This document shows positions 1-64,000 of a DNA stretch of 64,000 nt, piece by piece. Origin of the DNA: Bacillota bacterium. GTDB taxonomy: Bacteria > Bacillota > Clostridia > Christensenellales > CAG-138. Both the position numbers and the translations under genes were made by a program. The notes under the pieces were generated by a model. The model did no database searches. It had not been told where the DNA came from and saw only the letters and a list, made by a program, of their open reading frames with translations. The stretch's first letter is position 1. Each line of letters opens with the position of its first letter. The stretch covers positions 23,766-87,765 of the forward strand of contig JAEWCL010000001.1 of assembly GCA_023390655.1 (NCBI GenBank), written 5' to 3'.

Positions 1-597
1 ACGATATGCTTTCATGAATTTTTGAACAAGGCGAAAATGGACACCCATAAATATCTGGTAGAGGTTGAAGATTGGGATAAACTGGAGCGGGAAGGGCGTC
101 TCCTGACCGATACTGCCCCGCAACCGGAGGATGAGATTGTTGTAGCGGAAGAAATCAGGGACTTACAGAATGGATGCTTTCTCGCAATGGTAAGAAAGCT
201 GACGTTAAATCAGCGTATCACCTTTTCCTTGGTGGATATGTATGGGCTGCCAATTGAATATGTTGCAAAACTATTGGATATCTCTATAGGGGCCGCAAAA
301 GGGCTGCTCTATCGTGCAAGGATGAATATCGATTCTTTTTTCGGAGACCATTGCAGTATTATTTATGAAAAAAATCCTTGCGGTTGTAAGGCTTGGATGG
401 AATTTTCAGCGAGCCGTTCCAATCTGCAACGTCAATCCCATAGATTGCTGGAAAATTTGGATTACAAACAAAAGGGCTATGTATATAATGAACGTGTCAG
501 AAAAAGAGTACAGTATCTCTATCACCATATGCCCGAAAAAAAGCCTCCCGAAGAGTGGTATAAAAATGTTTTAGCAGTTTTGGCGTCAGAAAATTAA
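1..597 (+). CDS. ECF-type sigma-70 family sigma factor, 5' end cut by the window edge, with a C-terminal extension of about 85 aa
   Basis: The frame is open from nt 1, with no stop before the listed start at 22. Region-4 HTH: LTLNQRITFSLVDMYGLPIEYVAKLLDISIGAAKGLLYRARMNI. This is followed by a non-sigma tail containing DHCSIIYEKNPCGC. Confidence 0.7.
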   Translation, partial: TICFHEFLNKAKMDTHKYLVEVEDWDKLEREGRLLTDTAPQPEDEIVVAEEIRDLQNGCFLAMVRKLTLNQRITFSLVDMYGLPIEYVAKLLDISIGAAKGLLYRARMNIDSFFGDHCSIIYEKNPCGCKAWMEFSASRSNLQRQSHRLLENLDYKQKGYVYNERVRKRVQYLYHHMPEKKPPEEWYKNVLAVLASEN

Positions 598-690
598 ATA
601 AAATATCCTCCAGCCGTATCTTCTGAATTGCTATTTTGTCTCTATTAGTGTAACGATAAATTCGAGCGGATACGGAAAGGATGAATAGTA

Positions 691-999
691 ATGGAGAAAG
701 TTGCTGACGGATTCAAAATGTTCATGGAAGAGACGGATGGTATAGGCGAAGCGTTTATGGGCGCTGTTTGTAAAATGTCGGAAAAAAGCGCGCTTGATAA
801 AAAGACGCACGAACTCGCCTATATTTCTGTACTGGTATCGACGAAAATGTATGGCGGTCTGCCATTTCACATTCAGCAGGCAAAAGAGCATGGCGCAAGC
901 GTAGATGAAATCAGGAGTGCCGTTCTTGTGCCGTTGCCAATTACGGGCATTCAGGTTGCAGAAGCCCTGCCATATTTGCATGAGCTGATCGAAAAATAG
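691..999 (+). CDS. carboxymuconolactone decarboxylase (CMD/AhpD-fold) family protein
   Basis: 102 aa. CMD-like core KTHELAYISVLVSTKMYGGLPFHIQQAKEHGASVDEIRSAV. No CxxC motif. Confidence 0.7.
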   Translation: MEKVADGFKMFMEETDGIGEAFMGAVCKMSEKSALDKKTHELAYISVLVSTKMYGGLPFHIQQAKEHGASVDEIRSAVLVPLPITGIQVAEALPYLHELIEK

Positions 1000-1035
1000 T
1001 CGCGGCATACGGCGCACGAAAACTGATATTGTTTA

Positions 1036-1066
1036 AAGGGAAATCATCGATTTCGCCCTTTTCTCA
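1036..1066. terminator. hairpin terminator between convergent genes
   Basis: GGGAAATC-atc-GATTTC(G)CC stem followed by TTTTCT. It lies between the CMD gene end and the ABC ATPase end. Confidence 0.4.
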
Positions 1067-1130
1067 CATATAAAACTATGTAAACATGAAACGCAAATAA
1101 GAACAGGCCAAATCAACCGCAAAAATAGCA

Positions 1131-1919
<789 letters not shown>

Positions 1920-1925
1920 GCTCCT

Positions 1926-2579
1926 TTAAACCCTGAAATAGCTGAGCCTGCGCTCCAAGTAGCCAAACAGCAGCGTTAGTATCCCGCAAAACAGCAGGTA
2001 AAAGGCGCCGGAATAGAAAAGCGGCCAGATGATCGCGGCGGACTTGATATAGTCTTCGGCCTCCATGACGATCTCACGTACAGCGATCACCCGGGCGAGA
2101 GATGTATCCTTTACCAGCGTAATGATCTCGTTGGACATGGGGGGGACGATGCGCTTGATGACCTGTAACAGAATCACCTGAAAGAAAATCTGTATTTTTG
2201 TCATGCCAAGCACCTGGCCCGCTTCGTATTGCCCCCTTGGAACGCTTTCGATGCCGCTGCGGAAGATCTCCGAAAAATAAGCAGCGTAATTGATTACAAA
2301 AGCGATCAGCACCGCCTCCAACCGTGGGAAAGCAGACCCTCCCCATATGAGGCCGGGTCCGTAAAAGACGATAATCACCTGCAATATCAGGGGAGTGCCG
2401 CGTATCGCCCAGACAACTGTCTTAGAGAGCCATTTTAAAGGCGCAAACCTGCTCATCGATCCGAACGAAATGCCAAGGCCTAGCGGAACGGCGCACACAA
2501 GCGTAAGGATAAATATCCAAAGTGTTTTCAGAAATCCTTCCAGCAATGTTTGCGTAACAACAGCAAAGCTCATAAACAT
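1926..2579 (-). CDS. polar amino-acid ABC transporter permease
   Basis: 217 aa polytopic protein. His/Glu/Gln/Arg/opine-family-like region GQYEAGQVLGMTKIQIFFQVILLQ. A 6-nt gap separates it from the ATPase gene. Confidence 0.85.
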   Translation of the reverse strand: MFMSFAVVTQTLLEGFLKTLWIFILTLVCAVPLGLGISFGSMSRFAPLKWLSKTVVWAIRGTPLILQVIIVFYGPGLIWGGSAFPRLEAVLIAFVINYAAYFSEIFRSGIESVPRGQYEAGQVLGMTKIQIFFQVILLQVIKRIVPPMSNEIITLVKDTSLARVIAVREIVMEAEDYIKSAAIIWPLFYSGAFYLLFCGILTLLFGYLERRLSYFRV

Positions 2580-2668
2580 ACGGTCCTTTTTTAGGAAAAT
2601 AGGGATAGGACCTGCTCCGTGGAACGCGTGTAACGTATACGCCGGAACAGGCCCCTTCGATTTAGAAA

Positions 2669-3559
2669 CTATTTGGTGAGCAGACGCTGCGAGAGACCAT
2701 ATTTTTCGGCGATTTTCACTAGGGTGCCATCTTGGAGCAGCTCGCTTGTGATTTTGTTGAATTCGGCGGCGGCAGTACTGCCAACACGCAGGCCGATCGC
2801 ATATTCCTCGGCGGTCAGGTCCATGCTGGTAATTGTGATAAGCTCGGCATAATCCGAGCCCTCACCTGTCATGGAGGTCGCCATCGTCGCGTCGATGACG
2901 GCTGCCTCTGCGGTGCCCGCCTTGACTTCCAAGAGCGCCTTCGCCTGCGAGTCGACGGCAGTGTAAACAGCGCCGGACAGATCGGCTTTGATCGCGGCCT
3001 CGCCCGCAGAGCCCGATTCGGCAACCACTGAGACACCGTTCAGGCTTGCGCGGTCCGTGTACTTGGAGGCGTTGGACGAGCGGATTACGACAACCTGCTC
3101 ATTGAGAAGATACGGCTGCGTAAACGTCATGTTTGCTTTGCGTTCTTCCGTTACGGTCAGGCCGTTCCAGATGCAGTCGATGGTTCTGGCCTTTAGCTCA
3201 ATCTCCTTCGTATCCCAGTTGATAAATATGAAGTTGGGTTTAACGCCAAGCTTCGCACAAAGCGCCTCGGTATACTCGGTATCAAAGCCGACCAGCTTGC
3301 CGTCTTTGTCTTTATAGTTCATAGGCTCATAAGCGGTGATACCCACGATCAGCTCACCCTTTGCCTTGATATAGGCCAAATCGTCTTCTGCCTCGCCGGA
3401 AGCGGCCGGAGACTCTGCCGCAGGGGTGTTGGGCGCGGTGCTCGGGCCTGAATCCGCAGCAGTTGCGGCCGGGGATGACGGTCCCGCGTTAGTCGCAGCA
3501 CAGGCGCTAAGCATTAAAATCAACAAAGCGATAAGCAATGAGCTGGCGAATTTTTTCAT
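2669..3559 (-). CDS. family-3 (polar amino acid) substrate-binding lipoprotein
   Basis: Start moved to MKKFASS, which has AGGAGGA 7 nt upstream. Lipobox LSAC, an Ala/Pro/Ser-rich linker, then LIVGITAYEPMNYKDKDGKLVGFDTEY...DCIWNGLTVTEERK. Confidence 0.85.
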   Translation of the reverse strand: MKKFASSLLIALLILMLSACAATNAGPSSPAATAADSGPSTAPNTPAAESPAASGEAEDDLAYIKAKGELIVGITAYEPMNYKDKDGKLVGFDTEYTEALCAKLGVKPNFIFINWDTKEIELKARTIDCIWNGLTVTEERKANMTFTQPYLLNEQVVVIRSSNASKYTDRASLNGVSVVAESGSAGEAAIKADLSGAVYTAVDSQAKALLEVKAGTAEAAVIDATMATSMTGEGSDYAELITITSMDLTAEEYAIGLRVGSTAAAEFNKITSELLQDGTLVKIAEKYGLSQRLLTK

Positions 3560-3917
3560 TTTAAATCCTCCTGTATATGACATCTGCTCAAAATACTTTA
3601 TTATTATAACACATCACCATGCTAAAACAACAAATCGTTTTATCATGTTCTCGAATGATCGCGGTGCTGACTAAATGGATTGTTCATTCAATGGTTTTCC
3701 TGGCAGGGCAACAGGGCAATTTTTTGCTGTATAACCGGGATGAGAATACTACCATCACGGCGCTTGAACTGTATTGATAAAATATATGGGCATACTTTCA
3801 GTATATGATTTAACAAATTTGGCCTATCAAGTATAATTAAAGTAGGGCGTGAAGAATGAGGACCTATTTTGGAAAAACTATACTCTTCAACAGGAATGCC
3901 AATGAAGGAGCGGCAAA

Positions 3918-4679
3918 TTGAAAAAGAGAAATACGCAGGAGCGCCGCAATGCGATTGCGGAACAGCTGGTTGCCAGCGGGAAGGTTTCGGCATCCGAATT
4001 GGCGGGTCAATATGGAGTATCCATGGAGACTGTCCGGAAGGACATGATCTGGCTTGAGAAGAATGGCCTTGCACGCAAGGGATACGGTGGCGCTGTTGCG
4101 GCTACCGCCATCACCGAGAGGACTTTCCTGGAAAAATCCATCTGTTATAAGCACGAGAAGGCCCGCATCGCAACAAAGGCGATGGAACTTGTACAGGATG
4201 GAGATGTGGTGCTGCTTGATTCGGGAAGCACTGTATTATGCGTTGCAAAACAACTGGTTTTGAAACAGGATATTACGGTGTTTACAAACTCCTTAAGGGC
4301 GGCCCAACATCTGATTGACTATGGAATAAAGGTTTACGTGTTGGGGGGAGAGGTTCGCAACACCAGCAATGCGTTGACAGGCGGATGGGCGCTTCGCGCG
4401 CTTGGTGAAATCAAAGCGGACATTGCGATCCTTGGAACAAGTGGAATCAAAGGCCGTGGCGGCCCCTGTGTCGAGAGCTTGGAAGAAAGCGAAATCAAGC
4501 GCGCCATGATGAAAGCCGCACATAAAACGGCGGTCATCGCGGATGCCAGCAAGGGTGATTGCGACGCGCTGATTCAATTTGCATCATGGGAAGACGTTGA
4601 TTTTTTTATTACGGAAGAAACGATGGATGAGAACACCTTGAAAGGTGTCGAAGGGAAGACAACGGTGTTGTTTTGCTAA
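3918..4679 (+). CDS. DeoR-family transcriptional regulator
   Basis: TTG start 7 nt after AAGGAG. N-terminal wHTH RRNAIAEQLVASGKVSASELAGQYGVSMETVRKDMIWLEKNG, plus a DeoR C-terminal sugar-phosphate sensor domain (LLDSGSTV). Confidence 0.85.
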   Translation: MKKRNTQERRNAIAEQLVASGKVSASELAGQYGVSMETVRKDMIWLEKNGLARKGYGGAVAATAITERTFLEKSICYKHEKARIATKAMELVQDGDVVLLDSGSTVLCVAKQLVLKQDITVFTNSLRAAQHLIDYGIKVYVLGGEVRNTSNALTGGWALRALGEIKADIAILGTSGIKGRGGPCVESLEESEIKRAMMKAAHKTAVIADASKGDCDALIQFASWEDVDFFITEETMDENTLKGVEGKTTVLFC

Positions 4680-4816
4680 GAAAACAGGGAACAGACAGGC
4701 TCGGCTTTAGAAACCTCCGTGAAAGTGCAACAGAAGCACAGAGCGGAGGTTTTATTATGGACAAACATTCACCTGATTGTAGTTTCTGCTTTGCAATTCA
4801 ATTCTCAAAAAGCTTG

Positions 4817-4835
4817 TTTGTATTCCAAATACAAA
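4817..4835. promoter_or_regulatory. perfect palindrome TTTGTATT-cc-AAATACAAA abutting the -35 box; candidate operator
   Basis: Read directly from the sequence. An 8-bp inverted repeat with a 2-nt spacer sits 2 nt upstream of the TTGATT -35 element of the GRE operon promoter. Confidence 0.4.
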
Positions 4836-4837
4836 GG

Positions 4838-4865
4838 TTGATTTCTGTTTGTGAATGCATATAAT
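4838..4865 (+). promoter_or_regulatory. sigma-A-type promoter for the GRE operon
   Basis: TTGATT, 16-nt spacer, TATAAT. About 150 nt upstream of the activase start. Confidence 0.45.
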
Positions 4866-5014
4866 GAAAATTGGAAGCAATATAAAACAACTTATAAAAT
4901 TGTAGTAGATTGGATTTAACTGATGAAATCCAATAAAATGTTGCAATCCAGTGGGATAAGCATCGCCGCATATGCGTTGGATACTTTTCAGAATAAGATA
5001 GAGGTCATGGCCTA

Positions 5015-5917
5015 ATGGAAGAGATATTCGGAACGATTTTTGGTCTGCAGCACTTTTCCGTGGACGACGGTCCGGGGATTCGCACAGCTGTATTCCTGAA
5101 GGGCTGCAACATGGCGTGCGTATGGTGTCACAACCCGGAGAGCATATCATCTAAACAAGAGCTGATGTATTGGGATGCAAAATGCATCACGTGCGGAGCC
5201 TGTGAAGCGGTATGTCCCAATGACGTACATCGCCTGCGGGACGGTGTGCACCACATTGACAGGGGCAAGTGCACCGCGTGCGGCAAATGTGTGGAAGCAT
5301 GTCCGGCAGGGGCTTTAAGCCTGATCGGCCAGCGCATCAGCGCCGCGGAGGTTGTGCAGGAAGCCGAACGGGATATGCGCTATTACCTCACCAGCGACGG
5401 AGGGCTGACCATCAGCGGCGGGGAACCGATGTGCCAATTCCCGTTTACGCTCCATATCGCAAGGTTGGCACACGAAATGGGAATCGGCGTCGCCATTGAA
5501 ACCAACGGCAGTGCGCGCTACGAAGACTATGAACAGCTCCTGCCCTATACGGACCTGTTTTTGATGGACTATAAGGCCACAAGCGCCGGACAGCATATGC
5601 AGTTTACCGGGATGCGCAACGATGTGATATTGGGGAACATGGCGAAATTGGACGCCGCCGGGGCAAATGTGGTGCTGCGCTGTCCGATCATCCCCGGTAT
5701 CAACGATGATGAAGCGCATTTTCGCGCGATCGCGGAATTGACAAAAAGACACAGCCATATCCTCGGCTTTGAGCTGATGCCCTATCATAGGCTTGGCATT
5801 TCAAAGGCAGGACGCCTTGGACAGAATATGCGGGTGTTTGAAGAACCGGCCTCCGAAACAAAGGAAGCGTGGAGAAACAGTATTATCGCCTATGGAGGCA
5901 GGGAGTGGGAGGGATAG
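5015..5917 (+). CDS. glycyl-radical enzyme activating enzyme (radical SAM)
   Basis: N-terminal GxxHFSVDDGPGIRT, radical SAM triad CNMACVWC, and two ferredoxin inserts, CITCGACEAVCP and CTACGKCVEACP. Confidence 0.9.
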   Translation: MEEIFGTIFGLQHFSVDDGPGIRTAVFLKGCNMACVWCHNPESISSKQELMYWDAKCITCGACEAVCPNDVHRLRDGVHHIDRGKCTACGKCVEACPAGALSLIGQRISAAEVVQEAERDMRYYLTSDGGLTISGGEPMCQFPFTLHIARLAHEMGIGVAIETNGSARYEDYEQLLPYTDLFLMDYKATSAGQHMQFTGMRNDVILGNMAKLDAAGANVVLRCPIIPGINDDEAHFRAIAELTKRHSHILGFELMPYHRLGISKAGRLGQNMRVFEEPASETKEAWRNSIIAYGGREWEG

Positions 5918-5918
5918 C

Positions 5919-8306
5919 GTGACCGATAGAATACAAAACATGCGAAAAAATGTGGAGCGCTTAAACGATGCGGGTGTGCGGAGAACGCTCTTTTATCCGC
6001 GGGTATACCAATCGCTTGTAACGACCCGCGGGGAAAGCATTCAAATCAGGCGCGCCAAAGCCCAGGCCTATCTTCTGGAGCATACGCCATTAATTGTACT
6101 GCCTCATGAGCTCATTGTTGGCAGCATGGTTGGCCTGTGTCCGGTTGCGGATATTGTGCCGGCCTATGAAACGCAGCACAAAAAGGCCATAAAGATTATA
6201 GAAGAGTATCTCTCCAACAGGGAGCAGGCGCAGCAGGCTGCCCATGACAGGAACAGCGTCAAAACATTCGAGGAGGAATTTACGACCAAGAAGAGCCGCT
6301 GGGCGCTTATGAGCCGTGTGCACCACGATGCGGACATTACATATGAGGACCTGCAGAAGCTGATTGCGCAAATGCAACAGCAATTCAGCGGCAGCGGTAT
6401 TGAAAAGTACGAGATTGGCCGTGAGTTGGAGCGAAGCTTCAAAATCGATTACGGTAAAGAGGTTCGCAATGAAATCGACGCCCTGCCATGGTTTGCGGCA
6501 AACCACCTGAGCCTCAATTATGGCCGTATCATCAGGCAGGGTTTTGCAGCGCTGATTACAGAGATCGATTTCAGGCTTGGGCAGGCGCTGACGGACGCGC
6601 AGCGGGAATATTACGAAAGCGCCGGGATCGTTGCCCGGGCAAGCAGTCGGCTTATCACGCGGTACGCGCTTGCATTGCGTGAACAAAGCGAAAAAGAGTC
6701 ATCGCCCCGCAGCTTGGAACTGCAGAAAATGGCCGATATTTGCGATAACATCGTCCATCAGCCTGCCGCCACCTTCCGCGAGGCCGTGCAGTTTGTCTGG
6801 CTGCTGCATATCATGGCAAGCATCTGCTGGGGCTCGGCCTTATCGCTTGGGCGGCTGGACCAGTACCTGTTTGCATACTATCAAAAGGATATTGACAAAG
6901 GCGTCATAACGCGTGAGGAAGCCGCTGAATTGCTGTGCTGCATGTGGCTTAAGGTCAACGAGCCCAAGATGCGCACGGTACAAAGCCTGACGCTTGGCGG
7001 CATTACGCCTGCGGGAGATGATGCGGCAAACGCGCTGACAGCGCTTTGCCTGGAAGTTGTAAAAGAGATGAAGCTGCCGTACCCCAATGTCGGCTTGCGC
7101 ATCAATAAGAAGAATCCCGATTGGCTGTATGAGAAAGCCGTCGACGCCATGAAAGCGGGTGGCGGGCAGCCCATGGTCATGAACGACGAGGTATGGATCG
7201 CCAACCTCAAAAAGCTTGGCTATGCAGACAAGTATGTTAACGATTATTACAACATGGGCTGCGTGGAAATCATGGTGCCGGGAAAGCAGCCCAACTGGGG
7301 TGTCACGGACCCGATTGCGTTTCCCATGCTGTTTGAGCAGGTGTTTGCGCGGTACCGCACCGGGGAAACGGCGCTTGAGAGCTTTGAAGACTTCCGGCAG
7401 ACGTATCTGGAAGTGCTGCAGGAAGCGGTTCTGGCCGATAAACGCGAGGCGGACAGCAAGGCCGCGCAGATTCCCGGCAAGTGCTATGACCCGCTCGCGT
7501 CCCTGATGACGGACGGATGCATGGAGACCGGCTGCGATATGTTTCAGGGCGGCAGCGAACTCGGGACGCACTGGTCGTTCTATGCGTATGGCCTTGGCAC
7601 CGCGGCCGATTCTATGGCAGCGGTCAAAAAGCATGTTTACGATGAAAAACGCTTTGCCATCGGCCAGATGGCTGAGATGTTGGAACAAAACTTTTATGGG
7701 CACGAAGGAGATCGTCTGTGGCTCGATAGCCGGACGCCGCATTATGGGAACGACCTTGATGAGGTGGATGCGCTGGCGGATGATATTCTGTCAGCCTTTG
7801 ACGATTTCGTGATGGCGCTCAATACGAAGGAAAACCGCGATAAATATGTGACGACGCTGTTCGGATATTTTTTTCATATTTATCATGGGGAGATTACGGG
7901 CGCGACGGCGAACGGCAGGCGCAGGGGAGAGGCGTTCAGCGACAGCATGGGGCCGTCACAGGGCAAGGATATCGGCGGACCAACGAAGATGCTCAATTCG
8001 GTGTTGAAGCTTGATCATGGCGGTGTTACGGGTGGATACGCCTTGAACCTCAAGCTCAATCCGGGCCTTGTGAAAAACGCCACCGGAACCGCGGCGCTTA
8101 CAACCTTAATAAAATCATATATTGCCGACGGTGGGCCGCAGCTGCAGATTTATTTTGCGGATGCCGACACACTCCGGCAGGCGAAGGCGGAGCCCGAAAA
8201 ACACCGCAACCTCATCGTACGGATCGGCGGGTATTGCGAGTATTTTGTAAATCTTGACGCGGCGCTGCAGGATGAGATCATCGAGCGCACGCTTCATGGC
8301 GTTTAA
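5919..8306 (+). CDS. glycyl radical enzyme, eliminase/dehydratase class, substrate unknown
   Basis: GTG start 2 nt after the activase stop (alternative ATG at 5892). PFL2-type N-terminus (IRRAKAQAYLLEHTPLIVLPHELIVGS). Single-Cys loop NMGCVEIMVPG. C-terminal glycyl radical motif NLIVRIGGYCEYFVNL. Confidence 0.9.
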   Translation: MTDRIQNMRKNVERLNDAGVRRTLFYPRVYQSLVTTRGESIQIRRAKAQAYLLEHTPLIVLPHELIVGSMVGLCPVADIVPAYETQHKKAIKIIEEYLSNREQAQQAAHDRNSVKTFEEEFTTKKSRWALMSRVHHDADITYEDLQKLIAQMQQQFSGSGIEKYEIGRELERSFKIDYGKEVRNEIDALPWFAANHLSLNYGRIIRQGFAALITEIDFRLGQALTDAQREYYESAGIVARASSRLITRYALALREQSEKESSPRSLELQKMADICDNIVHQPAATFREAVQFVWLLHIMASICWGSALSLGRLDQYLFAYYQKDIDKGVITREEAAELLCCMWLKVNEPKMRTVQSLTLGGITPAGDDAANALTALCLEVVKEMKLPYPNVGLRINKKNPDWLYEKAVDAMKAGGGQPMVMNDEVWIANLKKLGYADKYVNDYYNMGCVEIMVPGKQPNWGVTDPIAFPMLFEQVFARYRTGETALESFEDFRQTYLEVLQEAVLADKREADSKAAQIPGKCYDPLASLMTDGCMETGCDMFQGGSELGTHWSFYAYGLGTAADSMAAVKKHVYDEKRFAIGQMAEMLEQNFYGHEGDRLWLDSRTPHYGNDLDEVDALADDILSAFDDFVMALNTKENRDKYVTTLFGYFFHIYHGEITGATANGRRRGEAFSDSMGPSQGKDIGGPTKMLNSVLKLDHGGVTGGYALNLKLNPGLVKNATGTAALTTLIKSYIADGGPQLQIYFADADTLRQAKAEPEKHRNLIVRIGGYCEYFVNLDAALQDEIIERTLHGV

Positions 8307-8319
8307 GGAGAACGATGGT

Positions 8320-9570
8320 ATGAAAACAAAGGCAGTCAGAATGTATGGAAAACAGGATATCCGGTTTGAGGAATTCGACCTGCGCGATATCCGGGAGGAC
8401 GAGCTGCTTGCAAGCGTCGTGACGGACAGCCTCTGCATGTCTACCTACAAGGCGGTCCTGCAGGGCAGTGATCACCGGTGCGTGCCGGAGGATATCGTGA
8501 CAACCCCCATCATCATCGGCCACGAGTTTTGTGCCAGGGTGGAACAGGCCGGCACCGCGCTCAAAGGCAGAATAAGCGTGGGCGAGCTCTTTACCGTCCA
8601 GCCGAAAATGGTGGAGGGCGATATCATAAAGGGCCCCGGCTATAGCTTCCCATACTATGGCGGGAACGCCACGCATATCATTGTTCCGGCCGAGGTGATC
8701 GAAGGCGGGTATTACCTTCCTTACTCCGGCGATACCTATTTTAAAGCATCCACGGCAGAGCCATTGTCTTGTTTGATTTCGGCGGCACGCTCCCAGTATC
8801 ATCTGGGCGCGAACAGCAAAACCCATATCATGGGCCTGAAAAGGAACGGCTATATGGCCATACTCGCGGGCTGCGGCCCTATGGGCCTGGGTGCTGCGGA
8901 GGTTGCGATGGCAATGGAGCAGCGCCCCAAATGCATCGTCATCACGGATGTCGACGAAAAACGGATCGCCCGGGCAAAGTCGGTGTTAAAGCCGAAAAAC
9001 GGCGTGAATATTGAGATCGTCAACACAAAGGATATGGAAGACCCGGTAAAGGGCTTAAAGCGGTATACGAACGGGGCCGGATTTGACGATCTCTTCATTA
9101 TGGCGCCTGTTCCAAGCGTGATTGAAACCGCGGACGCGATCGCCGCCGCCAACAGCTGCCTCAATTTCTTTGCGGGGCCCACGAAAAAGGAATTCAGCGC
9201 CATGGTGAATTTCTACGATGTACACTATAACGACAAGCATATCCTTGGAACCTTCGGTGGCGATATTGACGATATGAAGGAATCGCTGCGTCTTTTGGAG
9301 GAAAGCCGCATCGATCCGTCCATATTGATTTCCCATATCGGCGGGCTGAACAGCGCGGCGGAGGCGACGCTCCATCTTCCCGAAATTCCGGGCGCGAAAA
9401 AGCTGATTTACTGCAACATTGATCTTCCTCTTACCGCCATCGACGCGTTTGCGGAAAAAGGGCGTACCGATCCGCTGTTCCGCGCGCTATATGAAATATG
9501 CGCGGATAACAATATGCTTTGGTGCGGGGAGGCGGAGCGCTACCTGCTGGCAAACGCAAAGCCGGTTTAG
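8320..9570 (+). CDS. medium-chain (Zn-type) alcohol/polyol dehydrogenase family protein, unusually long (416 aa)
   Basis: ATG 10 nt after AAGGAG. GroES-like N-terminus with SLCMSTYK and IIGHEFCARV, and a Rossmann motif ILAGCGPMGLG. No structural-zinc Cys cluster was visible. It has a C-terminal tail of about 60 aa. Confidence 0.75.
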   Translation: MKTKAVRMYGKQDIRFEEFDLRDIREDELLASVVTDSLCMSTYKAVLQGSDHRCVPEDIVTTPIIIGHEFCARVEQAGTALKGRISVGELFTVQPKMVEGDIIKGPGYSFPYYGGNATHIIVPAEVIEGGYYLPYSGDTYFKASTAEPLSCLISAARSQYHLGANSKTHIMGLKRNGYMAILAGCGPMGLGAAEVAMAMEQRPKCIVITDVDEKRIARAKSVLKPKNGVNIEIVNTKDMEDPVKGLKRYTNGAGFDDLFIMAPVPSVIETADAIAAANSCLNFFAGPTKKEFSAMVNFYDVHYNDKHILGTFGGDIDDMKESLRLLEESRIDPSILISHIGGLNSAAEATLHLPEIPGAKKLIYCNIDLPLTAIDAFAEKGRTDPLFRALYEICADNNMLWCGEAERYLLANAKPV

Positions 9571-9580
9571 GAGGGTGTGC

Positions 9581-16757: not shown

Positions 16758-17900
16758 ATGGAAGTATTGCGTAAAAATGTAGATGGGAGGCTGCTTCGCT
16801 GCGGCTACACAACAGGCGCCTGCGCCGCGGCCGCGGCCAAGGCGGCAACGGCCATGCTCCTAACGGATGGGCCTGCACCGACCGTTTTACTTCCTACGCC
16901 CAAAGGGGTAATGCTCACCCTCGATGTGCTTGACGCGCAGTTCGGCCCAAATTTCGCTCGCTGCGCGATAAAAAAGGACAGCGGCGACGACCCTGATGTA
17001 ACAAACGGTATTCTTGTGTACGCGCAAGTCGAGTACGGCGACGCGGGCGTCCACATAGAAGGCGGCGAGGGCGTAGGCCGCGTCACAAAACCCGGCCTCG
17101 ACCAACTCGTAGGCGAGGCAGCCATCAACTCCACCCCGCGCCGGATGATCACGGAAGCCGTGGAGGCCGTTTGCGCAGAATGCGGCTATGCGGGCGGCGT
17201 TCGCGTCTGTATTTATGTGCCGGGTGGCGGCGCGCTTGCGAAACGCACCTTTAACCCGCGCATGGGGATAGAGGGTGGCATTTCCATCATCGGCACGACT
17301 GGCATCGTGGAGCCTATGAGCCATGTCGCGCTCATCGATACCATACGGCTGGAGCTTCGCCAGCTTGCGTCCACGGGTATCAAGAATGTTCTCCTTACAC
17401 CTGGCAATTACGGGGAGACATTCGCCGCAACGAAGCTCGGGCTTCCCATGGGCGCGCATGTTGCCTGCTCGAATTTCATTGGCGACGCCATCGATGCAGC
17501 CGTGGAACTCGGCTTTACGAAAATCCTTCTCGTCGGTCATATCGGCAAGCTTGTAAAGCTCGGGATAGGCATGACGAATACCCATTCCGCAAACGGCGAC
17601 GGGCGCATGGAAACGCTTCTTGCCTGTGCGCTTGATGCAGGGGCGGAACTTCCGCTTTTGAAGGAGATCGCCGCTTGTGTCACGACGGACGCGGCACTTG
17701 CGTACCTGCACAGTGCGGGATTGTTACAGGAAACCATGCACATACTCGGTGCGCGCATTGATGCATGTTTAAAGAGGCGCGTACCCGAGGGAGTAGAAAT
17801 CTGCTGTCTTTGCTTTACAAATGCAGAGGGCTTCGGCGGCATCTTAGCGCGGAGCGAAAACGCCGATCGCTTATTACGCCTTTGGAGGGGAAACGCATGA
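16758..17900 (+). CDS. cbiD: cobalt-precorrin-5B (C1)-methyltransferase
   Basis: LRCGYTTGACAAAAAKAA N-terminus, GISIIGTTGIVEPMS. Confidence 0.9.
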   Translation: MEVLRKNVDGRLLRCGYTTGACAAAAAKAATAMLLTDGPAPTVLLPTPKGVMLTLDVLDAQFGPNFARCAIKKDSGDDPDVTNGILVYAQVEYGDAGVHIEGGEGVGRVTKPGLDQLVGEAAINSTPRRMITEAVEAVCAECGYAGGVRVCIYVPGGGALAKRTFNPRMGIEGGISIIGTTGIVEPMSHVALIDTIRLELRQLASTGIKNVLLTPGNYGETFAATKLGLPMGAHVACSNFIGDAIDAAVELGFTKILLVGHIGKLVKLGIGMTNTHSANGDGRMETLLACALDAGAELPLLKEIAACVTTDAALAYLHSAGLLQETMHILGARIDACLKRRVPEGVEICCLCFTNAEGFGGILARSENADRLLRLWRGNA

Positions 17901-18655
17901 TCTACTTCGTGGGGGCGGGCTGCGGGGCGGCGGACCTCATCACCGTGCGGGGCGCGGAGCTTTTAAAAAAAGCGGACGCTATCATCTACGCAGGGTCGCT
18001 CGTAAGCCCTGCGCTTTTAGATTATGCGAAGTCGGATTGCGAGACATTCAACAGCGCGAAGATGACGCTCGATGAGGTAATTGAAGTGATGGAGCGCATG
18101 GAAGCAGACGGCAAAATGACCGTGCGGCTCCACACGGGCGACCCTTCTATATACGGCGCGATACGAGAACAGATGGATCGGCTCGATGCCCTCCATATCC
18201 CTTATGATATCTGTCCCGGCGTATCGAGTTTTTGCGGTGCTGCGGCGGCGCTCAAGGCCGAGTATACGCTGCCCGGCGTGAGCCAAAGCGTGATCATCAC
18301 CCGCATGGAAGGGAGAACGCCCGTGCCGGAGCGGGAAGCGGTCCGCAGCCTTGCCGCGCACCAAACGACCATGGTGATTTTTTTGAGCGCGGGGCTGACG
18401 GAGGACTTACAGGCGGAGCTTCTTGCGGGCGGCTACGGGGCGCAAACGCCCGCCGCCATCGTATACAAGGCGAGCTGGCCGGAGGAAAAGATCGTGCGCT
18501 GCACGGTGGCTACGCTCCATCAGGCGGCGATAAAAAGCAATATCAATAACCATGCGCTCATTGCAGTGGGCGGATTTTTGGGCGATGATTACGAGTTAAG
18601 TAAGCTCTACGACCCCGCGTTTACCACCGCCTTCCGGCAGGGTATGGAACGATGA
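17897..18655 (+). CDS. cbiF: cobalt-precorrin-4 C11-methyltransferase
   Basis: ATGA overlap with cbiD. MIYFVGAGCGAADLITVRGAELLKKADAIIYAGSLV. Confidence 0.85.
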   Translation: MIYFVGAGCGAADLITVRGAELLKKADAIIYAGSLVSPALLDYAKSDCETFNSAKMTLDEVIEVMERMEADGKMTVRLHTGDPSIYGAIREQMDRLDALHIPYDICPGVSSFCGAAAALKAEYTLPGVSQSVIITRMEGRTPVPEREAVRSLAAHQTTMVIFLSAGLTEDLQAELLAGGYGAQTPAAIVYKASWPEEKIVRCTVATLHQAAIKSNINNHALIAVGGFLGDDYELSKLYDPAFTTAFRQGMER

Positions 18656-19671
18656 AGATCGGCATTCTGGCGTTCAGCGAAATGGGATTTTTGCTCGGTA
18701 AAAGGCTGGCAGAATATTTTACGCGCAAGGCCGATGAGACGGACGTAACGCGCTGTAGGGATGGCGGGCTCGCGGCCTGGACGCAAGCACATTTTGTGTC
18801 GGATGAGGCGCTCATTTTCATTGGCTCAACGGGTATCGCCGTGCGCGCCGTAGCGCCCTATGTAAAAAGCAAAGCGAAAGACCCCGCTGTGGTCGTGGTG
18901 GATGAGCTTGGCACGTACAGCGTTTCGCTGCTTTCGGGGCATTTGGGCGGCGCGAACGAACTGGCCGCGGAAATTGCAGAGGTTCTTGACGCCATCCCTG
19001 TCGTCACCACCGCGACCGACCTTCATAGCGTTTTTGCCGTGGATATCTGGGCGAAAAAACAGGGTCTTACCATCATCAACCCCGAGCGCATCAAATGGGT
19101 ATCTTCGCGCCTGCTTGCGGGGGAAACCCTTGCGATGAACAGCGAATTTCCCGTGGCGGGTGAGCCGCCCACAGGGATCAAACTGAGCGAGGACAAAGGC
19201 GACATCCTCGTAACCTGCCACACGTCCGGCGGGGCGGAGGCGCTGCGGCTCGTGCCGCCCATCGTCACGCTCGGCATCGGCTGCAAAAAGGATACGGACG
19301 TGGAAACCATAGAGAACGCGTTTTCCCTGATACTCGCCAAAGCCGGCTGCCATCCCGCCGCCGTCAAGCAGGTATGCAGCATCGACCTGAAAGCGAACGA
19401 GCACAGCATTTTAGAGTTCTGCCGCCGCCACGCGCTGCCTTACCGCACGTTTTCAGCGGCTGCGCTTGCGGCTGTGCCGGGCAAGTTTACGGGCTCTGCC
19501 TTTGTAAAGCGCGTTACGGGTGTGGACAATGTATGCGAGCGGAGCGCGGTGCTGGGGAGCGGGAAAGACGGCAGGCTGATTACACAAAAGTACGCGGGGC
19601 ATGGCGTTGCCATGGCGCTTTCGATAGGGCCGTATGTGCTGCGGCTTTGCGAGGAAGGAACTACGCAATGA
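18652..19671 (+). CDS. cbiG: cobalt-precorrin-5A hydrolase
   Basis: ATGA overlap. CbiG-like regions: IFIGSTGIAVRAVAP, VVVVDELG, VTLGIGCKK. Confidence 0.85.
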   Translation: MKIGILAFSEMGFLLGKRLAEYFTRKADETDVTRCRDGGLAAWTQAHFVSDEALIFIGSTGIAVRAVAPYVKSKAKDPAVVVVDELGTYSVSLLSGHLGGANELAAEIAEVLDAIPVVTTATDLHSVFAVDIWAKKQGLTIINPERIKWVSSRLLAGETLAMNSEFPVAGEPPTGIKLSEDKGDILVTCHTSGGAEALRLVPPIVTLGIGCKKDTDVETIENAFSLILAKAGCHPAAVKQVCSIDLKANEHSILEFCRRHALPYRTFSAAALAAVPGKFTGSAFVKRVTGVDNVCERSAVLGSGKDGRLITQKYAGHGVAMALSIGPYVLRLCEEGTTQ

Positions 19672-20399
19672 GCAGGCTGTATGTTGTTGGTCTCGGCCCC
19701 GGAAATGCAGAAGGCATGACAACCGCCTGCCGCACCGCCATTGAGCGGGCGGACATCGTCGTGGGCTATACGAAGTATATTGAGCTGATTACGCCTCTTT
19801 ATCCTGAGAAGCCGGTCTTTTCTACGCCCATGCTCGGAGAGGTGGAACGCTGCCGGCATGCGCTCGCGCTTGCGGACAAAGGGCAGACCGTAGCGGTTGT
19901 ATGTAGCGGCGACGCGGGCGTATACGGCATGGCGGGGCTTATTTTAGAACTCGCGGGGGAACATCCGAACGTGGAAATAGAGATCGTTCCCGGCGTTACG
20001 GCGGCGCTCGCGGGCGCAGCTATTTTGGGCGCGCCGCTGACGCACGATTTTGCGGTGATCAGCCTTTCCGATCTTCTCACTCCGTGGGAGCTGATCGAAA
20101 AGCGCCTATCCTGCGCCGCCATAGGGGATTTCTGCATTGCGCTCTACAACCCGTCCAGCAAAAAGCGGGCGGACTATTTGGAAAGAGCCTGCGATATCCT
20201 TTTGCAGTATAAATCGCCCGATACGCTGTGCGGCATCACGCAGAACATCGGGCGCGGCGGCGAAAGCAAGGAACTTATGACTTTACGTGAGCTTCGGGGC
20301 GTGAAGGCCGATATGTTCACCACCGTGTTCGTCGGCAACACGCAAACAAAAAAGATCGCGGGTAAACTGGTAACGCCGAGGGGGTATCGCCTTGGCTGA
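19668..20399 (+). CDS. cbiH: cobalt-factor III / precorrin-3B C17-methyltransferase
   Basis: ATGA overlap. LYVVGLGPGNAEGMT...ADIVVGYTKYIELI, VVCSGDAGVYGMAG. Confidence 0.85.
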   Translation: MSRLYVVGLGPGNAEGMTTACRTAIERADIVVGYTKYIELITPLYPEKPVFSTPMLGEVERCRHALALADKGQTVAVVCSGDAGVYGMAGLILELAGEHPNVEIEIVPGVTAALAGAAILGAPLTHDFAVISLSDLLTPWELIEKRLSCAAIGDFCIALYNPSSKKRADYLERACDILLQYKSPDTLCGITQNIGRGGESKELMTLRELRGVKADMFTTVFVGNTQTKKIAGKLVTPRGYRLG

Positions 20400-21144
20400 A
20401 ATTATCCTGTTCGGCGGCACAAGCGAGGGACGGGAGCTTGCGGCGCTCCTGAAAGCCAGGAATATTTCCGCGCTCGCATGCGTCGCTACGGAATACGGGG
20501 AATCGCTTCTCGATGCGGGCGGCAGCGTAGAAGTGCATATGGGGAGGCTTGACGAAAATGCCATGGCCGGGCTTATTCAGGAACACGGCCCGCGCTTTGT
20601 ACTCGACGCCACGCACCCTTACGCGGACGCGGTGAGCAGAAACCTCCGCGCCGCCTGCGAGAGGGCAAATACCGCATACCTTCGCGTGAAGCGCGAAAGC
20701 GCCATGGAGGACGGATTTCTAAGCTTTTCCTCCATGGACGCACTGGTCAAATGGCTCAATACGACCGACGGCATGATATTTTCCGGCCTCGGGGCGAAGG
20801 AGGCGCGCGCGCTTACCGCCGTAACAGGCTTCGAACGCCGCGTTTGGCTCCGCATTTTGCCCTTTATAGAAGGGCTCAACGTCTGCCTCAAGGCGGGCTT
20901 CCCCGCAAAACACATCATCTGCATGCAGGGGCCGTTTTCAGAAGAGCTCAACGCCGCCATGTTCCGCGCGGCGGGGGCGGAGATCCTCATCACCAAGGAA
21001 TCGGGCGCGGCGGGGGGATTTACAGAAAAGCTCGCGGCGGCGCGCGCCTGCGATATGGTTGTAGCGGTGTTAAAGCGCCCCGATGAGGAAGCGGGGCTTA
21101 CCTTGGAGGAAGCAAAACGAAAGATCGAAGGCGGGGGGCTATGA
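20392..21144 (+). CDS. cbiJ: cobalt-precorrin-6A reductase
   Basis: TTG start overlapping the cbiH stop. ILFGGTSEGRELA, DATHPYA, LITKESG. Confidence 0.85.
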   Translation: MAEIILFGGTSEGRELAALLKARNISALACVATEYGESLLDAGGSVEVHMGRLDENAMAGLIQEHGPRFVLDATHPYADAVSRNLRAACERANTAYLRVKRESAMEDGFLSFSSMDALVKWLNTTDGMIFSGLGAKEARALTAVTGFERRVWLRILPFIEGLNVCLKAGFPAKHIICMQGPFSEELNAAMFRAAGAEILITKESGAAGGFTEKLAAARACDMVVAVLKRPDEEAGLTLEEAKRKIEGGGL

Positions 21145-22328
21145 AACGTGTAGCCATCATAGGCATCGGCATGGGCGCAGATACCGTAACGGGAGAGGGC
21201 CTGCGCGCCATCGAGCAGGCGGAAGCCGTTTTGGGCGCGCCGCGCATGCTCTTGGCATTTTCCCGTTTTGAGAAACCCGCGTATGCGGTATACGAGCCGG
21301 AGAAGGTAAAGGCGGTTCTCGACGAAAGCGGCATGCAACGCTTTGCCGTGCTGGTTTCTGGCGATACGGGCTTTTACAGCGCGGCGGATGGGCTGAATTT
21401 GGCGCTTTCCGGCTATGAAATAGAATTGATCCCCGGCATTTCCTCCGTTTCGTATTTCTTTGCAAAACTCAAGCGCCCCTGGCAGGATGTGGCGCTTGCA
21501 AGCTGCCATGGCAGGGAAACGAACTTTACGGATACCGTGCGCCGCAATCGCCTGACCTTCACCCTTATGGGCGGCAATGCAGACGTGCTTGCAAAAGGGC
21601 TTATAGAGGCAGGCTTCGGCGGATTAACAGCAACCATAGGCGAAAACCTCGGCACAGAAAACGAGCGTATCTTTACGCTGCCGGTAAACGAGCTTATAAA
21701 AGCGTCCATCGCCAAGCTGGCGGTGCTGCTCCTGGAAAACCCAAACGCGGACGCGCGCATCCGCTTCGGCATCCCCGACGAGGAATTTATACGAGGTAAT
21801 GTGCCCATGACAAAATCCGAGGTGCGCGCCGTGAGCCTGAGCCGCCTCGCGCTTTCCCCCGATGCAGTCTGCTGCGACATCGGCGCGGGCACTGGCTCCG
21901 TGACGGTGGAAATGGCGCTCGCCGCCTACAACGGCCATGTTTACGCGGTGGATCAGAACGAGGAAGCGGTTTCGCTGATTACGGAAAATTGCAGGCGCTT
22001 TCATATCGGCAACGTGACGCCGGTGCTAGGCAGCGCGCCCGAGGCGCTTTTTGCGCTTCCACCGTTCGATACGGCATTCATCGGCGGGAGCGGGGGAGAG
22101 GTGGGGGATATTTTTGCGGCGGTTTTATCGAAAAATCCACTTGCACACATCGTGGTGAACGCAATCGCTCTGGAAACCGTGCATGCGGCGGTTGAGGCAT
22201 TCAAGGCGCACGGCATCGTGCCTGAGATTGTACAGCTTAACGCCGCGCGGGCAAAGCCCGCGGGCGGCTTGCATATGATGCTGGCGCAGAACCCCGTGTT
22301 CATCGTTTCGGGCGGAGGGAAGCCATGA
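21141..22328 (+). CDS. cbiET: fused cobalt-precorrin-7 C5-methyltransferase / cobalt-precorrin-6B C15-methyltransferase (decarboxylating)
   Basis: N-terminal TP-methylase half (IIGIGMG...VLVSGDTGFYS). C-terminal CbiT SAM-MTase half (MTKSEVRAVSLSRL...DIGAGTGSVTVE). Confidence 0.85.
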   Translation: MKRVAIIGIGMGADTVTGEGLRAIEQAEAVLGAPRMLLAFSRFEKPAYAVYEPEKVKAVLDESGMQRFAVLVSGDTGFYSAADGLNLALSGYEIELIPGISSVSYFFAKLKRPWQDVALASCHGRETNFTDTVRRNRLTFTLMGGNADVLAKGLIEAGFGGLTATIGENLGTENERIFTLPVNELIKASIAKLAVLLLENPNADARIRFGIPDEEFIRGNVPMTKSEVRAVSLSRLALSPDAVCCDIGAGTGSVTVEMALAAYNGHVYAVDQNEEAVSLITENCRRFHIGNVTPVLGSAPEALFALPPFDTAFIGGSGGEVGDIFAAVLSKNPLAHIVVNAIALETVHAAVEAFKAHGIVPEIVQLNAARAKPAGGLHMMLAQNPVFIVSGGGKP

Positions 22329-23656
22329 ATAGACGTATTTTGATCGCGGGTACGCATTCGGGCTGCGGCAAAACCACCGTAACATTGGCGCTTTTATCTG
22401 CACTCAAAGCGCGGGGGATTCCGCTCGCCGCGTTCAAATGCGGGCCGGATTATATCGACCCCATGTTCCACAGAGAGGCGCTTAAAGTGCCCAGCCGCAA
22501 CCTCGATCCGTATTTCAGTACGGACGCCGCGCTTCGCGCCGCGCTCGCGGAACAAAGCGGGAAGCTCTCTGTAATCGAAGGAGTGATGGGCTATTACGAC
22601 GGCGTGGGCCCGGCGGGCGAATTCAGCACCTACGACGTGGCGCGGTATACGAAAACGCCCGTCATCCTCGTGGTAAACGCAAAGGGTATGTATACCTCTG
22701 CGGGCGCGATTTTGCACGGCTTTCGGGAGTTTCAGCCCCAAAGCAACGTGCGCGGCGTCATCTTTAACGGCGTATCGCAGGGGCTTTACGAAGGCCTGAA
22801 GCAAATTGCGCTGGACGCGGGTGTTACGCCCTTGGGATTTTTGCCGCATGACAGGGAACTCTCCATCAGCAGCCGTCACCTGGGGCTTGTCACAGCGGAT
22901 GAAATCGGCGGTCTGCAGGAAAAGCTCGGCGCGCTCGGTACGCTTGCACAGATGCATACCGACATCGACGGCATACTTGCGCTTGCCGCGTCCGCGCCCA
23001 CCCTTCATGAGAAAGCGCAGGAGGTAAGCTCCATTGCAAGCGCCCGCGTCGCCGTGGCGCGGGACAGTGCGTTTTGCTTCCTCTATGAAGAAAACCTGGT
23101 GCTTCTTCGTACGCTCGGGTGCGAGCTTTGCTTCTTCAGCCCCCTAAACGATGCGGCTTTGCCCCAAAACATCGGCGCGTTGTATCTGCCGGGCGGCTAT
23201 CCGGAGCTTCATCTTGAGGCGTTATCGGCTAACGTTCCGATGCGCCAAGCCGTGAAGGCCGCCATAGAGGATGGGCTTCCCACGCTTGCCGAATGCGGCG
23301 GCTTCCTGTATCTGCACGATACGCTCGACGGCTGCCCCATGGCGGGCGCTATATGCGCAAAGGCATATCGGACAGAGAAATTACAACGCTTTGGTTACGA
23401 AACGCTGACCGCAAAGCGGGATAACCTCCTGTGCAAGGCGGGCGAAAGCATCCGCGCGCACGAGTTCCATTATTATGAAAGCTCCTTCTGCGGCGATGCT
23501 TTTACCGCACAAAAGCCAAACGGTCTAATGTGGGACAGCATTCATGCGTCTGAAAGTCTGTACGCGGGCTTTCCGCATTTGTATTTTCCGGCAAACAGAA
23601 GCTTTGCGGAGCAATTCGTAAGGAAGGCAAACGATTATGCTAACAAACATATTTGA
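22325..23656 (+). CDS. cbiA: cobyrinate a,c-diamide synthase
   Basis: ILIAGTHSGCGKTTVTLAL, CGPDYIDP, GATase-like C-terminal half with AECGG. Confidence 0.9.
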   Translation: MNRRILIAGTHSGCGKTTVTLALLSALKARGIPLAAFKCGPDYIDPMFHREALKVPSRNLDPYFSTDAALRAALAEQSGKLSVIEGVMGYYDGVGPAGEFSTYDVARYTKTPVILVVNAKGMYTSAGAILHGFREFQPQSNVRGVIFNGVSQGLYEGLKQIALDAGVTPLGFLPHDRELSISSRHLGLVTADEIGGLQEKLGALGTLAQMHTDIDGILALAASAPTLHEKAQEVSSIASARVAVARDSAFCFLYEENLVLLRTLGCELCFFSPLNDAALPQNIGALYLPGGYPELHLEALSANVPMRQAVKAAIEDGLPTLAECGGFLYLHDTLDGCPMAGAICAKAYRTEKLQRFGYETLTAKRDNLLCKAGESIRAHEFHYYESSFCGDAFTAQKPNGLMWDSIHASESLYAGFPHLYFPANRSFAEQFVRKANDYANKHI

Positions 23657-24683
23657 AATTCAACCCGTGGATGAGGCGGCTTATGCCGCCTGTATCGCCC
23701 GCTTCGATCAGGTGGCAAAGCCCGTAGGAAGTCTCGGGAAGCTCGAAACCTTGCTGGCGAAGATCGCTGCCGTTTCCGGCAGCGCGGAGATCGATCTCAC
23801 AAAAAAATGCGTCCTGGTGTTTTGCGCGGACAACGGTGTAACGGCGCAGGGAGTATCGCAAAGCGGGTCCGAGGTCACTTCTGCCATTGCGCGGATGCTC
23901 GCAAACGGAAAATCGGGCGTTTGCGTGATGGCGAAGGCCTGCGGCGCGGACGTGTTCCCCGTGGATGTGGGCATGGCGGATACCGTGGACGGTATCCTGA
24001 ACCGCAAGTTCGTTTTCGGCACAAACGATATCACGAAAGGCCCTGCCATGATGCGCGAAACGGCCATAAGGGCCATCGAGCTTGGCGCAGCATTGGTCAA
24101 AGAGAAGAAAGAGCAGGGTTACAGGCTGATCGCCACGGGCGAAACAGGCATTGGCAACACCACCACCGCGAGCGCCATGGCAAGCGTCTTGCTGCATGCA
24201 CCTGTAGAGACGGTCACGGGGCGTGGCGCGGGCCTGAGCGACGAAGGGCTTTTGCGCAAGCGCGCCGCGATCGTGGAGGCCATTCGCGTGAACGCGCCCG
24301 ACGCAAGTGACCCCATTGACGTGCTTACAAAGGTGGGCGGCCTTGACATTGCCGCCATGGTGGGCGCGTTCTTAGGTGGTGCTATCTACCGCGTACCCGT
24401 CGTGATGGACGGCGTGATTTCCGCTGTGGCAGCACGCATTGCCGTAACGCTCCATCCCTTGGTTCGTGGCTATATCATTCCTTCCCATGTCAGCGCCGAA
24501 CCCGCCGCGCGGTTGATCTGTAAGACGCTTGGAATGGAGCCTATCCTCCATGCGGAACTGCGGCTTGGCGAGGGCACAGGTGCTGTGGCACTGTTTCCGC
24601 TCCTCGATATGGCGGCTGCGGTTTATAAAAATGCGGCCACGTTTGCGGATATCGCGGTGGACGCGTACAAGAGGCAACCGTGA
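23637..24683 (+). CDS. cobT: nicotinate-nucleotide--dimethylbenzimidazole phosphoribosyltransferase
   Basis: KPVGSLGKLE, FCADNGV, GETGIGNTTTASA, GEGTGA. Confidence 0.9.
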   Translation: MLTNIFEIQPVDEAAYAACIARFDQVAKPVGSLGKLETLLAKIAAVSGSAEIDLTKKCVLVFCADNGVTAQGVSQSGSEVTSAIARMLANGKSGVCVMAKACGADVFPVDVGMADTVDGILNRKFVFGTNDITKGPAMMRETAIRAIELGAALVKEKKEQGYRLIATGETGIGNTTTASAMASVLLHAPVETVTGRGAGLSDEGLLRKRAAIVEAIRVNAPDASDPIDVLTKVGGLDIAAMVGAFLGGAIYRVPVVMDGVISAVAARIAVTLHPLVRGYIIPSHVSAEPAARLICKTLGMEPILHAELRLGEGTGAVALFPLLDMAAAVYKNAATFADIAVDAYKRQP

Positions 24684-25195
24684 TGATCCTTGTCACAGGC
24701 AAAAACGGCAGCGGCAAAAGCGCCTTCGCGGAAAGCCTCGTTTGCTGCGCGGGCGGGGCGCGCTACTATATCGCCACAATGATCCCGAACGGGGCGGAAG
24801 GTGCTGCGCGGGTGAAGAAACACCTGCGCCAGCGGGAGAGTGGGGGCTTTCTTACGCTGGAGCTTCCGTATGTTGTCGGCGACGCCGCTATTCCGCCAGA
24901 TGCCGCGGTACTGCTTGAGGATGTATCGAACCTGCTCGGCAACCGCATGTTTGAGCGCGGCGGTACGGCGGGGGAAACGCTTGCGGATATCAGGGTGCTC
25001 CATGAACGCTGCCGCATCCTTGTTGCGGTAACGATCGGCGGCTTGGACGCGGCGGTCTATGAGGGGGAAACGCGCATCTATATCGAGGCCCTCAACGCGC
25101 TCAACGCCGCGCTTTATGATCTGGCCGATACCGTGGTGGAAATGAAAAATGGAGTTCCGCAGCTTAAAAAAGGAGAAGACGATGCGCTTTCTTGA
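24680..25195 (+). CDS. cobU: adenosylcobinamide kinase / adenosylcobinamide-phosphate guanylyltransferase
   Basis: P-loop VTGKNGSGKSAFAE, YIATM, small size (171 aa). Start GTG 24680 or ATG 24683. Confidence 0.9.
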   Translation: MMILVTGKNGSGKSAFAESLVCCAGGARYYIATMIPNGAEGAARVKKHLRQRESGGFLTLELPYVVGDAAIPPDAAVLLEDVSNLLGNRMFERGGTAGETLADIRVLHERCRILVAVTIGGLDAAVYEGETRIYIEALNALNAALYDLADTVVEMKNGVPQLKKGEDDALS

Positions 25196-25943
25196 ACCGG
25201 TGTGGATCGCGATCAGCACGTACAGCGTTTTCCCCGCGCCGCGCTTTGACTGGAATGAAAGGAATATGCGCTTTTCCATCTGCTTTTTGCCGCTGGTAGG
25301 GCTTTTTATAGGCGCGGCGCTCTGCCTTTGGAGGTGGGCGGCAAAGGTGCTTATGGTGGATGGCATCCTGTTTGCCGCCGTTGCGGTGGCGCTCCCGATC
25401 CTCCTTACGGGCGGCATCCATATGGATGGCTTTATGGACACGGTGGATGCGCTTGCCTCACACCAAGAACGCGAAAAAAAACTCGCCATTCTAAAAGACC
25501 CGCACACGGGCGCGTTCGCCGTCGTTTACTGCGGCGTGTATCTGCTTTTGAGCTTTGGGCTCTATCACGCGCTTTTTCAAACGGAGACGCTTTTTATCGT
25601 ATGCTTTGGCTTCGTTCTGTCGCGGGCGTTGGCGGTATTCGGCGCGGTAACGCTTCCAAACGCGCGCAAGGGGGGCATGCTCCGCGCCTTCACCGGGCAT
25701 GCTCATAAGCGCGCGGTTATGATCTCTATGGCCGCTGTGGCATTCCTTTCTATCGGGGGCATGGCGTGGCGTTCGCCCGTAGCCGGCGGATTCGCCGCGG
25801 GCTTCGCGCTTCTCGCGTTTTTTGCATACCGCGCCATGGCGATGAAGCAATTTGGCGGCGCGACAGGCGATACCACGGGCTTTTTCCTGCAAGCTACAGA
25901 GCTTGCGCTTCTTTTCGGCGCATGGATTGGAGGGCTTTTGTGA
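25182..25943 (+). CDS. cobS: adenosylcobinamide-GDP ribazoletransferase (cobalamin synthase)
   Basis: Start at MRFLEP after AAGGAG. Polytopic, with GGIHMDGFMDTVDAL and GGATGDTTG. Confidence 0.85.
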   Translation: MRFLEPVWIAISTYSVFPAPRFDWNERNMRFSICFLPLVGLFIGAALCLWRWAAKVLMVDGILFAAVAVALPILLTGGIHMDGFMDTVDALASHQEREKKLAILKDPHTGAFAVVYCGVYLLLSFGLYHALFQTETLFIVCFGFVLSRALAVFGAVTLPNARKGGMLRAFTGHAHKRAVMISMAAVAFLSIGGMAWRSPVAGGFAAGFALLAFFAYRAMAMKQFGGATGDTTGFFLQATELALLFGAWIGGLL

Positions 25944-26521
25944 AAGCAGTCTATCTCATTCGCCATGGCATGACGAATGGCAATAGAGAAAAACGTTATA
26001 TCGGAAGGTCAAACGAGCCGCTTTGCGGGGAAGGGAAAATACAGGCGGCGGCGTTGAAAGCCACGCATCTTCCTGCGTTCGGCCGCGTTTTTACAAGCCC
26101 GTATCTCCGTTGCGTGGAAACGGCATCTATTTTGTTCCCCGATACGGAATTCACCGCCGTATATGGACTCCGGGAATGTGATTTTGGCATCTTCGAGGGC
26201 AAAACGGCGGCAGAACTTGAGCGCAGCGCGGCATATCATGGGTGGCTCGCAACAGGATGCACCGGCCCCATACCCGGGGGCGAAAGCGTGGAGGATTTTA
26301 AGGCGCGCTGCCGCATTGCATTTCTTGAGGCTATAGCGGAAACGCCCGAAAACAGCGCTTGCGCATTCGTCATCCACGGCGGCTGCATCATGGCAATTTT
26401 GGAGGCTTATGCCGTGCCCAAACGTGCGTTTTATGACTGCCACATCAAAAACTGCGGATTTGTGCGCTGCGTTTTCAATGGCCGTGCGCTCACGATAGAG
26501 GGAGGTTCTCTATGCTCATAG
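25940..26521 (+). CDS. cobC: alpha-ribazole phosphatase (histidine phosphatase family)
   Basis: GTG start (GTGA overlap with cobS; GGAGGG 8 nt upstream). VYLIRHGMTNGN catalytic RHG motif, and HGG later in the sequence. Confidence 0.75.
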   Translation: MKAVYLIRHGMTNGNREKRYIGRSNEPLCGEGKIQAAALKATHLPAFGRVFTSPYLRCVETASILFPDTEFTAVYGLRECDFGIFEGKTAAELERSAAYHGWLATGCTGPIPGGESVEDFKARCRIAFLEAIAETPENSACAFVIHGGCIMAILEAYAVPKRAFYDCHIKNCGFVRCVFNGRALTIEGGSLCS

Positions 26522-27471
26522 CTCTTTCCACGCTCGCCCTGTGCGCGGGCTTCGTCCTCGACCTGCTCTTAGGCGACCCGCAGGGCTGGCCGCATGTTGT
26601 ACGCGGCATCGGCAGGCTAATCGCCGCTTTGGAAAAGGTGTTTTACCCCATGGAAAACAAACACCTTGGCGGCACGCTGCTTGTCTTGTCCGTTCTTCTT
26701 ATTTGCACGGTGCTGCCCACGGCACTTCTCTACTTGGCGTGGCGGCTGTCGCCCTGGGCGTACCTTGTCTTGGAGGCGCTTTTGTGCTGGCAGCTTCTTG
26801 CCCTCAGGAGTCTGCGGACCGAAAGCCGGAAGGTGTACGATGAGTTGATAAAAAGCGATCTCCCCGCCGCGCGCAAGGCGGTTTCCATGATCGTTGGGCG
26901 CGATACGGCGGCCTTGGATGAAGCGGGTGTGACCCGCGCCGCCGTAGAGACCGTGGCGGAAAACGCTTCCGATGGTGTGATTGCGCCGCTGTTCTACCTT
27001 GCACTCGGCGGGGCGGTGTTCGGCATGTTTTATAAGGCTGTTAACACCATGGATTCCATGATTGGCTACAAAAATGAACGATATTTAGACTTTGGCCGCT
27101 TTGCGGCGAAGCTCGATGATTGTATGAACTACCTTCCTTCGCGGTTGAGCGCGCTCCTTATGATCATGATGGCGCGGCCCTGCGGTTTGGATACAAAAAA
27201 AGCGTATCGCATTTGGAAGCGTGACCGCCGCAAGCACGCGAGCCCCAACTCCGCGCAGACAGAGGCAGTCATGGCTGGGGCGCTTCATGTGCGTCTTGCC
27301 GGAAACGCGTATTACTTTGGAAAACTTTATAAAAAGCCGACGATCGGCGACGATCTGCGGCCCATCGAAGCCGGGGACATCCTTTTGTCACACAGGCTTC
27401 TCAACGCAGCCTCAGTCCTGATGTTGTTGCTTTCGCTTATTGTAAGGGGGTGTTTGTATGCTGCGGTATGA
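26512..27471 (+). CDS. cbiB: adenosylcobinamide-phosphate synthase
   Basis: DLLLGDPQGWPH, membrane protein, MIVGRDT, DSMIGYKN, HASPNSA. Confidence 0.9.
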   Translation: MLIALSTLALCAGFVLDLLLGDPQGWPHVVRGIGRLIAALEKVFYPMENKHLGGTLLVLSVLLICTVLPTALLYLAWRLSPWAYLVLEALLCWQLLALRSLRTESRKVYDELIKSDLPAARKAVSMIVGRDTAALDEAGVTRAAVETVAENASDGVIAPLFYLALGGAVFGMFYKAVNTMDSMIGYKNERYLDFGRFAAKLDDCMNYLPSRLSALLMIMMARPCGLDTKKAYRIWKRDRRKHASPNSAQTEAVMAGALHVRLAGNAYYFGKLYKKPTIGDDLRPIEAGDILLSHRLLNAASVLMLLLSLIVRGCLYAAV

Positions 27472-28495
27472 GCATGGCGGCGATATTTACACAAACGCGG
27501 AGATATGCTTGGATTTTTCTATCAACGTGAACCCGCTCGGTATGCCCGAATCGGCGAAGCAGGCGCTGTTTGCCGCAACGGATGCCATGGAACGCTATCC
27601 CGATCCACAATGCCGCGCTTTGCGCTGGGCCCTTGCAGAAAAGCATGGCGTTGCGCCGGACATGATCCTCTGCGGCAACGGCGCGGCGGATATGATCTTT
27701 CGCGTCTGCGCCTGCTTGAAGCCGAAAAAGGCGCTGACACTTGCACCCACTTTTTCGGAATACGAGCGGCCCGTAAAGCTGTTCGGCGGTGAAATGGCGG
27801 AATACCATCTGAAAGAGGCGGACGGGTTCGCGTTGACGGACGCTATTCTTGAAGCGCTCGCGCCAGACGTGGAACTGTTCGTTTTGTGCAACCCCAACAA
27901 CCCTACGGGCAGGCTGGCACCGTTTGACTTACTTCACCGCATCGTTGCGGCCTGTGCAAAGAACGGCACGTATCTCATGGTGGATGAGTGCTTTCTTGCA
28001 TTTACGGACGGGCCGTCTATGATTTCATTGCTCAAAGAATTTCCGAACCTGCTTATCCTCAACGCCTTTACCAAGCTCTACGCGCTCGCGGGGCTGCGGC
28101 TGGGGTATCTTCTGTGCGCGGATGCAGCGCTTTTATCCCGCGTTGCCGCATTTGGCGCACAGTGGAGCGTTTCCGTAGCGGCGCAGGCGGCGGGCATTGG
28201 GACGCTTGAAGAACCCGCGTGGGAGGAACGGACACGAAGCCTTATAAAAGTCGAGCGTGCATATATGCGCGAAAGCCTTGCAGCGCTGGGCCTCACGATA
28301 TTTCCGGCCGACGCGAATTTCCTGTTGATCAGAAGTCCCGTGCCGCTGTACGAACCGCTGAAAAAGCGCGGTTTCCTCGTGCGAAACTGCGCCAATTTTA
28401 CGGGGCTGGATGAGCGGTTTATCCGCATTGGTTTGAAGACGCGGGAGCAAAATGAGGCGCTTCTTCGCGCCATAGAGGAGGTGCTCCGTGGCTAA
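27458..28495 (+). CDS. cobD: L-threonine-O-3-phosphate decarboxylase (class I/II aminotransferase fold)
   Basis: HGGD start motif, [26 protein letters not shown] (PLP lysine). Confidence 0.8.
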
Positions 28496-29981
28496 GGCGA
28501 TCATGGTGCAGGGCACCGCCTCCAATGCGGGCAAAAGCGTGCTGGTTGCGGGGCTGTGCCGCATTTTCCATCAGGACGGGTACCGAGTCGCTCCGTTTAA
28601 AAGCCAGAATATGGCACTCAATAGCTTTGTGACGCGGGAAGGCCTTGAGATGGGCCGCGCACAGGTCATTCAGGCGGAAGCGGCATGCGTGGAACCATCC
28701 GTTTTGATGAACCCTATCTTATTGAAGCCTACCAACGATACGGGGAGCCAGGTCATTGTAAACGGAGAGGTTATGGGCAATATGCCCGCCGCGGCGTACT
28801 TCCGTTATAAAGGCGGCCTGCGCCCTGTGATAAAAAGAGCATACGAGGCCCTGGCGGAAAAGAACGATATCATCGTCATCGAAGGCGCGGGAAGTCCCGC
28901 GGAAATCAACCTGAAACAGGACGATATCGTCAACATGGGCATGGCGGCGCTTGCAAACGCGCCGGTGCTGCTTGTGGGGGATATTGACCGGGGCGGCGTG
29001 TTTGCGAGCCTGTATGGCACAGTGGCGTTGCTGGAGGAAGAGGAGCAGCGGCGCATCAAGGGTTTTGTTATCAATAAATTTCGCGGAGATGTGGAACTGT
29101 TAAAGCCCGGTCTTACCATGCTTGAAGAACGCACCGGCATTCCCGTACTTGGCGTCATCCCTTATATACGGTTGGACTTGGATGATGAGGACAGCCTAAG
29201 TGAACGCCTTGCCGCAACAAGCAGCGCGAAAGGGGAAATTGATATCGCTGTCATTCGTTTGCCGCGTATTTCCAACTTTACGGATTTCAATACGCTCAGC
29301 CGGATGGAACGTGTGGGGTTGCGGTATGTGGAAAAACGATCCGAGCTTAAAACGCCGGATTGTGTTCTGCTGCCGGGTACCAAAAATACAATGAGCGATC
29401 TTCTCTGGCTCAGGCAAAGCGGACTGGAGGCTGCCATCAAAAAGCTCGCTGCAGCGGGAACGCCGGTCATCGGCATTTGCGGCGGGTATCAGATGCTGGG
29501 CCAGGTGCTGCATGACCCCTTGGGCATAGAGCAGGGCGGCAGTTTGCGCGGCATGGAGCTGCTGCCGGTTTCCACCGTATTTGAAGCGCAGAAGACGCGC
29601 ATGCAGACTGCCGGAAAAGTATCTCCCCAGAATGGTGAATTTGCACTGCTTACAGACGCTCCATTTTCCGGCTACGAAATCCATATGGGAAAAACGGAAC
29701 GGCATGAGGGCGTACCACCGTTTGTGCTTCTTGCAGATGGAACGGAGGATGGCGCGGTATCCGGGAATGTATGTGGATGTTATATTCATGGCGTACTGGA
29801 TGGCGCGGTGGGGGAGGCACTGGTGCGGCTGCTGCTGGAATGGAAGGGGCTTATCGGAGAATACAGCGCTGCACCGGATACGGAGCAGCATAAGCAAGCG
29901 CAATACGATAAGCTCGCTGAGACGTTAAGGGAACATCTTGATTTCAAGCAAATTTACCGCATCCTGGAGGAGGGCGCATGA
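28488..29981 (+). CDS. cbiP: cobyric acid synthase
   Basis: [24 protein letters not shown], GATase half [10 protein letters not shown]. Confidence 0.9.
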
Positions 29982-30658
29982 ACAGCACGCAAACGCCGGA
30001 TTGGCGCAATATGCCGCCGGAAGAAATCGAACGGCGGAGTTTTGAAATAATTTCCGAAGAGCTTGGGGGAACGGAGCTGTCAGGCGCTAAACTTGCGGTG
30101 TTAAAGCGTGTTATTCATACCACGGCGGATTTTGAGTACGCAAAAACACTTTATTTTTCACCCGAGGCGGTAACCATCGGCATGGCCGCGTTGCGGGCGG
30201 GCGCGCATATCCTGACGGATACCAAAATGGCGGAGGCGGGCATTAACAAGACGTCGCTTGCGAAGCTTGGGGGAATGACGCACTGCTTTATGGCGGATGA
30301 AGACGTCAGGATCGCCGCCAAACGGGAGGGGATTACCCGTGCTGCAGTGAGCATGGGAAAAGCATGCGGTATTTCTGAACCGCTGATTATCGCGGTCGGC
30401 AACGCGCCGACCGCTTTGTTAAGGTTAAGGGAATTAATCTTGGAGAAGCAGATCAAGCCGGAACTAATTATCGGCGTACCGGTGGGGTTTGTAAACGTGG
30501 TGGAGAGTAAGGCGGCCATCAAAGCGTTGGATATTCCATGTATCATAGCGCAGGGGAGAAAGGGCGGGAGCACGGTGGCTGCGGCAATTTGCAATGCGCT
30601 GTTATATCAAACCGAAAAGTTTCGCGGTATGACTGACGTAACAATACGGTTGCCGTAA
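29978..30658 (+). CDS. cbiC: cobalt-precorrin-8 methylmutase
   Basis: [35 protein letters not shown]. Last gene of the coupled operon. Confidence 0.9.
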
Positions 30659-30737
30659 GGGCTAGAAGGAGCAAAGAAAAAACGGGCCAAGACAGAGATG
30701 CCGAGGCTCGTTTCTTATAGGTGTTCAGACAAAAAAG

Positions 30738-32204
30738 TTACCGGATTTGCTGCACTTTCATCATGGCATCATATAAGGCGAGAAACTGATGGTGCTTGCG
30801 CTGGAACTGCTCGCTCGGGGACGGCAAGAAGCATTGCTCCATCCGTACTACGCCTGCCGCCGCCTCGTCGTAGGATGCATATACATTGGCGGCAACAGCG
30901 CCGATCATGGCTGCGCCAAGGCAAGCGGCCTCTTTCTCTAACGGGATGTATACGGGAATGCCCGTGATATCCGCCTGCATCTGGCACCATATGGGGGATT
31001 TCGCGCCACCTCCGGTGGCAATAATACGCTCGATCGGCGTGCCGCTTGCACTGATATGGTCACAATTCTTTTTGAGCAGGTGCGCAACGCCTTCCATCAC
31101 GGCCAACGCCAGGTCAAATCCATCATGCTTGCTGCGAAGACCGAAAAAGACGCCGCATGCGTCACGGTCGAATTCCGGCGCATTGGTGCCCACAATATAT
31201 GGAAGAAAGATGATTTCGCTTGGCGCGCGTCCAACGAGTGCGGCATTCAGTTCCTCATAAGAAGTGGCTGCCATGCAGATTTGCTTGAACCACTCCAAGC
31301 TGACGCCGCCGCTTTCCGCCACCGGCAGCATCACGTAAGAATTTGGGAGGAACCCGTAATGCATCGGAATGCCGGTATCCTGCCTGACAGGCAAGGCGGC
31401 GATGCTGGAGAGTCCCATAACCGTACCGGTAGAAAGATTCATGCACCCTACATGCACGTTGCCCGTTCCGACCATACCGGCAAAATGATCCAGCGTGCCG
31501 ATATTCACCGTTGCTCCTTCCGAAAGCCCGATCGCCGCGGCGACATCCTTTTTTAGTGTACCTGCACAAGTGCATGGCTCCGCAAGCGACGGCAGCTGGG
31601 TTTCCTGAATACCGATGAACTCCAGCATCTCAGGCCAGTATCGTTTGGCATAGATGTCAAAATAGAATGTAAACGTTGCAATTGAGCGATCGGCAAGCAG
31701 GTTGCCTGTCAAACGGTAGACAACAAAGTCTTTGAGCAGCACATAATGGGCGGCCACAGAATCAAGTTCCGGGCGGTGGCGCCTTAACCATAGGATTTTT
31801 GTTGCCGGCCAGGTGGGCAGTACGGCGGGCTGACCGGTATGCGCATAACAGACGGCAGGAGAGAACTGCTTCTCCACCAGTGCGCACTCCTCCTGTGAGC
31901 GTTCGTCCATCCAGCTGATGGCGTTCATCAGCGGATTGCCGTTGCTGTCAAGCACAACAAGTGATTCGGCCTGCCCGGTGAACGTAATGCTGCATATGCT
32001 GCGTGCATCCGCAGCGCTAGCCTTGATGAGCCTGTGCAGGATGCCGGTCAGCACATGGACATACGCGTCTGCATCAAATTCCACAGATCCGTTTCCCCGC
32101 ATATAGGTTACCGCCGCACTTTCCATATGTAAACGGCGAAAAGCCCCGTCATACAGGGCGGCTTTGATATTTGTGCTGCCAAGATCAACCCCGATAAACA
32201 ACAT
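30738..32204 (-). CDS. FGGY-family carbohydrate kinase (xylulokinase-like), substrate unknown
   Basis: MLFIGVDLGSTNIKAALYD, GQAESLVVLD, WMDERS, ATGGGAKSPIWCQ. Confidence 0.85.
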   Translation of the reverse strand: MLFIGVDLGSTNIKAALYDGAFRRLHMESAAVTYMRGNGSVEFDADAYVHVLTGILHRLIKASAADARSICSITFTGQAESLVVLDSNGNPLMNAISWMDERSQEECALVEKQFSPAVCYAHTGQPAVLPTWPATKILWLRRHRPELDSVAAHYVLLKDFVVYRLTGNLLADRSIATFTFYFDIYAKRYWPEMLEFIGIQETQLPSLAEPCTCAGTLKKDVAAAIGLSEGATVNIGTLDHFAGMVGTGNVHVGCMNLSTGTVMGLSSIAALPVRQDTGIPMHYGFLPNSYVMLPVAESGGVSLEWFKQICMAATSYEELNAALVGRAPSEIIFLPYIVGTNAPEFDRDACGVFFGLRSKHDGFDLALAVMEGVAHLLKKNCDHISASGTPIERIIATGGGAKSPIWCQMQADITGIPVYIPLEKEAACLGAAMIGAVAANVYASYDEAAAGVVRMEQCFLPSPSEQFQRKHHQFLALYDAMMKVQQIR

Positions 32205-32206
32205 AG

Positions 32207-33388
32207 TTACCCCCGCGCATTGCGTTTCATTTTACGGTATACGACATAAGCCAGAAAACACGCTGCCAGCGCTGCTACCGACAGCATGGCAAACGCATAG
32301 CGGATATCCAGCCTGCCGGAAAGAAACCCCATAAGGGATGGAAACACCATTCCGCCAAGGCCGCATCCGGCGCTCATCAATCCGATTGCACTGCCTGTGT
32401 GCTGCGGAAATTCTTTCGCCGCAAGATCAACCAGAAGCGACCATATGGGGCCAAACGCAAAGCCGATCAGTCCGCAAAGAACAAGAGACAGATAGGGGAG
32501 GCCGGATATGGCAAGGATGAAAAAAAGCAGGAACGACGCGCCGAAGGCGATCAAAAGCGTCTTTTGCGAAGAAAGAGTGGAGAAGGAGCATACAAACCTT
32601 GATAGCGCCATGCAAAGCCAATAGGTGGAGATGGCGTAAGCGCCCAGATGATCGCCGGATAATTTCAAGGCAAACAGCGACTCGGTAAAGTACCCAATGC
32701 CACATTCCAACCCAACATAGAGCAGGATCAAAAAGAACAGCAGCGCGAAGAGGGCGGATTTAAAAAATGCGTACATCGGTATATGTCTTTCCATACCTGC
32801 CGTTGCAGCGGCTTTTCTGAACCTGGTGAAGCAAAAAGGCACAAGCAGCACCGTATATCCAATACCGCATATAACAAATACCGCCCGCCAATTCCAGGAG
32901 AACGTTCCGATGCACCATTGTATGAAAATTGGGCTGACGACCGCGCCGAAACTGAGCAAAGACTGTGATAGATTGATATATTTCGCGCTTTTTTCCGGGA
33001 ACGCATCGGCCAAAGCAGCAGTTCCGATGCATTCACACATGCAGTAGCCGACGCCAATCAGAAAAACGCCTGCGATAAACACCCATGTGCCGCTTGCCGC
33101 AGCGGCCAATGCACAGCCCACGATGAATGTCAGCATAAATCCGAACATCGTATACTTTTTCCCAATGCGGTCGGAAAGATTGCCGAACAGCAAGGGAGCC
33201 AAGACAAAGCCGGCGTTCTGCATCGCAACCAGAAGGCCGGAACCCAGAGGAGTCATGGAAAACTCGCTTGAAACGTTGCGCAAAACCAATTGGTAGCCGC
33301 CCATCTCAAATCCGATAAAGAATAAAAGGCCGGAAACGAGAGCCAACAGAACTGGAGCGTTGCGATTTGGCAAAGTAAACTTCGGCAC
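32207..33388 (-). CDS. MFS transporter
   Basis: GTG start. About 12 predicted TM segments, MFS loop GNLSDRIGKK. 2 nt upstream of the kinase gene. Confidence 0.8.
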   Translation of the reverse strand: MPKFTLPNRNAPVLLALVSGLLFFIGFEMGGYQLVLRNVSSEFSMTPLGSGLLVAMQNAGFVLAPLLFGNLSDRIGKKYTMFGFMLTFIVGCALAAAASGTWVFIAGVFLIGVGYCMCECIGTAALADAFPEKSAKYINLSQSLLSFGAVVSPIFIQWCIGTFSWNWRAVFVICGIGYTVLLVPFCFTRFRKAAATAGMERHIPMYAFFKSALFALLFFLILLYVGLECGIGYFTESLFALKLSGDHLGAYAISTYWLCMALSRFVCSFSTLSSQKTLLIAFGASFLLFFILAISGLPYLSLVLCGLIGFAFGPIWSLLVDLAAKEFPQHTGSAIGLMSAGCGLGGMVFPSLMGFLSGRLDIRYAFAMLSVAALAACFLAYVVYRKMKRNARG

Positions 33389-33476
33389 CTTTTATGTGAT
33401 CCTTTCCGTCAGCACAGGGTCTGCTTCTCATGTAGTAAATCCGGAAGGCTGCCGCATGAACCTGCTTCTACCTCGG

Positions 33477-33542
33477 CAACAGTATAATAATTATCCAAAA
33501 AGAAAGCAATAGATAAATATATAGAAAACAATATTAATTTGA
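33477..33542 (-). promoter_or_regulatory. promoter (TTGCTT-17-TATACT, minus strand) embedded in a block of about 60 bp that recurs at 43916-43976
   Basis: By hand alignment, about 38 of the first 42 positions match the block upstream of the Rpe-like gene. The shared spacer is TCTTTTTGGATA. Confidence 0.55.
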
Positions 33543-33722
33543 TGAGCGCGAACATTTACAGTGCATCTGTCATTTCCCACATAAGGAAGAAAGTAAATGC
33601 TGGGAGCCTTTATACTTGAGCCCTTTCTTTTGAGCAGGACCCGCAACCTATCTATAAAGGGCGGTCATGTATACAATTCTGCAATTGCCCTGATTGCCGC
33701 CACTTTGTTATATGTATTATTG

Positions 33723-33736
33723 CGAAAATAGTTTCG
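33723..33736. promoter_or_regulatory. palindrome CGAAAATAGTTTCG; candidate operator 1
   Basis: CGAAA-N4-TTTCG, about 10 nt upstream of the -35 box of the ABC operon promoter. Confidence 0.4.
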
Positions 33737-33746
33737 TTAATTTTTG

Positions 33747-33775
33747 TTGACCGATCATAAATACGCGTCTATATT
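33747..33775 (+). promoter_or_regulatory. candidate promoter for the sugar ABC operon
   Basis: TTGACC, 17-nt spacer, TATATT. Confidence 0.45.
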
Positions 33776-33797
33776 AACAACATTAGGTTACACAAAC

Positions 33798-33811
33798 CGA
33801 AAATAATTTCG
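33798..33811. promoter_or_regulatory. palindrome CGAAAATAATTTCG; candidate operator 2
   Basis: 13 of 14 positions match operator 1. It starts 23 nt downstream of the end of the -10 box. Confidence 0.4.
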
Positions 33812-33888
33812 AAAATCCAGCATTTAACGATATATCTGACCGCACGAAAACACCTTTCTAACATGTATCAGCAATTTGGGAGGAAACG

Positions 33889-34884
33889 ATGGAAAACAAA
33901 AAAAGCACCATGAGGGCGTTGCTCGAAAAATTTGTGGATGTTCGTGAGGCCGGCGTTTTGATGCCGCTGCTGCTGGCCGTGATTCTGTTTTCAGTCAACA
34001 GCGATAAATTCTTTACTGTCAGCAATATGTCAAATGTGATGCGTACGGCCGCCTTTACTATCATTACCTCGATTGGGCAGGCGTTTCTGATCATTGCCGG
34101 GAGCTGGGATATCTCGGTCGGCGCTGTGTTTTCCCTCGGCGGTGTCGCTGCGGCGGCACTGATGACGTACTACAACCTGCCCATTTGGGTGGCCGTAGTA
34201 CTTGCGCTGGTCATCGGCGCGTTGGTTGGCGCATTCAACGGCTTTCTCGTCCAGACGATTAAGCTTCCCCCTTTTATTGCTACGATGGGGAGCATGTACG
34301 CCGCACGGGGGCTGTGTACGGGATATACAAAGGGTGTTTCCGTATATCCGCTGCCGGAGACATTTTTAACGGTAGGCCAAAAGGGGATATTAATCGGCAA
34401 TTACGAATTGCCGTACGTCGTCGTAATTGCGGTCGTACTGGCTGCACTTGCAGGATTCGTTTTGCGGTTTACCACCTATGGCCGGAAGCTTTATGCGGCT
34501 GGCGGAAACGGTGAGGCCGCCCGGCTTTCCGGCATTCCGACGGTGAAAATCCGGTTTTCCGCGTTCGTCCTCACCGGCATACTTGCTGCGCTCACCGGCG
34601 TACTCATGGCGTCGCGCGTTGGGTCTGCACAGCCCAATATCGGTTCCGGCTTTGAGATGACCGTTGTTGCAGCGTGCGTCATCGGCGGCATCAGCATGGA
34701 TGGTGGCGCCGGTTCCATCATTGGCATTGTCATGGGGTCCTTCTTTATGGCGATGATCAGCAACGGCATGACGCTTGTGAAGATCGACGCCTACTGGCAG
34801 CAATTGGTCATCGGGCTTGTGCTCATTTTCGCCTGCTCCCTTGAATATGTCCGCAACCGAATCCGCATCAGCTTAAACATCTGA
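33889..34884 (+). CDS. monosaccharide (Rbs/CUT2-type) ABC transporter permease
   Basis: 331 aa, RbsC-like, with ITSIGQAFLIIAGSWDISVGAV and GGISMDGGAGSIIG. Confidence 0.85.
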   Translation: MENKKSTMRALLEKFVDVREAGVLMPLLLAVILFSVNSDKFFTVSNMSNVMRTAAFTIITSIGQAFLIIAGSWDISVGAVFSLGGVAAAALMTYYNLPIWVAVVLALVIGALVGAFNGFLVQTIKLPPFIATMGSMYAARGLCTGYTKGVSVYPLPETFLTVGQKGILIGNYELPYVVVIAVVLAALAGFVLRFTTYGRKLYAAGGNGEAARLSGIPTVKIRFSAFVLTGILAALTGVLMASRVGSAQPNIGSGFEMTVVAACVIGGISMDGGAGSIIGIVMGSFFMAMISNGMTLVKIDAYWQQLVIGLVLIFACSLEYVRNRIRISLNI

Positions 34885-34894
34885 GGAGAGACAT

Positions 34895-36409
34895 ATGGAA
34901 CAAAGTATCATTCTCCAAATGAAAGGGGTCACCAAATCCTTTGGTGCCACAAAGGCGTTAAAGAATGTTTCCATTGATCTGATGGAACAGGAGATACTGG
35001 CCATTTGCGGCGAAAACGGCGCAGGCAAATCCACCCTGATGAAAGTACTCAGCGGTTCCTACGAGTACAGCTCCTATGAGGGCGAGATCTGGGTCAACGG
35101 TAAAAAATGCGCGTTCCGTGATCCGGCGGATTCTTCCGCGGCTGGTATTGAAATGATCTATCAGGAAATCAGCGTCCATCTCGATCTGTCGGTGGCGGAG
35201 AATATTTTCCTTGGTCGTGTGCCTACGAAAAACGGTATCATCCAGTGGGCGGCCATGCGGGAGGCAGCTGAGAAGTATGTTGCAATGGTCGGCTTGAACG
35301 TCCCCGTCACCACGCGCCTGCGCGACCTGAGCGCATCCCAGTGCCAGATGGTTTCCATCGCGCGCGCGCTTTCCCGCAACCCAAAGATACTTGTGCTGGA
35401 CGAACCCACCTCGCCGTTGACGGAGGCAGAGGTAGAGGAACTGTTTAGAATACTGTTCCGCTTGCGCGAACAGGGCATTTCCTGCATCTATATCAGTCAC
35501 AAAATTCGTGAAATCAAACGCCTGGCGGATCGTGTCTGCATCATGCGCGACGGTTCCCATGTCTGGACAAAACCGGCCCGCGAGGTTGGCGTCAACGACA
35601 TTGTAGAGGCTATGGTCAATCGAAAAATCGAGAATATGTATCCCAAGGAAACTGTTCCGATCGGCAAGGAAGCGTTTGGTATCAAGAACCTTCGCGTCAA
35701 GCATCCCTACAACAAAAAGAAGTACATCGTGGACGGCTTGGATATCGCGGTCCGCGAAGGGGAAATTTTGGGTCTGGTCGGCTTGGTCGGTTCCGGCCGA
35801 TCCGAAACGGTCAACGCAATCTTTGGCGCAATCGGGAGTACGTATGATGAGATGCGCATCGGTGGAGCGCCAACAAGAATTAAAGATCCGGGCGATGCGA
35901 TCAGCAAGGGACTCGCGCTGCTGAGCGAGGACCGCAAGGTCAACGGGTTTATTCCTACGCTCGATATCGCAAAAAACATCAGCCTGCCCCGCCTCGATAA
36001 GGTATCGCAAACGGGCATTATGAAGAAGGATGCCGAAAGGAAGTACGGTGAGGCGTACATGAAGGCCCTGAGCATCAAGGCAAACTCCGAGCGCGACATG
36101 GTGACAGGCCTCTCCGGCGGCAACCAGCAGAAGGTTGTCCTGTCCAAATGGCTGATGGCCGATCCCAAGGTTCTGCTGCTGGACGAACCGACGCGCGGCA
36201 TCGACGTAGGTGCAAAAACACAGATTTACCAGATGATGATGCAACTTGTCAAGCAGGGCATGGCAATCGTCATGATCTCTTCGGAGCTGCCTGAGCTGGT
36301 GGGCATGTGCGACCGCTTTCTGCTGCTGGCCAATGGAAAGATCCGCGCTGAACTGACGCGGGAAGAAGCTGACGAGGAACTGTTCCTGCGCATCTGCTCC
36401 GGTGCCTGA
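34895..36409 (+). CDS. monosaccharide ABC transporter ATP-binding protein (duplicated NBD)
   Basis: First NBD: GENGAGKSTLMK, LSASQCQMV, LVLDEPTSPL. Second NBD: LSGGNQQKV, LLLDEPTRGIDV. Confidence 0.9.
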   Translation: MEQSIILQMKGVTKSFGATKALKNVSIDLMEQEILAICGENGAGKSTLMKVLSGSYEYSSYEGEIWVNGKKCAFRDPADSSAAGIEMIYQEISVHLDLSVAENIFLGRVPTKNGIIQWAAMREAAEKYVAMVGLNVPVTTRLRDLSASQCQMVSIARALSRNPKILVLDEPTSPLTEAEVEELFRILFRLREQGISCIYISHKIREIKRLADRVCIMRDGSHVWTKPAREVGVNDIVEAMVNRKIENMYPKETVPIGKEAFGIKNLRVKHPYNKKKYIVDGLDIAVREGEILGLVGLVGSGRSETVNAIFGAIGSTYDEMRIGGAPTRIKDPGDAISKGLALLSEDRKVNGFIPTLDIAKNISLPRLDKVSQTGIMKKDAERKYGEAYMKALSIKANSERDMVTGLSGGNQQKVVLSKWLMADPKVLLLDEPTRGIDVGAKTQIYQMMMQLVKQGMAIVMISSELPELVGMCDRFLLLANGKIRAELTREEADEELFLRICSGA

Positions 36410-36497
36410 TCCCTTTCAGGCGGCAATTCTCAAGGAATATACCGATTGTTGGTGCCAAGGGGCATTAACATAAAATAACAATGGAGGATCGAACACG

Positions 36498-37580
36498 ATG
36501 AAAAAGCTACTTACTCTGGCCCTAGTGCTCATGCTTGCATTAAGCTTTGCCAGCTGCAGTAAGCCCGGAGCCGCCGAACAGACTGCGGTTACGGAGAACG
36601 GCACCGGCGTTCCTGCCGAACCTGCAGCGCCGTCTGAGACTGCAGCGCCTGCCGCGGAAGGCGGCGAGCAACCGTACATTATTTTGGTTAACGCCCTCAT
36701 CGGCCATCCTGTCTACGAACAGCAGGCGGAGGCCGCGCGCAAGGCCGCTGAAGATTATGGCGTAAAGCTTGAAATCATCGGGCCAACGTTCGGGACGAGC
36801 ACCATCGTGACCGATTATATCGCGGCAATGGAGAATGCCATCACCTTACAGCCGGACGCGATTATCGGGGAACCATTCGACCCCTCTCTCTTTGAGGTGT
36901 TCTCCCGTGCAAAGCAGGCAAACATCCCCATGTTCCTGACCTCCAACTTGCTCGAGAACGAGGATGATTTCGTTGCCTGGATCGGCACGGATAACTACAA
37001 TTACGGTGTAAATGCCGTAGACATGATCGCTGAGAAAACCGGCGGCAAAGCGAACATCTGCGTGGTCATGGGCGACCTTGCGACCACAAACCAGGTTGAA
37101 CAGCGCAAAGGCATTGAAGAACGCATTGCCCAGAAGTATCCGGACATGAAAGTTGTCAATGTGGTTGCCGATAAGAATGATCTGGCCACCGCTATGAATG
37201 TTACTGAGGATACGCTCAATACCTATCCGGAAACCAATTGCTTTGTGATGCTGGAGTCCACCGGCGGCCCGGGCGTTGCCCAAGTCTGCGCGGAGATGAA
37301 CCGCGATGACGTTCTGATCCTTGACATCGACGCCGTTGCGGCCACCATCGATAATATCAAGGCCGGTAAGGTGTGGGCCACCCTGGCGCAGAACTTCTAC
37401 AAGCGCGGCTATGAGTCCGTCCGCATGGCGTACGAATACCTGAACGAAGGCAGCAATGCAAGCTTTGCAAAACTCAACGACTCGGGCACGGTTCTGATCG
37501 ATGAGAGAAATGTCGTAGCCTATGAAGAGAACCTTTGGGATCAAATCATCTACAAGGGCACACCCTGGCCTGCGAAATAG
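36498..37580 (+). CDS. monosaccharide ABC substrate-binding lipoprotein (RbsB-like fold)
   Basis: Lipobox SFASC, Ala/Pro/Glu linker, then a periplasmic-binding-protein type I pattern (ILVNALIGHPVY..., ICVVMGDLATTNQVEQR). Confidence 0.85.
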   Translation: MKKLLTLALVLMLALSFASCSKPGAAEQTAVTENGTGVPAEPAAPSETAAPAAEGGEQPYIILVNALIGHPVYEQQAEAARKAAEDYGVKLEIIGPTFGTSTIVTDYIAAMENAITLQPDAIIGEPFDPSLFEVFSRAKQANIPMFLTSNLLENEDDFVAWIGTDNYNYGVNAVDMIAEKTGGKANICVVMGDLATTNQVEQRKGIEERIAQKYPDMKVVNVVADKNDLATAMNVTEDTLNTYPETNCFVMLESTGGPGVAQVCAEMNRDDVLILDIDAVAATIDNIKAGKVWATLAQNFYKRGYESVRMAYEYLNEGSNASFAKLNDSGTVLIDERNVVAYEENLWDQIIYKGTPWPAK

Positions 37581-37706
37581 ATCGTCTTGTATGATCGGGG
37601 CGCCGTTTTTGCAACGGCGTCCCGGGGATCGTGAATCATCTATATATGGATAGAACCCAATATATGTTAAAGTAGGACTATCACACCTGTAAGTGAGGGC
37701 GGAAGT

Positions 37707-38708
37707 ATGGCCAGATTGCGGGATATCGCAGAAAAAACCGGATTAAATGTATCCACCGTGTCCCGGGCTTTGCGTGATGCTCCCGATATCAAGCCCGCAA
37801 CGATCAATCTGGTCAAACGGACTGCCATGCAGATGGGATACCGGATGCGCTTTCAGGGCAAGGGCAGCAACACCGTTGGCCTGATTGTGCCGGAAATAGG
37901 CAGCCATTATTATTCGGAAATGGTTGAGTCCATTGAGCGGGAACTAAAAAAGCACGGCTGTTCGATGCTCGTCTGCATCGGAGGGTTCGATGCCGGGAGC
38001 ATTCTTAACGCAATCGATCAGATGGTACAGCATGATATTTGCGGCATGATTATCAATGATTGCTTTGTTCTAGACGGCAAGGAGGATATCCGGAAGCACG
38101 ACCGTATCGCGCATTCTGCACTGCCGCTGGTGCTGATTTCCGAAAATAGGGCGGGTCTGCCGGTGGACGCCATTTGTATCGACACCAAGTTCGCCGTGCG
38201 TCTGGCGATGGAGCATCTGATCGAATTGGGACACACGGAAATCGGCTACATCGGGGAATATGCTTCAGATGTGCGATACCGGACATATCTTGAGCTTTTA
38301 AAGGAAAAGGAACTACCGATCCGCGAAAACCATGTGAAGCGCGGCAAGGAACGGTTTGAATTGGGCGGTTACCTGCGCGCCAGAGAGCTTCTGCAGGAAC
38401 CGGATATCGCAAGCATGACGGCTGTTATTGCCTGTTACGATCAGGTAGCGCTTGGCGCGCTGAGCGCCTTTTCGGAAGCTGGCATCCGTGTGCCGGAGGA
38501 GATATCGGTGGTCGGGTTTGATAACATCATACTCAATGATTACCTGCCCATCCAGTTAACAAGCATTATGAATCCGACTGAGCAGCTAGGCTCGTTGGCG
38601 GTCAAGCTGTTGGTGGACAATATCAAGGAAAAGGAAAATCACGTGGTGCAGAACGTCTCTTTGCAGCCAAGACTTGTGGTGCGGAATTCCACCTGTACGC
38701 GCTTATAA
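37707..38708 (+). CDS. LacI-family transcriptional regulator
   Basis: N-terminal HTH ARLRDIAEKTGLNVSTVSRALRD plus a sugar-binding core. Confidence 0.9.
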   Translation: MARLRDIAEKTGLNVSTVSRALRDAPDIKPATINLVKRTAMQMGYRMRFQGKGSNTVGLIVPEIGSHYYSEMVESIERELKKHGCSMLVCIGGFDAGSILNAIDQMVQHDICGMIINDCFVLDGKEDIRKHDRIAHSALPLVLISENRAGLPVDAICIDTKFAVRLAMEHLIELGHTEIGYIGEYASDVRYRTYLELLKEKELPIRENHVKRGKERFELGGYLRARELLQEPDIASMTAVIACYDQVALGALSAFSEAGIRVPEEISVVGFDNIILNDYLPIQLTSIMNPTEQLGSLAVKLLVDNIKEKENHVVQNVSLQPRLVVRNSTCTRL

Positions 38709-38736
38709 AACATTGAACACGATAAAGGAAGATAAT

Positions 38737-40089
38737 ATGAAGAAAATCGGTTTTGTTTGCTTCGGGGAAGTAAATACGCCCTTTGAGCGTCTTAAAATCA
38801 AGCATGGTGCGGCGCTGCGTACGTTAAACAGCGTTACGGGCACTGTGTACGATGCCGGTATCGTGATCGACGACGCCGCATATGCAACGGCAGACGCGGC
38901 TATAGAAAAGCTCTTAGCCGCCGACCCGGATTGCCTGATCGTATGCGTGGCAGGCTGGGTGCCCACGCATGCGGTGATCCGCGTGACGGATGCGTTCCGC
39001 TACCTGCCGATGTTGCTCTGGGGACTCTGCGGCTGGATGGAAGGCGGACGCCTGGTGACGACCGCTGATCAGGCCGCAACCACCGCCATACGCCCTGCAT
39101 TTGAGGCGATGCATTACCGGTTCAAGTACATCTATAACGTAATCGGCAAGCCGGAACCCGTGGATAAAATCGAGGCGTTCACGAACGCCGCGTATGCCGC
39201 GCGCAGGATGAGAAGTGCGCGCGTAGGAACCATGGGTTACCGCGATATGCTGCTCTATGGCACCCAGTTTGAAGGCAACAGCATGCGCGGTAAGCTGGGG
39301 ATTGAGGTCGAGCCCTTCGAAATGCTTGAAATGGTACAGAACATGGAAACCCTCGATGCGCCAGAGGTACGCGAGGGAATGGCGTTCATCAAGGAAAACT
39401 GGACGTTTGAGAAGGAATGCGACGACTCGATCCTCGAAACCGGCGTAAAATATGCGCTGGCCATCGGCAAAAAGATTGAGGAACGGGGCTATCAGGCCAT
39501 CACGCTCATTGATGTGGACGGGATGAAGAAGCTTCTCGGCTTTCCGCCCGCCATGGTGTTTATGCTGCTCGAGCATTACTATGGGGTACTGACCGTGCCG
39601 GAGAACGATATCATGGGGGCGGTTACGCAGTTGATCGCTTCCGGTATTACGGGGCAAACGGTGCCGTATCTTGAATACTACGAATTCTTTGAAAGCAGTA
39701 TGCTCATCGGCGTGCCGGACTATATCCCGGCGGCGGTTACGGATGGAGCCGTGCGCGTACTGCCGACGGCCTTCGGCATGTTGTCCAGCAGCCTGTTAAA
39801 CGTATCCCGCGTCAAAACGGGCCTCGTTACCTGCATGAGGCTGGTTTACCTTGATGGAACCTACTATATGCATATGTATCTTGCGGATGCAAAAACGCCC
39901 AAGCAATGGGAGGAATGCGGCTGGGCGCCGCCTGCGCCGCAGCTGCCGAGCCTGGAGGTTATCCCGCAGGACTGCACGGTTGAGGAATTTGCGCAAAAGG
40001 TCTCGAGCCAGCATGTGATCGTCTGCTATGGCGATCATCGCGAGGCGGTCCGGGACTTCTGCAAACTGATGGACATTAAACTGCTTTAA
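38737..40089 (+). CDS. FucI/AraA-like (L-fucose/L-arabinose isomerase superfamily) protein, function unknown
   Basis: Start at MKKIGFVCFGEV after AAGGAAG. The size (450 aa) and the N-terminal flavodoxin-like pattern (IGFVCFGE...DCLIVCVAGWVPTH) resemble the COG2407-type family. Assignment is by recollection only. Confidence 0.45.
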   Translation: MKKIGFVCFGEVNTPFERLKIKHGAALRTLNSVTGTVYDAGIVIDDAAYATADAAIEKLLAADPDCLIVCVAGWVPTHAVIRVTDAFRYLPMLLWGLCGWMEGGRLVTTADQAATTAIRPAFEAMHYRFKYIYNVIGKPEPVDKIEAFTNAAYAARRMRSARVGTMGYRDMLLYGTQFEGNSMRGKLGIEVEPFEMLEMVQNMETLDAPEVREGMAFIKENWTFEKECDDSILETGVKYALAIGKKIEERGYQAITLIDVDGMKKLLGFPPAMVFMLLEHYYGVLTVPENDIMGAVTQLIASGITGQTVPYLEYYEFFESSMLIGVPDYIPAAVTDGAVRVLPTAFGMLSSSLLNVSRVKTGLVTCMRLVYLDGTYYMHMYLADAKTPKQWEECGWAPPAPQLPSLEVIPQDCTVEEFAQKVSSQHVIVCYGDHREAVRDFCKLMDIKLL

Positions 40090-40104
40090 ATATGTGAATT
40101 TGGA

Positions 40105-41568
40105 ATGGATATGAAGACGATTAAAATTGGATGGGCGCAAACCAGTATTACGGCGGACCGGCCGCTGTTGATGATCGGGCAGATGTATCACCGTGTTTCC
40201 GAGTATGTACGGGATCCCATTACAGCCACTGCGCTGGCGTTAGACAATGGGGAAACTCAGGCGGTATTTGTATCGGTGGATATGACGGAGTACCCGACGC
40301 ATATAAAAGAATTGCTCAAGGAAAAGCTTTCTGCTATAACGGACCTGAAATTTGAGAGTATTTCGATCAGCGCTACGCATACGCATAACGCATCGGATTT
40401 CTGCTCCGACTTTATGCGTGAGGACAATGCGCAAGTGTTTGGCTCCGATATTTTGCCTCCTGTTCACATTGGAGATGATGTGTTGCTTGGTAGCGAGGCG
40501 CAGGACTTCCTCGTTGAACGTCTTGCAAGCGTGATTACCCGTGCCTGGCAGAACAGGCGGGAGGGTGGTATCAGCTACGCGCATGATTACGCCGTGGTTG
40601 GGTTTAACCGCAGGCCGATCTTCCATAAACCCGATGGCATGGAAACCATCATGTATGGCGACTGCTCAAGGGATGACTTTGCGGGGTTTGAAAGTGGCGC
40701 GGACTCTTCCGTGGACGTGCTGTATACATGGGATATGGACGGCCGCCTGACGGGTGTCGCGGTGGACGTCCCCTGTCCATCACAGGTGTTTGAACTGCAC
40801 CGTTTCATTACGGCAGATTATTGGGGCTTCACCAGGGCTGCCATCCGCGAATCGCTGGGCAATGTTTATGTGCTTCCACTATGCGGTGCATCCGGAGACA
40901 TCTCTCCGCTGGATTTGGTGCGCATCAGCAAATATAATAAGCAGGCATTGCTGGACTGGGGCGGCCAGACGAAGGAGGTTCTTCGCAATTTCGATATGAC
41001 GCGTGAATGCGAAGGCATTGCCGCCCGCATTACCGAAGCCGTTGTGCGCGGGTATCAAGTGGCGCGCAATTATATTGATTACACGCCCGCGTTTGCCCAT
41101 GTGGTGTTGCAGATGGATCTTCCGCTTCGGCTGGTTTCAGAAGAGGAATATGCGGCGTCAGCCAAGGAAGTGGAGCGCATCAAACGGGCGTTTTCCAAGG
41201 AACATCCCATGGAAACGGCAGACATTGTGCGCGCGTTCGAAGCACAGGGCGATGTGCTGCGGTGGCAGCTGCAACAAAAAACAAAAGTGTTTGCTTGTGT
41301 ATGCCATTTTGTGCGCATCGGCGAAGTTGGGATCATGACGAACCCGTTCGAGCTCTATCATGAGTACGCGCAGCGTATGAAAGCGCGCGTAAAAGCGCAG
41401 CAGCTGTTAGTTGTGCAGCTTTCCAATGGCCTTGGCGGATACCTGCCAACAGAGGCGGCCGTCCATGGCGGCAGCTACAGCAGTAAGCCCGCATCGACGA
41501 TATGTGGCCCGGAAGGCGGCAATCTGTTGGTGGAAAAAACGGTTGAAGTGCTGGATTCTTTATTTTAG
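40105..41568 (+). CDS. neutral/alkaline ceramidase-N-domain-like hydrolase, function unknown
   Basis: IGWAQTSITADRP..., RVSEYVRDPITATALALDNGETQAVFVSVDM, ISISATHTHNASDF. The SATHTH metal-site-like motif is recalled from the ceramidase family. Confidence 0.4.
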   Translation: MDMKTIKIGWAQTSITADRPLLMIGQMYHRVSEYVRDPITATALALDNGETQAVFVSVDMTEYPTHIKELLKEKLSAITDLKFESISISATHTHNASDFCSDFMREDNAQVFGSDILPPVHIGDDVLLGSEAQDFLVERLASVITRAWQNRREGGISYAHDYAVVGFNRRPIFHKPDGMETIMYGDCSRDDFAGFESGADSSVDVLYTWDMDGRLTGVAVDVPCPSQVFELHRFITADYWGFTRAAIRESLGNVYVLPLCGASGDISPLDLVRISKYNKQALLDWGGQTKEVLRNFDMTRECEGIAARITEAVVRGYQVARNYIDYTPAFAHVVLQMDLPLRLVSEEEYAASAKEVERIKRAFSKEHPMETADIVRAFEAQGDVLRWQLQQKTKVFACVCHFVRIGEVGIMTNPFELYHEYAQRMKARVKAQQLLVVQLSNGLGGYLPTEAAVHGGSYSSKPASTICGPEGGNLLVEKTVEVLDSLF

Positions 41569-41625
41569 ATTGGCAGGCGGGGGCGGCTGCATGAAAGATA
41601 GTGACTGAAGCGTGCAGTAAACGCA

Positions 41626-41658
41626 AAACCGCAAAAGCAGGTAATGCTCTTGCGGTTT
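41626..41658. terminator. hairpin between convergent genes
   Basis: AAACCGCAA, 15-nt loop, TTGCGGTTT. The U-tracts are weak on both strands. Confidence 0.35.
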
Positions 41659-41801
41659 CCGCTTTCATAACAACGGCATCATTTTATGTACGCCATTGAG
41701 GCCGTTATTTAGGCTAAAGTCCGTTTTGTAGGGGGAAGGCTGAACTGCATATCCTCCAATGCTACTTGTCGTATCACGGAAAGCTCCATAAGCACAGCTC
41801 T

Positions 41802-42575
41802 TTATGAGAATTGGATATTGACGCCCTTTTCCGCAATCTGTTGCGCCAGCGGAGAATTGGCCCCCTGGTCGGTAATCCAGGTGGTGACGCCCTGAAGGCT
41901 GCAGACCTGGGAGAAGCTTTCATATCCAAGCTTCGTACTGTCGGCCACAATCATGGTACGGGCTGCCCGCTCCATCATGATGCGGTCAATAACACCCTCC
42001 TCTGCGTGGTAGGTGGTAAGCCCCCTATCCGGGCAGATCCCATCAACGGAGAGGATCGCCCAATCCGCCTTGAAGCTGGAGAGCTGATTCTTGGCATCCT
42101 CGCCATAGGTAAAGGAATATTGCGCGTTGATTTCCCCGCCCAGCAGGATAATGCGGAAGGTGGGCACAGATCCCAGCTCTACGGCCACGGAGATGGAATT
42201 GGTGACGATGTTCAGATTTTTTCGCTTTTTCAGCTCCATAGCCGTGAAATAGGTGGTTGTGCCGGAATTGATCAGCAGGATATCCCCATCATGGACCATA
42301 TTCGCGGCGGCGGCGGCGATGGCCTTTTTTTTATCCATATGCTCCCGCGTGCGGCGCTGAAAATCCATGTTGTAATAATTTTTCATGGTCTGGATGGCGC
42401 CGCCTTGTGTGCGCTCCAAATAACCATCCCGCTCCAACGCGTCCAAATCGCTGCGGATGGTAACAGGGGTTGCCCCCAATTGCTCGCTGAGTGTGGATAC
42501 GCGCACCTGCCCGTCCCGGCGGAGCAGCGAAAGGATTTCCTGCCTGCGCGCATCAATTTTTAATTCTCCGGCCAT
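41802..42575 (-). CDS. DeoR/GlpR-family transcriptional regulator
   Basis: RRQEILSLLRRDGQVRVSTLSEQLGATPVTIRSDLDALERDG wHTH, and a DeoR C-terminal domain (LLINSGTT). Confidence 0.85.
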   Translation of the reverse strand: MAGELKIDARRQEILSLLRRDGQVRVSTLSEQLGATPVTIRSDLDALERDGYLERTQGGAIQTMKNYYNMDFQRRTREHMDKKKAIAAAAANMVHDGDILLINSGTTTYFTAMELKKRKNLNIVTNSISVAVELGSVPTFRIILLGGEINAQYSFTYGEDAKNQLSSFKADWAILSVDGICPDRGLTTYHAEEGVIDRIMMERAARTMIVADSTKLGYESFSQVCSLQGVTTWITDQGANSPLAQQIAEKGVNIQFS

Positions 42576-42622
42576 CTAGATGCCCCCTTGTACTTGCTGC
42601 TGTCAGTATACCTTATTCAGGC

Positions 42623-43231
42623 TCACTGTTCCAGAGGCTTATGATTGAGGCGCTCGCCAACAGCGCCGCCCGGATGGATCACCGCAAATTGTTCGTTGCG
42701 GAATCCTGTAGCCTCAATTAACGCCGCCTGCAGCGCGTCGAACAGTACGGACAATACGGTGAAGCTCGTTGTGCCCTGGCTGTTGTAAGGGTCGGTTTCC
42801 CGGGTGACAAGCATCTGCAGCACGATACCAGCGTCCTTCGCCAAAGGCGAATCCAGGTTCTCCGTGACAGAAATGACGGTGACGCCTTTTTCAGCGCAAA
42901 TGCTAAGGATAGGCAGCAGCTCCGCGGTCTTCCCACCGCGGGACGCCAGCAGAATCACGTCGCCCCGTTGCAGATAGCCCATTGCGCCATGGACAGCCTC
43001 CGCGGGAGAAATAAAGCGCGCCGGGCGCTCGATACAGCACATCAGGTGCGCAAAATGCTGGCACGCAATGCCGGAGTGGCCGCATCCGCTTGCGGCGATG
43101 CGCGGTGCTTTTGCGAGCGCGTCCACCGCGCGCAGGAACGATTCCCTGTCTAGGCCCGTAAACGCATGCGGGATGGCCTCGGCCTCAATTGTATAGGTGG
43201 AAGCGGCTGCTTTCCATACCCTCTGTTCCAT
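42623..43231 (-). CDS. SIS-domain sugar-phosphate isomerase (6-phospho-3-hexuloisomerase-like)
   Basis: IAASGCGHSGIA, DVILLASRGGKTAE. 202 aa. Confidence 0.65.
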   Translation of the reverse strand: MEQRVWKAAASTYTIEAEAIPHAFTGLDRESFLRAVDALAKAPRIAASGCGHSGIACQHFAHLMCCIERPARFISPAEAVHGAMGYLQRGDVILLASRGGKTAELLPILSICAEKGVTVISVTENLDSPLAKDAGIVLQMLVTRETDPYNSQGTTSFTVLSVLFDALQAALIEATGFRNEQFAVIHPGGAVGERLNHKPLEQ

Positions 43232-43234
43232 CAG

Positions 43235-43888
43235 TTACTTTCCTCCATTCTGCAGCGATGCAATGGCTTCTTTCCGGTCAGCCTTGGTAAATACCGCACT
43301 GCCCGCAACCAGAATATCCGCGCCTGCCGCAATGATTTCCGCTGCGTTTGCGGCGTTCACGCCGCCGTCCACGCTGATCAGATAGTGTGCGCCGCGGTCC
43401 TTACGCAGCCGCGCGGCTTCGCGGATCCGGTCATATGCCTCCGGCATAAACTTTTGCCCGCCAAATCCGGGATGGATGCTCATAACCAGCAAAATATCCG
43501 CCCGCTCCAGCAGCGGCTTTACGCGCTCAAGCGGCGTATCGGGGCAAAGTGATAATCCGAAGCCAACCTTTTCTTTCAGGCAAATTTCATATACCTGTAA
43601 GGGATCGGATTGGGACTCCGCGTGTACCGTAATTGCATCCGCGCCGGCATCAATAAACGCCTGCGCATAATGGGCGGGCTGCTCGATCATCAGGTGTACG
43701 TCAAAATACAGTTGGCTTTCCGGCCGGATGCCGGCGACGATATTTGGCCCAAAAGAAAGGTTCGGCACAAAATGCCCGTCCATCACATCGATATGGAGGT
43801 ATTCCGCACCTGCATGTTCAATAGAACGGATTTCTTCGCTTAGCCTGCCGGCATTCGCGGCCAATAGGGATGGCGCAATAATCGGCAT
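43235..43888 (-). CDS. ribulose-phosphate 3-epimerase family protein (Rpe or hexulose-6-P 3-epimerase)
   Basis: IAPSLLAAN, LHIDVMDGHFVPNLSFGP, FDVHLMI, VMSIHPGFGGQKF, VDGGVN. Confidence 0.85.
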   Translation of the reverse strand: MPIIAPSLLAANAGRLSEEIRSIEHAGAEYLHIDVMDGHFVPNLSFGPNIVAGIRPESQLYFDVHLMIEQPAHYAQAFIDAGADAITVHAESQSDPLQVYEICLKEKVGFGLSLCPDTPLERVKPLLERADILLVMSIHPGFGGQKFMPEAYDRIREAARLRKDRGAHYLISVDGGVNAANAAEIIAAGADILVAGSAVFTKADRKEAIASLQNGGK

Positions 43889-43915
43889 ATTGTTTATCTC
43901 CTGTTCTTGTCATGA

Positions 43916-43976
43916 CAACAGTATAATTACTATCCAAAAAGAAATCAATAAATAAATTAATAGAAGATATTATTGA
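43916..43976 (-). promoter_or_regulatory. promoter (TTGATT-17-TATACT, minus strand) inside the second copy of the conserved block of about 60 bp
   Basis: See 33477-33542. The leader to the AGGAGA RBS is only about 25 nt here. Confidence 0.55.
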
Positions 43977-44033
43977 CGTAATCGGCAAATATGTTTTACA
44001 CTAGTGTTGACTAAAATATGCGGGGGAGGCATT

Positions 44034-44744
44034 ATGAAAAAGCCATTCTCTTTAAAGCCACCATTCTTTGAAATTGGACCCAAATCCTATTTATATGGCG
44101 ATGATGTGCTGGCACTGGCACTGTCTGCCGATGCAGTTTCAAAAAAATATGATGTAGATATTATCTTTACCACCCCGGTGGTGGATATCCGGCGGGTAGC
44201 GGCAGCAACGGAGCGCATTTTCGTCTTCGCGCCGCACATGGATGCGCTCAAGCCGGGCCGTGGCCTGGCGGATACGCTGCCGGAATCTTTGGTTGCCGCG
44301 GGCGCACAGGGCGTCATGCTGAATCATTGCGAAAGGCCCGTCTCCCTTGCGGTGCTGAATGAAACCATCCGCAGGGCGGATGAGGTGGGGCTTGCCACGA
44401 TCGTCTGCACGGATTCCATCCGGGAAGCATCGGCTGCGGCTTGTCTCGGGCCCAATATCATCGTGGCAGAACCCACGGAGTTGATCGGCACCGGCGAAGC
44501 CAGCGATATGGATTACGTGCGGGCTTCCATTGAGGCTGTAAAATCCATCAATAGAGAAGTCTATGTCCTGCAGGGTGCGGGTATCAGCAACGGCGAGGAT
44601 GTATATCGGGTCATCCATGCCGGAGCGGAGGCGACCGGCTCATCAAGCGGCATCATAAAGGCGCCGGACCGCGCCGCCATGATCGACGAGATGATAGCTG
44701 CTGTGCGGCGGGCCTGGGATGACCGGCTGGCTGGACGCAAATAA
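44034..44744 (+). CDS. triose-phosphate isomerase family paralogue (non-glycolytic type)
   Basis: Start at MKKPFSL after GGGGGAGG. FFEIGPKSYLYG, GVMLNHCERP (an NHSE-like catalytic segment), IIVAEPTELIGTG. Confidence 0.6.
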   Translation: MKKPFSLKPPFFEIGPKSYLYGDDVLALALSADAVSKKYDVDIIFTTPVVDIRRVAAATERIFVFAPHMDALKPGRGLADTLPESLVAAGAQGVMLNHCERPVSLAVLNETIRRADEVGLATIVCTDSIREASAAACLGPNIIVAEPTELIGTGEASDMDYVRASIEAVKSINREVYVLQGAGISNGEDVYRVIHAGAEATGSSSGIIKAPDRAAMIDEMIAAVRRAWDDRLAGRK

Positions 44745-44787
44745 ATGGTTTTATGGTATCCCCTATAAAACGTACAGGAGGAGATTT

Positions 44788-45408
44788 ATGGAATTCAAGG
44801 TTTACCAAAAGGAATTGGAGTTGCAATCCCGGGGCTGGATCCCCACCTTCCATGATGTGACAAAGGAAGTCATCGAGATTGTGGAGGCGTCCGGCGTCAA
44901 GAACGGCACCTGCACCATAGCCTCGCACCATACCACCTGTTCCGTGATGGTACAGGAATGCTCCCATGACCTGGACTCGTTCGATCTGGAGTACCTGCAG
45001 CACGACCTGCTGGATATTATGCGCAAGATGATTCCCGACTTTGCCGAGGAGCATCAATACCGCCATCCCGGACCCATTCATGCCCAATTTGGCCGCTATG
45101 TCGGGGAACCCGGCGACTATACCAGCATGAATACGGATGGACATCTGCGCAGCGTATTCTTTGGCCGCAGCGAGGCCATGACCATCAAGGACGGTGTTTT
45201 GGACGGGGGCGAATTTGCCCATGTATATTTCATCGACTGGGATCATGTCAGGGCCCGTCACCGTCAGCTCAACATCACCGTCATGGGAACGACGGAGGAT
45301 GTGGGCGACCGGAAGTGGAACAATGGCGAGGACATCAACACCCTGCGCAAGTATACCCCGGCGGAAAAGGCGGAAATGCCTGAATTCACCCTCCAGCAAA
45401 AACGCTGA
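44788..45408 (+). CDS. YjbQ/UPF0047-family protein, long form (206 aa)
   Basis: Start at MEFKVY after AGGAGGA. DVTKEVIEIVEASGVKNGTCTIASHHTTCSVMVQE, GHLRSVFFGRSEAMTI. Confidence 0.65.
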   Translation: MEFKVYQKELELQSRGWIPTFHDVTKEVIEIVEASGVKNGTCTIASHHTTCSVMVQECSHDLDSFDLEYLQHDLLDIMRKMIPDFAEEHQYRHPGPIHAQFGRYVGEPGDYTSMNTDGHLRSVFFGRSEAMTIKDGVLDGGEFAHVYFIDWDHVRARHRQLNITVMGTTEDVGDRKWNNGEDINTLRKYTPAEKAEMPEFTLQQKR

Positions 45409-45420
45409 GCATTGCTAAGA

Positions 45421-45451
45421 AAAAAGGAACGGATATGCCGTTCCTTTTTTA
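45421..45451. terminator. bidirectional intrinsic terminator
   Basis: An A5 run, then GGAACGG-atatg-CCGTTCC, then a T6 run, between convergent genes. Confidence 0.75.
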
Positions 45452-45581
45452 GTAAATCAAATGTCGATGGGAGGCGCGCAAGTACCGCAAACGGCTAAGG
45501 GAAATAGATGTAAGCGCTGTGCTATAATGGGCATAACATGGTGTGCTGGCCCCGTAGTCAATACTGGTTTCCTCCGCTTTC

Positions 45582-46445
45582 CTAAGACAATTTTGAAAAC
45601 TGAAAGCCCTGCTTTTTTGCTTCATTGATAAATGCGCCTAAAATTTCCGCATTGTCTTTTGAAACGGCATGCAAAAGATAAACCGCGCCGTTATGCAGGC
45701 CGCCTACTACCTTTGCGTATGCCGGCTCGGCGCCCATCTGTTTTTTTGTATTCCAATCCACATACGCAAAACTCCAAAAAACGGACTGATATCCAAGGCT
45801 TTGCGTCAGGGCGAGCGTACGTTCCGAGAATTCTCCCATCGGAGGCCGGAACAGCGTCATAGTGTAACCGAAATTCTCCTTGATATAGTCATGCAGGGAC
45901 GTAATCTCGACGCATGCTTTTGCAATGGGCAGCGTTGGCATGGAAGGGTGGGTATAGCTGTGATTTCCGATAATATGCCCTTCATCAATCATGCGCTGAA
46001 CGAGATCGGGGTTTCGTTTTGCATAGTCGTAAGTGACAAAAAATACAGCCGGTACGTCTTTTTCCTTTAACACATCCAATATCTTTGGCGTATATCCGTT
46101 TTCGTAGCCTTCATCAAACGTCAGATAGATGTCATTTGTATTGTCCTCTATAAATATAGCGCCATACTTTCCGTATTTATTTTGAAATTCAACCGCGGAT
46201 ATCGGGCGTTTGTCGCCATCCACCTGCTTCCCTTGCCCCCAGCCCTGCTTGGTGTTGTCCAATGCCTCCAATCCCGTGGCAAGCGCATGGATGGATGCCG
46301 CAATCCCCTTGATCGCATCCGCGGTCAGCACCGAGCGCTCGGTAATCGTCTCAGCTTCCGTTTTGCCATTGGCAGTGTCTTGGCTGCCGGGCACCCAAAT
46401 GGTCAGCAGGCAAAGGACTAAAAATAGCGCAATAAATTTCTTCAT
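45582..46445 (-). CDS. polysaccharide deacetylase family protein (PdaA-like, spore-cortex delta-lactam type)
   Basis: Start at MKKFIALFLVLCLL (signal peptide). IYLTFDEGYENGYT, FFVTYDY, GNHSYTHPSM, FRPPMGEFS. The longer listed ORF overlaps rnfB and was discarded. Confidence 0.75.
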   Translation of the reverse strand: MKKFIALFLVLCLLTIWVPGSQDTANGKTEAETITERSVLTADAIKGIAASIHALATGLEALDNTKQGWGQGKQVDGDKRPISAVEFQNKYGKYGAIFIEDNTNDIYLTFDEGYENGYTPKILDVLKEKDVPAVFFVTYDYAKRNPDLVQRMIDEGHIIGNHSYTHPSMPTLPIAKACVEITSLHDYIKENFGYTMTLFRPPMGEFSERTLALTQSLGYQSVFWSFAYVDWNTKKQMGAEPAYAKVVGGLHNGAVYLLHAVSKDNAEILGAFINEAKKQGFQFSKLS

Positions 46446-46517
46446 GTTACACCTCGCCTTTAGTATGTATCGGGAGGTGTCGATTATTTGTGTGAAAAAA
46501 TGGATATTTATAACAGT

Positions 46518-46568
46518 AAAAAAACAAAATAGTAGGCCCGACCTCTCCGGTTGACGGAGAGGTTGGGC
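46518..46568 (-). terminator. terminator of the rnf operon
   Basis: Minus strand: GCCCAACCTCTCCG-tcaac-CGGAGAGGTCGGGC, followed by CTACTATTTTGTTTTTTT. Confidence 0.5.
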
Positions 46569-46593
46569 GGACATGAAGATAGATATAGCTGCG

Positions 46594-47406
46594 CTATACG
46601 GATTGCGTTTTGTTGATACCCGTGTTCCAGATGATCTGGCGCGGACATCTTTTTGCGCATTCCATACAGCCCACGCATTTTTCATAATCGAATACCGGTA
46701 GGTCGTTGACCATGGTGATCGCATCGTATTTGCAGCTTTTTGCGCAAATGCTGCAGCCGATGCAGCCCACCTTGCAGTTGTCGCTGACCGCTTTTCCTTT
46801 TAGCACGTTGGAACAGTCGATGCGCACCACGCTGTGCTTTGGAAGCAGGCGGATGATGTGGCGCGGGCATTCGGCCACGCATTTTCCGCAGGTGATGCAG
46901 CAGCTGTGATCAATGGTGGAAAGCCCGTTGATGATGGTGATGGCGTCTGTCGGGCAGACCCTTGCGCAGTTTCCAAAGCCAAGGCAGCTCATGGGGCAGC
47001 TTTTTGTACCATCCGCAACGGCCATGGCGGCGGCGCAGTCCGAAAGGCCCTCATAATGAAATTTCAGCTGCGTGTTGTCAAGTGTGCCGCGGCACTGCAC
47101 ATGCGCGATGAGCGGTTCGATTTTGTCCGCATCCGCGCCCATAAGCTCTGCAATCTTCGTTGCGTTGTCCGCCGTGTTGACGGTACACGCGTTGACGGCG
47201 GCACCTTCCGTTACAATGGCGGAAGCGAGCCCATCGCACCCGGGGAACCCGCATGCGCCGCAGTTTGCGCCGGGCAGGAGCTGCCGTACGGCGTCGATGC
47301 GTTCATCCTTTTCTACGGAAAAGAATTTTCCGGCAACTCCCAGCGCCGCGCCCAGAAGCAGCCCAAGCAGGGCGACGGCCCCTGCGCTGATCCAAATAAT
47401 CGTCAT
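46594..47406 (-). CDS. rnfB: Rnf complex subunit B
   Basis: N-terminal TM helix, CGACGFPGC cluster, and several CxxCxxCxxxCP ferredoxin motifs. Confidence 0.9.
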   Translation of the reverse strand: MTIIWISAGAVALLGLLLGAALGVAGKFFSVEKDERIDAVRQLLPGANCGACGFPGCDGLASAIVTEGAAVNACTVNTADNATKIAELMGADADKIEPLIAHVQCRGTLDNTQLKFHYEGLSDCAAAMAVADGTKSCPMSCLGFGNCARVCPTDAITIINGLSTIDHSCCITCGKCVAECPRHIIRLLPKHSVVRIDCSNVLKGKAVSDNCKVGCIGCSICAKSCKYDAITMVNDLPVFDYEKCVGCMECAKRCPRQIIWNTGINKTQSV

Positions 47407-47418
47407 AGAATCCCTCCC

Positions 47419-48006
47419 TTAACGGCCCAAGCCGGAAAACCCCATAAACGCGATTGCCATCAGACCGGCCGCCATCAGGGTGATGGGGAAGCCGCGCAGG
47501 GCTTTGGGGATTTCTGCGTTTTCGAGCTTTTCGCGGATGCCCGCCATCAGAATGATGGCGATGGTAAAGCCGACGCCGCCGAATATACCGTTGACGACGC
47601 TTTCGAGCAGCGTGTAGTTTTGTTCAATATTGAGGATGGCAACGCCCAAGACCGCGCAGTTGGTGGTGATGAGCGGCAAGTATACGCCAAGCGACTTGTA
47701 GAGCGTCTCGTTTGTTTTCTGGAGCACCATCTCCACAAACTGCACGAGCGCCGCGATAGTCAGAATAAAGGCGATGGTCTGCATAAAGCCGATGCCGAGC
47801 GGCTCCAACGCCCATTTCTGAATCATCCATGTAAACAGGGAGGCCATGCCCATGACGAATGTGACGGCCATACCCATGCCGCTTGCCGATTTGACGTTCT
47901 GGGAGACGCCCAAAAACGGGCAGATGCCCAAAAACCGCACCAATACAAAGTTATTGACCAGTGCCGCAGTGATCGCTATGAGGGCAAGCCTTACAAGCCA
48001 TGTCAT
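47419..48006 (-). CDS. rnfA: Rnf complex subunit A
   Basis: ALVNNFVLVRFLGICPFLGVS, 195 aa polytopic protein. Confidence 0.9.
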   Translation of the reverse strand: MTWLVRLALIAITAALVNNFVLVRFLGICPFLGVSQNVKSASGMGMAVTFVMGMASLFTWMIQKWALEPLGIGFMQTIAFILTIAALVQFVEMVLQKTNETLYKSLGVYLPLITTNCAVLGVAILNIEQNYTLLESVVNGIFGGVGFTIAIILMAGIREKLENAEIPKALRGFPITLMAAGLMAIAFMGFSGLGR

Positions 48007-48613
48007 TGCTGTTTCCTCCCTTCTTTTTTTTATTGGATAACAGGTTGAGCGCGCCGAGTATCAGTCCCAGGGTAATAAAGCCGCCGGGGGCTAAGAGCAT
48101 CATCACAACGGGCACGTATCCGTCCCCAAAGACCGGAATGCCAAACAGGCTGCCCGCGCCGATCAGCTCCCGTATGGAGGCGAAGAACGTCAACGCCGCG
48201 GTAAAGCCAAGGCCCATGCCCAGGCCGTCCAGCGCGCTCATAAGCGGGGTGTTAGAGCTTGCAAACGCTTCGGCGCGCGCCAAAATGATGCAGTTGACGA
48301 CAATCAGGGGAATGTAGAGCCCCAGCGCCTGATCGAGCGCCGGAACAAACGCCTTTAGGAGCAGCTGCACAATTGTCGTAAACGCCGCGATGATCACCAC
48401 ATACGCCGGGATGCGCACCTGTGACGGGATGAAATTGCGCAGCAGGGAAACGAATACATTGGAGCATATCAGCACGAACGTTGCGGCAAGCCCCATGCCA
48501 ACGCCGTTGACTGCCGCGGTGGAAACCGCAAGCGTGGGGCACATGCCCAATAACAGCCGGAAGGTGGGGTTTTCCTTCCACAGGCCGTTGAGAACCACAT
48601 AAAAGCCCTTCAT
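47951..48613 (-). CDS. rnfE: Rnf complex subunit E
   Basis: GLWKENPTFRLLLGMCPTLAVS. The 3' end overlaps rnfA by 56 nt after an A8 run. Confidence 0.85.
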   Translation of the reverse strand: MKGFYVVLNGLWKENPTFRLLLGMCPTLAVSTAAVNGVGMGLAATFVLICSNVFVSLLRNFIPSQVRIPAYVVIIAAFTTIVQLLLKAFVPALDQALGLYIPLIVVNCIILARAEAFASSNTPLMSALDGLGMGLGFTAALTFFASIRELIGAGSLFGIPVFGDGYVPVVMMLLAPGGFITLGLILGALNLLSNKKKKGGNSNDMACKACPHSDHCGTGQ

Positions 48614-49161
48614 TGCTGTTCACCTCCCAGTGTCAGCGTAAACGCGCGGGCCGCATTCACAGCGTCCGTTACAGCCTGGGTAGAGATGGTGGCGCCTGTG
48701 ATCGCGTCCACTTCATTTCCGGTTGCGCCGCCGCCCTTTTTGACGGCAATTACGCCGTTCTTCCCGTTGAACTGTTCCATAAACTTTGACTGCTGCACAT
48801 TTTTTCCGAGCCCGGGGGTCTCGCTGTTGTCTCCGACGGAAATGCCGGTGACCGTGCCGTCAATTGTTACGCCTACGGTGACGAGGAACCTGCCGCCGTA
48901 GCCCGAGGCTTCCACTTCCATCACATAGCCATCCTCCATGCCGCGGGCATGGTAGAGGCTCGCGATGTTTTCCGGAAGCGTTTGTGCCGTCTCCTGTTCG
49001 AAATCGCCCTGAAACACCTTGTTCCGGGCAGCTTCCGCCGCAAGACGGGCCTGCGCCGCAATGGGTTCCTTCGTTACATAATAGGTTGCGCCCAGTGCAA
49101 GCCCTGCAATTAAAGCGATAATGAGCAGCCGCCCGCCCAGATGGATGAGGTTACGCAGCAT
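48610..49161 (-). CDS. rnfG: Rnf complex subunit G
   Basis: N-terminal TM helix. FMN-attachment motif VDAITGATISTQAV. Confidence 0.9.
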   Translation of the reverse strand: MLRNLIHLGGRLLIIALIAGLALGATYYVTKEPIAAQARLAAEAARNKVFQGDFEQETAQTLPENIASLYHARGMEDGYVMEVEASGYGGRFLVTVGVTIDGTVTGISVGDNSETPGLGKNVQQSKFMEQFNGKNGVIAVKKGGGATGNEVDAITGATISTQAVTDAVNAARAFTLTLGGEQQ

Positions 49162-50158
49162 GGCGTTTCACCTCCCCGTATACTCTTGCCCGTACATAAC
49201 GCTCAATGAGCGGCACGCAAAGGTTCATGATGAGTATGGAGTAGCTTACACCCTCCGGGTACCCGCCATACAGGCGGATGACCACCGTAAGAATGCCGCA
49301 GCCCAGCGCATAAATGAACTGTCCCTTTGGCGTAACGGGGGAGGTGGAGTAATCCGTCGCCATAAAACACGCGCCAAGGATCAGCCCGCCGGAGACCGTA
49401 TGGAACGCCGCGATCCAGAAGGGCGTATAGTAGCCTGCTTGGCCAGCGCGCCCTCCGCCCAGAAGGGCAATGCCGAAAAAGACGGTTGCGATGTAGATTA
49501 GCGGGATGCGCCAGGAAACCACCTGGCGGATGAGCAGGTAAATAAAGCCGATAAGCAGCGCAAGCGAGCTGATTTCGCCAATACAGCCGCCCTTGCTTTC
49601 AAAAGCAAGAGAGAAAAGTTCCTGCAGGGGAGTTGCATCCGTACCGGTGATAACGCCGGTATGCGCAAGCTGAGAGAGCGGGGTGGCGGTAGAGACTGCA
49701 TCCGTACTGGAGGATAAAAAGGAGTTGACCGGTGATGTCCATGCCGTCATCTGCACCGGGAAGCTGGCGAGAAGAAAACCGCGCGCGGCAAGCGCAGGGT
49801 TGATGAAATTATTGCCAATGCCGCCAAATGGGACCTTTACAAGGGCGATTGCGAATACGCTGCCCAGCACGCACATCCACCAGGGAGCGGAGACAGGAAG
49901 ATTCATACCCAGCAATATGCCGGTAACGGCGGCGGAAAGATCGCCGATTGTCGCTGCACGCCCCATCAGGCGGTAAAGCGCCCATTCGGTGAATACGGTT
50001 GCGGCCGTGCAGAGCAGCAGCACCATGAGCGCGCGGTATCCAAAATGATAAATCCCCATAATGCACGCAGGGGCAAGCGCAATGAGCACATCCCGCATGA
50101 GCGAGGGGGTATCCTGCGGCGCACGGATGTGCGGGGAAGGAGAGATATTCCATTTCAT
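49151..50158 (-). CDS. rnfD: Rnf complex subunit D
   Basis: SPSPHIR N-terminus, polytopic, FMATDYSTSPVTP flavin-attachment region. Confidence 0.9.
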   Translation of the reverse strand: MKWNISPSPHIRAPQDTPSLMRDVLIALAPACIMGIYHFGYRALMVLLLCTAATVFTEWALYRLMGRAATIGDLSAAVTGILLGMNLPVSAPWWMCVLGSVFAIALVKVPFGGIGNNFINPALAARGFLLASFPVQMTAWTSPVNSFLSSSTDAVSTATPLSQLAHTGVITGTDATPLQELFSLAFESKGGCIGEISSLALLIGFIYLLIRQVVSWRIPLIYIATVFFGIALLGGGRAGQAGYYTPFWIAAFHTVSGGLILGACFMATDYSTSPVTPKGQFIYALGCGILTVVIRLYGGYPEGVSYSILIMNLCVPLIERYVRARVYGEVKRHAA

Positions 50159-50210
50159 GCCATATGACCTCCCAAATGATCGCCTAAAGCAGGCGGTAAA
50201 TTGATTGCCG

Positions 50211-51551
50211 TCACTTCTTTGCGGGCGCAGCCGTTCCGCGTACCTTCAGCTTCGCAAGGCGCATGCTTTGCAGCAGCTGCCTGTGTGCGGGGCAGATAAA
50301 GGCGCACGCGCCGCATTCCACACAGTCAAGCGTATGGAACAACGCTGCCTGCGCGATGTCGCCCCGGTCGATCGCGGCGGAGATGATATAGGGCTGCAGG
50401 CCTGCCGGGCAGACCCGGTAGCACCGTCCGCAGTGGATGCAGGGGGAGGGCGGCGGAACATGCGCTTCCTTGCCGTGCAGTGCCAGTATACCGGAAGTCC
50501 CCGCGATCACGGGCACTGCATCCGTATATTGCGCAATACCCATCATAGGGCCGCCGGAAAGGAGCTTCTCGGTTCCTTCCTTCATGCCGCCGCAAAACGC
50601 GATGCAGTCGCGGAAGCTTGTACCGATGCGCACCGACAGATTGGAGGGGGAGTTGACGCCGCTACCCGTTACCGTTACGATGCGCTCGATGAGCGGCTTT
50701 CCGAACGCCACCGCCTCATAAATGGCGTTGCACGTTCCAACGTTGAGCACCACGCAGCCCGCGTCCGCAGGAAGCCCGCCGCTTGGCACCTCGCGCCCGG
50801 TAATGGCGTAGATGAGCTGCTTTTCCCCGCCCTGCGGGTATTTGACATGAAGCGGGCAGATGGTGATTGCGGTATCCTTCGCCGCGTCCCGCATGGCGCG
50901 TATGGCCTGGGGCTTGTTTTGTTCGATGCCCACGTAGGCGCGGGAGATGTGAAGCGCGCGCATCACAACCTGCATGCCCGCAATCACATTTGCGGCGCGC
51001 TCCTGCAACAAGCGGTCATCCGCTGTCAGGTACGGCTCGCATTCCGCTCCGTTTGCAATCAGGGTATCCACTGTTTTATCCTTTGGGACGGAAAGCTTAA
51101 CATGTGTGGGAAAGGTGGCGCCGCCCAAACCGACAATGCCTTTTTCACGGATGATGGATAGAAGCTCGGGTCCGCTCAGGGAGCCTGGGTCTTCCGGCGG
51201 GGAATAGCTTTCGTCTTTTGTATCGAGATGATCGTTGCGTATGACAACGGACAGGACAAGATTTTTTCCGGTAGGGTGGGGACGGTTCTCCACCGCAAGC
51301 ACAGATCCTGAAACGCTTGCATGGATGGGTGCGCTCACAAACGCTTCGCTTTTCCCAATACACTGTCCCAGTTTGACGCTGTCCCCCTTTTTGACAAGCG
51401 GGGAACATGGCGCGCCTGTGACCCGTACCATAGGAATCACGACAATGTCCGGCGGGGGCATAACGGCAATGGCGCTTGCGCTTGAGAGCGCTTTTCCGTG
51501 GTGGGAGGATTTGAGCGGGTGGACGCCTCCGGAGAACGGATGTGCCTTCAA
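50211..51551 (-). CDS. rnfC: Rnf complex subunit C
   Basis: TTG start 7 nt after GAGGTG. GLGGATFPTHVK, CIHCGRCYRVCP and CVECGACAFICP. Confidence 0.9.
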   Translation of the reverse strand: MKAHPFSGGVHPLKSSHHGKALSSASAIAVMPPPDIVVIPMVRVTGAPCSPLVKKGDSVKLGQCIGKSEAFVSAPIHASVSGSVLAVENRPHPTGKNLVLSVVIRNDHLDTKDESYSPPEDPGSLSGPELLSIIREKGIVGLGGATFPTHVKLSVPKDKTVDTLIANGAECEPYLTADDRLLQERAANVIAGMQVVMRALHISRAYVGIEQNKPQAIRAMRDAAKDTAITICPLHVKYPQGGEKQLIYAITGREVPSGGLPADAGCVVLNVGTCNAIYEAVAFGKPLIERIVTVTGSGVNSPSNLSVRIGTSFRDCIAFCGGMKEGTEKLLSGGPMMGIAQYTDAVPVIAGTSGILALHGKEAHVPPPSPCIHCGRCYRVCPAGLQPYIISAAIDRGDIAQAALFHTLDCVECGACAFICPAHRQLLQSMRLAKLKVRGTAAPAKK

Positions 51552-51709
51552 TATACATCACCTCTTCTTCTTGATATTTTATTAACAGATATAAGCTGTT
51601 ATGCAATGAACGGCCTTTTCCATTATCATAACAAATAGCTGTGGCAGCGAGCAATCCCAAAGCGTCAAATACTGCTTGCCTAAGGCAAAAACTCTTATTT
51701 TCTAGCACA

Positions 51710-51738
51710 AAATAAAAAGCGGGAAGCAGAAGCTTCCC
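51710..51738 (-). terminator. second hairpin terminator in the ABC-F/rnfC spacer
   Basis: Minus strand: GGGAAGC-ttct-GCTTCCC-gc-TTTTTATTTT. Confidence 0.45.
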
Positions 51739-51872
51739 ACCCAATAAGCTTAAAAATCTTGAAAACAGTCGCCTGTCCAACCGGAATTACGTGCTATATC
51801 TTTTATAGTTTAGCCGCTTGCTGCCCTATTCGTCAAGCCATAGACCGTTTTGGTTGAAGCGATGTCGAGAAT

Positions 51873-51903
51873 AAAGGCGGAAAATGGAATGTTTTCCGCC
51901 TTT
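51873..51903. terminator. bidirectional intrinsic terminator after the ABC-F gene
   Basis: AAAGGCGGAAAA-tggaatg-TTTTCCGCCTTT. Confidence 0.7.
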
Positions 51904-51920
51904 ACCGTGCTTGCAAACGT

Positions 51921-53534
51921 TTATTGGCGCTGCGTGCGCAATCGGATGACCTCGGGATTATCCATATAATCGTCAAAGTTTTCGCGGCGGTCTATGAGCG
52001 TGCCATGCAGAAGTTCCATCACCCGGTTTGCGACCGTCTGCGCAATCTGGTGGTCATGCGTGGCGAACAGCATCACGCCGCTAAACTCCATCATCCCTTC
52101 GTTGAGCGCCGTGATCGCCTCGAGGTCCATGTGGTTCGTGGGCTCGTTCATAATCAGGACGTTCGCGCCGGAAACCATCATCTTTGCGAACATGCAGCGC
52201 CCCTTCTCGCCGCCGGAAAGCACATGCACCTGTTTGAGCGCTTCCTCGCCGGAAAACAGCATGCGTCCGAGCCAGCCGCGGATCGTGGACTCATATTGGT
52301 CCTTGGAATACTGACGCAGCCAATCGATGAGCGAAATCTGCAAATTGTTAAAGTACATGGAGTTATCGGAGGGGAGGTATGCCTGCGAAGTGGTAACGCC
52401 CCATTTGAAGGAGCCCTCATCGGGTTCGAGTTCTCCCATCAGAATCTGGAATAGCGTGGTGCGCGCGAGCTCATCCTCGCCGACAAACACAATTTTGTCT
52501 CCCGGATGCACGATAAAGCTTACCCCATCTAGCACCTTACGGTCCCCGATGGTTTTGCTGATGCCTTCAACAAACAGCACATCGTTGCCCAGCTCACGGT
52601 CAGGTTTGAAATGGATGAACGGATAACGGCGCGAGGACGGGGCAAAGTTGTCCATCTGCAGGTTGTCCAGCATCTTTTTGCGGGAAGTCGCCTGGCGGGA
52701 CTTGGAGGCGTTTGCGCTAAAGCGCCGGATAAATTCCTGCAGCTCCTTCGCCTTTATCTCCGTTGCTTTCTGCTTTTCTTTTGCCTGCCGCGCGGCAAGC
52801 TGCGTATATTCATACCAGAAATCATAATTTCCCACATACATCTGGATCTTACCGTAATCGATGTCGACGATGTGCGTGCAGACCTTATTTAAAAAATGGC
52901 GGTCATGGGAGACGACGATCACCGTATTGGGGAAGTCCATCAGGAATTCTTCCAGCCATTTTACGGCGTAAACATCAAGGTTGTTGGTCGGCTCGTCCAG
53001 CAGAAGAATGTCAGGCTTTGCGAACAGCGCCTGCGCCAACAGCACCTTGACCTTGCGCGGGCCGTCGAGCTCCGACATCTTTTTATAATGGTATTCGCCC
53101 GTGACGCCAAGACCGTTTAAGAGCGTTTCCGCGTCTGGTTCCGCGTTCCAGCCATCCATTTCGGAGAATTCGCCTTCGAGCTCGGCAAGCCGCAGCCCGT
53201 CCGCATCGTCAAAATCCGGCTTTGCGTACAGCTCCTCTTTCTGCTGCATCACCTCATAGAGGCGGTGGTATCCCATGATAACGGTTTCAACCGGCGTGTA
53301 TTGCTCATACGCATAGTGGTCCTGGCGCAATACCGCAATGCGCTCGCCGGGCGTTAAAAACACATCGCCCCGGCTCGATTCGACTTCGCCGGATAAGATT
53401 TTTAGGAAAGTGGATTTTCCGGTGCCGTTTGCCCCGATCAGGCCATAACAGTTGCCCGGCGTAAACTGGACGTCCACGTTTTGAAACAACTGCCGTCCGC
53501 CAAATTGAAGTGAGATTCCCTGTGCGCTGATCAT
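51921..53534 (-). CDS. ABC-F family ATPase (YbiT-like)
   Basis: Start at MISAQGISLQFGG. Two NBDs (GANGTGKST / LLLDEPTNNLD; LSGGEKGRC / LIMNEPTNHMD). No TM domain. Confidence 0.85.
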   Translation of the reverse strand: MISAQGISLQFGGRQLFQNVDVQFTPGNCYGLIGANGTGKSTFLKILSGEVESSRGDVFLTPGERIAVLRQDHYAYEQYTPVETVIMGYHRLYEVMQQKEELYAKPDFDDADGLRLAELEGEFSEMDGWNAEPDAETLLNGLGVTGEYHYKKMSELDGPRKVKVLLAQALFAKPDILLLDEPTNNLDVYAVKWLEEFLMDFPNTVIVVSHDRHFLNKVCTHIVDIDYGKIQMYVGNYDFWYEYTQLAARQAKEKQKATEIKAKELQEFIRRFSANASKSRQATSRKKMLDNLQMDNFAPSSRRYPFIHFKPDRELGNDVLFVEGISKTIGDRKVLDGVSFIVHPGDKIVFVGEDELARTTLFQILMGELEPDEGSFKWGVTTSQAYLPSDNSMYFNNLQISLIDWLRQYSKDQYESTIRGWLGRMLFSGEEALKQVHVLSGGEKGRCMFAKMMVSGANVLIMNEPTNHMDLEAITALNEGMMEFSGVMLFATHDHQIAQTVANRVMELLHGTLIDRRENFDDYMDNPEVIRLRTQRQ

Positions 53535-53733
53535 AATTCCCTCGTACATTTCTAAAACAATTTGTCCATCATACCACATTCCGCCTGCAATTTCAAAGGC
53601 CGGGCGGCGTCCCGGCGCGGGATAAGCGGATATCCGAGCCACCTGTTCGCTGTTCCGGTAAAAAGGAATGACCGATGACAACGAAAGGCTCGCTTGATAT
53701 AATATGAAGATAATATTCGAGTTGGACGGTATT

Positions 53734-55131
53734 ATGGGCAACAAACTATTGCGCCACTTACATAAGCAGATGTCGCCTCCACGATTGATTGCGACGAGCT
53801 TTCTTGCCGTAATCATTTTTGGCGGCCTGCTCTTAAGCCTGCCAATTTCGCATCAGGCGGGGGTAAGAGTGCCGGTTCTGGACGCGTTTTTCACCGCCAC
53901 ATCCGCCGTATGCGTTACGGGGCTTGTAACACTGGTGACCTCGGCTACATGGAGTATATTTGGGAAAATCATCATTTTGCTGCTCATCCAAATCGGCGGC
54001 CTTAGCTTGATTACCATATTCACATTCTTTGTCGTCCATGCGGGCAGAAAGGTCACCTTGAAGGACCGCCTGACGGTACAGGCCGCGTTTAATGTCAACG
54101 ACTTGAGCGGCATGGTGCGGTTGGTGCTGCTTGTGATGCGCGGCACGTTTTTTTGCGAGGGAATCGGCGCAGTCCTGCTGGGCTTCTCCTTTTGGGGCAA
54201 AGGCATGGCATGGTACGATGCGCTTGCAAACGGCGTTTTTCACGCGGTTTCCGCTTTTTGCAACGCGGGGTTTGATCTCATAGGAGAGCAGAGTCTCATG
54301 CCCTATGCGGGCGATCTTTTGATCAATGCCGTGGTCATGGGGCTTATCATGCTGGGCGGCATCGGGTTTTTGGTATGGCGGGACTTGGGGCTGCAAATCA
54401 AGTATAGGGTACAGCCAAAAATCAAAAAGAAATACAGGCTTTCGCTGCATACAAGGCTGGCGCTGATTGCAACAGGCATTCTTATTGTGTTGGGCACGGG
54501 CTACTTTTTTCTTGCGGAATATCATAATCCGCAGACGCTGGGCGGATTTTCGGATACGCAGAAGCTGCTGCGCGCATTGTTTCAATCCGTCACGCTGCGT
54601 ACGGCGGGCTTTTTTACTGTTCCGCAAGGCGGACTTACAGAAACCTCCAAGGTCGTTTCAAGCCTCTTCATGATGATCGGCGGGTCTCCCGGCGGAACCG
54701 CGGGCGGCATCAAAACCGTTACGGTCGCAATTTTGTTTTTGAGCGTTTGGAGCACGGTGCGGGGTGAGAAAAACATCTCCGCCTATGAGCGGTCGCTGCC
54801 GGCGTTTACGCTGCAGCGGGCGCTGACGGTGATTATGATCATGCTGCTGCTGTGGCTGGGCGGAAGCATGCTTCTCGCGCTGACGGAACGGGGTTCCCCG
54901 TTTTTGCATACCCCGGCCGATCTTCTTTTTGAGGTGGCTTCAGGCTTGGGAACGGTCGGCGTTACCACGGGAATTACGCCGTTTTTGTCTTCACCGGGCA
55001 AAGTCCTGCTGATGATATGCATGTTTGTCGGGCGGATTGGCCCCATTACAATCATGCTGTCGCTGCAGCAGCGTGACAGCACGGCGAACGAGCGCGTTCA
55101 GTATCCGAGTGAAGATGTGATGATTGGTTAA
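53734..55131 (+). CDS. TrkH/KtrB-family potassium transporter membrane subunit
   Basis: Start at MGNKLLRH. FTATSAVCVTGL, FCNAGF, RTAGF and VGVTTG selectivity-filter-like repeats. Confidence 0.85.
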   Translation: MGNKLLRHLHKQMSPPRLIATSFLAVIIFGGLLLSLPISHQAGVRVPVLDAFFTATSAVCVTGLVTLVTSATWSIFGKIIILLLIQIGGLSLITIFTFFVVHAGRKVTLKDRLTVQAAFNVNDLSGMVRLVLLVMRGTFFCEGIGAVLLGFSFWGKGMAWYDALANGVFHAVSAFCNAGFDLIGEQSLMPYAGDLLINAVVMGLIMLGGIGFLVWRDLGLQIKYRVQPKIKKKYRLSLHTRLALIATGILIVLGTGYFFLAEYHNPQTLGGFSDTQKLLRALFQSVTLRTAGFFTVPQGGLTETSKVVSSLFMMIGGSPGGTAGGIKTVTVAILFLSVWSTVRGEKNISAYERSLPAFTLQRALTVIMIMLLLWLGGSMLLALTERGSPFLHTPADLLFEVASGLGTVGVTTGITPFLSSPGKVLLMICMFVGRIGPITIMLSLQQRDSTANERVQYPSEDVMIG

Positions 55132-55149
55132 TAGAGGTGGTAATCTGAT

Positions 55150-55794
55150 ATGAGCAGAATCAAGGTAGACCAGAATACGCAGTTTGCCGTACTGGGATTG
55201 GGCAAGTTTGGAAGAAGCATGGCGTACATGCTTGCAGAAAACGGGCACAATGTGCTCTGCTGCGATATGGACGCGCATGTGGTGCAGGAGGCGGCACAGT
55301 TTTGCACCCACGCGGTGCAGGCGGACGCTTCCGACAAAGCGGTGCTGGAAAAGCTGGGGATCGGCAATTTCGACGTGGTGGTCATCGCTTTCAGCGCCGA
55401 TTTTGAGGCTGCGGCTGTTACGGCAACCATTCTCAAAGAAATGCGGGTGCCCCATATCATGGCAAAGGCCAACGGCGCACGGCAAAAGCTCATCCTCGAA
55501 TCCATCGGGGTGGACCGCGTGATCCTGCCTGAAAAGGAAATGGGGGAGCGCGTTGCATATGGGCTGATCACAAACGGGCTAATGGAATCGATCCATAGCT
55601 CGGATCAATACGATATTATTGAAATGAAGCCGTTGCCGCACTGGGTCGGAAAGAGCCTTTCGAAGCTGCGGCTGCGCCAAACGGAAGGCATCAACATTAT
55701 CGCCATTATCCGGAACATGGAGGTGATTGCAGTGCTGGATGCAAAGACAGAGCTGCAGGCGGAGGATGATCTGATTCTTTTAAAATCCAGATAA
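55150..55794 (+). CDS. TrkA/KtrA-family regulatory subunit (RCK_N + RCK_C)
   Basis: FAVLGLGKFGRS Rossmann motif. C-terminal TrkA_C segment (GKSLSKLRLRQTEGINIIAI). Confidence 0.85.
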   Translation: MSRIKVDQNTQFAVLGLGKFGRSMAYMLAENGHNVLCCDMDAHVVQEAAQFCTHAVQADASDKAVLEKLGIGNFDVVVIAFSADFEAAAVTATILKEMRVPHIMAKANGARQKLILESIGVDRVILPEKEMGERVAYGLITNGLMESIHSSDQYDIIEMKPLPHWVGKSLSKLRLRQTEGINIIAIIRNMEVIAVLDAKTELQAEDDLILLKSR

Positions 55795-55988
55795 GCAGGC
55801 GGCAGAACAGCGGCAAGTCTCAGAGGGGGCTTGCCGATTATCTTTTTGTATAAAAGACGCTTGCTTAGCTATTCACCCTGCGCGGCAGTTGAGATATAAT
55901 ATAAACTGGTTGCATGCAGGCGCTGACTAAAATCAGCAATACAATGCTGTGGAGCCCGCTTTCGCATTGTACAAGGAGGACGATTGGG

Positions 55989-57137
55989 ATGAATTACCGG
56001 CAGTTGGGTCGCACCGGCATAGACGTCAGCGAGATCGGGATGGGGTGCGAAGGGCTTCTTGGCAAACCTTACGGGCAGGTAAAGGCGTATTTGGATTTGA
56101 TGGAGTCGGGGGGAGTCAGTTTTATCGACCTGTACGCGCCCAGTCCAGAATTTCGTTCTGATTTAGGCCGCGCTATGCGCGGACGCAGGGATAAGTTTGT
56201 GCTGCAGGCCCATATCTGCACCATCTGGAAGAACGGACAATATAAGCGCACCCGCGATATTGCGGAAGTCAGGGAAGGATTTGAGGATCAACTGCGGCGG
56301 CTGGATACCGATCATGTTGAAATCGGAATGGTACACTATGTGGATTCCATTGCGGATTGGGAAGCGGTGCGCTCCGGCGCTGTGATGCGGTATGCGCAGG
56401 AACTCCGGCGCTCCGGCGTGATCGGCGCGATTGGCCTCTCAAGCCACAATCCCGAAGCGGCGCTCGCCGCCGTCAACAGCGGGCTGATCGATGTGCTGAT
56501 GTTTAGCGTCAACCCCTGCTATGACTTGCTGCCCTCCAGCGAAGATATAGAGACGCTTTTTGACGGAAAAAACTACGAACACCCTCTTGTCAATATGGAA
56601 CCTATGCGGCAGGCGCTATATGAAACCTGCCAACGGCTGGATGTGGGCATCACGGTTATGAAAGCCTTTGGCGGCGGCGACCTCCTTAGTGAAACGCTTT
56701 CCCCGGCAGGAAAAGCGCTGACGGCCTATCAATGCATCCACTATGCTTTGACCCGGCCGGGCGTATCTTCCGTATTGGTTGGGGCGCGGACGATGGACGA
56801 GCTCAGGACAAGCATTGGGTATGCGGATGCGCCTGAAGAGGAAAAAGACTATGCATCCGCGTTTGCGTCGCTCCCCAAAATAAGCTGGCAGGGGCACTGC
56901 ATGTACTGCGGCCATTGTGCGCCGTGTCCCGCAGGGATCGATATCGCGAATGTCACCAAGTTTTTGAATTTGACGGTTGCGCAGGGGGAAGTACCCGAAA
57001 CAGTCAGGGAACATTATGCTGTGCTGCCGCATTTTGCGGGGGAATGTATCCGTTGCGGCGCCTGCGAAACGCGCTGCCCCTTTGGCGTTCCGATTATAGA
57101 GAACATGCAGCGTGCGGCAGCCATCTTTCAAAAATAG
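55989..57137 (+). CDS. aldo/keto reductase fused to a C-terminal Fe-S (ferredoxin-like) domain
   Basis: Start at MNYRQLGRTGIDVSEIGMGCEG after AGGAGGA. The C-terminus carries CMYCGHCAPCP and CIRCGACETRCP. Confidence 0.8.
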   Translation: MNYRQLGRTGIDVSEIGMGCEGLLGKPYGQVKAYLDLMESGGVSFIDLYAPSPEFRSDLGRAMRGRRDKFVLQAHICTIWKNGQYKRTRDIAEVREGFEDQLRRLDTDHVEIGMVHYVDSIADWEAVRSGAVMRYAQELRRSGVIGAIGLSSHNPEAALAAVNSGLIDVLMFSVNPCYDLLPSSEDIETLFDGKNYEHPLVNMEPMRQALYETCQRLDVGITVMKAFGGGDLLSETLSPAGKALTAYQCIHYALTRPGVSSVLVGARTMDELRTSIGYADAPEEEKDYASAFASLPKISWQGHCMYCGHCAPCPAGIDIANVTKFLNLTVAQGEVPETVREHYAVLPHFAGECIRCGACETRCPFGVPIIENMQRAAAIFQK

Positions 57138-57170
57138 GAGTCATGGACCATTTTCTAAGAGGAGTTTTGG

Positions 57171-58256
57171 ATGAGCGGGAAAGAAGCGAAAAAGAATGGA
57201 GCATTCTCTGAATTTCTGAAGAGAAAGAACATCGTCTTTTCGGTAAAACGGTATGGCATCGACGCTTTGAGCGCGATGGCGCAGGGGCTGTTTGCCTCCT
57301 TGCTGGTTGGGACGATTTTTGGCACCATAGGCGAGCAAACCGGCTTGCAGGTGTTTTTGGATATCGGCGCATTTGCAAAGGCCGCGACCGGCCCGGCGAT
57401 GGCGGTTGCGATCGGGTATGCACTCAATTGCCCGCCGCTTGTGCTGTTTTCTCTGGCTGCGGTTGGCGGCGCGGCGAATACGCTGGGCGGCGCGGGAGGC
57501 CCGCTTGCGGTGCTGCTCGTGGCAATTGTTGCGGCGGAGTGCGGGAAAGCCGTTTCCAAAGAGACCAAGGTGGATATTTTGGTGACGCCTTGCGTGACGA
57601 TTGCGGTTGGCGTTTTATTATCCATGCTGTGCGCGCCCGCAATCGGCGCTGCGGCAAGCGCCGTTGGCAATTCGATCATGTGGGCGACGGAGCTTCAACC
57701 GTTTTTCATGGGCGTATTGGTATCCGTTATCGTAGGCATTGCGCTGACGCTTCCCATCAGCAGTGCTGCCATTTGCGCGGCGCTTGGCCTGACAGGGCTT
57801 GCGGGCGGCGCCGCGGTAGCGGGGTGCTGTGCGCAGATGGTAGGGTTTGCGGTGATGAGCTTTCGGGAAAACCGCTGGGGCGGGTTATTGGCCCAAGGCC
57901 TTGGCACCTCCATGCTGCAGATGGGGAATATCGTAAAAAATCCGCTCATATGGATTCCGCCGACGCTGGCTTCGGCGGTTACCGGCCCGATGGCAACCGT
58001 CCTCTTCCGTCTGCAAATGAACGGGCCCGCGGTCGCTTCCGGCATGGGCACATGCGGACTCGTGGGGCAAATCGGCGTGTACACGGGGTGGGTCAATGAC
58101 GTTGCCGCAGGCGTGAAGGCTTCAATCACAGCATCCGATTGGATAGGTCTGGTGCTGATTTGTTTCATATTGCCCGCAGTACTTACGGCGTTGATTGCAT
58201 TGCCGCTGCGTAAAATCGGATGGATCAAGGAAAATGATTTGAAGCTAAGCCTCTAA
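57171..58256 (+). CDS. PTS EIIC-like (PTS_EIIC_2-type) membrane protein with no EIIA/EIIB nearby
   Basis: 361 aa polytopic Gly/Ala-rich protein with GLFASLLVGTIFGTIG and SMLQMGNIVKNPLIWIPP. Family recalled, not searched. Confidence 0.5.
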   Translation: MSGKEAKKNGAFSEFLKRKNIVFSVKRYGIDALSAMAQGLFASLLVGTIFGTIGEQTGLQVFLDIGAFAKAATGPAMAVAIGYALNCPPLVLFSLAAVGGAANTLGGAGGPLAVLLVAIVAAECGKAVSKETKVDILVTPCVTIAVGVLLSMLCAPAIGAAASAVGNSIMWATELQPFFMGVLVSVIVGIALTLPISSAAICAALGLTGLAGGAAVAGCCAQMVGFAVMSFRENRWGGLLAQGLGTSMLQMGNIVKNPLIWIPPTLASAVTGPMATVLFRLQMNGPAVASGMGTCGLVGQIGVYTGWVNDVAAGVKASITASDWIGLVLICFILPAVLTALIALPLRKIGWIKENDLKLSL

Positions 58257-58275
58257 AAATGCTCTAAAATGCGAG

Positions 58276-58317
58276 ATGCCGCCTGTTGGCTATGATGACC
58301 AACAGGCGGCATTTTTC
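58276..58317. terminator. bidirectional intrinsic terminator
   Basis: ATGCCGCCTGTTGG-ctatgatga-CCAACAGGCGGCAT followed by TTTTT. Confidence 0.75.
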
Positions 58318-58339
58318 TGTGTCTGACGATGATCTGCGG

Positions 58340-58708
58340 TTATGTTTTGCTTGCGTGCACGGTCATGGAACAGCTTGCTTCCATGCCGTTGTCACGCATA
58401 TACCCTGCGCCCCATTCGTACATGGCGGATAAAATCGGCCGCAAGCTCCTGCTAAACTCTGTCAATGAATATTCCACCTTCGGCGGCACGATGGGGTAAA
58501 CCGTGCGCAGGAGCAAATTATCGCTTTCAAGCTCCCGCAGCTGCTGGGTCAGCATTTTGGGCGTGGCCTGCGGGATGAGCTTTTGGAGCTCCCCGTGGCG
58601 CAGGGTGCCGTTGATGAGGTGCCATAAAATCAGGGCTTTGTATTTTCCGCCAATCAGGCGCAGCGTTGCGTCTACAGGGCAGTTCAGTCCGTTTTGCGTG
58701 CAGTGCAT
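58340..58708 (-). CDS. HxlR-family transcriptional regulator
   Basis: [22 protein letters not shown]...[33 protein letters not shown]...PPKVEYSLT. Confidence 0.8.
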
Positions 58709-58854
58709 GGGAGGGCCTCTTTTCAATACTATACTTTTAGGTAGTATAGCACAATATAGTGCATACTTGTTTTATTGTCTCTTACAGCTAAAATAATAGC
58801 ATAAGCGCAATTGCCCGTCAAGGGCAGAGCAACCAGTAAGGAGTGAGGGCCCAT

Positions 58855-61323
58855 ATGATGGAACATCAAGTATTCAGCATCCGGGGTATGACCTGCGCGG
58901 CCTGCGCGCAGCGCATTGAAAAGACCGTGCGCAAGCTTTCCGGCATCGGGCAGGCCAGCGTCAATCTCGCCAGCGAAAAGCTGTTTGTAGAATATGACGA
59001 AAGCGCACTTCCGCTTTCCACCATAAAGGAAGCTGTATCAAAAATAGGCTACGAGGTAGTGGAAAAGCAGGATCATACAAACGTGACCATACCCATTGGC
59101 GATATGACCTGCGCGGCCTGCGCGCAGCGTGTGGAAAAGGCGATCCGCAAGCTCGAAGGCGTAAACAGCGTTTCCGTCAATTTTGCTACGGAAAAAGCGA
59201 CCGTGTCCTATGATCCGCAGCAGGTACGGCTTTCCGCCATACGGGGTGCGATCGAAAAAGCGGGGTACAAGGCGCTGGAGGTCAAAAAGACCGCGGCTTC
59301 GGATGAGGACCGGGCGCGCAAACAGAAGGAGATCCGTACGCTGTGGACAAAATTCATTGTCTCCGCCATATTCTCCCTGCCGCTTCTTTATATCGCGATG
59401 GCGCCCATGATCACGTTCGTGCGGCTGCCGTTCCCCAGCGGGCTTGATCCGATGAACTATCCGCTGATTTACGCCCTAACCGAGCTTGTGCTGGTACTGC
59501 CTGTCATCGGCGTAGGGTATAGGTTTTATACCAACGGCTTTCGGTCGCTCGTACAGCGCAGCCCGAATATGGACTCGCTTATCGCCATCGGCACGACGGC
59601 GGCCGTCCTCTACAGCGTATACAACGTGTGGCAGATCGCAAACGGCGCGTTCGGCGCGGTCGAAGCACTCTATTTTGAAACGGCGGGTGTGATCATTACG
59701 CTCATTCTGCTGGGCAAATCCTTGGAGGCTGTTTCCAAAGGCCGCACGAGCGAGGCCATTAAGAAATTGATGGGGCTTGCGCCGAAAACCGCAATGATCA
59801 TTGAGAACGGGGAAGAAAAAGAAATCCCCATCGATGAGGTGGAAGTCTCAGACGTCATCGTGGTGAAGCCGGGCGCAAAAATCCCGGTGGACGGCACGGT
59901 ATTGGAAGGCCACACGGCCATTGACGAAAGCATGCTCACAGGCGAAAGCATGCCGGTAGATAAAAAGGCTGGCGATGCCGTGTATGCCGCCTCCATTAAC
60001 ACCAACGGTACGGTCCGGTTCCGCGCGGAGAAGGTCGGCAGCGATACGGCGCTTGCCCAGATCATCAAGCTGGTGGAGGACGCCCAGGGGTCCAAAGCGC
60101 CCATCGCGCAGATGGCGGATATTGTATCCGGGTATTTCGTGCCCATCGTGTGCGTCATTGCGCTTCTTGCGGGCATCGCGTGGTATTTCGGCGTGCGGGA
60201 TCTGGAGTTTGCGCTGACCATATTCATCTCGGTGCTGGTCATTGCCTGCCCCTGCGCATTGGGTTTGGCGACGCCCACGGCCATTATGGTGGGCACCGGC
60301 AAGGGCGCGGAGAACGGCATCCTTATCAAAGGCGGCGAAGCGCTCGAGACCGCCCACAAGATCAACACCATCGTGTTTGACAAGACCGGCACCATCACCG
60401 AAGGAAAGCCGACCGTAACCGACGTACTGCCCGCAAGCGGCATACAGGCCGATGACCTGTTGCAGATGGCGGCTTCGGCGGAAAAAGGATCCGAGCATCC
60501 TCTGGGTGTTGCGATTGTGCAGGGCGCGCAGGAAAAAGGATTAACGTTCCATGCAGTGGAAGGCTTTGAAGCGCTCACCGGGCGCGGCATCGAAGCCCGC
60601 ATCAGCGGCAGGGCAGTGCTTGCGGGCAATCGGAAGCTGATGGACGAACGGGGCATTTCTCTCTCGGAACTTGAAGCGGCGTCCGACCGGCTGGCCGAAG
60701 AAGGCAAGACCCCGATGTATATAGCGCTTGATGGCAAAATTGCAGGCATCATCGCCGTGGCGGATGTCGTCAAGCAATCTAGCCGCGCAGCAATCGAAAG
60801 CCTGCACAAGATGGGCATCCAGGTCGCCATGATCACGGGCGACAACAAAAAGACCGCCGCCGCCATCGCGCGGCAGGTGGGCATCGACCGGGTACTGGCC
60901 GAGGTGCTGCCGCAGGATAAATCCAACGAGGTCAAAAAGCTGCAGAACGAAGGCCAGAAAGTCGCCATGGTGGGCGACGGCATCAACGACGCGCCTGCGC
61001 TCGCGCAGGCCGATATCGGCATCGCAATCGGCTCCGGTACGGATGTGGCGATGGAAAGCGCGGATATCGTGCTGATGCGTTCGGATTTAATGGATGTGCC
61101 GACCGCCATCAACCTGAGCAAAAAGACCATCCGCAACATCAAGCAGAATTTGTTCTGGGCGTTTGGGTACAATGTCATCGGCATCCCCATTGCGGCGGGC
61201 GTGCTGCATCTGTTCGGCGGCCCCCTGTTGAACCCCATATTTGCCGCCGCAGCCATGAGCCTAAGCTCGGTATCGGTGCTGACCAACGCATTGCGGTTGA
61301 AGAATTTCAGAGCGACACGCTGA
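58855..61323 (+). CDS. copA: copper-translocating P1B-type ATPase with two N-terminal HMA domains
   Basis: Two MTCAACAQR motifs, the CPCALGLATP TM motif, DKTGTIT, SEHPLG, GDGINDAPAL. Confidence 0.9.
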   Translation: MMEHQVFSIRGMTCAACAQRIEKTVRKLSGIGQASVNLASEKLFVEYDESALPLSTIKEAVSKIGYEVVEKQDHTNVTIPIGDMTCAACAQRVEKAIRKLEGVNSVSVNFATEKATVSYDPQQVRLSAIRGAIEKAGYKALEVKKTAASDEDRARKQKEIRTLWTKFIVSAIFSLPLLYIAMAPMITFVRLPFPSGLDPMNYPLIYALTELVLVLPVIGVGYRFYTNGFRSLVQRSPNMDSLIAIGTTAAVLYSVYNVWQIANGAFGAVEALYFETAGVIITLILLGKSLEAVSKGRTSEAIKKLMGLAPKTAMIIENGEEKEIPIDEVEVSDVIVVKPGAKIPVDGTVLEGHTAIDESMLTGESMPVDKKAGDAVYAASINTNGTVRFRAEKVGSDTALAQIIKLVEDAQGSKAPIAQMADIVSGYFVPIVCVIALLAGIAWYFGVRDLEFALTIFISVLVIACPCALGLATPTAIMVGTGKGAENGILIKGGEALETAHKINTIVFDKTGTITEGKPTVTDVLPASGIQADDLLQMAASAEKGSEHPLGVAIVQGAQEKGLTFHAVEGFEALTGRGIEARISGRAVLAGNRKLMDERGISLSELEAASDRLAEEGKTPMYIALDGKIAGIIAVADVVKQSSRAAIESLHKMGIQVAMITGDNKKTAAAIARQVGIDRVLAEVLPQDKSNEVKKLQNEGQKVAMVGDGINDAPALAQADIGIAIGSGTDVAMESADIVLMRSDLMDVPTAINLSKKTIRNIKQNLFWAFGYNVIGIPIAAGVLHLFGGPLLNPIFAAAAMSLSSVSVLTNALRLKNFRATR

Positions 61324-61335
61324 AAGGATATGTAT

Positions 61336-62019
61336 ATGAGAAAAGTTATGAAATTGGGTCTCCTGCTTTGCGCCGGGGCGGTTGCCATGCTTGCGCTCGT
61401 AGGGTGCAAACAGCTTGACGTGGTGGGAAGCCAGTCCGTTACTTCGTTTGATGCGGTGTTAAAGGCCATCCCAGATAAGGTACGGGCCGAAGAACTGAAC
61501 TATGGATGGTCACTTTCCGCCCCGGACGATACCGCACGGTTTATTTGGAGCGAAGATTACAGCAAAAGCCCGCTCTACGATGTTATGCTGGAGCTTGACG
61601 CGCAGCCGTTCTTAGACGCGGGGTTGGACCCAAACAAGCTCCCCGAAAACGTCCTCCAGTATGAAAACAAGCTGATGGTGGGCACAAAGCTTGGCAGCGA
61701 CGCATTGAAGTACAGCGGCGAAGTGACCCCGCTTGCGGCTTACGAACAGATCGTCAACTTGTACCGCGACAGCATCGGCTACCACACTGCGCTCGATCAT
61801 TACGGCGTCAAGCTTACAAACGGCAACATGTTCGAGTGGGCCAAGGATATGAGCAAGAATGATAAGGATATCGTGTTCGTACTGAATCCTGAGCCGTTTA
61901 TTGCGGCGGGCGTTGACCCCAATGCTGTGGAAGGCTGGGCGTTTGCAAAGGTTCCTATGGAAGAGGACGGGAAGGCGATTGAAGTGGAGAAACTTCTCAA
62001 GCCCTTTGACTTACAATAA
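61336..62019 (+). CDS. lipoprotein of unknown function with an internal duplication
   Basis: Start chosen 7 nt after AAGGA. Lipobox ALVGC. Repeats FIWSEDYSKSPLYDVMLELDAQPFLDAGLDPN and FEWAKDMSKNDKDIVFVLNPEPFIAAGVDPN. Confidence 0.6.
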   Translation: MRKVMKLGLLLCAGAVAMLALVGCKQLDVVGSQSVTSFDAVLKAIPDKVRAEELNYGWSLSAPDDTARFIWSEDYSKSPLYDVMLELDAQPFLDAGLDPNKLPENVLQYENKLMVGTKLGSDALKYSGEVTPLAAYEQIVNLYRDSIGYHTALDHYGVKLTNGNMFEWAKDMSKNDKDIVFVLNPEPFIAAGVDPNAVEGWAFAKVPMEEDGKAIEVEKLLKPFDLQ

Positions 62020-62031
62020 CAGGAGGCATCT

Positions 62032-62238
62032 ATGGCAACCATACTAAAAGTGGACGGCATGTCCTGCGAGCATTGCGTGAAGGCGGTAACATCGGCGGTA
62101 GGAGCGCTCCCGGGCGTCACCGGGGTTGCGGTGGACCTGCAGGCAAAAACGGTAACGGTGGATCATGACCCAGGGAAAGCCACGCTGGAGCAGATCAGGG
62201 TGGAGATTGAAGACCAGGGATACGATGTGGTTGGGTGA
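62032..62238 (+). CDS. copZ: copper chaperone (HMA domain)
   Basis: 68 aa, GMSCEHCV metal-binding motif, AGGAGG RBS. Confidence 0.85.
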   Translation: MATILKVDGMSCEHCVKAVTSAVGALPGVTGVAVDLQAKTVTVDHDPGKATLEQIRVEIEDQGYDVVG

Positions 62239-62424
62239 CGTTCATCAACCACAACAGGAATGCAGCAAAAAGCCCAGCCGCCTATGGCGGCTGGACAAAG
62301 CTTATCGGAAAAAGAGGAAAGGATTCCTAGGGGCCGTGTCCCTTAGGTGGGATTCCAAGGGCAAGGCCCTCAAAAAGAGTTTCCCGCCTCTTACCCCTTT
62401 GCCTGTGGCAGTGAGGGTTTCGTT

Positions 62425-62604
62425 TTATTCTCCAAGAAATTCTTTTAGCTTCTTGGCCTGAAGGCCTTCGGATAACGCGTATTCCCGGAAGAATGCATGT
62501 ATCGCCGGATCATCCACCTGCTCCGCATAGTCCATAAAATCGCGCACGCGTTCCTGCGTATCCAGCAACGCCTTTGTCAGAATATCATGTTTTCGTAACC
62601 GCAT
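62425..62604 (-). CDS. small hypothetical protein (59 aa from the second ATG)
   Basis: GGGAGA lies 7 nt before the second ATG. No recognisable motif. The coding status is uncertain. Confidence 0.3.
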   Translation of the reverse strand: MRLRKHDILTKALLDTQERVRDFMDYAEQVDDPAIHAFFREYALSEGLQAKKLKEFLGE

Positions 62605-62841
62605 AACTGATTCTCCCATAATCGTATCGATACGGTTACTTTACCCGCTATTACAAAAAAATATGAAACCGCATTAGAGAAGGCCGTGATATCGGGGTTC
62701 TTTTTTCGTTCAAAGAGATGCGCGGAGACTGCTTCGACAGGATAGACCTGATTTATAAAACAGATAATCGGGCAATGATGAGTGGTAATTGGTCATACGC
62801 CAGTCAAAAGAAAAACAAAGTGACCGGAGGAGGATTTTGAT

Positions 62842-63252
62842 ATGAAGCAACAGTCGCAGGAAGGCACAAAATCGGCGTCCCAACGCATCGATGAGAGGAT
62901 AGAAGAACTGGGCGGCTGGCGCGGGAAAGTGCTTGCAAGGGTGCGGGCGCTCATTAAGGAGGTGGACCCCGGCGTGGTGGAAGAATGGAAGTGGCGGGGA
63001 GTCCCTGTCTGGTCCCGCGACGGAATGCTCTTTACCGGCGAAACGTATCAAAACGCTGTGAAGCTGACGTTCGCGAAGGGTGCTATGCTGGAGGACCCGA
63101 TGCATCTTTTCAATGCAAGCCTGGAGGGGAACGTCAGAAGAGCCATCGATATCCACGAGGGAGATGAGATCAACGAGGAAGCGCTCAAAAGCTTGATTCG
63201 CGCCGCCATTGCGCTCAATGCGGCCGCCCACAAGCCCGTGCGCAAACGTTAA
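62842..63252 (+). CDS. DUF1801 (YdhG-like) domain protein
   Basis: GGAGGAGG RBS. LGGWRGKVLARVRALIKEVDPGVVEEWKWRGVPVWS...VKLTFAKGA. Confidence 0.65.
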   Translation: MKQQSQEGTKSASQRIDERIEELGGWRGKVLARVRALIKEVDPGVVEEWKWRGVPVWSRDGMLFTGETYQNAVKLTFAKGAMLEDPMHLFNASLEGNVRRAIDIHEGDEINEEALKSLIRAAIALNAAAHKPVRKR

Positions 63253-63279
63253 ACTCCCGTGGAGTTTTCAGGAGGAACA

Positions 63280-63651
63280 ATGGAGGGTTTTAAAGAGTAT
63301 TTAGCGCGTATTGATCACCCGCAGCATCGGGCCCGCGTGGAGGCGGTGCTCAATTGGGTGATGCAGACATTCCTCAATTTAGCGCCGAGAGTCGCATGGA
63401 ACCAGCCGATGTTCACCGATCATGGTACGTTTATCATCGGTTTCAGTACGGCGAAGCATCATATGGCGGTTGCGCCGGAGCAGGCGGGCATTCTTCGCTT
63501 TTCCAATGAAATCGTACAGGCAGGGTATGCGCACAGCAAGGAACTGATTCGTATTCCATGGGATGACCCGGTCGATTTCACGCTGCTTGAGCGGATTATT
63601 ACATTCAATATGTCGGATAAGGCGGCGTGTAAGACGTTTTGGAGGAAATAA
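63280..63651 (+). CDS. DUF1801 (iron-chaperone-like YdhG) domain protein
   Basis: AGGAGGA RBS. VAWNQPMFTDHGTFIIGFSTAKHHMAVAP. Confidence 0.65.
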   Translation: MEGFKEYLARIDHPQHRARVEAVLNWVMQTFLNLAPRVAWNQPMFTDHGTFIIGFSTAKHHMAVAPEQAGILRFSNEIVQAGYAHSKELIRIPWDDPVDFTLLERIITFNMSDKAACKTFWRK

Positions 63652-63740
63652 GTCCTGATTGTAAAAGCGGGCCTTGTCAAAAGTCAAGGCCCGCTCTAAG
63701 ATTAAAGTCCTGTTTATGCCTACTGAAGATTGGCCCATCT

Positions 63741-63995
63741 TCATTCCTGCTCCACGTGCTTTTTCAGCAATTCGTTGATCCTTTTCGCATCCAATTTAAG
63801 CTGCTGCCTTTGTATGGAGAATGTTAACGCATATATCGCGAAAAAGGCGGCGAGGAAAAGTAGAAATCCGGCCATGCTTTTGTCATACCAGTTGAATATC
63901 CATCCCGCAGCCAGATAGCAGGGAAGCAAAATTGCCAGTTCGCAGCCAACGTAACCCGCCGTTGATTTTATATTAATATGCGTCATAATCAGCAT
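63741..63995 (-). CDS. small two-TM membrane protein, hypothetical
   Basis: Two hydrophobic helices, then a charged tail QRQQLKLDAKRINELLKKHVEQE. No RBS could be checked because the window ends. Confidence 0.3.
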   Translation of the reverse strand: MLIMTHINIKSTAGYVGCELAILLPCYLAAGWIFNWYDKSMAGFLLFLAAFFAIYALTFSIQRQQLKLDAKRINELLKKHVEQE

Positions 63996-64000
63996 GTCGA

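What the first reader, a model, noticed from the sequence alone, without database searches (positions are those of the whole stretch)
33477..33542. A promoter/operator block of about 60 bp is duplicated 10 kb apart, linking two operons into one regulon
CAACAGTATAATAATTATCCAAAAAGAAAGCAATAGATAAAT (33477 onward) matches CAACAGTATAATTACTATCCAAAAAGAAATCAATAAATAAAT (43916 onward) at about 38 of the first 42 positions. Looser similarity continues for another 20 nt.

Read on the minus strand, each copy contains a promoter (TTGCTT or TTGATT, 17-nt spacer, TATACT). The spacer TCTTTTTGGATA is conserved, which is unusual for spacers and suggests a protein site overlapping the promoter. One copy drives MFS plus FGGY kinase. 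The other drives Rpe-like, SIS isomerase and the DeoR regulator, which is the obvious candidate binder.
Basis: seen in the sequence. Interest (0 to 1): 0.6.

Follow-up and report, generated by a model that had tools for sequence, protein, structure and literature searches.

The report
Duplicated promoter left by operon split
The two look-alike 60-base blocks are two copies of one sugar-operon promoter: related bacteria have a single copy driving one long operon, and in this lineage a duplication followed by deletions split that operon in two and left each half with its own copy, an ordinary kind of element with an unusually legible history.

Summary
The repeat is real. Positions 33477-33535 and 43916-43974 match at 50 of 59, the strongest repeat in the window and far beyond chance. 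It is not a dispersed element.

Comparative genomics explains it. At least 11 related Clostridia/Christensenellaceae MAGs carry one contiguous cluster: FGGY<MFS<DeoR<SIS(<Rpe) |P| >TIM>YjbQ>ABC>LacI>FucIso-like>unk487, with one divergent promoter region P. In the window lineage and its sister L127, the DeoR-SIS-Rpe-P-TIM-YjbQ piece sits after unk487. A second copy of P stays in front of MFS-FGGY. That copy is flanked by a roughly 75-nt stub of the deoR 3' end and a decayed TIM start.

So block A is a paralogous copy of the ancestral rpe/SIS promoter. It was retained when a segmental duplication plus complementary deletions split the operon.

- The -35 (TTGMTT), the -10 (TATACT) and an upstream ATTTTCT/TCTAT repeat region are conserved in 17 independent orthologues.
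- DeoR binding is plausible but untested.
- The neighbouring ABC operon has separate LacI-type palindromic operators.

Ordinary in kind, with a neat evolutionary history.

The parts
33477..33535 (-). Block A, the best-preserved part of the second (paralogous) copy of the ancestral rpe/SIS promoter. It now sits upstream of MFS-FGGY. -10 TATACT at 33486-33481, 17-nt spacer, -35 TTGCTT at 33509-33504. Upstream repeat elements TCTAT/TTTCT, including GTTTTCT at 33529-33523.
   Evidence: Orthologue profile. The PWM built without the window sequences has its two best window hits at 33520 and 43959.
33475..33611 (-). Full extent of copy A as judged against the single-copy promoter region of relatives (L043 5841-5982, L042 5880-5979). 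It includes the relic of the divergent TIM promoter, the TIM ribosome-binding site and the TIM start codon (ATG 33598-33600 on the + strand).
   Evidence: blastn; alignment. The TIM half of copy A is 61-65% identical to L205/L042/L043.
33596..33670 (+). Probable decayed 5' remnant of a TIM-like gene. The start region matches L043, and codons about 13-25 are collinear with the window's own TIM. It forms the start of a 44-codon relic ORF at 33598-33732.
   Evidence: Local alignments score 27 and 22 against shuffle maxima of 25 and 24. The signal is weak but collinear.
33389..33463 (-). Stub of the deoR 3' end (about 75 nt, with an indel) that now forms the 5' leader of MFS. It keeps the MFS ribosome-binding site GGAAAGGA. 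It marks the deletion that removed rpe, SIS and most of deoR from this copy.
   Evidence: Alignments to L042 and L043 deoR ends, scores 76 and 90. blastn L042 8028-10717 = window 33426-30738. The leader is not unusually structured.
30738..33388 (-). MFS transporter (32207-33388) and FGGY sugar kinase (30738-32204, xylulokinase-like). This is the operon downstream of copy A, and in relatives it is the distal part of the rpe-SIS-deoR-MFS-FGGY operon.
   Evidence: Pfam and NCBIfam; synteny.
43916..43974 (-). Block B, the orthologous (original-position) copy of the promoter, upstream of Rpe-SIS-DeoR. -10 TATACT at 43925-43920, -35 TTGATT at 43948-43943. Upstream element AATAATATCTTCTAT at about 43973-43959.
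   Evidence: It is 95-97% identical in L207 and L209, 89% in L205 and 79-82% in L042/L043, while the adjacent TIM-side half falls to 43-46%.
43973..44002 (+). Divergent promoter for TIM-like/YjbQ genes (TTGACG, 18 nt, TACACT). Its -35 is the complement of the conserved GTCAA at the upstream edge of block B.
41802..43888 (-). Rpe-family epimerase (43235-43888), SIS sugar-phosphate isomerase (42623-43231) and DeoR-family regulator (41802-42575, closest NCBIfam model AgaR). This is the operon downstream of copy B.
33723..33811 (+). Separate control region of the ABC-LacI-FucIso-unk487 operon. Promoter TTGACC-17-TATATT at 33747-33775, flanked by two 14-bp palindromes CGAAA-N4-TTTCG at 33723-33736 and 33798-33811 (LacI-type operators). 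This region is not part of the duplicated block.

Best explanation
The 59-nt repeat is the conserved core of two copies of one sigma-70-type promoter region.

Ancestral state. In the ancestor, and still in many relatives, a single divergent promoter region P lay between a TIM-like/YjbQ(/ABC...) transcription unit and an rpe-SIS-deoR-MFS-FGGY operon.

Rearrangement. In the lineage of this window, a segment containing deoR-SIS-rpe-P-TIM-YjbQ became duplicated. A tandem duplication of that segment together with the ABC-LacI-FucIso-unk487 genes is the most economical route. Redundant genes were then lost in a complementary way.
- The distal copy kept the genes.
- The original position lost TIM-YjbQ on one side of P and rpe-SIS-most of deoR on the other side.
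- P itself was kept at the original position, because it is the only promoter available to the single-copy MFS-FGGY genes.

Result. There are now two operons, each behind its own copy of the same promoter with the same upstream elements: three imperfect TTNTCTWT-like repeats about 10-12 bp apart, the last overlapping the -35. They are therefore expected to stay co-regulated, most likely repressed by the DeoR-family protein encoded in the copy-B operon and induced by the pathway's sugar or sugar phosphate.

Shown: the repeat, its uniqueness, the ancestral single-operon arrangement, the relics flanking copy A, and the conservation of the -35, -10 and upstream elements.

Inferred: that copy A is transcriptionally active, that the repeats are an operator, and that DeoR binds them.
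For: 1. Significance and uniqueness of the repeat.

2. Synteny. L125, L126, L130, L131, L135, L136, L137, L139, L140, L141 and L149 all have FGGY<MFS<DeoR<SIS(<Rpe)|P|>TIM>YjbQ>ABCperm>ABCatp>SBP>LacI>FucIso>unk487. L205/L206 (Rpe 86% identical) still have Rpe-SIS-DeoR-MFS-FGGY contiguous. In L042/L043 deoR overlaps the MFS start by about 14 nt, so they form one operon.

3. DNA mapping of L042 onto the window:
- L042 24-4393 = window 38076-33723
- L042 4506-8082 = window 45398-41809
- L042 5880-5979 also = window 33577-33478
- L042 8028-10717 = window 33426-30738
The promoter and the deoR 3' end are therefore each present twice.

4. Relics beside copy A: the deoR stub and the TIM start.

5. 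The derived order is independently assembled. L122/L123 come from two ENA samples. The sister MAG L127 shares the unk487/deoR junction and has copy A upstream of MFS.

6. Profile of 17 independent orthologous promoters: GTCAAT, ATTTTCT, TATTGATTTCT and TATACTG are near-invariant.

7. A-specific and B-specific substitutions are shared with L127_A and with L207/L209_B respectively. The copies have therefore evolved independently since the duplication, yet remain 82-85% alike, while the adjacent TIM-side half is only 39% alike.

8. All minus-strand promoter-like sites in the 500-bp MFS upstream region lie within the block, and the upstream gene is divergent, so read-through is impossible.

9. A DeoR-family regulator sits in the locus, AgaR-like at 193 bits. 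Published regulon reconstructions describe DeoR-family motifs as imperfect direct repeats with 10-11 bp periodicity (PMC3870299), with sites overlapping promoters or 5' UTRs, which implies repression (PMC8579813).

10. The LacI regulator has its own clearly different palindromic sites elsewhere.
Against: - No transcript data could be obtained, so neither start site is mapped.
- The -35 of copy A (TTGCTT) matches only 3 of 6, and the generic scan does not call it.
- In the sister genome L127 the upstream ATTTTCT element of copy A has decayed (CTTTTGT). Identity upstream of the -35 drops to 66%. At least that part may not be needed at copy A.
- The candidate operator repeats are T-rich and low in complexity. 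Part of the upstream conservation (GTCAAT plus an A-rich stretch) could simply be the -35 and UP-like element of the divergent TIM promoter.
- The absence of the ATTTTCT motif from clusters that lack DeoR is confounded with phylogeny.
- The exact rearrangement path (tandem against dispersed duplication) is not resolved. The junction pieces 41574-41808 and 45399-45581 have no homologue outside the lineage.
Confidence: 0.8

Rival explanations
1. Copy A is only a decaying fossil of the rearrangement. It no longer works as a regulated promoter, and MFS-FGGY are expressed weakly, constitutively or from another start.
For: - The -35 of copy A is poor, and the generic scan does not call it.
- The upstream element is degraded in L127.
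- Conservation of the copy-A core between the window and L127 (37 of 40) is only slightly above that of the adjacent MFS coding sequence (90%).
Against: - MFS and FGGY are intact and 85% identical in protein to orthologues, so they must be transcribed.
- The gene upstream is divergent, and every promoter-like site on that strand lies in the block.
- From -10 to -35 plus flanks, the window and L127 differ at 1 of about 45 positions, while the leader is 83% and the upstream part 66% identical.
Confidence: 0.12
2. The shared block binds a regulator other than the DeoR protein, for example the LacI-family protein of the neighbouring operon or a global regulator. Alternatively it carries no operator at all and is simply promoter plus UP-like A/T tract.
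For: - No binding data exist.
- The conserved GTCAAT-A/T stretch doubles as the -35 and upstream tract of the divergent TIM promoter.
- The half-site GAAAAT/ATTTTC is shared with the LacI-type palindromes, and in some relatives the element downstream of the -10 reads as an inverted repeat GAAAAT-N3-ATTTTC.
Against: - The LacI-type palindrome CGAAA-N4-TTTCG is found in pairs only upstream of the ABC or LacI genes (38 of 43 occurrences in 2.27 Mb of loci) and never in the block.
- L133/L232, which has DeoR but no LacI/ABC module in the locus, keeps the block elements.
- No cre site occurs near either copy.
Confidence: 0.2
3. The two blocks are members of a dispersed repeat or mobile element, or are alike by chance or convergence in A+T-rich promoter DNA.
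For: Both blocks are 81-83% A+T. A pattern scan of 185,579 genomes returns some unrelated hits, including one nine-member family of near-identical sequences.
Against: - Only two copies occur in the window, even at 3 mismatches.
- The similarity score lies about 19 SD above the null.
- In the genome collection, the true matches are all at the orthologous SIS/Rpe-TIM site, plus the one derived MFS site in the sister MAG.
- Flanking relics of deoR and TIM show descent, not convergence.
- No Rfam family matches.
Confidence: 0.02
4. The similarity of A and B is maintained by ongoing gene conversion between the copies rather than by selection on each.
For: The two copies lie only 10.4 kb apart in direct orientation.
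Against: - Copy A has GATAATTAT and TTGCTT in both the window and L127.
- Copy B has GATAGTAAT and TTGATT in the window, L207 and L209.
- The differences are therefore fixed and inherited separately in each copy.
Confidence: 0.03

Closest known systems
Local sugar-catabolic regulons of DeoR-family repressors: E. coli AgaR/aga cluster, and TagR/tag cluster of E. coli Nissle (PMC12226905)
   Same: - The repressor gene is embedded in the catabolic cluster.
- The promoters are divergent.
- Several similar T/C-rich sites with a TTTC core lie at or next to promoter elements.
- More than one transcription unit is controlled.
- The window's DeoR scores best against the AgaR model.
   Different: - The score is below the AgaR cutoff (193 against 260 bits), so it is not an AgaR orthologue.
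- The motif differs: ATTTTCT/TCTAT repeats here, against CTTTCAAAATGAAAG-type sites in TagR.
- The pathway is different and uncharacterised.
- No binding or induction data exist for this element.
DeoR-family motifs from comparative regulon reconstruction (RhaR groups, PMC3870299; Caldicellulosiruptor regulons, PMC8579813)
   Same: Imperfect direct or tandem repeats with about 10-11 bp periodicity that overlap promoters or leaders. They were inferred by phylogenetic footprinting of orthologous upstream regions, the same method used here.
   Different: The sequences are unrelated. Here the repeats are weak and T-rich, and they partly coincide with elements of the divergent promoter.
Operon death by rearrangement (Price, Arkin & Alm 2006, The Life-Cycle of Operons, PMC1480536)
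   Same: A conserved operon is split by a local rearrangement while both parts are retained. [quoted passage not shown]
   Different: That survey does not describe duplication of the promoter as the route; the word stem 'duplicat' does not occur in its text. Here the downstream half keeps the ancestral promoter as a paralogous copy, and the deletion scars are still readable.
Duplication followed by complementary loss (the duplication-degeneration-complementation idea, from general knowledge)
   Same: A duplicated segment loses different parts in each copy, so the full gene set survives once.
   Different: Here it acts on a gene cluster and its promoter rather than on the subfunctions of one gene. 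The only element retained in both copies is the promoter, plus a 75-nt stub.

Membership tests
Sigma-70 (housekeeping) type promoter | -35-like and -10-like hexamers 16-18 nt apart, upstream of a gene on the same strand | tested here: met
   Copy B: TTGATT-17-TATACT, 9 of 12, called by the scan. Copy A: TTGCTT-17-TATACT, 8 of 12, found only by a scan with a lower threshold. Each lies upstream of its operon, 27 nt and 92 nt from the start codon.
Sigma-70 (housekeeping) type promoter | Hexamers and spacing conserved in orthologous upstream regions while the flanks diverge | tested here: met
   In 17 independent orthologues, the -35 carries 1.87 bit per position and the -10 carries 1.89. Distal spacer and downstream flanks carry 0.5-0.9.
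Sigma-70 (housekeeping) type promoter | Mapped transcription start 5-9 nt downstream of the -10 | not testable with these tools
Operator of a DeoR-family repressor | DeoR-family regulator (HTH_DeoR + DeoRC) encoded in or next to the regulated genes | tested here: met
   41802-42575: PF08220 + PF00455, with AgaR as the closest NCBIfam model.
Operator of a DeoR-family repressor | Repeated conserved motif (usually direct repeats about 10-11 bp apart) overlapping the promoter or leader | tested here: inconclusive
   TCTAT / TCTAT(TTTAT) / TCTTT units lie 10-12 bp apart from about -50 to -17, and are conserved across orthologues. Relatives have extra ATTTTCK copies 21 and 65 bp away. However, the units are short, T-rich and overlap elements of the divergent promoter.
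Operator of a DeoR-family repressor | Motif present where the regulator is present and absent where it is absent | tested here: inconclusive
   ATTTTCT sits at a fixed offset in nearly all DeoR-containing clusters. It is mostly absent from the DeoR-less clusters (L154, L157, L158, L196, L199 and others). Those form a separate clade, so the contrast is confounded with phylogeny.
Operator of a DeoR-family repressor | Protein binds the DNA and is released by an effector | not testable with these tools
   Needs EMSA or footprinting.
Segmental duplication with complementary loss | Outgroups show a single-copy, contiguous arrangement | tested here: met
   At least 11 MAGs with the full contiguous cluster, plus L205/L206.
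Segmental duplication with complementary loss | Non-coding or partial-gene relics flank the retained copy and are collinear with the ancestral order | tested here: met
   The deoR 3' stub at 33389-33463. The whole intergenic region, including the TIM RBS and ATG, at 33475-33611. The TIM 5' coding relic is weak.
Dispersed repeat / mobile element (REP, MITE) | Many copies at unrelated sites; terminal inverted repeats or a stable hairpin | tested here: not met
   Two copies in the window. Genome-collection scans find it only at the orthologous site or the derived MFS site. No conserved palindrome occurs in the block, and Rfam has no match.

The most novel reading that the evidence does not exclude
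The window preserves a dated, scar-bearing example of how an operon can be split without losing co-regulation. A segmental duplication is followed by complementary deletions, and selection spares only the promoter/operator in the gene-depleted copy. If expression data showed both copies still respond to the same DeoR repressor, this would be a natural worked example of regulon birth from an operon by promoter duplication. It comes with a sister lineage (L127) in which the upstream operator half of one copy is already decaying and the neighbouring transporter module has been swapped.
Probability: 0.45. Interest if true: 0.5.

Novelty: new member of a known kind. Interest (0 to 1): 0.35.

Why it matters
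For annotation:
- MFS-FGGY and Rpe-SIS-DeoR (with TIM-YjbQ on the other side of copy B) belong to one catabolic unit for a still unidentified sugar.
- MFS-FGGY should be assigned the same promoter and probably the same repressor.
- The adjacent ABC-LacI-FucIso-like-unk487 operon is under a separate LacI-type control.

For operon evolution, it gives a concrete mechanism with readable scars: how the downstream half of a split operon can keep its ancestral control region instead of having to evolve a new promoter.

The element itself, a sigma-70-type promoter with probable repressor sites in a sugar-utilisation cluster, is ordinary.

Tried and rejected
- Exact-core scan of 185,579 species genomes. 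It gave 41 single hits. Only one (L014) was a true relative, at the orthologous site. The source genome itself is not in that collection.
- My first PWM of the upstream element also hit 33795. That hit is half of a different motif, the LacI-type palindrome CGAAA-N4-TTTCG, so it is not a third site of the block's motif.
- I first read the downstream ATTTTCK copies in relatives as pure direct repeats. Some can equally be read as inverted repeats GAAAAT-N3-ATTTTC. The symmetry of the operator is left open.
- Junction pieces 41574-41808, 45399-45581 and 33612-33722 were searched for further gene remnants. Nothing was found outside the lineage, so tandem and dispersed duplication cannot be told apart.
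- Rfam, leader folding and a cre scan were all negative.
- PDB sequence searches for the FucIso-like and unk487 proteins had no hits.
- Block B of the sister MAG L127 could not be recovered, because its contig ends inside rpe. L207 (94% identical to L127 over 1.8 kb) served as a proxy.

Full report
**Observation**

The two blocks exist as described. Positions 33477-33535 and 43916-43974 align without gaps at 50 of 59 positions and form the top direct repeat of the window. The 20-nt core occurs only at these two places, even with three mismatches allowed; the shuffle expectation is 0.01. The best ungapped score between the two intergenic regions is 32. Composition-matched resamples gave 9.3 +/- 1.2 with a maximum of 15, although the blocks are over 80% A+T.

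On the minus strand each block carries TTGMTT, a 17-nt spacer and TATACT. The generic scan calls copy B at 9 of 12. Copy A reaches 8 of 12 and is not called.

**Context**

The gene order in the window is as follows:
- FGGY kinase 30738-32204 (-)
- MFS 32207-33388 (-)
- block A
- ABC permease, ATPase and binding protein 33889-37580 (+)
- LacI-family regulator 37707-38708 (+)
- FucIso-like protein and an unknown 487-aa protein, to 41568 (+)
- DeoR 41802-42575 (-)
- SIS isomerase 42623-43231 (-)
- Rpe-family epimerase 43235-43888 (-)
- block B
- TIM-like 44034-44744 (+)
- YjbQ/UPF0047, to 45408 (+)

Rnf and cobalamin genes nearby, and the relatives found, place the organism among anaerobic Clostridia. 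The window is identical to an ENA metagenome contig of 656 kb (L122).

**What relatives show**

A protein-guided search brought in the orthologous loci. At least eleven MAGs have one contiguous cluster: L125, L126, L130, L131, L135, L136, L137, L139, L140, L141 and L149. Their order is FGGY<MFS<DeoR<SIS(<Rpe) | P | >TIM>YjbQ>ABCperm>ABCatp>SBP>LacI>FucIso>unk487. L205/L206, whose Rpe is 86% identical to the window's, still have Rpe-SIS-DeoR-MFS-FGGY in one run. In L042/L043, deoR overlaps the MFS start.

DNA mapping of L042 onto the window gives four pieces:
- L042 24-4393 = window 38076-33723 (ABC...LacI)
- L042 4506-8082 = window 45398-41809 (YjbQ...DeoR)
- L042 8028-10717 = window 33426-30738 (end of deoR, MFS, FGGY)
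- L042 5880-5979 = window 33577-33478, a second match of the promoter region

With L043 that second match runs from 33611 to 33475. It includes the TIM ribosome-binding site and start codon.

Between copy A and the MFS start lies a roughly 75-nt stub of the deoR 3' end. It carries an indel but keeps the MFS ribosome-binding site. A weak, collinear trace of TIM 5' coding sequence follows the relic ATG.

The window lineage therefore reads c-P'-a-b where relatives read c-b-a. The promoter and the deoR end are each present twice. This requires a duplication followed by deletions on both sides of P' in the old position. A cut-and-paste move would not leave these copies.

The derived order is not an assembly artefact. 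It is seen in two ENA assemblies. An independent NCBI MAG, L127 (DeoR 96% identical), shares the unk487/deoR junction and has copy A upstream of MFS.

**Is it a promoter?**

I anchored 22 homologous upstream regions on the -10. I then profiled 17 of them that exclude the window, its sister and near-duplicates. The following are close to invariant:
- GTCAAT, the complement of the -35 of the divergent TIM promoter
- ATTTTCT
- TATTGATTTCT, which contains the -35
- TATACTG

The distal spacer and the sequence downstream are not conserved. Within the close clade, block B is 89% identical to L205 and about 80% to L042/L043. The adjacent TIM-side half has dropped to 43-46%.

The gene upstream of MFS is divergent, so MFS-FGGY need a promoter within 33389-33888. 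Every promoter-like site on that strand lies in the block. From the -10 through the -35, copy A differs from its L127 orthologue at about one position in 45. The leader is 83% identical and the region upstream of the -35 is 66%. These points support an active promoter at both copies. No start site could be mapped.

**The spacer argument and the operator**

A and B share 15 of 17 spacer bases. Family-wide, only TCTWTTT next to the -35 is conserved. The spacer identity therefore mainly reflects recent descent.

Copy-specific substitutions are shared with the respective orthologues. Copy A has GATAATTAT and TTGCTT, as in L127. Copy B has GATAGTAAT and TTGATT, as in L207 and L209. The copies have therefore evolved separately since a duplication that predates the window/L127 split, without gene conversion.

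Better operator candidates are three imperfect units (TCTAT, TCTAT/TTTAT, TCTTT) spaced 10-12 bp apart, from about -50 to the -35. In SIS-first relatives, further ATTTTCK copies lie 21 bp upstream and about 18 bp downstream of the -10. This fits published descriptions of DeoR-family motifs as imperfect direct repeats with 10-11 bp periodicity that overlap promoters (PMC3870299, PMC8579813).

The evidence for an operator remains soft:
- The units are short and T-rich.
- They partly coincide with the divergent promoter.
- One of them has decayed in L127's copy A.

The DeoR protein is AgaR-like but scores below that model's cutoff. Binding is inferred, not shown.

**A second, separate control system**

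The ABC-LacI-FucIso-unk487 operon has its own promoter, TTGACC-17-TATATT at 33747-33775. It is flanked by two 14-bp palindromes CGAAA-N4-TTTCG at 33723-33736 and 33798-33811. Such pairs, 76-88 bp apart, precede ABCperm in every relative with that module. They precede LacI in the DeoR-less clusters L145 and L146. In 2.27 Mb of fetched loci, 38 of 43 occurrences are in this context. They are most simply the LacI-family regulator's operators, which argues against LacI as the binder of the block.

**Not a dispersed repeat**

The exact core found only the orthologous site of one relative among 185,579 species genomes. A degenerate whole-promoter pattern found 43 stretches:
- Ten are the orthologous SIS/Rpe-TIM site.
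- One is L127's MFS-side copy.
- The rest are unrelated singletons, plus one unrelated nine-member family.

No Rfam family matches, and the leader of copy A is not structured. No cre site lies near either copy.

**Verdict**

It is a promoter duplicated 10 kb apart, and it does tie the two operons together. The reason is historical: one ancestral operon was split by duplication and complementary loss. The conserved-spacer argument does not hold family-wide, and the DeoR link is untested.

In kind this is an ordinary promoter/probable operator of a sugar-utilisation cluster. The interest lies in the unusually clear record of how an operon can be split while each half keeps the ancestral control region. 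Surveys of operon death by rearrangement do not describe this route (PMC1480536).

Noticed in passing
window 33723-33736 and 33798-33811; same positions upstream of ABCperm or LacI in L042, L043, L045, L125, L126, L130-L132, L135-L141, L145, L146, L149: Pairs of 14-bp palindromes CGAAA-N4-TTTCG, 76-88 bp apart, flank the ABC-operon promoter. 38 of 43 occurrences in 2.27 Mb of loci are in this context, and they track the LacI-family regulator. They are probably its operators, possibly forming a loop as the gal operators do.
   Followed up: partly
window 38674-40089 and 40105-41568: A FucIso-like protein has only a weak Fucose_iso_C hit and a sulfoquinovose-isomerase hit at E = 2.8e-6. The adjacent 487-aa protein has no Pfam, NCBIfam or PDB sequence match. 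The two form a conserved pair in more than 60 Clostridia MAGs, usually next to an FGGY kinase, SIS isomerase, TIM-like and YjbQ genes. This looks like an uncharacterised sugar pathway.
   Followed up: partly
L127 273-5640 (JAEYLA010000122.1): In the sister MAG the ABCperm-ABCatp-SBP-LacI module between copy A and FucIso is replaced by a non-orthologous module of the same kind in a different order: LacI, binding protein, ATPase, permease. Homology to the window stops right at the upstream edge of block A (33537).
   Followed up: partly
window 43975-44033 versus 33536-33611: The TIM-side half of the promoter region is better preserved, relative to outgroups, in the gene-less relic copy A (61-65% to L205/L042/L043) than in the working copy B (43-46%). 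The TIM promoter half of copy B has therefore been remodelled in this lineage. It is shared by L207 and L209.
   Followed up: partly
window 33598-33732 (+): A 44-codon ORF starts at the relic TIM start codon, with its ribosome-binding site, and runs into the first LacI-type palindrome. It is probably a meaningless fusion relic, but it could be translated if the relic TIM promoter still fires.
   Followed up: no
window 58878-58937 and 59094-59153: A 60-nt direct repeat (82% identical) lies 216 nt apart inside coding sequence. Its translation contains GMTCAAC. From general knowledge, this is the heavy-metal-associated domain motif, so these are probably tandem metal-binding domains of a P-type ATPase or chaperone.
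   Followed up: no
window 45420-45450: A 32-nt near-perfect inverted repeat sits just after the YjbQ stop. It gives a weak sub-threshold Rfam hit (SpF25, E = 0.13). It is most likely the terminator hairpin at the end of the relocated segment.
   Followed up: no
L215, L219, L221, L222, L231, L235, L236, L241, L247: Nine different Clostridia MAGs share a near-identical stretch, ...ctgtctttgcTATTGATTTCTTCGRGTTCAGGTGTTATACTGTTaataatatttgt. It matched the promoter pattern by chance and lies outside any gene of this cluster. Such conservation across families suggests a mobile element or a highly conserved gene.
   Followed up: no
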